Assembly (NCBI RefSeq): GCF_004010195.1
Contig: NC_057758.1
Coordinates: forward strand, 4,828,043-4,892,042
DNA length: 64,000 nt
Direction: 5' to 3'
Source: Chiloscyllium plagiosum
Taxonomy: Eukaryota
Below are positions 1 to 64,000 of this stretch, one piece after another. A program made the position numbers and the translations under genes. The notes under the pieces are model-generated. The model was not told where the DNA came from. It saw only the letters and a program-made list of their open reading frames with translations, and ran no database searches. Each line of letters opens with the position of its first letter. The stretch's first letter is position 1.

Positions 1-272
1 GGGTCGTGGCTGTGTCCACTGGTTTTGGTCATATATGCAAATGATCTGAGTGTGAATCTAGGAGGAATGGTTAGTAAGTTTGCAGATGACAACACGTTTA
101 GAGGTGTAGTGAGGTGAAGACGGTTACCTCCGAGTACAAAGGGATCTTGATGATGTACACAAATGGGCTGAGGGGTTTAATGTGTACAAGTGTGATGTGC
201 TGCATTTTGGAAAGGTAAATCTGGGCTGGACTCATACATTTAATGATAAGATCCTGGCGAGTATTGCTGAAC
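1..272 (+). mobile_element. Decayed CR1 LINE fragment (RT C-terminal region)
   Basis: Translates to ..SKFADD.. and KCDVLHFGKVN, typical of CR1 ORF2; similar to the better preserved copy at 48616-50323. Confidence 0.8.
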
Positions 273-1533
273 AAAGACGTGATACAAAGCTGCGAAAAAA
301 GAACCCTGTCCCAAATGGAACACCACGTGGGACACCACAGGAAGTAAGCATCAGCCGGATACACACCATGTCATTGCTTCTGAACTTCACAATGCCAACA
401 CTCGATACACTGGGGAAACTAAAATCAAGAACAGGGAAAGATACAGAGGGACAGAAGAGGTCACGTTCAACATAGAAGCAGGCAATCCATTAACTGAGAA
501 AATGTTGTAAGAATATGGGAAAAAAAGACAAGGGAGTGAGATTGACTGGAGATGTGAGACGTTCGAGTCTCCAAATCTCAAGAATGAGAAGATTGAGCAA
601 AGGCATTGTCAGATCAGCTGAAATGATTCGTGACATCAAGTTCTAAATCTGATCCACAGAACCCAACCTGGAAATGATAAATTGGGGCGAGATAAGGCGC
701 AGCATGGAGAACTGTGCAGACTGCTACTGCATCGATCAATCAACTGAACTATCTCGCCAGGATAGAGAGCATTGCAAACCTTTGCCAGTATTATGCTACT
801 TTCATTGTATGATAGCACTGTCTAGCACGGAGAATTTTGTAGCCCAGACTGTGACTGACACTAAATGGGTCTCTGACAGTTAGTTAGTTAGGTAGGGGAT
901 TGGTACGGCAGTGTGTGTCCGTGCGTGTACTGTGTGTATGTGATTGTTTTAGTGTGAATAGTAGCGACTCAGGTCTGCTTCAGCAGGTTTGATGCTATGT
1001 ATGTCACTAGCGGATTATTGAGACTCTACGTAAAACATCATTAAGACTGTATTTCATAACTCAACAGTCAAATAAGAGAGCCAGTGAACTGCATTCTGGA
1101 GATGTTTGTAATTAAAGTTAGTAAAGGTCAGCGTCTGCTGTCAGGAATCACCAGTTGTGATTGGTCTGTTTCGGCCTCAGATATTGGCCAGTAGTGGGTG
1201 GAGTCAGAGGAAGAAAATGGAGATTTCAACCAGAGAAGAAGACAGTGACGTCCATGTTCCCAATATTTAAACAACCAGGCTAGTGATGCAATGAATCGTG
1301 GTTAATAGCTGAAACTGAGTAGATCACAGAATGACACACGAGGGATAGAAGCGAAGAGTAGGAGAGTGAAAGAACAAGTCACTGATGCAGTTCGTAATGG
1401 TTTACAGAGTGCGTATTTGCATTCAGAGTCTCAGCAGGAGTCAGAAAATACCAAGAGTGTAGACAAAATTAAAAGAACAGCAATACAAGTCAACATACCT
1501 TTATAGAAATAATAACTGGACAGTGAATCTTAC

Positions 1534-1853
1534 CTGGAACAACCACTGCAGTTAAGAGAATAAAGGATAATAAAAATCTTGAACAATGAGAAATACAGAT
1601 AATGACAATTGACCATAATATGTAGAAAGATACCAAACAATCCCAGGTAAAATCCTGTACATTAGTTTTCTGAGACTCTGATCCACTGTTGAAACGTGCC
1701 AATTTAATGTTCTCATATTCTGATCCATTGTAATAGCGTTACAATCCATTGTCCACAGAATCTGATACATGTCTGTGACTTGCAGTCGATTGTTCTTCGA
1801 TTCTGATCCATTGCTGGAACATTCCAGTCTATTGATCTCAGATCCTGATGCAT
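1534..1853 (-). pseudogene. gpr139-like: Frameshifted first coding exon of a GPR139-like class A GPCR (N-terminal repeats plus start of TM1)
   Basis: Minus strand reads MHQDLRSIDWNVPA MDQNRRTIDC..MYQILWTMDCNAIT MDQNMRTLNWHVST VDQ...LIVQDFYYP /fs/ LLTAVVVP, then a G|gtaaga donor (GT at 1533-1532). Frameshifts near 1780 and 1555. Homologous to the exon at 58974-59150. Family assigned from recalled similarity to the 'YYPxLAxVGVP|' exon end of shark GPR139-like genes. Confidence 0.7.
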
Positions 1854-1860
1854 TGTTGGA
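1678..1860 (-). repeat. 42-bp coding tandem repeat (14 aa), about 4.5 copies
   Basis: ctgatnca anchor at 1678, 1720, 1762, 1803 and 1845 (periods 42, 42, 41, 42). Confidence 0.8.
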
Positions 1861-2779
1861 ACATTGTAGCATATTGTTATCAGATTATGATCTCTCTTTC
1901 CTCTCTCTCTGGAGCTGCTGATCCCTGTTAGAGCTTTAGAGCTTTTCCGCACATATTCTGGGGTAACATATTGATAAGAGACCATTTTTCATTAAAAGAT
2001 GGAAATGTTCCACCAACATAATTAGAAATCATGGAGACTCACATTAATCACAGTCACGGAATGAACAGGTTCAGTTCACCTCTTCAGTACATCAGTTTTC
2101 CTTTCACAATAAGAGGGAACAATGCCTTGGTCTGAATGGAATGGATGAGTATTGTTGAGGGATGGACCATGAGACTTTCAGTCTTTTGCAATTTCCTTCC
2201 TTGTCTGTGGAGTAGTGCCAGAACACCGAAAGGGTGCGTATATCCGAGCCTACTTATAAAATGAGACAGGGAGACGGTAGCAGACCGGCTGCATAAAATG
2301 TCTGCTGGGAAAATTCTAGCGTCTATATCCCAGGAAACAAAAACAAAAACATTATTCAGATTTTGTGGATGATTCACAGAAAAAAGTGAAAGGTTTTCTG
2401 TCATTAGAATCTGTCAGGAATGTAAAGAGACTATTCAATCCCTCAATTCCATTCCACAGGAGCAGCAGGACAGCACACTTTCAATTTGGTTCTAACCAGC
2501 AGGAAGAGGACATCTATTTTCACAAACCTGGTACAAAAGAATTAGAGGCAATCATTCAACTACTCGTAACGGTGCACAGTCAAATCTGGAGGCTCATGAA
2601 CCTCCAGATTCCTGTTACCCAGGAACATGAGGAGGCGATTCATTCCCCACCAGCATGGTACACTGGGGAGAAGTAGTATTGGCTTGTTGCTGATGGAAAT
2701 ATGTGAATAATTTGCATGACTCATCATTTAATCCTGAACCACCATTTAACAAGATCATGGTTGAAATGATTGAGATTAA

Positions 2780-3775
2780 TATTGGTAGGATGTTTGTTGG
2801 ACTCGAGGCTTGTGACGAGAGGTATGCCTCAGACTTTGTGTGCTTTACCATGTCTGTTTATTATCTGTGTCAATTACTTGCATGGAATAAGTTGGACCGT
2901 GGAAAGTGAGGAAGATTATCACCAGTTATAGCAGGCCCTAGATCAGCTGAGAAAGTCGTCCGAGAAAAGGCAAATGGAGCTTCATTTCCATAAGTGTGAG
3001 GTCTTGCATTTTGGGAAGCTAAACCAAAGTAGGAGTTTCATGGCGAAAAGTAGGGATTTTGGTTTGTAGTGGGACAGAGGGACCTTTTAGTTCAGGTGCA
3101 CGGTTCTCTGAAAGAGGAGTCGCAGTTAGGCTAGGCACTTTGGCACACCGGCCTTCAAATGTTAGGGCATTTGGTATAAAAGTTAGGAAGTTATGTTGCA
3201 ATTGTACAGGAAGTTGGAGAGGCCGCACTTGGAGATTTGTGTTCGATTTTCATCACCTTGGTGGAGTAAGTATCGTACTAAACTGGCGAGAGAGCAGACG
3301 CTATTTACGAGGATGCTGCCAGGACTGAATGGTTTGTGTTATAGAGAGAGATTGCAGAAGCGAGGACATTTTCTTTAGAATTGAGGTGACTGAGGGTGTG
3401 TCTTGTAGAAGTGTGAAATAACATGAGACGCATGAATAGGATGATTGCACACAGTATTTTTTTTTGCAAGGATTTAAAAATATTGCACAAGAGGCTATAA
3501 TTATAAGTGTATAGAGGAAAGAATAAAAGGGAAAGAGATGGGTAACTTTTTCACACGGAGAGTGGTACGCATATGGAATGAGCTGCCGTCAGAAGTGCTT
3601 GAGGCGGGTACATTAACATTTAAAATACATTTGAACGAATACATGGGTAGGAAAGATCCAGAAGGATATCAAGCAAGTGCAGGGAAATGCGGTTAGCGCA
3701 ACAGGACCGTTTTGTCGGCATGGACCAGTTTGGGCCGAAGACCTTACCTCCGTGCTGTATGACTCTATGACTCTA
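2780..3775 (+). mobile_element. CR1 LINE 3' portion with tail repeat
   Basis: KCEVLHFG, MLQLYRKLERPHLE and RMLPGLNGLCYRERL motifs; ends in gactctatgactcta. Confidence 0.85.
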
Positions 3776-4899
3776 AATGGGAGTGGTTTGGGATATATAT
3801 ATAGAGAGGCGAGAACTCGACAGAAAGTGTCATGGAAGGGTGTCTTCAGAGGTTTCAGAATGCTGAAATGAAAACAGCTCGATAGCAACCTGCAATATGG
3901 ATCAGTATTTCCAGGAGTGATCGGTGAACTGATCATTGGTGTGAGTTCAGATAATGGAGAGCCTGGGATGAGCATTTGTTCTGCAGCGTTGTTACTGAGA
4001 GTGAAGGCATTCAGGTGAATCGAACATAAAATTGTCCCATGACATTTTCATTGAGTGGGACCTAGGGATCTTCTGCACCAGGCTGACCTCATTTCCTTGT
4101 GCAACCTTACTGCATTTACCTTATTGACGACCTACCCCACCCCATAGTGTCCCTTTCACTGAATGCCAGCCCAATTCATACACCTATCATGGCTGATTGT
4201 AATCGGCATCGCCAGAATGCCCCTGGCAATTCGCCCACACGTTTATAGAACATTCTGGAGGATGCCTGTTTCAGCATTTTCTAAATGATGCCAGTTATGG
4301 AATATGAGTATAATCTTCAAATTAATTCCCCGATTCATGAAAATGTCAGTCGCCCGGTGTGCAACACAGAAGGGGAAGGAAAACATTTGCATGTTTTCTT
4401 TCCAATTCCAATAAAATTAAAATCCATCACGAGCCTATTCAGCCCCTCAAACCTGCCCCAGGCTTGAATCTAAATTATGGCCTGAGCGGAATGTCACTGA
4501 CAATGTGACATTCAGACACGTTTTACATCGGTTTTATTCATGCATGTGTTCGGGAGGCATTTTCAATGAGGACGGGCTCTCCAAGCAACATCAGCGTCGT
4601 ACATTTTATATAATTGCATGCATACTTTATGCCACTAATCAAAACTATGCTGATATTTATGGTTCTCAATATCCAATCGCATTTAAAAATATAATGTTTC
4701 TTCACTTGTATCACTTTATTGTATTCAGCCAAACACAGTATCTAAAAATTTGTTTCACCATAAAATACAATTTCCATGAATAACGTTTTTATCCTCATCT
4801 GTTAGCTTGAACATTATTTGAATTGTAGATTTTTATTTGTTATCACCGTTTCTATTGCCCTTTGTCTTTGACTATTTCTCCCGATACCAGTTACATTGT

Positions 4900-5100
4900 C
4901 TGCCATTCGGATGGTCCATGCTACAGAGGGAGGCCAACCACGCAGGTTGAGTTCCCGCACTAAGAGAAGTTACCATGAAAGGCCCGCGTTCTCAACCTTA
5001 CCGCTCTCTCAAGGTATGGTGACCCTCAGGTTAAAACACCACGCGTGATCACTTTAATCACAGAGCAACCCTGTGGTCCTCTGGGATGATTGCAACTTTA
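4900..5100 (+). mobile_element. Degenerate SINE-like repeat
   Basis: ggtgaccctcaggttaaa...ggtcctctggga resembles a common shark SINE body (recalled similarity only). Confidence 0.4.
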
Positions 5101-7148
5101 CGGTGTCACTGTTCAAATTGTGAAACATTTTCTACATTACCATTCCATTTCCCATTGCATTCCTGGGTGTTCGGGTCATTCGTAGTATCATTTTACACCA
5201 CTGTCGGTATTCTCTCCCATACTGTATGTTCCTGCCCAGCACCGATAATCCCTGATAATCCTTAACCCTCTGTGTCTTGTATATTTCAGTAATGTTACTA
5301 CACATTCATTTCGATTAAAATGAATAAACGCCTTACTATTTTAAAAGTTCTTGATAAGTCAACATTTCCATCACAGGAATCAGCCAGTTACTTGCTGCAC
5401 AAGCATGATAAACGTATGTTTGAAACACAGTTAATCCATGATTGTTTTTAATGAATCTATCTGTCTGTGTTTTCAAGGTATGCAATGTCTCTCTCTTCAA
5501 TGCTCTCTGGGAAAGAGGGGTCCAAAGTCTTCCAACACTCTGAGGAAAGAAACTGAATCTCCTCAACTTTGTAATAGGTTGAAGATAATTTTTAAAAGAA
5601 AAAGTAAAAATAAATAAAACGTGCCTGCTCCTTGTACTTCCAATCGACTATGTAGGAAGGACGTGTTGTTGCAGCTGAATCCAGTCTGACTGAGAACACA
5701 TCCAGACGGCTGTGTGTGAAAAAAATTGCTTTGGGTCTCCTTCCCTGAGAAAGCATATGGTTACATTGACAGAAGTTCAGAGATAGTTCATGTCACTCAT
5801 TCCTGCGATGAAGTGGTTACATTATGAAGGCTTAAGAGGTTATCCTCGAAGCGAATGGTAATCTTATTGAATCAAACAAAGGGTTGCGGAGAGTGGATCA
5901 GTTGGATATCCGATGAGTGTTTGTATTGTCCAAACTTGTTTCCATTCAGGTTTGCACCCTTGTTCAGGAAGCTTATTTCAGGAATGAAACAATGATTCGT
6001 TGCTAAGTGAAGAAATCTGCCGGAATTATTCCTATCTCTGAACCAAATCCAGGCTGAGCCTGACATCATTGGCCATATCATCAGGCCGGCTATATTTAAA
6101 ATCTGTTGTGACTTGTGAAGGAGCGACACTGGAAAAGGAAACAGTGAAACCTCCAAATTCGGGCAGAACAAGGCTGAGGATGAATTCACAAAGTGGGAAG
6201 TTATTCAAGTGGGAAATCTTTTCACAGAAGTTTGCACAGGCTGGATCTTTAAGTTGCATCGAGGCTGACTTCAGTTGCTTTTCGATAGATCAGCGAATCA
6301 GGGATAATTGAGTTATAAAGGAGAGCGCAGTGGGGACCACAATGAGATAAGCCTTGATATATTGATTGGGGGAGTAGTAGAAAAGGGGCGAATGGATCGC
6401 TGATGATGTCCAGTCCTATGTTCTGATGTTCCATTCAGCTCCTCATAACTGTGACACAGGAGCAGATCGAGGTCTATTTGATTGTCAGATGTAGCTTGCA
6501 AAATGTTCTTCGACAGTCGAGGGTGGGTCAGTAAGTGCCCCCTCACCTCGCTTTTCCGGCTTCCACTCTCTGCAACATCACCACCAGATATTGGTAATTC
6601 TCGATTCACTGTAAATATAGCCCCCATTTTTTTACCAATGATTAGCTCGATCAAATACTCTGGTCTCCTGAATGCATCATTGCACAGCACGGCTTCCCGG
6701 AAAATATCGAGTTACTGTAATTTCCAATAATGGAACATAAAAAAAAAACAATAGTAACAGGAGTAGACCATTAGGCACCTCAGTCCTGTCCTATCATTCA
6801 AAGGCTGCATGGCTGATCTGCTTGAGGGATCAACTTCACTTTTAAGCCAAATTTTTGTATCGCTCAATTCGCCAACGGGCGAATATTATCTGTAAATACT
6901 TCCAGTGATTTAGTTTCCACAATTATCTGGATTAGGGAGTTCCAGGTACTTATTGCCTACGGGAACGCAAAACGTCTTTGAATCTCAGTTTTAAATCGAT
7001 GTCGATAATTCTGTATCAATGTCCCTGAGTTTATGACTCCGCTAAGAAATGGAAACACCTTCCTAAATTCTATCTTTTTCAAGCCCCCTTTGTATCTTGT
7101 ATGTTACATTAATGTCACTACACATTCATTTCAATTACAGTGAATACA

Positions 7149-7340
7149 CATAGAACATAGAACATTACAGCGCAGTACAGGCCCTTCGGCCCTCGATGTT
7201 GCACCACCCTGTTATACCAATCTGAAGCCCATCCCAACTACACTATTCCATGTGCGTCCATTTGCCTGTCCAATGACGACTTAAACGCACTTAAACTTGG
7301 CGAATTTACTACCGTTGCAGGCAAAGCATTCCATACCCAT
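7149..7340 (-). mobile_element. CR1-type 3' tail fragment inserted into an older repeat
   Basis: catagaacatagaacat tail followed by acaggcccttcggccc; the flanks rejoin to match 5290-5430. Confidence 0.75.
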
Positions 7341-7499
7341 TTTAAAAGTACCATTTTAAAAGTTATTGATAAGTCAACATTTCCATCCCAGGGATCAGCC
7401 AGTTACTTGTTGCACAAGCATGATAAACCTAAGTTTGAAACACTGTCACTCCACAATCCCATTGTACTGCACTTTGCTGAACTTATTTTTGATTCCTCT

Positions 7500-9065
7500 C
7501 CATTTTAAGAACTCATGTGTGGGTCTTGCACGTCGCTGGTTGGCCAGTATTGATATTCCAACCCTATTTGACCTTGAGAAGGTGGTGTTGAGTTGCCTAC
7601 TTTTATCGCTGCAGTCCACTTGCTGTGGGTTGACCCAGAATGCCGGTAGGGAGGGAATTCAAGGATTTTGACACAATGACTGTGAAGAAACCGGGGTGTG
7701 GGTGGGTGGGTGTATTTCCAAGTCAGGGTAGTGAGTGGCTTGGAAGGAAACTTGCAGGTGGCAGTGTTTCCAAGTACATGTTGCCTTTAGGCTTCGAGAT
7801 GGAAGTGCTCGTGGGTTTGGAACGTATTCTCTCAGGATGTTTGATGACAGTCTCTCGTACGTCTTGTAAATAGTACGTATTGCTGCTAAGGAATGCTGGT
7901 GGCGGAGGGATTGAATATTTGTAGACGTTGTGCCAAACAAGCGGGTTGCTTTGTCCTGGATGGCGTCAGGCTTCTTGAGTATTGTTGGAGCTGCACGCAC
8001 CAGGCAAATGGGGAGCATTGCATCTCACTCCTATTTTTTGCCTTGTAGATGATGGATAGACTTTGGCATGTCAGGAGGTGAGTTACTTACCGCAGTATCC
8101 CGAGTGCCTGACCGGCTGTTGTTACCAGAGTGTTTATGGGGTGAGTCAAGTTGAGTTTCTGGTCAATGCTAACTCCAAGGATGTTGACAGTGGAGGGTTC
8201 AGTGATGATAATACAGTTGAATGTCACGTGACGTTGATGAGAGTGTCTCTCATTGGTGATTATTATTGTCTGGCATTTGTGAGGCACGAATGTTAGTTGC
8301 CACTTGTCTGCCTAAGCCTGGTTATTGTTCAGGTCTTAGTGCATTTGAGCACGGCCGGCTTCAGTATATGAGGAGTCGTGAATGGTATTGAACACTGTGC
8401 AATAATTGGCGAACATCCACACTACTGATCTCATAACAGAGGGAAGGTCGTTGATGGAAGAGCTGAAGATTGTTAGGCTGAGGACAGGAGGGACTCCTGC
8501 AGAGAATTCCAGGAGCTAAGATGACTGACCCTTCACAACTACAACCACCTTCCATTGTGCCAGGTATGAATTTAATCAGCGCAGTGTTTGCCTCCTAATC
8601 CCCATTGATTCCAGTTTTGCCAGGGATCCTTGATGCCATACTCTGTCAAATGTGACCTTGATGTCAAGGGCGGTCACTGTCACCTCATCTCTAGAATTTA
8701 AGACTTCTGTCCATATTTGAACCAAAGGTATGAAGAGATCAGGAGCTGAGTGACCCTGACAAAATGCAAACTTGGCGTCACTGATCAGGTTGTTACTGAG
8801 CCGGTGCTGCTTGATAGCACTGTTGATGACCCCTTCCATTACTTTCCTGATGATGAAGACTAGAACGATTGGGCGCTGATTGACCAGGCTGGATTTGTCC
8901 TGGTTTTGTGGACAGGAAATACATTAGCAATTTTTCACGTTGTCAGTTCGATGACAGTGTTGTTACTGCCCCCAACCAGCTTCCGGACGCATCAAGTTGT
9001 GGAGCTCACGTTTTCACTTAAATTGCCGCAGTGTTGTCAGAGCCCATTGCCTTTCCAGTATACAT
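7500..9065 (-). mobile_element. Jockey/CR1-group LINE, decayed RT region and 3' end
   Basis: MEGVINSAIKQH..FCQGHSAPDL..ALDIKVTFDRVWHQG, PHKCQ..ILGVSIDQKLN and DAIQDKATRL are non-LTR RT motifs, with stops and frameshifts. Confidence 0.85.
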
Positions 9066-9959
9066 AAGTCCAGCCGTGAAATAATAGTCTGGCTTTAGAT
9101 TGTCAGACCAAAGTGCATGACCTTATACTTTTATTTGCCAAAACGTCCAAATGCCAATTAATTGCCCACTTGCTGATCTTATTTATATACCTTTTGAGAC
9201 TCCTTACATTCTTATTGCAAATTGCCCTCCCACATATCTTTGCACCACCGACAAACACACATACATTGCACTCAACCTGCACCTTCAAGGCATCAGAATA
9301 GATTGCAAATAACTGATATTATAGAACTGATATTAGTGATACTCCAGGTAATACGTCTTTTTTAAACTGATAAAGACAAATTAATCCCGAATCTTAGTCT
9401 TCCGTGTTTTAACCAATCTTCATTCCATGCTAATTTATTATCTGTCGTTTTGTGAGCTTCTGTTTTCTGTAAGGACATTTATTTTGTGGTGTTTATCGAA
9501 ATTTTCCGGAAATAACCATGAACTGTCCACAATTCCCCGTTATCAAGTCAGCATTTTATTTTATCAGTGACCACCACGAAACATTTTCATGATTGAACAG
9601 GACAAACTTCATCTGCCTTTCACAAAACCAGTATAACGCTGTGTCAAGCTTTTTCTAAATATCCTCCAATTCCAACCTCAATAACGATTTCCCGCAAATT
9701 CTAAGCAATAATTATCGAAGCTAAATGGCCGATCGGGGCCTCCTTTGTATATCGCTTCCTTCCTGAAAACAGGTGCCACAATGGACGTTGTCCAGTTTCA
9801 TTGAAACACTCCTGCGTCCTAGAGAGTGATGGAATATTTCAAACAATGCAACCAATCACTCTGTAACCACTACGTTTCACACCCTGTATCTGTTATTGAT
9901 GTGTGAGCTACCCATGCTGTTTTTTTTGTTTTCAAAACTCCTGTGCCTATTATTCCTGA

Positions 9960-12590
9960 CAGCTCAAGAACGGACAACTAGGGTTGTAATTGCAGAGGAT
10001 TCTAATTTTCATATCAACGACTGGGGCTACCAGAGCGTCAAGTACTTAGATTGGAGTAAAAATTGCTCAGTGCATTCAGGAAAGCTTCCTCAAGTCGGGA
10101 GTCCTACTGGAGAAGGGACAAAACTCGACTTACTGTTGGGAAATAGGGGACGACAGTAATTAGACAGGAGCTTGCAGGGGATGATTGAAATACTTTGTCG
10201 ACAGGAAAATTGACCTCTGGCAAGTGGGACGCCTTTAGAAAGTGAGATACCCAGAGTTTAAGTTCAATATGATTCTGTGAGGGTGAAGGGCAAGGCTGGC
10301 AGGAAAAAGGAACCCTGGATGACAAGACATATTGTGGCTTTGAACAGAAAAAAATAAATGAAAGAGTTATGTCTCAGTTATAGGCAACTGGATCAAAGGA
10401 ATCCCAGAGGGTATATAAGGAATACAGGAGTTTACTGAAGATGGAAATCAGGAGGGCGGAAAGCGGGAGTCCTACTGGAGAAGGGACAAAACTCGACTTA
10501 CTGTTGGGAAATAGGGGACGACAGTAATTAGACAGGAGCTTGCAGGGGATGATTGAAATACTTTGTCGACAGGAAAAGAGACCTCTGGCAAGTGGGACGC
10601 CTTTAGAAAGTGAGATACCCAGAGTTTAAGTTCAATATGATTCTATGAGGGTGAAGGGCAAGGCTGGCAGGAAAAAGGAACCCTGGATGACAAGAGATAT
10701 TGTGGCTTTGAACAGAAAAAAATAAATGAAAGAGTTATGTCTCCGTTATCAAAGGAATCCCAGAGGGAATATAGGGAATACAGGAGTTTACTGAAGATGG
10801 AAATCAGGAGGGCGGAAAGGGGGCGGAAGTTAGCCTTGACTGTGAATATTAGGTTGAATCTAAAGAAGTACTTTATGTATATTAAAGGAAAAATAATAAC
10901 TATCGAGAGAAAACACATCTCATGGAGCAACGTGGGTATGTATGTGTCGGAATGCAGGAGATGGCTGGGTTCGTTAAATACATTTTTCCTCTATGTTTTC
11001 TGTGGAGAAAGACATGAAAACTTGGGAAAGATAACGGTTATATTTTGGGGACCGTCCACAGTACTTTAGAAGAAACGTTGGATGCACTAGAATGTATGAA
11101 GGTGAATAAATCTTCTGGTCCTGACCAGGTATTTCCAAAAAGTCTCCAAAAGTCTAGAGAAGAAATTGCAGGGGATTTAGCTGATATTTTTGCATCAACG
11201 TTCGCCACGGGCGAGAACCCGGAAGTCTGGAGGGTAGTGAATGTTGTACATTATTTCAAGTATTGCTGCAAAGAAAAAACTGGGATCTACAGAACATAAA
11301 GCTGAGCAACTATGCTATGTTACAAGAGGTGATTCTGACGAATGATTTACATGCATGTTGGAAAGACGAGGTTTGTTTAGGAATAATCAGCAAGTCTTTG
11401 TGAGTTAGAGATCATGTCAAACAAAATTGTTAAAGTTCTTTGAAAAAGGGGCGAGAAAGCTTGACGAGGACAGGGTTGAAAATGTCTTCCAAATGGATTT
11501 CAGTAAGGTCTCTGATACGGTTCCACATGATAGGTAACTCTGGAATGTTAAATCGCATGGAATCCAGGGCAAGCAGGCAAATTGGATACAGATTAGGATT
11601 AGATGCCTGCGATCAGTGGATTGCCTCATAACTCGGTGCTGTGCCCATCGCTGTTTGAGAGCTACATCAATTATTTGGATGAGAATGTACAAGGCATGAT
11701 TGGCAAATTTGCTGATGACACTAAAATATGCGCTATTGTGGGCAGTGAGTAATGTTCTCAGAAATTGCAGCAGGACTATGAACAGCTGGGGAAGCAGGCC
11801 AAGAAATTTAAGTGGGATTTAACAAAGATGTGTGAGGTCGTGCACTTTGGAATGCCATGATGAATGCTAAGGCTTCAAGGATTGTAGTGGAGCAGAGGGA
11901 TCTCGGAGTTCATGTTCACAGTTCTCTGAAAGTGCCATCGCATGTTGGCAGAGCAGTAAAGTTTGCCACACTGGCCTTCATTAGTCAGGGCACTGAGTGC
12001 AGAAGTTCGGAAGTTATGTTGCAGTTATACAGGATATTGATAGAACTGTATCTGAAGTACTGTGTTCTGTTTTTATTTTGTCACCTTGCTATCGAAATGA
12101 TGCGACCAAACTAGAAAGAGTGCAGAGGAAATTGACAAAAACATTGCCGGGACTCAATGGTCTGAGTTACAGAGAGAGGTTGGACAAGGTAGGATCTTGT
12201 CTTTGGAGTAACTGAGACTGAGGGTAATGGTATTGACGTGTACAGGATCGTGGGAGGCCGTGATAGAGTGAATACACTTAGATGTTTTTTTCAGGGTTGT
12301 GGAATCGCGGACTCGAGGGTATCGCTTGGATGTTCGAAGGAAAATAATAAAGGGCAACCTGAGATGCAACTTTTATTATAGCCACTCGTATACATGCGGT
12401 ATGAGATACAGCAGAAGTGGTAGATATGGTATATTAAGACAAATTGAAAGGTATTAGGACAAATACATGGCTGAGAAAGATTTGGATGGATGCAGAGAAA
12501 AGGGGTTAGCGGGGAAGGACTTCATTGCCAGCACTGACCAGTTTGGGCCAAAGGGGCCTTTCTGAGTGCTGGACGATTCATTTACTGTAG
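9960..12590 (+). mobile_element. Decayed CR1 LINE (ORF2 fragments)
   Basis: KVNKSSGPDQVFP..REEIAG, MDFSK, KFADD and LERVQRKLTKTLPGL motifs. Confidence 0.85.
10096..10820 (+). repeat. 368-bp local tandem duplication, present only in copy 1
   Basis: cgggagtcctactggagaagggac at 10096 and 10464; a single unit at about 21140 in copy 2. Confidence 0.9.
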
Positions 12591-13269
12591 CATAACACCT
12601 GTGGCTTTGCTGATTATATCATTAAAATACTTAGAGGGTCTCCTCTTGCGAAGAGCAATGCAAAATACTCATTTAAATTCTCTGCCTGTTTCCAGTAACC
12701 AATTCCCCAGCACCATTCTTCACGTGTTCCACACATACGTTCCTGCCTTCCTTTAATCCAAGGATCATGCACTCAGCTCTTTTTTTTTTTCGAAACACAC
12801 AGAAAAGTTCTGCCTGTTAGCTTTTTGTTTTACATTTTTCGCCAGCTTACTTTAATAATATATTCTATTTTTTTCCCTACTTTATCCCATGTGCCTCTGC
12901 TTCCGAAAATAAACATCCGAAATCTGGTCGACATGAAAGCTTACCGATTTCTGATTGACTAGGATCCTTGACAGACTTCGTGAACTATGGGTGGTTCATC
13001 TTGGTACTGAGTTCTTTATTCTGAACAGAATCAAATATTGCTGAGCGTTACTAAATATCTGCTTAGGTGTCTGCCCCTGCACACCCATTGACATTCCCCT
13101 GCATCTATTATCACATCCCATTTTCGGCTTGATGTAAGACAAAAAGCTGCAATTTAGATGTTTGTTTATTTTGAATCATTTGCATGTGTCTGAACATTTG
13201 ATCAGCTGAGAGTATCAAAATTCATCCAGTTACTCCGTCTTTGTCCTTTTCATTCGATGATGTCATATT

Positions 13270-14250
13270 CAAGTGGGAAGCCTCTGACAGGGCCTCCTTT
13301 TCCATCAAAGAAAAACATTCCAACTTTCGTGGACAGGGCCTTCAGCTGAATGCCCCATCTCCCGCGCTTCTTACGCACTCCCTCGTCTCCTTTCCAGAAC
13401 AATTATAGAGACTCCCTTGTCCTCAAATCCCACTTCACTGGAATCCCCATTCAAGGAATCTTGCTTCGCCATTTCCATCAACGACAGCAGGACAGCAACA
13501 TGAAACACATCATCCCCTCCCGCCCACTGTCAGCATTTAAACCTCAGTGACATCCTCCATCACCCTCGGCGGCACGGTGGTACAATGGTTAGCACTGCTG
13601 CCTCACAGTGCTCGAGACTCGGGTTAAATCTCGTTTCAAGTGACTGACTGTGTGGAGTTTGCACATTCTCCCCGTGTCTGCGTGGGTTTCCTCCGGGCGC
13701 TCCGGTTTCTTCCCCACAGAGGTTAGGTGAATTGGTCATGCTAAATTACCCGCAGTGTTATGTGAAGGTGTAAATGTAGGGGAATGGGTCTGGGTGGATT
13801 GTGGGGCGGTGTGGGCTTGTTGGGCTGAAGATCCTGTTACCACACTATAAGTAAGTAATCTAATCACCCTCCAGATATCAACACTCCCCTATGGTAGCTT
13901 CCCGTGCACTTACCAATTCACTTTATCCCTTCTCAAAGTACAAGGCCCCAAACACACAGTCCAAGTTAAGCAACATTTCTCTTCAGTCTATTGCCATTGC
14001 TCCTCACAGTGCAATCTCTTTTATATTGGTGAGTCCACACAGAGAAAGCATTGAGGAACACTTCCAGTCTTCCCTATAGGAATAACCATAGCCTTCTCAT
14101 TGTGTCCCATCTGCAAGCTCTAATACTAATATTTCGGTCCTGGGCTGCTGCAATGTTCCAATGAAGCAAAACCGATTCTCTGGTAACACATCACTTTACA
14201 CTTTTGTACTTCACCGTTTCTAAGACTGAGTATGCAATTCCATAATTTAC
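13270..14250 (+). mobile_element. Decayed Penelope-like element fragment interrupted by a SINE
   Basis: ..NYRDSLVL..ILLRHFHQRQQD..KHI is a degenerate form of the NKDRTPLVLTFHP..ILRHFRHLQ region seen at 32340-33056. Confidence 0.55.
13568..13866 (+). mobile_element. HE1/V-SINE (tRNA-derived) with probable TSD atcaccctc
   Basis: Head ggcggcacggtggtacaatggttagcactgctgcctcacag, V-domain tggagtttgcacattctccccgtgtctgcgtgggtttcc, taatct tail; atcaccctc on both sides. Confidence 0.9.
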
Positions 14251-14479
14251 AGTCTGACCCCATTATGACTGTTCTACATTTTTCATTGTCTCCCCTCCCC
14301 CATAACAGTCTACCACCCAGAATTCCTAATATGTTGTGTGATTTATCATATTCATCTTGCACTCAATAGTGAAGACCGGATTCCCCCATTCACACATTCA
14401 TTTACACAAACTTTACATCTTCTCCTTTTGCACCACAATTAAAAGCCTGTTTGTTTTAGGCACAACGTTTAAAAAAAAA

Positions 14480-15830
14480 CGCAACACCAGATTATATTCC
14501 AACAGATCTATTTGGAAGCATTAGGTTCGGAGTGCTGCTCCTTTATCAATTGATTGTGGAGAATACAATTGTAAGACACAGAATTTATAGCGAAAGTTTA
14601 CAGTGTGACACAGCTGAAATTATATGTTGAAAAACACCCGTATTGATTCTTTCATATGTAAATCGCAAAAAAAAAAATTCAGTTACGTTCTCAAGTGCAC
14701 TTTAACAATTGATGTCATGTTGGCCCATATAAGGTATTGAAGGTGTTAATTCCCTGTGAGGCTGTCTGCGCCACAATGGTCAGACTGATTCAAATCTTTT
14801 AAAAATGGATTTGTACGATTTTACATAGATTCTTGCAGCAAATGAAAATGTAATTCTTCAAGTTCAAATTCACCACACAAACTTATATGTGAATGTATGC
14901 GTGTGGGGCGTTGAGGTGGTGGTTATGAGTTTCTGTGTAACGGTGTGTGTATGTGTGTGAGTGTGATTGTAAAGGGATTTAAGTCTTTGACAAGATGTGT
15001 GTGGAAATGTATGTGTGACTATATGAGATAGAGTGTGTGTTTGTGTGTTTGTGTGTGCGCATCTGTGTCTGTGTGTGTGTATGTGTATGTCTGTGTGTAG
15101 ATGGTGCAATGGGGTCACCAAGGTCCCGGTTGAGTCCATTCCCATTGGTACCGAACTTGCCTATCAGCCTCTGCTGAGCCACTTTTCATTGTTGCCTGTC
15201 TCGAAGTCCGCCTTGGAGGATGGTCACCCAAAGGTCCGAGGTCGAATGTCCTGGACCGCTGAAGTGTTCTCTGACTAGGAGGGAACATTCCTGTCTGTTG
15301 ATTGTTCTGTGGTGTCCATTCATCCATTCTCGTAGCCTCTGTTTGGTCTCTCCAATATGCCATGCCTCAGGGCATCCTTGCCTACAGCGTATGAGAGATA
15401 CAACGTTGGCCGATTTCGCTTAAGTACCTGCCACATACAATGGTGGGATGTATCCCCACGCATAATGGTGATGTCCGTGGTATATTTTGGCACAGACAGC
15501 TTCACAGGTAGTTAACACTTCAATACCATATCTGGACCGACATGACACCAATTGTTAAGGTGCACTTGAGAATGTAACTTTTAAAAATAAAGTTTTGCAA
15601 TTTTTGTATGAAAGAAAATCCGCATCTTTTTCAATGTATAATTGCAGTTACATCACAGTGTAAACTTTTGCTGTAAATCCTTTACAATCACAATCTTATA
15701 CTCCACAATCACCTGATGATGGGGCAGCGCTTAGAAAGCTAGTGCTTCCAAATAAACGTGTTGTACTATGACATGGTGTTGTCTGATTTTTAACTTTGCC
15801 ACTCCAGTCCAACACCGGCATCTCCAAATC
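14480..15830. mobile_element. Penelope-like fragment (GIY-YIG end on minus strand) with inverted terminal pieces and a (TG)n tract
   Basis: Minus strand ..AEQRLIGKFGT..GLNRDLG; terminal sequence at 15540-15830 (cacctgatga..gaaagctagtgcttccaaataaac) recurs inverted at 14480-14730. Confidence 0.65.
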
Positions 15831-16329
15831 ATGTTTTAGGCACTGAACCGCTACACAATGTGTTTCTGATCAAACCTCCTTCACTTCTATCAAGAAAGTT
15901 AAAAGGCCATTTCCCAATCATTTTGTGTTCTGAAGAAGTGCCACGCTTTTTCTCTATTTGTCTGTCCACTGTGATGCATCCTGACCTACTGAGATTATCC
16001 AGAAATGAGCAGGCACAGAACATATTATCAAAGAAATGTGAACACTGGAAATCTGCAAATGGCTGGAGTAACTGGGAGATTTAACGAAGGGTCACTGGAC
16101 CAGAAAGATTAACTTTGTTTTCACTGCTCAGATGCTGCCTGAGCTGCTTAGCTGTTCCAACAATTTCTGTTTTTAAACAAGTTCCAAAGACGTGTGTCAC
16201 CGCCTCTCAAACACCCTGTTAAACATGGAGCGCCATCCAACGGAAGTGAACAATGACACACGTGCACAAGTTAACTGGTTCTGCATAAGGCTGGCATCAC
16301 TGACACTACAGAGGTATTAATCATGGTCA

Positions 16330-17215
16330 TGGAGAGAAAGAAAAAAACACTTTCTTTTTAAACACAGAAGATGGCACTACTGGAAGAAGGAAAGATTCAT
16401 TTTAATATGTTAGAGGATCCTGATGAATTTGAATTATTGGAGGCTTGACACCATGGAGACAAGAATGAGAATATTAAAATGTTACCACATCAAAAAACAG
16501 TTTGGATCGCACGGCTGATGGACGAATGCGTCTCGAACAGAATTGGGGAGCAGAACTTTATTGCACGTATTGAATCTCAAAAGTGACCAATCACGTGGTG
16601 AAGTAGACAACAACAGCAACTGAAGCAAATTTGCACTCAACCACACTCTGAAACTTTTCTGCCCATTCTATCATTACAATCAAACCCGTGTATGTTTCAG
16701 TGATGAGTGTAATGGAACATAATAGGATCAGAACCATGTGTACCTGAAAATGATGTCAACTACTTAAAGCTACCGAACTTGACCGATTGCATTCCAAACA
16801 GCAGAATTAACATTTGATGGAGAAGGCGAAATGATCCCATGACTAACTGATCAAATCTAAGCACTGCAGTCCTGCCACGTGCTATCATAAATGGTGATGA
16901 ATTACAGCATAATTCACTGCAGCAGATGGACCTACAAATATCCCTATCTTGAATAACAGAACCACCCTGCCCATCTGTGTAAAGGATAAGCATGTAATAA
17001 CTACACCATGCTCAGCCAGAAGTGTCGATTGGATGTTCCACCTCACCCTGGTTACGATTTCCACAGAATTACAGATGCCAGACATCAATTTATTTCGTTC
17101 ACTGCACGTGACAGCAAGAAACAGCTGAACACATTAGATACGATAATGACAATGGGCCTTGACACTATTCCAGCATTAAGACTGAAGACGTGTACTGCGA
17201 AATAAGCCAAAATAA
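16330..17215 (+). mobile_element. Decayed LINE endonuclease/RT-linker fragment (same family as 7500-9065)
   Basis: KKQLNTLDTIMTMGLDTIPALRLKTC corresponds to the KAMGPDNIP.VLKTC motif. Confidence 0.65.
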
Positions 17216-17240
17216 TCCATAGGTTCTTTATGCAGAGAGT

Positions 17241-17740
17241 NNNNNNNNNNNNNNNNNNNNNNNNNNNNNNNNNNNNNNNNNNNNNNNNNNNNNNNNNNNN
17301 NNNNNNNNNNNNNNNNNNNNNNNNNNNNNNNNNNNNNNNNNNNNNNNNNNNNNNNNNNNNNNNNNNNNNNNNNNNNNNNNNNNNNNNNNNNNNNNNNNNN
17401 NNNNNNNNNNNNNNNNNNNNNNNNNNNNNNNNNNNNNNNNNNNNNNNNNNNNNNNNNNNNNNNNNNNNNNNNNNNNNNNNNNNNNNNNNNNNNNNNNNNN
17501 NNNNNNNNNNNNNNNNNNNNNNNNNNNNNNNNNNNNNNNNNNNNNNNNNNNNNNNNNNNNNNNNNNNNNNNNNNNNNNNNNNNNNNNNNNNNNNNNNNNN
17601 NNNNNNNNNNNNNNNNNNNNNNNNNNNNNNNNNNNNNNNNNNNNNNNNNNNNNNNNNNNNNNNNNNNNNNNNNNNNNNNNNNNNNNNNNNNNNNNNNNNN
17701 NNNNNNNNNNNNNNNNNNNNNNNNNNNNNNNNNNNNNNNN
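17241..17740. other. Assembly gap (500 N)
   Basis: N run. Confidence 1.
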
Positions 17741-17767
17741 TCGTTTTGGACATTCGCCCTTCAGCAG

Positions 17768-17890
17768 GAATTCCTAATGAAGGGCTTATGCCCGAACCGT
17801 CAAATCTCCTGCTCCTCTGATGCTGCTTGACCGGCTGTGCCTTTCGAGAACCACAATCTTCATCTCTGATCTCCAGCATCTGAGTGCTCA
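17768..17890 (+). mobile_element. Penelope terminal-repeat fragment with degenerate hammerhead motif
   Basis: cctaatgaagggcttatgcccgaaccgtc..gatgctgcttgaccggctgtgc. Confidence 0.7.
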
Positions 17891-17954
17891 GTTTCTGCTG
17901 GATGCAATAATTGCCAAACGCGTGTATTCATTAACTGAAAATACTGTGTCTTCT

Positions 17955-17960
17955 TATAAA
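17955..17960 (+). promoter_or_regulatory. Candidate TATA box of the beta-defensin-like gene
   Basis: TATAAA beginning 58 bp upstream of the ATG at 18013. Confidence 0.55.
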
Positions 17961-18012
17961 TGAATGCTGGGCTTGGATCATCTCAGTATCGCTCCAAGGA
18001 GATCAGCTGAAT

Positions 18013-18106
18013 ATGTGGGGAGCACAGCTCTTGGTGTTTGTGCTTCTGCTCCTGGAACAGCCCATCGAATCTGAATGTGGATTAAGAGGACGGATGCTGA
18101 ATGGGG
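18013..18106 (+). CDS. defb-like: Beta-defensin-like gene, exon 1 (signal peptide and short pro-piece)
   Basis: MWGAQLLVFVLLLLEQPIESECGLRGRMLNG(G); hydrophobic core; ends G|gtaagg (phase 1). Confidence 0.8.
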
Positions 18107-18515
18107 GTAAGGAAGCCTTTCATTCTTCAATCTGACGAGCCACTCCGAGAGATGGGAGGCATTGACGGAACTGAAACGTCATTCAGGTGAATCATTCTTT
18201 ATGCCAAACCGAGAGCACAGAGCTCAGTATCTGGCTCCACCTCCCCTGTCCAAATCACAGAAGAATGACAGTGTGCATTCCCTGTCTGCATTCTCGATAA
18301 CAGACCACAGTCGACTACGGTGCATTGACCATGTCGCTACTTCTCCTAATAGACCATGCTGGGAGTGCATCGTTCAGACCCTTTCTCTATCGCTCTGCCC
18401 AGACTACACGAGGAGCACAGTGCACTTTTCCTGTCAAATTTCGCTTTTCCCAAACACACTTGGAGCACCTTGCATAAGCCTGTCGACTTATACTCTGGAA
18501 TTGTTTTCCTTTCAG

Positions 18516-18634
18516 GGGAGATCTTTGGATGCGACAGAATTATTGGGACCTGTAGAAAAACGTTTTGTTGGAGCGATGAGTACATAGTCCCTAACAGATG
18601 TTTCTGGGGTTATAACTGCTGCGTGGTCAAATGA
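18516..18634 (+). CDS. defb-like: Beta-defensin-like gene, exon 2 (mature peptide)
   Basis: ttgttttcctttcag| acceptor; phase-1 join gives GEIFGCDRIIGTCRKTFCWSDEYIVPNRCFWGYNCCVVK*; C-x6-C-x4-C-x10-C-x5-CC with GxC and a Glu after Cys3; 94+119 = 213 nt, in frame. Confidence 0.85.
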
Positions 18635-18676
18635 TGAAAACAACTGGCGAGTTGTTACTGTCGACTGTGACGTCAG

Positions 18677-21600
18677 TGTGGGTTGACCCAGAATGCCTGT
18701 AGGGAGGGAATTCAAGGATTGTGACACAATGACTGTGAAGAAACCGGGGTGTGGGTGTATTTCCAAGTCAGGGTAGTGAGTGGCTTGGAAGGAAACTTGC
18801 AGGTGGCAGTGGTTCCAAGTACATGTTGCTTTTAGGCTTCAAGATGGAAGTGATCGTGGGTTTGGAACGCATTCTCTCAGGATGTTTGATGAAATTCTCT
18901 CGTACGTCTTGTAAATAGTACGTATTGCTGCTATGGAATGCTGGTGGCGGAGGGATTGAATATTTGTAGAAGTTGTGCCAAACAAGCGGGTTGCTTTGTC
19001 CTGGATGGCGTCAGGCTTCTTGAGTGTTGTTGGAGCTGCACGCACCAGGCAAATGGGGAGCATTGCATCTCACTCCTATTTTTTGCATTGTAGATGATGG
19101 ATAGACTTTGGCGTGTGAGGAGGTGAGTTACTTACCGCAGTATCCGGAGTGCCTGACCAGCTGTTGTTACCAGAGTGTTTATGGGGTGAGTCAAGTTGAG
19201 TTTCTGGTCAATGTTAACTCCAAGGATGTTGACAGTGGAGGGTTCAGTGATGATAATACAGTTGAATGTCACGTGACGTTGATGAGAGTGTCTCTCATTG
19301 GTGATTATTATTGCCTGGCATTTGTGTGGCACGAATGTTAGTTGCCACTTGTCTGCCTAAGCCTGGTTATTGTTCAGGTCTTAGTGCATTTGAGCACGTC
19401 TGGCTTCAGTATATGAGGAATTGTGAATGGTATTGAACACTGTGCAATCATTGGCGAACATCCACGCGACTGATCTCATAACAGAGGGAAGATCGTTGAT
19501 GGAAGAGCTGAAGGTTGTTAGGCTGAGGACAGGAGGGACTCCTGCAGAGAATTCCAGGAGCTAAGATGACTGACCCTTCACAACTACAACCACCTTCCAT
19601 TGTGCCAGGTATGAATTTAATCAGCGCAGTGTTTGCCTCCTAATTCCCGTTGATTCCAGTTTTGCCAGGGATCCTTGATGCCATACTCCGTCAAATGTGA
19701 CCTTGATGTCAAGGGCAGTCACTCTCACCTCATCTCTAGAATTTAGGACTTCTGTCCATATTTGAACCAAAGATATGAAGAGATCAGGAGCTGAGTGGCC
19801 CTGACAAAATGCAAACTTGGCGTCACTGATCAGGTTGTGACTGAGCCGGTGCTGCTTGATAGCACTGTTGATGACCCCTTCCATTACTTTCCTGATGATG
19901 AAGACTAGACTGATTGGGTGGTGATTGACCAGGCTGGATTTGTCCTGATTTTGTGGACAGGAAATACATTAGCAATTTTTCACGTTGTCAGTTCGATGCC
20001 AGTGTTGTTACTGCCCCCAACCAGCTTACGGGCGCATCAAGTTGTGGAGCTCACGTTTTCACTTAAATTGCCGCAGTGTTGTCAGATCCCATTGCCTTTC
20101 CAGTATACATATTTCCAGCCGTGAAATAATAGTCTGGCTTTTGATTGTCAGACCAAAGTGCATGACCTTATACTTTTATTTACCAAAACGTCCAACTGCC
20201 AATTAGTTGCCCACTTGCTGATCTTATCTATATACCTTTTGAGACTCCTTACATTCTTATTGCAAATTGCCCTCCCACATATCTTTGCACCACCGACAAA
20301 CACACATATATTGCACTCAACCTGCACCTTCAACAATCAGAATAGATTGCAAGTAACTGATATTATAGAACTGATATCAGTGATACTCCAGGTAATACGT
20401 CTTTTTTAAACTGATAAAGACAAATTAATCCCGAATCTTAGTCTTCCATGTGTTAACCAATCTTCATTCCATGCTAATTTATTATCTGTCGTTTTGTGAG
20501 CTTCTGTTTTCTGTAAGGACGTTTATTTTGTGGTGTTTATCGAAAGTTTCCGGAAATAACCATGAACTGTCCACAATTCCCCGTTATCAAGTCAGCATTT
20601 TATTTTATCAGTGACCACCACGAAACATTTTCATGATTGAACAGGACAAACATCATCTTCCTTTCACAAAACCAGTATAACGCTGTGTCAAGCTTTTTCG
20701 AAATATCCTCCAATTCCAACCTCAATAACGATTGCCCGCAAATTCTAAGCAAGACTTATCAAAGCTAAATGACCGATCGGGACCTCCTTTGTATATCGCT
20801 TCCTTCTTGAAAACAGGTGCCACAATGGACGTTGTCCAGCTTCATTGAAACACTCCTGCGTCCTAGAGAGTGCTGGAATATTTCAAACAATGCAACCAAT
20901 CACTCTGTAACCATTTCGTTTCACACCCTGTATCTGTTATTGCTGTGTGAGCTACCCATGCTGTTTCTTTTGTTTTCAAAACTCCTGTGCCTATTATTCC
21001 TGACAGCTCAAGAACGGACATCTAGGGTTGTAATTGCAGAGGATTCTAATTTTCATATCAAAGACTGGGGCTACCAGAGCGTCAAGTACTTAGATTGGAG
21101 TAAAAATTGCTCAGTGCATTCAGGAAAGCTTCCTCAAGTCGGGAGTCCTACTGGAGAAGGGACAAAACTCGACTTACTGTTGGGAAATAGGGGACGACAG
21201 TAATTAGACAGGAGCTTGCAGGGGATGATTGAAATACTTTGTCGACAGGAAAATTGACCTCTGGCAAGTGGGACGCCTTTAGAAAGTGAGATACCCAGAG
21301 TTTAAGTTCAATATGATTCTGTGAGGGTGAAGGGCAAGGCTGGCAGGAAAAAGGAACCCTGGATGACAAGACATATTGTGGCTTTGAACAGAAAAAAATA
21401 AATGAAAGAGTTATGTCTCAGTTATAGGCAACTGGATCAAAGGAATCCCAGAGGGTATATAAGGAATACAGGAGTTTACTGAAGATGGAAATCAGGAGGG
21501 CGGAAAGGGGGCGGAAGTTAGCCTTGACTGTGAATATTAGGTTGAATCTAAAGAAGTACTTTATGTATATTAAAGGAAAAATAATAACTATCGAGAGAAA

Positions 21601-24600
21601 ACACATCTCATGGAGCAACGTGGGTATGTATGTGTCGGAATGCAGGAGATGGCTGGGTTCGTTAAATACATTTTTCCTCTATGTTTTCTGTGGAGAAAGA
21701 CATGAAAACTTGGGAAAGATAACGGTTATATTTTAGGGACCGTCCACAGTACTTTAGATGAAACGTTGGATGCACTAGAATGTATGAAGGTGAATAAATC
21801 TTCTGGTCCTGACCAGGTATTTCCAAACAGTCTCCAAAAGTCGAGAGAAGAAATTGCAGGGGATTTAGCTGATATTTTTGCATCAACTTTCGCCACGGGC
21901 GAGAACTCGGAAGTCGGGAGGGTAGTGAATGTTGTTCATTATTTCAAGAATTGCTGCAAAGAAAAAACTGGGATCTACAGAACATAAAGCTGAGCAACTA
22001 TGCTCTGCTACAAGAGGTGATTCTGACGAATGATTGACATGCATGTTGGAAAGACGAGGTTTGTTTAGGAATAATCAGCAAGTCTTTGTGAGTTAGAGAT
22101 CATGTCAAACAAAATTGTTAAACGTCTTTGAAAAAGGGGCGAGAAAGCTTGACGAGGACAGGGTTGAAAATGTCTTCCAAATGGATTTCAGTAAGGTCTC
22201 TGATACGGTTCCACATGATAGGTAACTCTAGAATGTTAAATCGCATGGAATCCAGGGCAAGCAGGCAAATTGGATACACAATTGGCTTGATGGTAGGAAG
22301 CAGGAAGTAATAGTGGAAGGAAACCTTTAGGATTAGATGCCTGCGATCAGTGGATTGCCTCATAACTCGGTGCGGTGCCCATCGCTGTTTGAGAGCTACA
22401 TCAATTATTTGGATGAGAATGTACAAGGCATGATTGGCAAATTTGCTGATCAAACTAAAATATGCGCTATTGTGGACAGTGAGTAATGTTCTCAGAAATT
22501 GCAGCAGGACTATGAACAGCTGGGGAAGCAGGCCAAGACATTTAAGTGGGAGTTAACAAAGATGTGTGAGGTCGTGCAATTTGGACTGTCATGGTGAATG
22601 CTAAGGCTTCAAGGATTGTAGTGGAGCAGAGGGATCTCGGATTTCATGTTCACAGTTCTCTGAAAGTGCAATCGCATGTTGGCAGAGCAGTAAAGTTTGC
22701 CACACTGGCCTTCATTAGTCAGGGCACTGAGAACAGAAGTTCGGAAGTTATGTTGCAGTTATACAGGATATTGATCGATCTGAAGTACTGTGTTCTGTTT
22801 TTATTTTGTCACCTTGCTATCGGAATGATGCCACCAAACTAGAAAGAGTGCAGAGGAAATTGACAAAAACGTTGCCGGGACTCAATGGTCTGAGTTACAG
22901 AGAGAGGTTGGACAAGGTAGGATCTTGTCTTTGGAGTAACTGAGACTGAGGGGAATCGTATAGACGTGTACAGGATCGTGGGAGGCCGTGATAGAGTGAA
23001 TACACTTAGATGCTTTTTTCAGGGTTGTGGAATCGCGGACTCGAGGGTATCGCTTGGAGGTTCGAAGGAAAATAATAAAGGGTAACCTGAGATGCAACTT
23101 TTATTATAGCCACTCGTATGCATGCGGTATGAGATACAGCAGAAGTGGTAGATATGGTATATTAAGACAAATTGAAAGGAATTAGGACAAATACATGGCT
23201 GAGAAAGATTTGGATGGATGCAGAGAAAAGGGGTTAGCGGGGAAGGACTTCATTGTCAGCACTGACCAGTTTGGGTCAAAAGGGCCTTTCTGAGTGCTGG
23301 ACGATTCATTTACTGTAGCATAACACCTGTGGCTTTGCTGATTATATCATTGAAATACTTAGAGGGTCTCCTCTTGTGAAGAACAATGCAAAATACTCAT
23401 TTAAATTCTCTGCCTGTTTCCAGTAACCAATTCCCCAGCACCATTCTTCACGTGTTCCACACATACGTTCCTGCCTTCCTTTATTCCAAGGATCATGCAC
23501 TCAGCTCATTTTTTTTTCGAAACACACAAAAAAGTTCTGCCTGTTAGCTTTTTTTTTCATTTTTCGCCAGCTTACTTTAATAATATATTCTATATTTTTT
23601 TCCTACTTTATCCCATGTGCCTCTGCTTCCTAAAGAAAACATCCGAAATCTGATCGACATGAAAGCTTACCGATTTCTGATTGACTGGGATCCTTGACAG
23701 ACTTCGTGAACTATGGGTGGTTCATCTTGGTACTGAGTTCTTTATTCTGAATAGAATCAAATATTGCTGAGCGTTACTAAATATCTACTTAGGTGTCTGC
23801 CCCTGCACACCCATTGACATTCCCCTGCATCTATTATCACATCCCATTTTCGGCTTGATGTAAGACAAAAAGCTGCAATTTAGATGTTTGTTTATTTTGA
23901 ATCATTTGCATGTGTCTGAACATTTGATCAGCTGAGAGTATCAAAATTCATCCAGTTACTCCGTCTTTGTCCTTTTCATTCGATGATGCCATATTCAAGT
24001 GGGAAGCCTCTGACAGGGCCTCCTTTTCCATCAAAGAAAAGCATTCCAACTTTCGTGGACAGGGCCTTCAGCTGAATGCCCCATCTCCCGCGCTTCTTAA
24101 GCACTCCCTCGTCTCCTTTCCAGAACAATTATAGAGACTCCCTTGTCCTCAAATCCCACTTCACTGGAATCCCCATTCAAGGAATCTTGCTTCGCCATTT
24201 CCATCAACGACAGCAGGACAGCAACATGAAACACATCATCCCCTCCCGCCCACTGTCAGCATTTAAACCTCAGTGACATCCTCCATCACCCTCGGCGGCA
24301 CGGTGGCACAGTGGTTAGCACTGCTGCCTCACAGTGCTCGAGACTCGGGTTAAATCTCGTTTCAAGTGACTGACTGTGTGGAGTTTGCACATTCTCCCCG
24401 TGTCTGCATGGGTTTGCTCCGGGCGCTCTGGTTTCTTCCCACAGAGGTTAGGTGAATTGGTCATGCTAAATTACCCGCAGTGTTATGTGAAGGTGTAAAT
24501 GTAGGGGAATGGGTCTGGGTGGATTGTGGGGCGGTGTGGGCTTGTTGGGCTGAAGATCCTGTTACCACACTATAAGTAAGTAATCTAATCACCCTCCAGA

Positions 24601-27600
24601 TATCAACACTCCCCTATGGTAGCTTCCCGTGCACTTACCAATTCACTTTATCCCTTCTCAAAGTACAAGGCCCCAAACACACAGTCCAAGTTAAGCAACA
24701 TTTCACTTCAGTCTATTGCCATTGCTCCTCACAGTGCAATCACTTTTACATTGGTGAGTCCACACAGAGAAAGCATTGAGGAACACTTCCACTCTTCCCT
24801 TTAGGAATAACCATAGCCTTCTCATTGTGTCCCATCTGCAAGCTCTAATACTAATATTTCGGTCCTGGGCTGCTGCAATGTTCCAATGAAGCAAAACCGA
24901 TTCTCTGGTAACACATCACTTTACACTTTTGTACTTCACCGTTTCTAAGACTGAGTATGCAATTCCATAATTTACAGTCTGACCCCATTATGACTGTTCT
25001 ACATTTTTCATTGTCTCCCCTCCCCCATAACAGTTTACCACCCAGAATTCCTAATATGTTGTGTGATTTATCATATTCATCTTGCACTCAATAGTGAAGA
25101 CCGGATTCCCCCATTCACACATTCATTTACACAAACTTTACATCTTCTCCTTTTGCACCACAATTAAAAGCCTGTTTGTTTTAGGCACAACGTTTAAAAA
25201 AAACGCAACACCAGATTATATTCCAACAGATCTATTTGGAAGCATTAGGTTCGGAGTGCTGCTCCTTTATCAATTGATTGTGGAGAATACAATTGTAAGA
25301 CACAGAATTTATAGCGAAAGTTTACAGTGTGACACAGCTGAAATTATATGTTGAAAAACACCCGTATTGATTCTTTCATATGTAAATCGCAAAAAAACAA
25401 AATTTCAGTTACGTTCTCAAGTGCACTTTAACAATTGATGTCATGTTGGCCCATATAAGGTATTGAAGGTGTTAATTCCCTGTGAGGCTGTCTGCGCCAC
25501 AATGGTCAGACTGATTCAAATCTTTTAAAAATGGATTTGTACGATTTTACATAGATTCTTGCAGCAAATGAAAATGTAATTCTTCAAGTTCAAATTCACC
25601 ACACAAACTTATATGTGAATGTATGCGTGTGGGGCGTTGAGGTGGTGGTTATGAGTTTCTGTGTAACGGTGTGTGTATGTGTGTGAGTGTGATTGTAAAG
25701 GGATTTAAGTCTTTGACAAGATGTGTGTGGAAATGTATGTGTGACTATATGAGATAGAGTGTGTGTTTGTGTGTTTGTGTGTGCGCATCTGTGTCTGTGT
25801 GCGTGTATGTGTATGTCTGTGTGTAGATGGTGCAATGGGGTCACCAAGGTCCCGGTTGAGTCCATTCCCATTGGTACCGAACTTGCCTATCAGCCTCTGC
25901 TGAGCCACTTTTCATTGTTGCCTGTCTCGAAGTCCGCCTTGGAGGATGGTCACCCAAAGGTCCGAGGTCGAATGTCCTGGACCGCTGAAGTGTTCTCTGA
26001 CGAGGAGGGAACATTCCAGTCTGTTGATTGTTCTGTGGTGTCCATTCATCCATTCTCGTAGCCTCTGTTTGATCTCTCCAATATGCCATGCCTCAGGGCA
26101 TCCTTGCCTGCAGCGTATGAGAGAGACAACGTTGGCCGATTTCGCTTAAGTACCTGCCACATACAATGGTGGGATGTATCCCCACGCATAATGGTGATGT
26201 CCGTGGTATATTTTGGCACAGACAGCTTCACAGGTAGTTAACACTTCAATACCATATCTGGACCGAAATGACACCAATTGTTAAGGTGCACTTGAGAATG
26301 TAACTTTTAAAAATAAAGTTTTGCAATTTTTGTATGAAAAAAATCCGCGTTTTTTTCAATGTTTAATTGCAGTTACATCACAGTGTAAACTTTTGTTGCA
26401 AATTCTTTACAATCACAATCTTATACTCCACAATCACCTGATGATGGAGCAGCGCTTAGAAAGCTAGTGCTTCAAAGTAAACGTGTTCTACTATGACATG
26501 GTGTTGTCTGATTTTTAACTTTGCCACTCCAGTCCAACACCGGCATCTCCAAATCATGTTTAGGCACTGAACAGCTACACAATGTGTTTCTGATCAAACC
26601 TCCTCCACTTCTATCAAGAAAGTTAAAAGGCCATTTCCCAATCATTTTGTGTTCTGAAGAAGTGTCACGCTTTTTCTCTATTTGTCTGTCCACTGTGATG
26701 CATCCTGACCTACTGAGATTATCCAGAAATGAACAGGCACAGAACATATTATCAAAGAAATGTGAACACTGGAAATCTGCAAATGGCTGGAGTAACTGGG
26801 AGCTTTAAAGAAGGGTCACTGGACCAGAAAGATTAACTTTGTTTTCACTGCTCAGATGCTGCCTGATCTGCTTAGCTGTTCCAACAATTTCTGTTTTTAA
26901 ACAAGTTCCAAAGACGTGTGTCAACGCCTCTCAAACACCCTGTCAAACATGGAGCGGCATCCAACGGAAGTGAACAATGACACACGTGCACAAGTTAACT
27001 GGTTCTCCATAAGGCTGGCATCACTGCCACTACAGAGGTATTAATCATGGTCATGGAGAGAAAGAAAAAAACACTTTCTTTTTAAACACAGAAGATGGCA
27101 CTACTGGAAGAAGGAAAGATTCATTTTAATATGTTAGAGGATCCTGATGAATTTGAATTATTGGAGGCGTGCCACCATGGAGACAAGAATGAGAATATTA
27201 AAATGTTACCACATCAAAAAACAGTTTGGATCGCACGGCTGATGGACGAATGCGTCTCGAAGACAATTGGGGAGCAGAACTTTATTGCACGTATTGAATC
27301 TCAAAAGTGACCAATCACGTGGTGAAGTAGACAACAACAGCAACTGAAGCAAATTTGCACTCAACCACACTCTGAAACTTTTCTGCCCATTCTACCATTA
27401 CAATCAAACCCGTGTATGTTTCAGTGATGAGTGTAATGGAACATAATAGGATCAGAACCATGTGTACCTAAAAATGATGTCAACTACTTAAAGCTACCGA
27501 ACTTGACCGATTGCATTCCAAACAGCAGAATTAACATTTGATGGAGAAGGCGAAATGATCCCATGACTAACTGATCAAATCTAAGCACTGCAGTCCTGCC

Positions 27601-27965
27601 ACGTGCTATCATAAATGGTGATGAATGACAGCATAATTCACTGCAGCAGATGGACCTACAAATATAGGTGGTTCTTGAATAACAGAACCACCCTGCCCAT
27701 CTGTGTAAAGGATAAGCATGTAATATCTACACCATGCTCAGCCAGAAGTGTCGATTGGATGTTCCACCTCACCCTGGTTACGATTTCCACAGAATTACAG
27801 ATGCCAAACATCAATTGATTTCGTTCACTCACGTGACAGCAAGGAACAGCTGAACACATCAGATACGACAATGACAATGGGCCTTGACACTATTCCAGCA
27901 TTAAGACCGAAGACGTGTACTGCGAAATAAGTCAAAATAATCCATAGGTTCTTTATGCAGAGAGT
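18677..27965 (+). repeat. Segmental duplication, copy 2 (same LINE, CR1, PLE and SINE mosaic as copy 1)
   Basis: Starts at tgtgggttgacccagaatgcc (equals 7624) and matches copy 1 up to ttctttatgcagagagt. Confidence 0.95.
24294..24590 (+). mobile_element. HE1/V-SINE (duplicate of 13568-13866)
   Basis: Same head, V-domain, tail and flanks. Confidence 0.9.
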
Positions 27966-28155
27966 GGTAAGGGCATGGAATGCCCTACCTGCTAATGCAG
28001 TCAGCTCAGCCACATTAGGGAGATTTGAGCAATCCTTAGATAAGCACATGGATGATGATGGGATTGTGCAGGGGAACGAGCTGACAGAGTTCACAGATCA
28101 GTGCAACATCAAGGGCCGAAGGCCCTGTTTTGCGCTGTACTGTTCTATGTTCATT
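27940..28155 (+). mobile_element. CR1-type 3' end fragment
   Basis: QRVVRAWNALP, then gggccgaaggccctg..tgttctatgttc tail. Confidence 0.8.
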
Positions 28156-29579
28156 GTTCTACCTGGAGAATCTATTTCTTTCTATCAAATCTGTCATCCA
28201 CATGCAATGTGGAAAATTACTCATCTAACTCCAGTCCCTTTAGAGGGAAATCATTGAATTATAACAAATTAACCCCCCCGCCCGCCCCCGCAGTCTCATT
28301 GCCATAGTCAAATTGGTTTGAGTTGTTTTTGACAGAACTGACAAACAGAACAGAAATTACCTGCTCACTGTGGCTTTTGACAGGTCATCAGGCGGAGATA
28401 GTTTTGTTGTTGAAGTTTCACTGGATTATTAATCCAGGCCAGCCTAATGATCTGGCAGCTAATGGAAGTTAATAACACTTAACAAAATGTCGATACCTCT
28501 AATCTGGTGTAAGTAATCGTGACCGTGATGTCAATATTGAATGTAATGATCAATGTTCCTGCCCAACGTACTTTCAGGAAGCACATCTTGTGTTTTCCTT
28601 GTCTGGCTAAAAGTTACTCCAGACACACAGACATGTGATAAACTCTCAATGGTCTTGAAATGGCCAAGCAAGACACTCAATTGTATCAAAGAGCTCGGGG
28701 TCCTTAGAGGATAAAACTGGACAGAACGCCCTGCACCAGCTTCGGTATCAGAAAAGGGAACGGGAGCACAGTCCTGTCGACCCTGCAGAGACTGCCGTTG
28801 TAACATCTGAAAGCTCGTGACAACATTAAGAGAGCTTTCCAATAGACTGCCCAGATACATCAGGAAATGAGTAGGCCATTTAACCCATTGACCCTTCCCC
28901 ATTCCAGTTCATGGCTGAATATCTCTTCAATGCACTTTTCTTACATAATGCATATATCATGTATCGTGATCATCAGAAGAAATTGCAAAGCTTGCACTGC
29001 AGTAGTCCCTTCGTTCCAACAATTTTGCTCCCCCATTCAATATAATGGTGGCGGATCCTCTTTCTCCACACCGTAATCCTGCTCTCTTTTCACCTTTTTA
29101 GTGTCTTGAAATGTTTATTTATATTCACTGCCTTGGTTTCCAAAGCCTTACGTGGTTTATTCTCATTTCAATGTAAAGGGACCTGCATGTACTTAATGCC
29201 TTGGTCCTTTAGTTAGACATCCTAGCCCTGGGAATTATCATCCCTGCTTTGAATTTGTCTCGCCCTGTGAGAATTTTATATATATCGCTGAGATGTCCAT
29301 TAGTTTTCCTTAACCTCAGGGAACACAGACCAGTCGACCCAAATTCTGCTCAAACAACAAGACAGTCATCCCACAGACGAGAAACAAAAACTGAAATGGC
29401 TGGAAAAATCAGCAGTTGAGGAAACATCTGTGGAGAGAAATCACAGTTAAAGTTTCAGGTCTAGTGATTCTTCCTCAAGACTGACAGCAGCTCAGAAAAG
29501 GTTTTTTTTTATTACTCAGAAAATGGTATTGCAGAGGGGGTAAGGAGTCAGGATCGGACTGGTAGAGATCGGTGCACGT

Positions 29580-31500
29580 CAGGTTTGTCCTTTAGTGGCT
29601 GACGAGACCACAACGGCACACAATGCTGCACAATGTTTGAAATGAGTTCTCACCAAGTCCCTGCATAGTTGCGGAAAGACAACCTTAGTCCTGTGCTCAA
29701 AACCCCTTGAAATAAAGATAAAAAAACAAATTATCTCACTAACTGTTTCCTGTTCCTGCAATTTTGCTTTCAGTTGTGGTGTACAAGGCCATGCAGATCC
29801 GTTTCAATGTTTCACATAGCCACTTTGTGAGTCGATGTACAGTGGTCAGCATGGTGGTGCAAATTATCTCACTAACTGTTTCCTGTTCCTGCAATTTTGC
29901 TTTCAGTGACTGGTGCACAAGGCCATGCAGATCCATTTCAATGTTTCACATAGCCACTTTGTGAGTCGATGTACAGTGGTCAGCATGGTGGTGCTATGCT
30001 ACCTATACAATCTCACCAAAATTCCACTCAGCTACCTCAGAAGACAATCAATTCTGTATTCTGATTCCCTTCAAATGATGCTACAATTCCATTTGTAAAT
30101 GTTCCTCCCAATACCCTTGGCTTTAATATTATTCACTACCTCACTGTGAGAGTTCTCAAAATGATTCCCCTGAACATCCAACAATATCACATCGACATGA
30201 TTCCTATTGTTTCTATGTACGGGAACTACCCTAAAATACTTTCAAAAATAAGTTTTCAATTGTAGCTTCTCGATCATAAATACGTTGCCCTTCTCCCCAA
30301 TTATGCTATTAATTTCTAAATACTGAATTAACCATTCTTTATAATAGATTCCAACAGATTCTCTACTGCAGTTGACAAGTTAACTAGTCTGTAGTTCGCC
30401 ACTCTCTTTCTACTTCCTTTCTTAAATGTTTGGATTACATTTATAACCTTGCAGTTGTCCATAATGGCTTTGCAGCCTACCTTTGCAGCATGTACAGGAA
30501 AATAGCACAATGATCCCAAATGCAATCTACATATCTATTGCTGTTTCCTACAAAATTCTGGTATGCAATACATCTATTCTTTTCGATTTGTCAATGCTTA
30601 ATCCAGCTATGTTTTGAAAAGCGTTTTGTTTTTAATTCCACATGTCCTATGTTCAGTTGTTGTTTATGACCGAGTTTCTATCCATGAAGGTAGACACAAA
30701 GTGACTATTTACTTTCCTTGTTATTGCTTATCTCTCTTCAGTTAATTTTCCTGTTTATGCATTCACTCCCTGCATTTGACCTTGCTTTCAGTTTCCATTC
30801 AAATATTTCGGTCATCTTTGTGTGCCTTGTTAGTTTGCATTCATGTTCTCGAATTTAGTTTCAGTTTATTTGTCCTCCTTGGCTGCGTCTTGAGATATCT
30901 CAGAATTCTTCACTGACCACAATATCGGTCATTTCCTTTAATCTCATGCAATCTTTAACTTATTTTGATGACCAGCGTTGAGTCACCTTTCCATTTTGTT
31001 GTTTGCCCCTTGGCACATAAATCTACGTTGAACACTATACTGCGTTTCTGTAAATAACAGATGTTCCGTGCTTTCTATTATTTTTTTCATGGACTTTTCA
31101 AATTCACTGAAGCCAGTTTGCTGCTACAGCCTTCATGGCTTGCTTGACTCAGTTTTATAACCGTAATTTCTGAAAAAGAAGCAAAAACCGTTTTGTATTT
31201 AGATACCATATGAAATTCAATATATTGTAATCAGTGCTCCAAAAATGTCCTTAAGAGCAAGACTTTCAATGAAGTCTTCTGAACACGCAACATTAAATCC
31301 AAAATAGCCTCATCTGTCGCTCAATGCCCAATATACTGTTAAAGCAGTATATGAGCATGACATCCATTTTTCACAACATTAGCACTAATTTGGGCTAATA
31401 CAGTTTGGATATTACTGGAATAGGCAATCTATTGCCGTATTGCCCACAAGCATGTATACTTAATTTCCTGTTTTGAAGCTGGCCGAACATTTGCAAAGCG
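29580..31500 (-). mobile_element. Old decayed CR1 LINE
   Basis: FKKGSRKRVANYRLVNLSTAVENLLESII and VFPQLCRDLVRTH motifs. Confidence 0.65.
29727..29992 (+). repeat. About 133-bp tandem duplication
   Basis: caaattatctcactaactgtttcctgttcctgcaattttgc at 29727 and 29860. Confidence 0.9.
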
Positions 31501-31974
31501 ATTCTGGCTTTGATATTTCACTCCTATTAGTGATTGCTTCTTCTGGCTCTTTCTAAGATCCTTCATACCAGATTCTGTGGGATCTGAGAGACGCGTGCTC
31601 TGGTGAAATGTATGGTAGGTGCATTTCGCCACAATTTATTCATTTTTCTCAGGCATCACTGTGACATTTTCACCACATCTGCCATATTGTTGGTGTAGGA
31701 GAGAGGGACAAAGAACTTTCCAGAATGCTGTGCATTTCTCCAGACAACAGAGACTGCTCGAGACTGGGTGGAAATCTGCTAGCAGGCTGCCAAAGTATTG
31801 CTGCTGTTTTAGAGGTCTCTGTGAGGTCAAATCTCGAATAGTGTGCAAAATATTAGATTATGAGCCAAACATATTGTTGCGTTTGAAAAACCACAGAGAT
31901 GGTTCCTGAACGGATTCCAGCAATGAAGGTGCTAACTAACTAGGAAAGGATTGTCGGGTTGATCTGATAGGAAA

Positions 31975-34325
31975 AAGTGAGGACTACAAATGCTGAAAAC
32001 CAGCCTCTAGATTAGAGTGGTGCTGGAAAAGCACAGCAGGTCAGGCAGTATTCGAGGAGCAGGAAAAATGGCATTTCGGGCGAAAGCCTTTCATAAGGAA
32101 TGGAGGCAGGGGGCCTCCAGTGTGGAGTGATAAACAGGGGGGGGGACTGGGGAGAAGGTAGCAAAAAGTACAATAGGTGGATTGGGTGCGTATGGAGGTC
32201 ATAGGTCAGAGAGGAGGGTGGGGGAAGGTAGCAAAGAGTACAATGGGTGGATAGAGGTGGGATGAAAATGATAAGTCAGAGGGGAGGGTAGAGAGGATAG
32301 GAGGGAAGGGACATTGGCAGGTAGGGCAGGTTATGAGGCCTATGCTGAGCTGCAAGTTTGGAACTGGGGTGAGGGGGGGAGGGGAAATGAAGAATCTGGT
32401 GAAGTCCACGTTGATGCCCTGACGTTGAAGTGTTCTAAGGCGGAAGATGAGGCGTTCTTCCTCCAGGTGTCGGGTTCTAAGGGAGTGGCGGTGGAGGAGG
32501 CGCAGGACCTGCATGTCCTCGGCAGAGTGGGAGGTGGAGTTGAAATGTTGGGCCATAGGGCGGTTGGGTTGATTGGTGCAGATATCCCGGAGATGCTCCT
32601 TGAAACGCTCTGCGAGGAGGCGTCCAGTCTCCCCAATGTAGAGGAGATCCCATCAGGAGCAACGGATACAATAAATGATATTGGTGGATATGCTGTGAAA
32701 CTTTGATGGATGTGGAATGCTCCTTTGGGGCCTCGGATGGAGATGAGGGAGGAGGTGTGGGCGCAGGTTTTGCAATTCCTGCGGTGGCAGGGGATGATGC
32801 CAGGATGGGACGGTGGGTTGTAGGGGGGCGTGGACCTGACCAGGTAGTCACGGAGGGAACAGTCTTTGTGAAAGGGGTGGGGAGGGAAATATATCCCTGA
32901 TGGTGGGGTCCATTTGGAGGTGGCGGAGATGCAGTTGATGCAAAGGTTGGTTGAGTGGAAGGTGAGGACCAGGAGGGTTCTGTCCTTGTTACCGTTGGGG
33001 GTGGGCCGTTTTGAGGGAGGAGGTGTGGGATGTGGATGAGATGCATTGGAGGGCATCTACCAACATGTTGGAAGGGAAATTGCGGTCTCTAAAGAAGGAG
33101 GCCATCTGGTGTATTCTGTGGTGGAACTGGTCCTCCTGGGAGCAGATACGGCGGAGGCGGTGGAAATGGGAGGAGGGTTGGCATTTTAGTAGGAGGTAGG
33201 GTGGGAAGAGGCGTAATCCAGGTAGCTGTAGGAGTCGGTGGGTTCGTAAAAAATGTCAGTATCAAGTCGGTCGTCATTAATGTAGATGGAAAGGTCCAGT
33301 AAAGGGAGGGCGGTGTCAGACAGGGTCCATGTGAATATAAGGTCGGTGTGGAATGTGTTGGTGAAGTTGATGAACTGCTCAACCTCCTCGCGGGAGCAAG
33401 AGCTGGCGCTGATACAGTCATCAATGTCGCGGAGGAAGAGGTGGGGTGTGGAACCAGTGTAACTACGGAAGATTGACTGTTCTACGCAGCTGACAAAGAG
33501 CCAGGCATAACTGGGGCGTATTCGGTTGCCCATGGATACCCCTTTGGTCTGGAGGAAGTTGGAGGATTCGAAGGAGAAATTGTTAAGGGTGAGGAGTAGT
33601 TCGGCCAAACGAATGAGAGTGTCAGCAGAAGGGTTCTGTTGGGGACTTCGGGAGAGGAAGAAACGGAGGACTTGGAGGCCCTGGCCATGATGGATGGAGG
33701 TGTAGAGGGACTGGATATCCGTGGTGAAGAGGAGGCGTTCGGGGCCGGGGAAACAGAAGTCTTGGAGGAGGTGGAGGGTGTGGGTGGTGTCTCGAACGTA
33801 TGTGGGGAGTTCCTGGACGAGGGGGATAGGATAGTATACAAGTAGGTGGAGATGCGTTCGGTGGGGTAGGAGCATGCTGAGACAATGGGTCTGCGGGGTT
33901 GGTCAGGCCTGTGGATCTTGTGAAGGAGTTAGTATCGGGCAATGCAGGTATCCCGGACAACGAGTTTGGAAGCTTTTCATGGGACATCGCCTAAGGTGAT
34001 CAGGTTCTGTATGGTCTCGGAGATGATGCTTTGGTGATGGTGGGTGGGATCATGGTCGAGGTTGCGGTAGAAGGATGTGTCTTCGAGTTGGCATCTGGCT
34101 TCGGCGGTGTAGAGGTCAGTGCGGCAAACTACCACTGCACCCCCTTTATCATCTGGCTTGATTGTGAGGTTGGGATTGGAGCAGAGGCAGTGGAGGGCTG
34201 CGCATTGCCAGGGTGAGGGGTTGGAGAGGGGGAGGAGGTAGACAGGTTTAGGTGGTCAATGTCTCGGCGGCATTTGGAAATGAAGAGAGCGAGGGCGGGT
34301 AATAGGCCAACGCAGGGCATTCAGG
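31975..34325 (-). mobile_element. Penelope-like retroelement (RT plus GIY-YIG), disrupted
   Basis: RT motifs LFTTDIQSLYTSI, LTLNNFSF, QTKGVSMG, FLRDIDDC, LLDLSI; C-x4-C-x2-C linker; C-terminus AQHFNS..EEERLIFRL..GIN; terminal repeat at 31975-32100. Confidence 0.9.
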
Positions 34326-34740
34326 TGGGTGGATTGTGTTGATCTAATACCCATCTGAATTTACATAAATGAAATATATTTACATGGGACACTTGAAGGA
34401 GTCAGCAACAGGAACCAACTACACAGAAAGTGGAAAATCCATTCCCCTTCTCCAGCCTGTTACACAGGAACAGCAAAAGTTTATCCAGGCCATTTGGCCC
34501 AGTTACATCAGAACAAGGTAGCGCTGCACAGCCCCTGGAGCCTGACACACAGTTTCACGAGAACACCAACAAGCCCCTCGTGTCTATAATACTGGACCCA
34601 GAGTAGGCCATGCAGTACCAATATTCTGTTGCACAGCAACATGATCAGTCCATTCTGTTTCTTCAAGTCTGGAACACAGGAACTATAAATGGCCACAAAG
34701 TAATTGAAGACTGGTAAACTGGAACAAGAGACGGGCAATC

Positions 34741-35240
34741 NNNNNNNNNNNNNNNNNNNNNNNNNNNNNNNNNNNNNNNNNNNNNNNNNNNNNNNNNNNN
34801 NNNNNNNNNNNNNNNNNNNNNNNNNNNNNNNNNNNNNNNNNNNNNNNNNNNNNNNNNNNNNNNNNNNNNNNNNNNNNNNNNNNNNNNNNNNNNNNNNNNN
34901 NNNNNNNNNNNNNNNNNNNNNNNNNNNNNNNNNNNNNNNNNNNNNNNNNNNNNNNNNNNNNNNNNNNNNNNNNNNNNNNNNNNNNNNNNNNNNNNNNNNN
35001 NNNNNNNNNNNNNNNNNNNNNNNNNNNNNNNNNNNNNNNNNNNNNNNNNNNNNNNNNNNNNNNNNNNNNNNNNNNNNNNNNNNNNNNNNNNNNNNNNNNN
35101 NNNNNNNNNNNNNNNNNNNNNNNNNNNNNNNNNNNNNNNNNNNNNNNNNNNNNNNNNNNNNNNNNNNNNNNNNNNNNNNNNNNNNNNNNNNNNNNNNNNN
35201 NNNNNNNNNNNNNNNNNNNNNNNNNNNNNNNNNNNNNNNN
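34741..35240. other. Assembly gap (500 N)
   Basis: N run. Confidence 1.
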
Positions 35241-35825
35241 TTCCAAATGAAACGTGGATGGGGTAATAAATTCCAAACTTTACCCAGGATTGATTGGTTT
35301 GCTTTGTTGTCACGTGTAACTAAGTACACAGAACAGCTTTGTGAGCAGTGCAGGCATAACGTAATAACATATACACTTAGGAAATGGATGCAGGAGTAGG
35401 TGATTCGGCCTATCGAGACCACATCACTGTTCAATTAGATCTTGAATGATTATGCAATCTCAGTATCCAATTCTGGCTTTCTCTCCATACTCGTTGATCC
35501 TTTAAGCCACAATGGCCACGTCCCGCTCCCTATTGGATATTTCTAATGATTGGCCCCAACAGCTTCCTGTAGGAAAGACTTCTTCAGGTTCACAACTCTC
35601 CAAGTGAAGAACGTCTTCCCCATCCCTGTCCTGAATGGTCTATCCCTTATAGTTAGACTGTGGCCCCTATTTCTGGAGTTCCCCAATATTAGGAACATTC
35701 TTCCTGCAGGTAATCAGTCCAATTTCACTTGGAGGTTATATGCTTCGATGAGATACTCCCTCATATTTCTGATTCCAACAAGCCCTATCCCAGTTCATCT
35801 AGTCTTTCCTTGTGTATCAGGTAGG

Positions 35826-36750
35826 TAAAAACAATGACTGCAGATGCTGGAAACCAGATTCTGGATTAGTGGTGCTGGAAGAGCACAGCAGTTCAGGCAG
35901 CATTCGCGGAGTAGTAAAATCGACGTTTCGGGCAAAAGCCCTTCATTAGGAATACGGGCAGTTAGCCTGAAGGGTGGAGAGATAAGTGAGAGGAGGATGT
36001 GGATGGGGAGAAAGTAGCATAGAGTACAATAGGTAAGTGGGGGGAGGGGATGAAGGCGATAGGTCGAGGAGGAGGGTGGAGTGGATAAGTGGAAAAGAAG
36101 ATAGGCAGGTAGGACAAGTCATGGGGACAGTGCTGAGCTTGAAGTNNNNNNNNNNNNNNNNNNNNNNNNNNNNNNNNNNNNNNNNNNNNNNNNNNNNNNN
36201 NNNNNNNNNNNNNNNNNNNNNNNNNNNNNNNNNNNNNNNNNNNNNNNNNNNNNNNNNNNNNNNNNNNNNNNNNNNNNNNNNNNNNNNNNNNNNNNNNNNN
36301 NNNNNNNNNNNNNNNNNNNNNNNNNNNNNNNNNNNNNAGGGGTGGGGAGGGAAATATATCCCTGGTGGGGGAGGGAAATATATCCCTGGTGGTGGGGTCT
36401 TTTTGGAGTTGGTGGAAATGTCAGCGGATGATTTGGTTTATGCGAAGGTTGGTAGGGTGGAAGGTGAGCAACAGGGGCGTTCTGTCCTTGTTACGGTTGC
36501 AGGGGTGGGGTCTGAGGGCGAAGGTGCGGGATGTGGATGAGATGCGTTGGAGGGCATCTTTAACCACGTGGGAAGGGAAATTGCGGTCTGTAAAGAACGA
36601 GGCCATCTGGTGTGTTCTGTGGTGGAACTGGTCCTCCTGGGAGCAGATGCGGCGGAGGCGGAGGAATTGGGAAAACGGGATGGCATTTTTGCAGGAGGTA
36701 GGGTGGGAAGAGGTGTAATCTAGGTAGCTGTGGGAGTCGGTGGGTTTGTA
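35826..36750 (-). mobile_element. Penelope-like element, 5'-truncated (contains gap 36146-36337)
   Basis: MASFFTDRNFPSHVV..NKDRTPLLLTFHPTNLRI; same family as 31975-34325; terminal repeat at 35826-35952. Confidence 0.88.
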
Positions 36751-37182
36751 CCGACATTGCTACCAGTTTGATTCATGCAATAAATACGTAGATTGAAGTC
36801 ATCCATAATGACGGCTGTAACTTCTAATTTTGGTAATGTCCCCGACTTCACAACTACTATTTGGTGAACTGTACACCAAATGCCTTTTTTCCATTTGGTG
36901 CAGCTCCACTCATGCAGAAACCAAGCTAATGTCCTCCCTTTCTGTTGTGTTAATCTCCTCCTGAACAGCAACGCCACCCAACTCCATTTCCTACCTTCGA
37001 AATTTCCTGAAAGTTGAAGAAATTTCCACTTTGAGTTCCCATCCTTGGTCCCCTTGGAGACAGGTCTCCTTGATTCCCATACATCATATCCATTAATGAC
37101 TGTCTGCACAGTTAATTCAGCCATCTTATTATCAATGCTCCTCGCTTTGAGATACAGACTTTAGGCTCTTTCTTGTGAGCGA

Positions 37183-37258
37183 TTTACCGCTCCTTTAGCA
37201 TCATGGTATAATGAGGATCTTTTACCGCTCCTTTAGCATCATGGTATAATGAGGATCT
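37183..37258 (+). repeat. About 37-bp direct tandem duplication
   Basis: tttaccgctcctttagcatcatggtataatgaggatct twice. Confidence 0.9.
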
Positions 37259-38055
37259 TTTTTCATTTTTGTTACATTTTGATATGAATTGCTTAATTAT
37301 CTGAGAAGTCATGAATGGTGCTGAACAGTGTGCAATCATCACTGAGCATTCCCGAAAACTGACTTTATGATGGAGCGAAGATCACTGACGACGCAGCTGA
37401 AGATGACTGGCCCTGGGCACTTTCCTGGGAAAGTCCTGCAGCGATAGCCTGTATCTGAGAAGACGTACCTCAGCCATATTCCTATGTGAAACCTACACGT
37501 CCAGAGTGGAAACGTGTGTCGCTGGAAAAGCATAGCAGGCTAGGCAACACCAAGGAACAGGAAAATATCATAGGGTGGAACGAAACTTGGACAGAGCAAG
37601 GCATACAGGACGTACACTAGACAAGCTCATCATGAGGGAAGTGGGTACTGAAGATGATGAAGATCAGAGTCAAGATTAGAGTGGCGCTGGAGAAGCACAG
37701 CATATCAGGCAACATCTGAGGAGCAGGAAAAGTCGAAGTTTCTGGCAGAAAAGCCCTTCATCATGACGAACTATATTACAATTAGTCGAAGTTCGAGAGT
37801 CCATTTATCAATCTCATGGGGCATTCATAATAGTTAATGTGCCTCTGCAGAACCCCAAGGCGATTGATCTGAATGTACACTCCTCACATTAATGTGCAGT
37901 CGGTGTGTGATCTTGCACTGAATATCTTGTTTTACACAAACCCCAAATCAGCCAGCATATCTTGCTTCTGAAACAGTAAGACATTCCCGCCAGCCTCTGT
38001 CTTCCATAGGGAACACAGGTATGTCTTCTCGGAGATGGAAGATGCCTCCTTGATA

Positions 38056-38696
38056 TTTATGGACTCGACCAGACTCCCTCAAAAATATCTTAAGAAGGTA
38101 GCCTAGATTCTAACGCTTTCTTATTTTAAAGGCAGATGTAAAGTCTCTGATCCAGATGCAATGTGATTAGTCAAACTACTCAGTAATAAGTTATGCACAA
38201 TCTATTTAAGCCTTATAGTCAAAATATGACAAACAAAGTGTAATTCAGAATATCTTTATTGGAATACATCACACAATAATAGATACAGTAACTATTGCTA
38301 ATTAGCTGTTCAAATATTAGAACATCCCATAAATAAGTCTCTTGGTAAAAAGGAAAGTTCAGACACAGATTCTCATAAACACTTCTCCAATTCAGGAGGA
38401 AAAAAACAGAAAGAACACGAAGAGAAAATTCGCAGTCAGTACCAGTAAGGAGACATTCACTGAAGCCTCTAACTCTGATGAGACCCCAATAGCTTCCGAA
38501 GTTACTGAGAAATGAAAACCCAGAAATCCTAACTTGTGTTAGCTGGCCACATCAATTCAAGCTGCATTACAATAAACACAAGGCCTCCAAAGTTGTTCAC
38601 TCATGTGTTCTAACTGGACAGCTTGGTACCTCTCGTTCAATCTCTCTCAGAAGAAATCAGGACAAAATTACTTCTTAACGCTGCGGTTTTGTCACA
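38056..38696 (-). mobile_element. Solo LTR (same family as 39509-40084 and 60768-61400)
   Basis: Minus strand starts tgtgacaaaaccgcagcgttaagaag and ends gagggagtctggtcgagtccataaa. Confidence 0.65.
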
Positions 38697-39508
38697 CTCG
38701 TCAGCTCATGGAGCTGTTAAACAGAAACCGGGGTAACCCAATCAGCCCCTTGGCCCTTTCGAATCGAACAAGGAAGTAGCGCTTCAATACATTGACTCAA
38801 ATTCACAGGAGCAATACGAGGCCATTTAGCCCCTCGAGTCAGTTACACAGCAACAGGATGTAGTTTCAAATTTAATAGTGACACCTTCCATCTTAATGAA
38901 GAATTCTACTGTGAAAGGTCGCGCATCACAGTGTTTTTAATTAATACTTTTTTTATTACACAGTATTTATCCTTAGTGAAGACAGATCCAAACTACTTTT
39001 AAAGTGTTCTGCCATGACTTTGCTGTCCATTATGAGTTCACCTGATTCTAAGTGCACTGGACCTTCATTTGTCTTCATCAGTCTTTCTCTTCACATGTCA
39101 ACAGAGGCTTTTGCTGTCAGTTATTATGTTTCCTGCAAGCTTAGTTTTTTCGACATATTGTTTGAGGAAACCATTCCAAACACAGTCAAGGAGATCCCCC
39201 TCCCTCAGATTGCTGCCAGTGTTGTTAGGCCAATCAACATGTAGTTTCAAATCTTCCAAAACAAAATCTGTTGTAACTTCAGGGCCATCATCTCGAATTT
39301 CGTTATAATCCCTTTTATCATAAATACTGTTTGGCGGTCTGTACAACAAATGACTTTTTCCTTTTGGTGTTCGGCAGCTCCACTCATGCAGTCTTCACTC
39401 CGATGAATTAGACTCAAGGTGCTGAATCGTTTCTTCCCTGTCCGATTGGCCAGGGTCTGATTGGGTAACTTTTTTGGTTCCTGTTTAGCAGCTCGATGTG
39501 CTGTCTAG

Positions 39509-40084
39509 TGGGACAATGCCGTAGTTTTAAGAAGTGATTCTGATAGGATTCTTTTCACAGGGAGAGATGGGACAAGATGTACTAAGCTGTCTCGTGCAGA
39601 ACACTGGAGTAAACAACTTGGGAGACCTTGTTTTGAACTGTGTGGCCAGGTCTCACATGTTAGGATTTCTGGGTGTTCGTTTCTCAGTAAAATCAGAAGC
39701 TATTGGAGTCTCAACAGAGATAACAGTTTTCAGTGAATGTCTCCTGGCTGCTACTGTCCCTGAATTTTCTCCTTGTGTGCTTTTTGTTAACCTACTGATT
39801 TGGAGAAATGTTTGTGAGAATCTGTATCTGAGCTTTCCATTGAGCCATTTTTATATGGGATGTTCCTATACCATTGCCGCATCTATTATTAGTCTGAATT
39901 ACTCTTTATTTGGTTGAATGTTAACTACAGTGCTTAAATAATTTGTGTATATCTCATTACCGAGTAGTTTGACAGGTCACATTGCATCTGGATCAGAGGT
40001 TTTACGTCTACATAATAAGAGACTGTCAGAACCTAGACTACCTTCATAATATAGTTTTGAGGGGGTCTGGTCTGGTCCATAACA
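39509..40084 (+). mobile_element. Solo LTR
   Basis: Starts tgggacaatgccgtagttttaagaag, ends gagggggtctggtctggtccataaca; ctag/ctcg flanks suggest a 4-bp TSD. Confidence 0.65.
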
Positions 40085-40199
40085 CTCGTCGCCTTCTCTT
40101 GTTGTGTAATAGGCTGGAGGCACTAGATTGGCTATCCCTGCTCACTTCCAATTATTTCATTCGGCTGAATGACTTCCTCATTTTCCAGTGAAGGCAGTG

Positions 40200-40690
40200 T
40201 GAGAAGCTGAATGAACTCTTCCTTTCTAACTGTAGAATTGTGCAGTGACTAGCAGTACTGTTACATGAATGTTGCCTGCACTTTAATACCACAAGCTTGA
40301 ATATTGCCTAGGTCCTATTGCACATGGACACACATTGTTTCAGGAGCAGAGGGGAACACAATGTTCTGAACACTGTGTGAGAATCAGTGTCCATCCCCAC
40401 TTCTGACCTTATGATGGGGGAAAAGACATTGACGAAGCAGCTGAAGATATTTGTGCTGAAGAATATACCCTGAGGATCTTCCACAGAGATGTTCCAGGAC
40501 TGAAAGGATAGACATCCACGAACCACAAACGTCTTCCTTTTTGCTTTGATTCGATTCAACCAGGATGGAGTTTACACTTATTCCCAATAACCCAATTATG
40601 TTTCGCTCAATGATTTCATTGTCAGTCAACGACTGCCTTGATATCAGGACCAGTCACACTTCTCTGAACCCTGGTATTCATCTCTTTTAT
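40200..40690 (-). mobile_element. Decayed LINE RT fragment (family of 7500-9065)
   Basis: PQG..IFSCFVN.FSPIIRSEVGM..DS. Confidence 0.7.
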
Positions 40691-40910
40691 TCATATTCAT
40701 GGATCGTGGTATAGGAACAGGGAAGGTTTCCTTCAAATAGAGTATAGTGAATTTCAGGAATTATCCATTCCAGAGTGTCAGAGGAGCTAGGTCACTGAGA
40801 ATAATGAAAGAGAAGTGAGACGGATTTTGACATTACATAGAGTTGAGAGCTATGGAGATTTATCATTGAAGAGTAGTTGAGACCGAAAGCAGATCTCCCA
40901 TGATCTGTTG

Positions 40911-41097
40911 NNNNNNNNNNNNNNNNNNNNNNNNNNNNNNNNNNNNNNNNNNNNNNNNNNNNNNNNNNNNNNNNNNNNNNNNNNNNNNNNNNNNNNNNNN
41001 NNNNNNNNNNNNNNNNNNNNNNNNNNNNNNNNNNNNNNNNNNNNNNNNNNNNNNNNNNNNNNNNNNNNNNNNNNNNNNNNNNNNNNNNNNNNNNNNN
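40911..41097. other. Assembly gap
   Basis: N run. Confidence 1.
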
Positions 41098-41619
41098 GTG
41101 TGTGGTGGGGCTCGTGGTGGTGTTGGAGAGGTGAACAACATGCTCCTGTTTCTGATGTTGTCACATTTTGTTATTGCAAACTTCGTGGGTGTTATTTTCC
41201 TGGAAGTTCTGTTATTGAATGTTGCAGTCAGGGAGACCAGATGATTTTGTGATTTCTAGGTGTAATAAGGGGGATATATTCACAGTGAATATGGGTCTAC
41301 AAAATTACCACCAAATGAAGCATGATCAGGTTTTTGAAGCTCTGTAAAGACAGATGAGGGGCGTCTTTCGCACCAAACTTGGGTTTTCCAATTACATTTT
41401 CGAAACGAACCCAAACTGTGCCTGACAGTCCTGAAGGACTGAATGGTCTTCTCTGTTTCTGTGCTCCAGGTTACCGTTGGAAGTGGCCAGCTACTGCTCC
41501 TGTCGATCAGATCTGAAGCGCTGAATGGAACACAGAAACATCAGACTGAGGAGCAGGAGTGGGCATTTGAGCGGTGTTCACCAGCCAATAAGATCAAGAT
41601 TGACCAGTTTGGGGTCTCA

Positions 41620-41713
41620 TTCCTGAAGAAGGGCTTATGCCCGAAACGTCGATTCTCCTGTTCCTTGGATGCTGCCTGACCTGCTGCACTTTTCTAGCAA
41701 CACATTTTCAGCT
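41620..41713 (+). mobile_element. 94-bp Penelope-derived insertion containing a minimal hammerhead motif, with 15-bp TSD
   Basis: CTGAAGA-a-gggc-ttat-gccc-GAAA-cgtcg; cagtttggggtctca at 41605-41619 and 41714-41728. Confidence 0.8.
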
Positions 41714-41889
41714 CAGTTTGGGGTCTCAGCCCACTTTCATATCTGTATCCCATTATTTGTAACTCACTTTTCTGTCAAATATTGAACTGACTCAGCTTGG
41801 AATAAATATAAACAGTAAAGCACCATAAACGTCTGCAGAAGGGCATTCCCACTCTAAAGTCACTTTTATAATTTCTCCTCATCCCTCGT

Positions 41890-43200
41890 ATAGAGTTGGA
41901 GCGTCATGCATTTCAGAAACGGACAACTTAGTACAGCTTGACCACGTGGATCTGTTATACCAAGATATACCAATCATATTTTCCAGGATTTTGCCCACAT
42001 CCATCGAAATTCTTCCCATTCATATACCTATGCCGATGCGTTTTAAATGTTGAAATTGTACCAATTCCTCTGTTAGTGCGCTCCTCACTATTTGCATGAA
42101 AATGTAGCCACTAAGGTCCGTGTAAAACATTTCCTCTTTCACGTAAACCCATGCCTCTATTTGTGGACTCCCCTATCCTGGCAATGAACATGTTAGCTAT
42201 TAATGTCATCCATACATTTCATGATTTTGTACACCTCGATAAAGTCACCCATCAATTTTCGATGCTTCAAGTTATTAAAGAAGCGCCAGTCCGTCCACAC
42301 TCTCCCTCTGACTTAAACGCTACATTCCCAGCAATATCTTGGAAATCTTTTCTAAATTTTCTCAAGGCTAAAAATATCCTTTCTGTAGCAGGGCGAATCA
42401 GATTAACCAAATTATTCCAAATGTGGCCTCACCAACATCTTGTACATCCGCAACATGGCATTGCAACTCCAATGCTCAATGCATTGAGGAATGAAGGTAA
42501 GCGGGCCAAATGTGTCCTTCACTATCCTATCTACCTCCAATTTCAAGGAACTTAGTCTGCACCCCGAGGTCTTCTTGCTCAACAACACTTTCTGGGATCC
42601 AGGATAAAGTTGATAATTCTTGCCATGCTCTACCCTACCAAAACGCACACTTCACATTTATCTAAATTAAAATCCATCTTCAACTCCTTGGCCTATTGGC
42701 ATATCTGATCAAGGGCCCGTTCTATTCTGAGACACCCCACTTTACCAAAAAATTGTGTCATCTGTAAAGGTATTAACCAGGCACGTATTCACTTTTAAAT
42801 TATTTATACAATTAATGAAAAGCAGGAGACTCAGCACAGATTATTGTGGCACACTGTTGTTTGCAGGTTTCCAATCTGAAAAGCAATCTGCTCCCACCAC
42901 ACACTGTAGCCTCCTGACAATCTAAGTTTGCATTCAATTGGTAAGCTCGCCCTAAATCCAGTTATGATCTACCATACCAACCTATCCACCATGCGGTATC
43001 TTGTGGAACGTCCTGCTGAAGTCCAAAGGGTTTACACAATTCCATCACCTTACGAATTTTGCACATCTTCAAAAAACGGAAAACACAATAGAGAGACACG
43101 ATTTCCTGTGAAAACATATGTGATGACTGTCCATAAGAAGTGTGGTCTTTGAAAATTCCCCAGAATCTCCTCTAGCAACTTACCCAGTAGCTCACTGATC
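41890..43200 (-). mobile_element. Decayed CR1 LINE 3' half
   Basis: SSLKLEVDRIVKDTFG..MLRMYKMLVRPHLE. Confidence 0.8.
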
Positions 43201-45065
43201 AGTAATTTTGTGGCTTTTTCAGATCAATGTTCTTTTTCTAGTCTCACTTTTCCAGTGGCCATACATATAAGCAGGTTGGTGAAATGCCCAGTGGTATAAT
43301 TCTCAGAGTGGGTCGCAGTCAGTGTTAGGAACAAATTAAAGCTGGTTTCTTTACTCTGCAAAAATAAGAATATATGAACAGAGTAAGAAAAGCAATAACA
43401 CAGTTTAGACGTTGCAAATATGTACATCAATTTTGAAACACATGCGCGCATGTACGCGCACGCATTCACTCTCTTCCCAACCCACCCTCGCCACCTCCTT
43501 GATGGTGTATACCAGACACGCACCTTGTAAAGGAATCCCATCCTGGAACAGTTGGAAATGAGTGAGGAAATGGGGAGATTCCAATGAAAACACCTCAGAA
43601 TTTCCATGCGTGTTAAAGATGAGTGAGGAATTTGCAGCTCACACACGTTACTGTAAGGAGGAACACATAGAGAGCGGGAACACCAGGCTGTTCCTTCTCA
43701 GGAAGATTACATTTTCTCTCTGTTTGAGTTTAATCATGCAATAATGTTCTCCGATCCCAAACTGGGCTACGTGAGGTATCCTCTCACTTACCCTGCTCCC
43801 TTTAGGTATGTCTTTGTGGCTGCAATACACAGAGCCAGTACCTTAGCAACAAATGACATTTCTTGTTAAGTGCCTTCATATTTAAAAAAGTTAATGTTTT
43901 CCCAAGTCATGTATTGAAATGAAAGTGTCTTACTCTTAAATTGCATCTCCACATTTACTCGCCCGTATAAGAGAAAATATCAATCAAGTATTCACCAGCT
44001 GTACTCTCCTCAATATTGTACATCGTCAATTAAAACACCTCTCCTTTTCAAGTCTAAACTGCTGATCCTTCATAACATAATGCTATCATCCCAGGAACTA
44101 GCAAATAGAAACATCTTTGAAAAGTGTCGAAAGCAATTGTGTTTTGTCTTCCCGTTCAGCGATTTATGACGACACACAATACATCAGATTTGGTCTCAGG
44201 AATGGACTGTACAAATGAGTAAAGAAATGTCTAAGGTTATACCTGAAACCGCTTGTATGAACCATCATCGTTCCACTTACCTTGCAAAAACACTTGCTAC
44301 ATCCGCAGACTAACTCGATGAGATTCCTGTACTAGGACACACAAAATCATTTGCATTCTCCCTCCATTTCAATAAATTCCTTTTGTTTTATTTATTTACC
44401 ACGCAAACATCCAATGATCAACACAGTATTTTTTTTTCTGAAGGTTTACTCACTCCCCTACCCGTCTTCATCCCATTGCAGAAGCTTTGTCTCCAATCAC
44501 AGCTTATTGAATGACTATCCTGATGCATCAGCAAATATAGCTCCAAAACACAATTCTAGATTGTAAATGGTGATGAACTAACACCGAAGCTTGAGGAATT
44601 CCATTAGTTACAGCTTTCCTTCCTTAAACTAAGTATCGATCTCTACTCTGTATTTTCTGATAGTTAACCCGGGCTCCCTGTTCCTGAATAGCATTCTCGG
44701 AACGTTATATGGTTTCATCCTGTGGTGTGTAATGTACTCATAAGACTGAAAACTTGAAAATGTACCTGTGTACCTACTTAGAGGGGCAGAATGGTCTCCC
44801 ACTGTTCCATTGAATTAATCCTCACTGGCTGAAAGGTATGTTCCTCTATCCTGTAACAGTATTAAGTGTTTGAGTGAGAGAGTAACACCTGGGATACGGT
44901 CATCAGTTGACCATTTGGTTCCTCGAGCCTGCTGCACAATTTAGAGAGATCATGGCTGGTCTGATTGAAGCTGAACACTCCTTTTCTGTCGATTCCCAAG
45001 AAACACTGATTCCTTTGCCCATCAAATAGCACCTCTCGAGCTCATCCTCGAATAGTTTCAATTGA

Positions 45066-45400
45066 CAGTGGGTAAGTCGTTAGCACTGCTGCCTCATCCT
45101 GCCAGGGACCTGTGTTTTTATTGAAGCCTCGACTGACTATATGGATTTTGCACATTTTCTCCCTGTCTGCATGGATTTCCTCTCACAGTCCAAAGTCGTG
45201 CAGGTTAGATGAATTGTCCATGGGAGATTTCCCATTGCGTCCAGGGATGTGTCGGCTAGCTAGATTAGTCATGGGAAATGAAGGGTTACGTGGATAGAGG
45301 AGGAGGTGAGTCTGGGTGGGATGCTCTTCGGAGGGTCGGTGTAGATTCGATGGGCCAAATGGACTGTATCTACACTGTATGGATTCCATGGTTTCATGAC
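45066..45400 (+). mobile_element. Degenerate V-SINE
   Basis: ttagcactgctgcctca..ttgcacattttctccctgtctgc..gatgggccaaatggactg. Confidence 0.75.
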
Positions 45401-46369
45401 CCAATCTTTACAGTTCCCGGGGAATGAGAGCGCAAAGTACAACCCAACCAGAGGGAGAAAGGTGTGTCCTTATCTCAATCTTAAAAAAAGAATCTCTTAA
45501 GTCTAAAGTGCATTCACGACATAGCAAGTCTCTTTTTTTTCAGGTATTTAGGCACAACAAATAAGAAGACCCTTAGACCATTCAGTCCTCAGACCTATTC
45601 CACATGAAGTATTTATCAAACACAGCCTCCAATGCTCTCTTAGAACGACTTTTCCAATACATTTCCAAAAATCATAAGAAATTGGAGCAGAATTAGGCCA
45701 ATTGGCCCATCGACCCTGCTGATCAGACATGGATGACAGCTCTTAACACAATTTTCTTGCATTCTCGCTCTTACCTTAGAACCCTTACCAAGTAGAAATT
45801 GTCGATCTCTGTCTTCAACACAGAACCGTGTTTCAGTGTCTCCGAGTCGTGTGTGTGTGTGTGTGTTTCTGCTCAATAGCAGGGGACAGAGGGTTGTGTT
45901 TTGCACTGGAGTACAGTAACCATTCGTATTCCAGAGGCTTTGGTGGTGGATCCATTTTTGGTTGTCTTTTATATCAATGAATTAGATAAGAATTATAGAA
46001 GGTATGGTGCGCAAGATTATGCATGACACCAACGTTGGTTATATAGTGGAGAGTCAAGAAGCTTAGATAAGACTGCAAAGAGATTTGATCAATGGATCTC
46101 AGAGTGGTACAGCACGGAAAAGACCATTTGATTCAATCGTCCTTGCCAAACGGATATTCTAATTTAATCTAGTTTTGTTTACCAGTGTTTGGACATATTG
46201 GTCCCAACCCTTCTAATTCATATACACAAACAGATGCCTTTTAAAAGTTGTAATTGTACCAGCCTCCTACACTTCTTGTGTCAGATTATTCCAAACACAT
46301 CACACAGTTTAAAAATGTCGCTACTTAGGTACTTTTAAAATCTTTCCTAAACGCTTCTGTACCTCATTC

Positions 46370-49300
46370 AAGTCTCTACAACGCATCGGCAATTACATTT
46401 TCGCGTCATGCCACATACACAATTGTCAAATTGAATGACTGCACCAAAACGTTCCATTTAAACAGCCTGGTACTTTTGTCCTTAAAATTTCCCACAAATG
46501 TCAATGCGTTGTGATCAGTGGACAGGATTATCTCTGATGCATTGCTGGTAATACAAACATTGAAATGTTGTTCGGCCAACACCAAGCTTAATGTCTCTTT
46601 CTCCACCGTTTACTACGTTTTTTTGATGAACGTTCAACTTCCTTCAAAAAATAACCCATGGGCCTTTCTGTCCCTTCGTCATCCTCCTGCAGAATCACCC
46701 CGCCGACACCCTCATCATTGGCATCGTTAGCCACTTTGAAAGACTTCATGTAATCCGGTGTGGCTAATACAGGTGCAGTGGTTAACACTGTCTTTAGGCT
46801 GTCAATTGCCCTTTGACAGTCCCTATTCACTGAGACTTCTTGTCTTTTTTTAACAATTCAGTCTGTGGTGCAGCCACACTGAAAAATTTCGTTAAAATCC
46901 ACTCAATCCCAGGAACGATAGAACTGCGTTTTTTTTTTGTCGTCTGTTGGGGAAATTACAAAATTTCTTTCGTTTTTGCATCCCGTGGGGCCATTTGTCC
47001 ATGCTCAATAACATGGCCGAGGAAGGTGACTTAGGAATTGGCAATTTCACTTTTAGTCACATTTAGCACCAAATCTGCCTTCCGAAGTCGATCGAACAAG
47101 TCCGGTTAATGCTGTAACAATTCGTTCCATGAGTGAGCAACATTCACCAGAATATCAATATACAGTTGGGAAATCCGGCAATGACCGTATTAGCCAGTCT
47201 CTGAAATGTGGCTGGATCGTTTTTCATACCAAATGGCATGACTTTGAACTGATACAGTCCATTTGGCGATGGGAAACCGAAATTTGCTGTCTCTTACTCG
47301 TCGGTCGCCTCTGAGCAAGTCCAACATAGAAAAATGATTTGCGTGTCCCATGGTTTCGAAACAGACCTCCAACATTGGAATTGGATGTGCATCCGTCGTT
47401 TTAATGGCGTTGACTTTGCGATAGTCCACACATAATCGTTGGGTACCTTCTGGCTTTGTTACCATGAGTATGGGTGTGGTCCAGCCTCTGTAAACCTACT
47501 TCGATTATGCCATTTGGATTATGCGCTTTGTGTCCTTCTGAACCTGTGCTAACTTTAGAGAGTTATGCCTGTAAGGATGTTGCTTAATCGAAACAGAGTC
47601 TCCTTTACCTTCGTCATGCACATTTAGGTTAGAACTTCCCAATTGTATCTCCCCATGTGGTTGTTGTAATTCTTTCAGGTCATTTCTATTTTACTGTGGA
47701 AGGTAACTCAGTCTTTATCCCAATTTTTGACAACTTCCTGGTTGTCCAATGTGATTTGAAGACTGTCCAATTCAGAATCCTCTGCACTTGATTCTTCCTT
47801 CTGTGTTGTCGTCTTTAATACCTTCTCCTCTTACTTTCATTCCCTTCAAAATACTTCTTGGGCATATTCACATGACACAGCCTGCGAGATTTCTTCGTGT
47901 CTGGAGTCCTTATCAAGTAGTTCACGTCACTCAATTTCTTCTCAATTTGATATTGTCCACTAAACCTTACTTTTAAAACCACACTTGTTCCTGGAAGAAA
48001 CACCAATACCTTATCCCAAATTCCAAAATTGCGAATTTGCGATTTTTTATCCGTGTCCTGTCTCATTGTACGCTGTGATACTTTTAAATGCTGTCTAGCC
48101 AATTTTCCAACACTATTTGAGTGCTATCTAAGAATTGATAGATAGGCCAAATGGGTGGTCTCTGCATCCTGAAATTAATTTCTTATTAGTCAATTTTAAC
48201 GTTTCTCTTAATTCATGCTCAAAAATTAATTCACACGGACTGAATTTGGTCGATTCTTTCGGTGCAGTTCTGATTACAAATGGTACAAACGGAATTCTCT
48301 TATCAGAACCATCAGATAATCCTGACCATAAGCTCTTAAAATGGTATTTACTGTTTGATCGCATCTTTGTTGCGCTTCCCGCGATTCCAGATGGTACACA
48401 GTAGATTTGAGTTGTTTTATTTCCCAAGTCATCCACAACCTCCTTGAATAGTTTAGAAGTTTGATCCTTGATCTGACTGGATCTCTATTCGTAGTCTGTA
48501 CCGAGTTAAACAAAAAAGTAATTATTTTACAATCCATTCTGTGGCACCTCCATTCTGTAACGCATTCACTTTCTTTCTCTGTATATGCATTTTGATATAA
48601 CTGGTTTAGCTCCTCTATGAATATTTTGCACCAGTATTTACTGTGTAAAAGGACATGGAAGATATAGACTGTAGGGAAATCGATGGTGATATCTTGCAAA
48701 ATGTCCAGATTAAAGAGGAGGAAGTGCTGGATATCCTGAAACGGTTAAAGGTGGATAAATCCCCAGGACCTGATCAGGTGTCGAGAACTTGGTGGGAAGC
48801 TAGAGAAGTGATTGCTGGGCCTCTTGCTGAGATATTTGTATCATCGATAGTCACAGGTGAGGTGCCGGAAGACTGGAGGTTGGCTAACGTGGTGCCACTG
48901 TTTAAGAAGGGTTGTCAGGACAAGCCAGAGAACTATAGACAAGTGAGTCTGACCTCGGTGGTGGGCAAGTTGTGGGGAATCCTGAGGGACAGGATGTATT
49001 TGTATTTGGAAAGGCAAGGGTTGATTCGGGATAGTCATCATGGCTTTGTGCGTGGGAAATCATGTCTCACAAAATTGATTGAGTTTTTTGATGAAGTAAC
49101 AAAGAAGATTGATGAGGGCAGAGCAGTAGATGTGATCTATATGGACTTCAGTAAGGCGTTCGACAAAGTTCCCCATGGGAGACTGATTAGCATGGTTAGA
49201 TCTCATGGAATGCAGGGAGAACTAGCCATTTGGATACAGAACTGGCTTAAAGGTAGAAGACAGAGGGTGGTGGTGAAGGGTTGTTTTTCAGACTGGAGGC

Positions 49301-51480
49301 CTATGACCACTGGAGTGCCACAAGGATCGGTGCTGGACCCTCTACTTTTTGTCATTTACATAAATGGTTTGGATGCGAGGATAAGGGTTACAGTTAGTAA
49401 GTTTGCAGATGACACCAAAATTGGAGGTATAGTGGGCAGCGAAGAGGGTTACCTTAGATTACAACAGGATCTGCACCAGATGAGCCATCGGGCTGTGGGA
49501 GGTGGAGCTTAATTCAGCTAAATGCGAGGTGCTGCATTTTGGGAAAGCAAATCTTAGCAGGACTTATACACTTAATGTTAAAGTCCTAGGGAGTGTTGCT
49601 AAACAAAGAGACCTTGGAGTGCAGGTTCATAGACCCTTGAAAGTGGTGCTTCAGGTAGATAGGATAGTCAGGAAGGCGTTTGGTATGCTTTCCTTTATTG
49701 GACAGAGTATTGAATACCGGAGTTAGGAGGTCATGTTGCGGCTGTACAGAACATTGGTTAGGCCACTGTTGGAATATTGCATGCAATTCTGTTCTCTTTC
49801 CCATCGGAAACATGTTGTGAAACTTGAAAGGGTTCAGAAATGATTTACAAGGATGTTGCCAGGGTTGGAGGATCTGAGTACAGGGAGAGGTTGAACAGGC
49901 TGGGGCTGTTTTCCCTGGAGCGTCGGAGGCTGACGGGTGACCTTATAGAGATTTACAAAATTATGAGGGGTATGGATAGGATAAATAGGCAAAGTCTTTT
50001 TCCCCTGGGATCGGGGAGTCCAGAACTAGAGGGCATAGGTTTAGGGTGAGAGGGGAATGATATAAAAGAGACCTAAGGGAGACCTTTTTCACACAGAGGG
50101 TGGTAAGTGTATGGAATGAGCTGCCATAGCATGTGGTGGAGGCTGGTATAATTACAACATTTAAGAGGCATTTGGATGGGTATATGAATAGGAAAGGTTT
50201 GGAGGGATATGGCCCGGGTGCTGGCGGGTGGGACTAGATTGAGTTGGGATATCTGGTCGGCATGAACGGGATGGACCGAAGGGTCTGTTTCCATGCTGTA
50301 CTTCTCTATGACTCTATGATTCTATCTTCCCGCTGTAATTCTATCAGCTTAATAGGGCTAAAGATAATGGAATGCTTACCTATTTACTCCTTCCTTGTTC
50401 CACTTATCTGATCGAAGAAGATCTGGGATACCACTATGTCAACTTCCTTATTTGTGCCTTTTGATCTCCCCTGCTTCCTCTTGTGTCGCTGTGATCTTGT
50501 GATCACACAATCATGGAAAACTCCTGGATGAAGATCCTTCATTTCTTTAGTTGCCTTCGTCTACACTGGCTTTTCAACCAGGGTAGGCAACACACCAACC
50601 TTTGAATCAGATACGGCATTAGAAGGAATTTGTGTTCCTGGAGTTGAGCGTTTGCCCTGTACTCCTAACACAAATTCTCCACTCTTCTATGAACTCTATC
50701 GCCTCACTTTACACAATTGAGCACTTTTTGTCTTACCTGTTACCAGTAAAATTTTTTGGCACTAGTTACTGAGTAGTGTATATGTCATCGTCCTTCAGCA
50801 TTACAGACTGAGAGGATCTTGTATCCCTGAATATTGTGACTCTTTGTCTACTGCTCCTGGCCTATGTGAATAGACCTCACCCTTGCATGCATATTTCTAA
50901 GCAGATCTAGTACTTCCTCCATAATCAACTTCTCATTGTATTGAACACTCCGAGGCAGTTGTCTAACTTCTCCTGTGCTTTTTGGTACTAGTACACCATA
51001 ACTACCAGGCTTGTCTGGTTTTCATACATCTGACTTCTCGTCTAGCTCACCAACGTTTTAATTTTGTGTTGCCCACTTTATTACGATGAAAACACCGGAG
51101 ATGTTTCAATTCTTTGCCCCCACCATAGGGTTCTTTTAACACTGTTATCCTTATGATCTTCACTAATATCTGCCTTTTCCTTTCCATGTAATGTTTTTTT
51201 TTCTTTGCCCAATTACCATCCGTCATGGACTGAAATTCATTCTGGAAGCCAAACCAAGTTTTATGCACCAGCTTTGGGAAATTCTCTATCTACATCTCTG
51301 TGCAATAAGAATTGTTTTGGTTTGGGGGAAAATCATCGAAATAAGATTCAAAACCTCCCGCCCTTCCTCCCCCTCTGTTCCTCTTTTGTTTAAAGTGATG
51401 CAATTGCAACCCCTGGCCTATTTACTCCTATGTCATCAATTGCCACGGGTGAAATGCCAAAAAGGCGGAAGAATGGCTAA
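46370..51480 (-). mobile_element. Decayed Gmr1-like Ty3/gypsy retrotransposon internal region (gag-[PR]-INT-RT-RNaseH), interrupted by a CR1
   Basis: Gag knuckle CFHRNKVGNTK (about 51080); integrase STVYHLES..IRTAPKESTKFSPCELIF and GPY-like RFSGQYQI (48600-47800); RT KPEGTQRLCVDYRKVN..LDLLRG (about 47400); RNase H APVLATPD..DANDEGVGG..EKETL..TDHNAL (46830-46400). Confidence 0.88.
48616..50323 (+). mobile_element. Relatively young 5'-truncated CR1 LINE with a 285-aa RT ORF fragment
   Basis: ORF 48655-49512: KSPGPD, NYRQVSLTS, YMDFSKAFDKVPH, GVPQGSVL, KFADDTK; tail ctctatgactctatgattcta. Confidence 0.95.
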
Positions 51481-51499
51481 AGTACTGTCATTTTTTTAA

Positions 51500-52870
51500 A
51501 AACTGTACGGTAAAACGAGACCAGTGAACCCGACATCAATGATGACTCAGTTGTTGAGGGGTTTTCTGCAGGAAAGGATTTATATGTGTTCGGAAAGGCA
51601 ACGGATGAAGAGAGTTTGTGCGTGTCTCATTAATTTGACTGAGATTTGGAAGAAGTGAAGAAGGAGGTTGATGAAGGCAGAGCAATGGATGTTATCTTTG
51701 TGGAATTCAGTAAGGCATTCGACAATGTTCAAAATGGTAGACTGGTTAGCAAGTTTAGATCGTCTGCAATCCAGGGAGAACTGGCTATTTGGATACGAAA
51801 TTAGCTCGAAGGTAGGGGAGACAGAGTGACCCTTGAGGTTTATTTATCGTATTTGAGGCCTGTGACTAGTGCTGTGCCACAAGAATCAGAGCTATATCCA
51901 CTAATTTGTTCCATTTATGCAAATAATTCGCATTTGAAAATACAAGGTACAGTTGGAAAGTTTGTCGATAATTGTAAAATTGATCGTCTAGTTGACAGTG
52001 AAAATGGTTATCTCAGAGTAATATGGGACTTTGATTAGAAAGCCTGAGGATTGGCAAATGGAATTTATTTTTGACAAACGAGCCGTGTTGCATTTTGGGA
52101 AAGAAAATCAGGACAAGGCGTATCGGTAGGATTCTGCCGAGTGTTGCCAAATAAAGAGATGTTCATAGAAATTATAGAGTGCCTACGGTGTGGAAACAGA
52201 CCATTTGGCGCCTCGAGTCTACACCGAACCTCCTGAGAGCATGCCACTAGATATACCCCGACGCTATCCTTGTGACTCTCCATTCCCATGGCTAATTCAC
52301 CTAAACTGCACATCCCTGGATACAATGGTTCATGTTGCATGACCAATCCACCTAACCTGCACATATTTGGACTGCGGCAGGAAACCGGAGCATCCAGCAG
52401 AAACTCATGCAGACACGGGGAGAATGTGCAAACCTCGCACAGAGAGTCTTGCAAGGGTGTCATGAAGAAGATCCCTGGTGCTGTGAGGCAGAAATGCTAA
52501 CTATTGAGCCAACATGTTGCCTTGTGTTGCAGGTTCACAGTTCCTTGAAAGTGCCGTTAAAGCTAATCAGGGTGGAGAGGAAGGCATTTTTTTAGCACTT
52601 GTCTTTATTGGCAAAGCGTTTGGATGGCATATTGCGGCTGTACGGGATATTTGTTCAGCCGCTACTGTAATGCAGCCTTTATTACAGACATATGTGGTCT
52701 TATCTGGTCTCCCTGCGACAGGACAGATTTTGTTAAACTTGGAGTGATGCACAACAGATTTACAAGTATGGTGCTGGTGTTGGTTAGGGAGGGGATGCAG
52801 TTGCACGGAGAGTTTAAATAGGCTGGGGCTGGGGCTGGAGCGATGAGGAAGCAGAATAACATTATGCAGG
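51500..52870 (+). mobile_element. Decayed CR1 LINE with a nested V-SINE
   Basis: FSKAFD, VPQES and KFVDNCK motifs; reverse-oriented SINE at about 52165-52515. Confidence 0.8.
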
Positions 52871-53203
52871 TTTACAGGGTGGATTCCGATGCCCCAGGAT
52901 GAGCAACATCAAAGGCCAGGCAAGTATACAGGGCAATTATTCACGTTTCAAATGGCAAATTACTGCATTGACAACAAGATGTCAAACTATGTCAGACTGA
53001 AGATGTCAGACTGAAGATTGGAACTGTCCAGAGGAGACAGAATTTGTAGGGTGTAATCACGAGAGTAACAAAAATAAATAAAAGCATTGCCAGTTCAGCT
53101 GAAATTATTAGTTATATCACATGCTTAATCCACCTCACAGAACCAGCCTAGACACAAGGAAATACCTGTGCAGCACAGAGCAACAAGCAGACCAGGCTAG
53201 TGC

Positions 53204-54349
53204 ACCGCTCAAGACAACTGACAATCTATCCAGAAAGCACTGATCTACAGTTTTATAATGAAAAGATGTCTGCCCAGCGTGTGGCTCGGTATACACCAAC
53301 ACAGTGCATGGCTCGGTAACACTGTGTCAGATCGCTGCTCAGCGTGTGGCTCGGTATACACCAACACAGCGCATGGCTCGGTATCACTGTGTCAGATCGC
53401 TGCCCAGCGTGTGGCTCGGTATACACCAACACAGTGCATGGCTCGGTAACACTGTGTCAGATCGCTGCCCAGCGTGTGGCTCGGTATACGCCAACACAGT
53501 GTATGGTTTGGTAACACTGTGTCAGATCGCTGCCCAGCGTGTGGCTCAGTATACACCAACACAGTGCATGGCTCGGTAACACTGTGTCAGATCGCTGCCC
53601 AGCGTTTGGCTCGGTTTACAACAACACAGTGCATGGCTCAGTAACACTGTGTCAGATCGCTGCCCAGCGTGTGGCTCGGTATACACCAACACAGCGCATG
53701 GCTCAGTAACACTGTGTCAGATCGCTGCCCAGCGTGTGGCTCGGTATACACCAACACAGTGCATGCCTGGGTATCACTGTGTCAGATCGCTGCCCAGCGT
53801 GTGGCTCGGTATACACCAACACAGTGCATGGCTCGGTAAAACTGTGTCAGATCGCTGCCCAGCGTGTGGCTCGGTATACACCAACACAGTGCATGGCTCA
53901 GTAACACTGTGTCAGATCGCTGCCCAGCGTGTGGCTCGGTTTACACCAATACAGTGCATAGCTTGGTAACACTGTTTTAGATCGCTACCCAGCGTGGGGA
54001 AACTTGCAGCCCATGCTGGAACTAACAGGAAGTGCAACTCTCATCTATTTCCAGCTCCAGACCTCCACTCAAGCCACACGCTGGGCAGCGATCTGACACA
54101 GTGTTACCGAGCCATGCACTGTGTTGGTGTATACCGAGCCACACGCTGGGCAGCGATCTAACACAGTGATACCGAGCCATGCGCTGTGTTGGTGTATACC
54201 GAGTCACACGCTGAGCAGCGATCTGACACAGTGTTACCGAGCCATGCACTGTGTTGGTGTATACCGAGCCACACGCTGGGCAGACATCTTTTCATTATAA
54301 AACTGTAGATCAGTGCTTTCTGGATAGATTGTCAGTTGTCTTGAGCGGT
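53204..54349. repeat. Foldback-like inverted repeat: 67-bp unique end plus 65-bp tandem array in each arm
   Basis: Left arm 53204-53997 (about 11 units from 53271); right arm 54072-54349 is the reverse complement of the first ~280 bp; spacer about 74 bp; tgc flanks both ends. Confidence 0.9.
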
Positions 54350-56719
54350 TGCTGAAAATCACTGCCAGAGAAATATGGCGGGGGAATCCGTTTACATGCA
54401 AACAAATAGCCAGTGAGTAGGAAACGTCGAGATAGTTTCATGGAAGAATATGTTCACACATTTCAATACTGATACGAAGACATTTCAATTTCATCCTGCA
54501 ACATGAGTCAGTGTTTCTAGGACTGCTGGGTTTACGCGATATTGATATGAGTTAAGATGATGGGCCTTTTGGATGAGCATTTGTTTTGCAGCTTTACATC
54601 TAGGAGTGGGGCTGGCAGAGTATTTGACTCACTGGGCAGAATCCAACAATAATTTGTCTCAGTGTCATTTTCATTGAGTGTGACAGATATATCAGTTGCA
54701 AGAGGCCGAACTAGTTTCCTGGTGCCATCTTATCGAAGGCACCTCATTAATTACGTACCCAACACCATGATGTCTCCCTCTCATTCAAATCCATGTCGAA
54801 TCTCGCACCCATAACCATCGCCCAGATGCCCCTGTAAATTCCACGGTCGCTGTAATTGGTGCCATTCTTAAAAGGACAATAGATAAATGGTTTAGCTTTC
54901 TCAGCTCGGAGCTGCTCTTCACAGTTTACCCCGAGCATGGCAGTTACTTGGCAAATTCACCACGATTTGTCGACGGGTCACAGAGCTGCTGGTAGATGGG
55001 CTAGTACAGAGGACGACAATTTTCTTCCTTGAAGAGGCCACATGATCTTACCCGCGGAGCATGGTCTGAGCTCACCACCCAACTCAGTACAGTATCTGCG
55101 CTCAGAACAAAATGTGCAAAAATACAGGGTAAGCATCAATAACCTTCCCTGCTCTGCCAGGATAAGTGTCACCGTATTCTCTTTGCTTCCTCAAATTCAA
55201 TGTATATTTATTATAGCACCGACATCAGAACGCGGCTCATCCTCCACCACTGTAATCAATTCATGCAGCACCTTCCCCTTCTGTCTCATCACCACTGCAT
55301 CCCCACAATAATTCACTGCATGGATACAACACTATGGACTGACTCAATCTCTGCACCTCACCACTTTCTCCCTACGTACACCAGCGCTAACAGCAAGGAC
55401 ACCCACCTCGACCCTCCCTCTCTTCCTTCCTCCCATTCCAAAAGAAACAAACTGTAATAGGACAGAAAGGGTCAAGCCGTGTGGTAGAATGCATGATAAT
55501 CGTTCTCTCACCCCATACTACCATCATGTCGGCAGGACCCTGTCACGTACTGGGTCAAAAGGGATATTCTGAAGCATCTACGTTCCACCAATCAAGTAAG
55601 GAACAATGTTCAGTGAAGGGTAAGTCTAACTTAAAGCCACTATCAGTTCTGTTTCCACCTGGTACAACTTAGAAGCCGTGTCCATGATGCTATGACCCCT
55701 TATTTGTCGAGCTGGTGCAAATGGAATCCCCATGGTCTTATGGACATGAGGCTGGGCTCACGACACACCATCTCCTCCAGCTCTCAGAAGGGGAGCAGGT
55801 GGTTCTCTCTGACACTTGCTTCTAAAAACAGCGCAGGTACTGAAACTAATCGGTGATATTTACTGCTCTCCCACTTGTCCTGAAATCTTCAGCAATCTGC
55901 GCTCACTTCCACCCTTCGCCTTTGTCTCCTTCACCCACTTCATAACTGTGCAGCCTGTTTATATTGTCTTTCAATGCTCTTCCTGACAATGTGCATCACC
56001 TAATAGTGCTCTGCATTGATCCCTATCTGCCACATGCCTGAACACTGCACGAAATTGTCGCTGTACAATTGGAATTTCACATTATCACCCACAAACTGCC
56101 GAGTTCTTCCAGTACTTTTTAAATCTACAAATCACACTCCAGACAGAACAGCTGAAATACTGACACTCTCACGTGTGTGAGGAAGTGAAGTATTGAAACA
56201 CTTCCCACGGAGTGACTGAAAGATTGACACACGACCCACTGAGCCAGTCAAATATTATCACGCTAAAACTGAGCAACAGGAATACTATAACTCAGGAGGA
56301 AGAGTGAGTTAAATACTGACAAACACCCTGCGGGAAAAGAGAAATACTGACAGATTCCACATGTTAGTATTAGTTCCATCGTAGTAATGTGTCTATTGGG
56401 GTGTCTGTATTGTTATCTGCGTGTATCTCTGTGTGTTTATGTGTGCTGCATGTTCAGGCAGTCTCTGCTATCTTTTAAGTGATCTTGCACAGGCAGCGGC
56501 AGCGGGAGAAAAAAATCAATTGGACTCATTCACAGAAAGGAAGAGGGTGAGGGCAGCACCCACAGCATCAACCAAACTGACAGCACCATTAACACACGCA
56601 CACGCACACACACACACACACCTGATTCCAATTACACGGAGAACTCTCAGGGTGGAACATGTTCACGTTAAAAAATGTCCATGCTCCCTCTGGGAATGTG
56701 GAAGTGATTTGTCTTTGGG

Positions 56720-56935
56720 TCGTACTCATAGAGTAGTAAGGGTATGGAATGCTTTGCCTGCAACAGTAGTAGATTCGCCAATTTTAAGTGCATTGAAGTC
56801 GTCATTGGACAGGCAAATGGACGTACATGGAAAAGTGTAGTTTAGATGGGCTTCAGATTGGTATGACATGTCTGCGCAACATCGAGGGCCGAAGGGCCTG
56901 TACTGCGCTGTAATGTTCTATGTTCTATGTTCTAC
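56720..56935 (+). mobile_element. CR1-type 3' end
   Basis: THRVVRVWNALP, then atcgagggccgaagggcctgtactg..(tgttcta)3. Confidence 0.85.
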
Positions 56936-58161
56936 TCCTGATAAACAGTGCACACATTAACAAGTATGTCCATTGCAATTATATTCAGGACCCTCAAAAT
57001 GAGTCAGTTTGTTAGGAGTTAAGATGAATTTGATGGCAATTTCTGGAACGCGCAATGCTTACGAACTTATTCTTACAAGTGATCTTGCATGTGCAAGATT
57101 TTGATTTTCCCAAAATCTCTCACTCTTGTAGCCTACTCCACAGTGAATGCTGAGAACAAATGCTCGCTTAGTATCTTACCCACCTCCTACGGTTCCACAA
57201 GTCGACAAGGGCCTTATTCTCTCCCTAGTTAGTCTTCTCACTATAAATGAATTTGTAGCATTTCTTCACTCTCTAGTTAACCCTATTTCCAAAGCCATCC
57301 CATGTCTCCTGTTTTTTCCGCCCTGATTTCCCTCTTGACTCTACTACACTTACTCTTGTACTCATCTAGGGATTCTCTCGATCCCAGCTCTGTTACCTGA
57401 TAGATTCTTCCTTCATTTTCTTGACCAGAGCATCAATCTCACTAGTCATCCCGCACTCCCTGCACCTACCATCCTTGTCCGTCTCACTAATAGGAATAGA
57501 TTGTCTGAATCCAATGTTTGAAGATCTTCCATTTTCCAAACATCCCTTTATCTGTGAATTGCGTTTCTCAATACTTTCAAAATTGCCCTTTATCTAAATT
57601 AAAACATTAACATTTCATCAAGTCTATACTCTTCCATAATTATTTTGAATCTAATGATTACTGTGAAACAGACTTGAAAATTTGAATGAAATCCCCCTGT
57701 CCCTCTGTAACAGGCTCGCGAGACTGAATGGCCTCCTCCTATCTCTCTGTAACATGAAATGATGAATCGCCTCGTCTTGTCCATCTCTTAATCTCCATGA
57801 TATTACATAATATGCCATCGCGTGGATTATGGGCAGCCATTAAACTGCATCTGATGGAGATTCCTCCCTCCTCAATTACAGAAACAGAAACAATACAGTG
57901 TACTCCAGATGTCTCAATAACAACTCGTACAGCAGCAGGAACACTTCTCTGTGTTTAGAATGATTCTCTTTGCAAAATGTGCAAACATCCCAGCTTTTCG
58001 CTCTTCATGCAGTAATGCTCCATTCTGCACCGAATAGCCTATCCTATCCCTCTGTAACAGACAAAAAGGCTCAGAATTGATATCTTCTCTTTCTGTGCAG
58101 CAATCCCAATGTTATGTGTCAAGGTTATGAAAGGATTTCATAACAGGACTTTTAAAATTAT

Positions 58162-58441
58162 ATTAGATTAGATTACTTACAGTGTGGAAACAGGCCCTTC
58201 GGCCCAACAAGTCCACGCCGCCCCGCCGAAGCGCAACCCACCCATATATTTACCCCTTACCTAACACTACGGGCAATTTAGCATGGCCAATTCACCTGAC
58301 CTGCACATCTTTGGACTGTGGGAGGAAACCCACGCAGACACGAGGAGAATGTGCAAACTCCACACAGTCAGTCGCCTGAGGCGGGAATTGAACCCGCGTC
58401 TCTGGCGCTGTGAGGCAGCAGTGCTAACCACTGTGCCACCC
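58162..58441 (-). mobile_element. Full-length HE1/V-SINE
   Basis: Reverse complement of ggtggcacagtggttagcactgctgcctcacagcgccagagacgcgggttcaattccc (A/B boxes), V-domain and taatct tail. Confidence 0.92.
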
Positions 58442-58870
58442 ACAAAATGAAGAGTAGCCTCACCCAAAGTCACTTGGCAATAAGTATAGTGCCTCTGGAT
58501 AAGGTACCTAGAAAAATCCCCATCAGATATTTTATGCAGTTAGTCTGTTATTATATCCCTGTGTCATTTTTTAAATGGGGTGGAACATATGCAATCCTGA
58601 AGTACTGTGTCAGTACGCTCACATTCAAGGAAAATAAGAACACTGACAGATTTATTGGTCCATCCCCCAGGAAACCTCTTACCTTCCACCCACACAACGA
58701 AAATGTTCTCTTTTATTGTACAATGAAAAGTGATGTAAGGAAGGAGTTAACTTAACCTGTTTTGTTCGGTGACCGTGATTCAGGCAGTCTCCATAGATTC
58801 TAATGATCCCAGTGGGGTGATTCTATCTTTTATTGATGAACGGGTCCCATTGAATGTGGAATTCTACAGC

Positions 58871-59150
58871 ATGAGCAGGAGGATCACTGACAGCACTCAC
58901 AGAGATCAGCAGCTTCAGAGAGAACGGGAGGAGAGATCAGGGTCTGAGAAATTTCCACTGGAATGGTCCAGCAATGTATCAGAATCTGAGAACATTAAAC
59001 TGGAATGTTTCAACAATGGACAGGGGTTTATCTATTTATGTTTGGGTTCTTTCTACAAAATATTGGTTGGATTATCATTGCGAATCTATTATGCTCTTCT
59101 CCTTATTCAATATTTTTACTATCCTATCCTGGCTATGGTTGGTGTCCCTG
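58871..59150 (+). CDS. gpr139-like: First coding exon of a GPR139-like class A GPCR (N-terminus plus start of TM1); may be a pseudogene
   Basis: ..LSLRIYYALLLIQYFYYPILAMVGVP G|gtaagt (phase 1). Repeat-like MYQNLRTLNWNVSTMDR from 58974 is in another frame, while ATG 58871 is open through to the donor. Remaining exon(s) not seen in the window. Confidence 0.7.
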
Positions 59151-59960
59151 GTAAGTATCACTGTGCAAATATTATTTCTATAAAGCTTTTATGACTGCAT
59201 TACCGTTATTTCATATAGTCGATGCTTATTGACACTATTACTGTCGTTGTTGAGACACTGAGTCCAGGTAGTCACTCTGCAGATCACTACTAAATGCATT
59301 AGAGAAACTGATCAATTACGATGGTATTGCTCATGGATCACTATGTTGAGCTATTCAGCTTCAGCTACGGACCACGATTCAGTGTCTCACTGCCATTGTT
59401 GTTTTCACATTCGGAGCATGGAGGTCACTGTCCTCTGTTCTGTTTACAAATACCACTTCCTTCCTCTGATTGCACCCAATTCCTGATCTAAATCTGAGAC
59501 TGAAGCAGACCAACTGAGTCACAACTGTGTTGATCCCATTGACCATGACCGGATCCCTGACACTATGCCCTGATCATGACTAATTTTAATTACTCAGCCC
59601 TCCAGAATCTATCTCATTGATTCATCCCATCTGCTCCTTCAACCTTGAGCAATAACAAAACAACGATCTTCATGTTGCCAATAATCTGCTGCTGACACTC
59701 CCGGTTACTAAGGTGCAGAAGCAAATCTAATTCGAGTTCACACCAAAATCATATCCAGTTGTCATTCCTGTATACACTGCTCTATATTGCTATTGAACTT
59801 GGCAGTGCCTTTAGTTCAATATTCTCAAGCACTTTATCTCTTCTATCCGTGTAACGTCCCTTGGTGTCTCTCTGTCGATTACCCAAAGTCCTAACGGATG
59901 TGTGTTCTCTCAAGTAATGATTTTCACATTCAAACAGCCCGAGTGTACGTGCGCACACAC

Positions 59961-59964
<4 letters not shown>

Positions 59965-60008
<44 letters not shown>
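59965..60008. repeat. (CT)n(CA)n compound microsatellite
   Basis: Directly visible. Confidence 0.95.
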
Positions 60009-60767
60009 TCCTTTCCTTGTCCTGGTCCAAAGGAGATATGAAACATTCATTTGGGAGAAACCCATTTACTGTCACTCACAGCAAGAGCTACAAGTCTTAC
60101 CGTGCTGGATGATAACTTGATGAGACTATTGTCCCGTGGTGATAGTAAAGTTTTGCAATGTTCCCCATGCTGGAAATAGTCCAGTTTATTTAGTGATATG
60201 CCATCATGGTCTGCACAGCTCTGCATACTCTCCTGTCATCTTATCCCAGGTAACGTTGTTTGAGGCGTTCTGGGAAGTGGATGCCGAATTTGATTTAAAA
60301 TCCTTTTTTTTCTGGCCTCACAATGCAGTTATTCAACGGTCTAATTCTTATAATTTTCCTCTCGAAATTCTCAGTCCTTCAGTTAGTCCCACTGCCCTGC
60401 CTTTTTAACCATATTTCCACAATATGTTCTCAGTTCATCAATTACCTGATTTTGTCTTTAATGTATTATTTCTGTCCCTCTGTGTCTTTCCTTAGCCTGG
60501 GTTTTTGGCTCCGTAGTGTGCCAGGTGCTGGGATTGTGAACCTCAGAAACAATGAAGTGGTGTGTGTCGGGCTGTTGTTCACTCTCCACTGTGTCCCATG
60601 TGATGCTTCGTGTTGGACAGGGGGCTCAGCATCTTGACTTCCATCTTTGAAACTTGGTCTGTGCATGCTCACTGAACTCCTGTGCTGGTCCCTCTCAGCT
60701 TATTGTGCAATCACTAACACGAGGAGGCCCCTTGAGTTTTACTGTAAAGGATGAGATATCTAACCTG

Positions 60768-63360
60768 TGTTACAAGGCTGTCGTTTTTATGAAGTTTATT
60801 TTCTCCTCATTTTTGTTTCAAGAGAGGTCGTAAATACCGAACTGCAGACTGGAAACGGCTTAAGTAAGTAACTTAGGAGACGTATAGGTTTATTTTTACA
60901 ATAGTTGGAACAACGAACAGCTCTCACAGACCAGGCTGTCTAGTTTTATAGAGCTTTGACAGTCACGAGGTGTTTGGCATCCCAGAACTGTTGGAAGCTT
61001 CAATAAATGATCCACAGCTGATTTCACTGTTAAAAATCTCTTGATGTTGTTTCCTCCTGCATTGGAAAACTGCATGCAGGAATGTATGGCTGTATGTGCC
61101 TTTTTGCGAAGTGGTGTGTTTGTGGGAAGGTGGAAAATTGGAACAGTTCATTCCTAGAAGGTACTGTATCTAATATTCGGTTATGTTTTACAAAATTAAG
61201 GTATTCTAAATTCCACTTCTTTTAGTTTGTATTTTTATTACAGTGTACAATTAAATTGCCTTTTGCTTAAAGTTGCGTGTTTTTACTAGCTGCATCATAT
61301 CTAGAACACCCATCTAACAAATAACTTTAAAACAAGAAAATGTTGGCGTCGAGGTTCCCGTCCTAAAATATTTTGAGGCGGTCCGGTCTGGTCCATAGCG
61401 AACTGGGGTTCTTGGCCAGTTCCACAACGATAATTCCAAACTTGGTTTAGGATCCGTAACATTACGGTGTTGAAACATGCCATTTGACCCAACAAATCCA
61501 CAACAAACATACTAAAAGTTTCCCACCCATACCCATTCCCCATTATTTTAAATTTCCCCTGACTAATGCACCGACATATCCTTGAACACTATGAGCAATT
61601 TAGCATGGTCAATTCACCTAATCTACAATTCTTTGGGCTGTGGGAGGAAATCGGAGCATCCGGAAGAAACCTATGCAGATACTGGGAGAATGTGCACGGA
61701 GATATTGTTTGGCACAAAGGCAGCGTGTGGTAGGTGTTTGTGTCCTTTTTCTCTGGTTGTTGAATCCGTTTCCTTTAAAGAGTGTTTTGTGTAGTAACGG
61801 CAGTTTCAGTCACTAAAGGTTGTCTGGTGGTTGGAGAAGTGACGTTGGCTGTTTGACAAACTTTGAGCAAGGCAAAGCTGTTTGAATTGAGAGACACACT
61901 GGATTTGGGGTTGCTGTTTTCATTTAGAAAAGGACAGTTAACTAGCGCAAAAGATGAGCATTTAAATTTTGTTGGATAAGACATCTGAATCTTTCGAAAT
62001 GGCTAAAATTTAATTGCAGACGAGGCAGCTTGAATATGAAAAGGAAATGAAACAGTTTGACTTATGAATAAAAGTCGAGTTAAAAGAATAGAAGAGGAAG
62101 AACAACGTCAGAAAACGAGTGAAGAAAAGCGGAAAAGGAATATTTCAACTTCAAACGTTCGTGATTAGAGAGGAAAGTCGACGTAGAAGGGTAGAGATGA
62201 ACGTAGAAGGTAGGCTGAATGAGGAGGATAGTGAGGATGAGCAACACTGTGGTCATGAAATACCTTTTGTGGTTTTGTTTCTATATATATGTACACAGGA
62301 ATGGTCTAAATGTGACGTGAAATTCGTAGAGGCGTTTTGAAATTCAGTTGAGAAAGTGGCAAAACAAATGCAGCGACCAGTGGCCATGTGGATTCCGTTG
62401 ACCCAAACAAAGGTGGTAGGTGCACTGAGCGAGTTTTTTGTATCACTATCAGAGCAGGTATCTGTGGTGTATGAGGAGGTCATAGAGTCATCGACTCATA
62501 GAGATGGACAGCACAGAAACAGCCCCTTCCGTCAATCTCGGTTATGCAACCAATTATCCTAACTTAACCTATTCCCATTTGCCAGCACTTAGCCAGCCTA
62601 CGACTTTCCAGGGTAAACAGCCCCAGCCCATTTAGCCTCTATCTATAGCTCCAATCTTCCAACTCTGACACTTTCAAATGTCACGACATCCTTGTGACAG
62701 GAGGGACACCGGAATTGCACACAATATTCCAAACGTTGCCAAATCAATTCCCTGGCCAGCCGCAACATGACCTCCAAACTCCTGAACCCAACAACAAAGG
62801 AATGTATACCAAACGCCTGATTCATTATCCTATCTACCTCCGACTCTACTTTCAAGGAACCTGCAATACAAAGTCTCCTTGATCAGCAACAATCCCTAGG
62901 TTCTTTCCATTAAGTGTTAAACCTGCTTTGACATTTTCTTTCAAAATGTAGCACTTCATGTTTATCAAGCCTTCGGAATACCATATGTGTTTAAAAGCCA
63001 GACGCCTACAGATAACTTTTTTTCAGGAATGAAATAAGGGACCCAGGTTAAACGTACATCGAGTTTGAAAGGATCAAACAAATCAATATGATAGGTGGAT
63101 AAGAGCATTAACAATAGAACAAACCAATGACGCTGTTATGGAGATTCTTATAATGGGGGAGTTCAATAATTCACTTCCGGAGATGGTGAGAACACATCAC
63201 GAAGAGGAGAGAGTTAAAATGGCAGGATTAGCAGCCAAAATGGCTGATGATTATGAGTTGGTCCATAAATCAAAGTTTCGTTTCTGTGATGGCTGGAGAA
63301 GAACGAGCCAGATCTTTGTTAAAGATCTACTTACAACAGTAAGGTTTACTGGCGTAGGCC
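60768..63360 (+). mobile_element. 5' LTR, degenerate PBS and decayed gag of a gypsy (probably Gmr1-like) element, with nested SINE and CR1 pieces
   Basis: LTR tgttacaagg..ggtctggtccatagc (60768-61400) followed by tggggttcttggcc; gag-like FE-KVAKQMQRPVAMW and EFNNSLPEMVRTH..AAKMADDYEL; SINE at about 61460-61700 and CR1 (minus) at about 62480-62970. Confidence 0.75.
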
Positions 63361-64000
63361 AGGAGTAACAGGTCAACAGTTACACTGTACAGAGGTACAG
63401 AAGAATTAAATTCTTTGATGCTGAGATATGATGAGATATGTCTTTCAGAAGGACTAATGGACAGATGAGAACTGTTCCACTACGTGAAGTGTGTTTGGAG
63501 TGTCCGGTGAAATCATCAACAAAATTATTCCAAAACTGAAAGGAAGACCTTGACCTTGGTGCTGGTGTTGTAATATTTCAGCATTTAAGTTGCCAATAAC
63601 ATTTTAAAAAGAAATTTACATACTGATCATAATCCCTTGAAGTTTTGGAGAAATTTAAGGAGAAAAATTCAGCCTGTTTAGATAGGGCTTATTATTGCAG
63701 CCACTCAATTTTGAAAATTATTTAGGGGCTTGGACGAAAAAAACGTAATTGCCCACACGTTGTTCAGACTTGGATGAAGAAAGTAAAAGGAGTTCTGAGC
63801 CAGGAGTGTATGACTAAAGCCTTATTCTTTCTTTATTAATAAATTAAACAACATATATATTTAAAACAGTTATTTTCTGCTTTTTTTTCTTCTTGAAGAG
63901 ATGACTTAATGGAGGAGCTGCTGAACCACCGCCTGAAAATGGCTGCAGTAAATGACTTGGGCGACATTTACTTTTTTTTAAAATGGTAATAACCAAGGTA

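Follow-up and report, generated by a model that had tools for sequence, protein, structure and literature searches.

Does the stretch of shark DNA at 17955..18634 hold a working beta-defensin gene? The window, by which we mean the whole stretch of 64,000 nucleotides from Chiloscyllium plagiosum analyzed here, had been read from its letters alone as carrying one intact two-exon gene of this kind. Our analysis upholds the anatomy and the family of that gene, and finds that it is not the single gene described but one among dozens of copies, with its 3' end at the breakpoint of a local duplication.

The anatomy is compact and runs along the forward strand. A TATAAA box (17955..17960) lies 58 nt upstream of the ATG at 18013, which opens a first coding exon (18013..18106) of 94 nt, or 31 codons plus 1 nt, followed directly by a phase-1 GTAAGG donor. 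The phase-1 GT-AG intron (18107..18515) spans 409 nt and closes with a pyrimidine tract and CAG, and the second coding exon (18516..18634) carries the six-cysteine domain (18530-18622) and ends in TGA. Joined, the two exons give 213 nt, a frame of 70 amino acids plus stop, and each of these elements agrees with what the sequence-only reading had proposed. The cysteines are spaced C-x6-C-x4-C-x10-C-x5-CC, a pattern that occurs once in the whole 64-kb window, and a seventh cysteine lies in exon 1, at residue 22; no further copy of the family, whole or broken, lies elsewhere in the window. Upstream of the promoter we find a fragment of a high-copy repeat (17741..17884), present in the close paralogues too, with very high contig depth and BLAST matches to L003, L005-L007 and other loci, and beyond it the flank of the gene is hidden by 500 N at 17241-17740. 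The TATA box holds the same position in most copies of the subfamily and is altered in L007, L008, L014 and L017.

The genome around this copy is well supplied with relatives. Exon 2 as query found 33 matches, the promoter and exon-1 region 26, and four divergent members together with PF00711 many more; the PF13841 profile run over the genome gave five partial matches, all below cut-off, and three weak genome matches (L027, L028 and L033) were dropped for missing cysteines. Among the stretches that we fetched, 51 places carry a six-cysteine open frame, amounting to 46 distinct peptides, and 45 of the 51 keep the exact 6-4-10-5 spacing. Nine large contigs hold 33 of these places: 13 on C49, the contig on which the window copy sits, 8 on C46, three each on C50 and C8, two on C16, and one each on C38, C39, C43 and C45. 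These counts are lower bounds, since beyond the fetched stretches there are about 60 matches to unplaced contigs and a few more to large ones, and copies on unplaced contigs, where many near-identical ones sit on short pieces, may be alleles.

What do these places share beyond their cysteines? An AG lies exactly 14 nt 5' of Cys1 in 44 of the 51, where AG has a background frequency of 0.066; this is the acceptor position of the phase-1 intron already recognized in the window copy. Of 49 places, 39 have AATAAA or ATTAAA no more than 250 nt past the stop (0.23 expected by chance) and 10 do not. An upstream hydrophobic phase-1 exon was found at 21 of the 51 places by a search allowing 15-44 codons, and these candidates measure 31 codons in 17 cases, 30 in three and 32 in one. 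All 17 aligned rows agree at the six cysteines and at Gly10, Arg13 and Glu21, and likewise in the G-x-C motif that had been pointed out in the window copy. Identity between members falls to 29%, and members with 29-47% identity still agree in where they are spliced, in how long exon 1 is and in where the poly(A) signal lies. That such distant members keep their cysteines along with Gly10, Arg13 and Glu21 shows long-term selection on a true gene family. A tree of 45 peptides over 38 columns supports 9 of 42 branches and is too weak for the deep ones.

Some members depart from the common plan. Four places have 4-4-10-5 spacing, with a phase-1 acceptor of their own or an altered one. L025 and L026 (C49 at 8.0 Mb; C99810) form a subfamily with four residues between Cys1 and Cys2, an acceptor 2 nt before Cys1, a Lys-rich tail of 25 residues and a charge of about +9. 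L078 is a tandem pair of near-identical exon-2 copies 383 nt apart (C46, 3859755 and 3860138). A divergent six-cysteine subfamily (L097-L100 and L113-L120) lies in units of 2-8 kb that are 85-92% identical to one another, on C8, C23, C38, C7, C11, C32 and unplaced contigs, beside satellite-like repeats, with 43 matches where 40 of 24,408 candidates were scored. These units gave no recognizable exon 1, transposase or terminal repeat, and may be either duplicates that have been scattered or mobile elements with a defensin exon on board.

How secure is the name beta-defensin? The window copy itself has no Pfam match and no PDB sequence match, while five relatives lie above the PF00711 cut-off: that cut-off was passed by 4 of 14 relatives in one scan and 1 of 22 in another, hence 5 of the 36 proteins scanned, of which 22 have some beta-defensin Pfam match. 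L005, 87% identical to the window copy, matches PF13841 at E 0.004, below cut-off, and the family profile finds PDB entries weakly (E 0.07 for DEFB106, E 0.63 for AvBD3). In two AlphaFold2 models of exon 2 alone (pLDDT 77.6 and 78.5) there are three short strands, and the best fold match of these models is human beta-defensin 4 (5ki9), at a low score (Z 4.5, rmsd 2.0, 36 residues aligned). Next come beta-defensin 2, helianthamide, an oyster big defensin, and defensins from birds and crocodiles; alpha-defensins, big defensins and anemone peptides all fall within about one Z unit of the best match, and Foldseek gave no match at E <= 0.001, its values being E >= 1. These low and tied scores of the predicted models support the trans-defensin fold and do not separate the families within it. 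In the Atlas a PF00711 cluster comes up at 0.85, which we take as no more than a lead.

Protein databases hold almost nothing closer. A profile search of 1.84 billion representatives returned seven matches, six of which were dropped as long multi-stretch proteins, the four inspected being repeats, and the one true relative appears mis-modelled. This is GCC16467.1 (UniRef100_A0A401REA7) of Chiloscyllium punctatum, a 'hypothetical protein' auto-named 'Beta-defensin' in UniRef, whose six cysteines all align and which is 68% identical to the paralogue L072 and 32% to the window copy; that the sole true relative comes from this species agrees with the shark origin that had been read from the letters. 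It belongs to a different subfamily from the window copy, and because its N-terminus is unlike the family signal exon, its gene model looks as if it starts inside the intron. A word search of 5.8 billion proteins found nothing near and nothing longer, P0003 matching only itself. A literature search that took in no subscription journals found no description of beta-defensins from cartilaginous fish, sharks included, and in the accessible part of PMC10707392 the word 'defensin' occurs only among the references. The window copy is a true two-exon gene copy of the beta-defensin family.

The peptide is predicted to be a secreted precursor. Residues 6-14 of the exon-1 peptide form a hydrophobic core (Kyte-Doolittle mean 3.78) and, since residues 16-20 of divergent paralogues end in small residues, the comparison suggests a signal peptide of residues 1-20 (18013..18072), cut after residue 20. 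Among 21 distinct exon-1 peptides, 16 have Arg or Lys as residue 27, which suggests a propiece of seven residues (18073..18093) that contains Cys22 and ends at Arg27, the probable cleavage site. Removing it would drop the unpaired Cys22 and leave about 43 residues. Four residues separate Arg27 from the intron in the window copy, and three to five follow position 27 across the 21 candidates. Exon 1 had been called a signal exon, a label that suits the predicted signal and undersells the exon, which encodes about 11 further residues: at 94 nt it exceeds the 55-58 bp of exon 1 in sea bass, and flounder beta-defensins, of 67-77 aa, have a proregion of 5-15 aa (PMC8231796, in the sections available).

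For those members of the family that work, we envisage that the TATA promoter would drive transcription, that a single splice would follow, and that the predicted 20-residue signal would direct the product into the secretory pathway, where trimming after Arg27 would likely remove the unpaired Cys22 and the remainder would fold into the predicted three-disulfide beta-defensin domain, for which the expected pairing is C1-C5, C2-C4 and C3-C6, with a likely role in mucosal host defense. Many mammalian epididymal beta-defensins act in signaling or reproduction. Could the shark family do the same, working on sperm, egg case or epithelial coating rather than killing microbes? Net charge over the 51 places ranges from -3 to +9 and is +1 or less in 15 of them, and low or negative charge of this kind favors such a role, as does a grouper beta-defensin found mainly in pituitary and testis (PMC3004800, in the part available); the subgroup L009-L013, however, is charged at +4 to +5, and we regard a signaling or reproductive role as possible but rather doubtful. 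The window copy's own exon-2 net charge is +1 because a private Trp codon stands where its sisters have Arg or Gln. Among the bases private to this copy is the T at 18569.

The subfamily to which this copy belongs has partly decayed. Both exons can be seen in 18 copies; with an intact frame defined as a start, an in-phase donor, an acceptor and six cysteines, 8 of these are frame-intact and 10 are broken. Two of the eight have an altered TATA box, two (the window copy and L006) lack the poly(A) hexamer and one is uncheckable for it, which leaves L009, L010 and L013 looking complete. Between the two subgroups, exon 2 has diverged by 0.17-0.19 and the intron by 0.185-0.205, with dN/dS at about 1.2 on 3.75 synonymous differences in 22 sites. 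The exon has diverged as much as the intron, a pattern that relaxed selection could give, and so could positive selection combined with purifying selection; a ratio close to 1 in peptides that retain their cysteines might also come from positive selection, although the synonymous count is small.

It is at its 3' end that the window copy parts from its relatives. Homology to every sister stops at 18675, 41 nt past the TGA, leaving a remnant of 3' UTR (18635..18675). In most sisters an ATTAAA lies at roughly +113 to +120 from the stop, past the point where homology to the window copy ends; no AATAAA or ATTAAA follows its stop before the AATAAA at 21397..21402, on the same strand and 2.76 kb past the stop, a possible substitute signal. 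The claim that the gene is intact thus holds for its frame, splice sites and TATA box but not for its 3' end. Beyond the remnant lies a segment at 18677..27965 that window self-BLAST identifies as a copy, at about 97%, of 7624-17240, in the forward orientation. This local duplication of about 9.6 kb has the defensin fragment at its breakpoint, and the poly(A) signal is missing because sister homology ends at 18675, where the duplicate is fused on. The duplicate begins with an antisense LINE-type reverse-transcriptase fragment (18677..19947, reverse strand; tblastn with the window's RVT_1 frame aligns 19947-19414), a genome-wide repeat whose own 3' tail is missing at the junction and retained in the other copy of the segment, at 7624. 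The two sides of the junction (18675/18677) share no sequence or microhomology, and the lost 3' UTR was not found elsewhere in the window or in neighboring stretches. Between close sisters, similarity at about 95% reaches as far as some 9 kb on the upstream side and 8 kb on the downstream side, whereas the window copy shares with them only 17741-18675. Its intron has a deletion at about 18192-18194 that makes it some 217-221 nt shorter than in close paralogues, the introns of L005-L008 measuring 629-631 nt.

The window has other features of note. A second local duplication of at least 2.6 kb links 61404-64000 to L112:3708-6318, at 95%, just past the window's end; a 65-nt tandem repeat runs for 11.2 copies, followed by 3.3 inverted copies of its unit (53204-54349); and a LINE reverse-transcriptase open frame of 287 aa lies at 48649-49509 (PF00078, E 4e-19). 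Pfam assigns no family to 18 of the window's 20 long frames; of the other two, one is a LINE reverse transcriptase and one gives a weak match below cut-off.

On balance we favor the view that the window copy is a recently duplicated member of the family that lost its poly(A) region at the duplication breakpoint, and that for this reason it likely yields little or no peptide. We hold this as the better-supported reading rather than a settled one, and the missing hexamer is no proof of silence, given that family members at 10 of 49 places also lack it within 250 nt.

Might the copy still be active? It would then read through the antisense LINE to a new poly(A) site, for example at 21397, and deliver a secreted beta-defensin variant. 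A repeat-filled 3' UTR of 2.8 kb would be needed for this, and purifying selection is not seen in a subfamily where 10 of 18 two-exon copies are broken; the TATA box, ATG, splice sites, frame and six cysteines are nevertheless all intact, the stop is located in the last exon and an AATAAA is on hand at 21397. We consider continued activity rather unlikely.

A further explanation lays the 3' junction and the intron deletion to errors of assembly in a collapsed array, the real gene being normal and intact. In its favor, the gene begins 200 nt past a 500-N stretch, near-identical copies are numerous on short unplaced contigs, and the sequence between the 500-N runs at 17241-17740 and 34741-35240 is exactly 17,000 bases long, as a scaffolding piece might be. 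The runs X1 and X3 behave as DNA, their reads spreading evenly over the intron and forming no spliced joint. They yield contigs of relatives at 95-99% identity that show the undeleted intron form only and lack the private Trp codon, which leaves room for an assembly error or a copy-number variant; these runs hold 35% of the words, though, and may come from other individuals or a sister species. The junction, moreover, lies in unbroken sequence with no repeat or microhomology to mislead an assembler, and we judge such an error distinctly improbable. Of two RNA runs, the single-cell run X5, sampled to 2%, gave 57 reads, all on flanking repeats, and X6, sampled to 6%, gave none, so that neither is informative on expression.

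That the cysteine pattern arose by chance in repeat-derived DNA and marks no gene, as the repeats on its flanks and its lack of Pfam and PDB matches might hint, has next to no probability, being refuted by the conservation of acceptor, poly(A) signal and exon-1 length across the family. Simulation speaks against it too: the strict pattern appeared in none of 100 simulated 64-kb sequences (order-3 Markov) and a loose one six times.

Granted that the family is real, how does it compare with known defensins? It shares with vertebrate beta-defensins (PF00711, PF13841; 5ki9, beta-defensin 2 1fd3, DEFB106 2lwl, mallard AvBD3 7lzl) the six cysteines ending in CC, the G-x-C motif and the phase-1 intron before the cysteine domain, and, as far as prediction goes, the three-strand fold and the signal exon. 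Its spacing falls within the range given for lizards, C-X(6-7)-C-X(3-5)-C-X(8-14)-C-X(5-7)-CC, and the large birth-and-death clusters seen here also have a parallel there, in the 63 beta-defensins of one lizard (PMC12278569, accessible portion). Unlike those relatives, the shark family has a near-fixed 6-4-10-5 spacing, a 94-nt exon 1 with a predicted propiece, a seventh cysteine in the window copy's subfamily, and members on at least nine large contigs. Cathepsin B marks the beta-defensin cluster of reptiles and mammals (PMC12278569), whereas the shark family does not lie beside it: around the only PF08127 match, on C9, the surrounding 200 kb, of which 10.8 kb is N, contain no six-cysteine exon. 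L121 and L122 (C9, 579 kb) are the cathepsin B propeptide exons.

Teleosts such as sea bass, salmon and flounder have the six-cysteine domain in common with the shark. Their genes, however, have three exons and number up to seven, whereas the shark family has two exons, like mammals, and dozens of copies, so the proposed likeness to the mammalian rather than the teleost layout is borne out (PMC8231796, in the sections available). Big defensins (Cg-BigDef1 6qbk, Cg-BigDef5 8bgk), at Z 3.7, are among the tied fold matches. Beta-defensins and big defensins both have a phase-1 intron ahead of their cysteine region (PMC7203481), and the oyster genes, which have a signal, an Arg-ending propeptide and a separate cysteine exon (PMC3182236; both sources in part), parallel the layout described here. 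Unlike big defensins, the shark family has neither an N-terminal hydrophobic domain nor an R-X-K/R-R furin motif, and we reject that assignment, exon 1 having 30-32 codons in 21 of 21 candidates and thus no room for the domain. Alpha-defensins have C1-C6 pairing and a cysteine array that opens with C-x-C, and the six residues of the first spacing here set that family aside as well.

What, then, does the locus mean? We see even chances that it opens onto a large, still-expanding and apparently undescribed shark repertoire, of at least 46 distinct peptides on several small chromosomes away from cathepsin B, whose two-exon pre-pro layout (a 20-residue signal, a 7-residue Arg-ending propiece and an intron 14 nt before Cys1) is ancestral in jawed vertebrates and forms a link to big defensins, with the window copy as one member caught at a breakpoint. 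Because its 3' end is damaged, that copy is a poor representative; L009, L010 and L013, in which the frame, the TATA box and the poly(A) signal all survive, are better ones, and the evolutionary interest rests with the family, nearly missing from protein databases, more than with the window copy. The shark peptides may function in salt and urea. Dozens of beta-defensins in a cartilaginous fish would date the peptides, their two-exon layout and their large expansions to the ancestor of jawed vertebrates, and the small three-exon set of teleosts would, if so, look derived.
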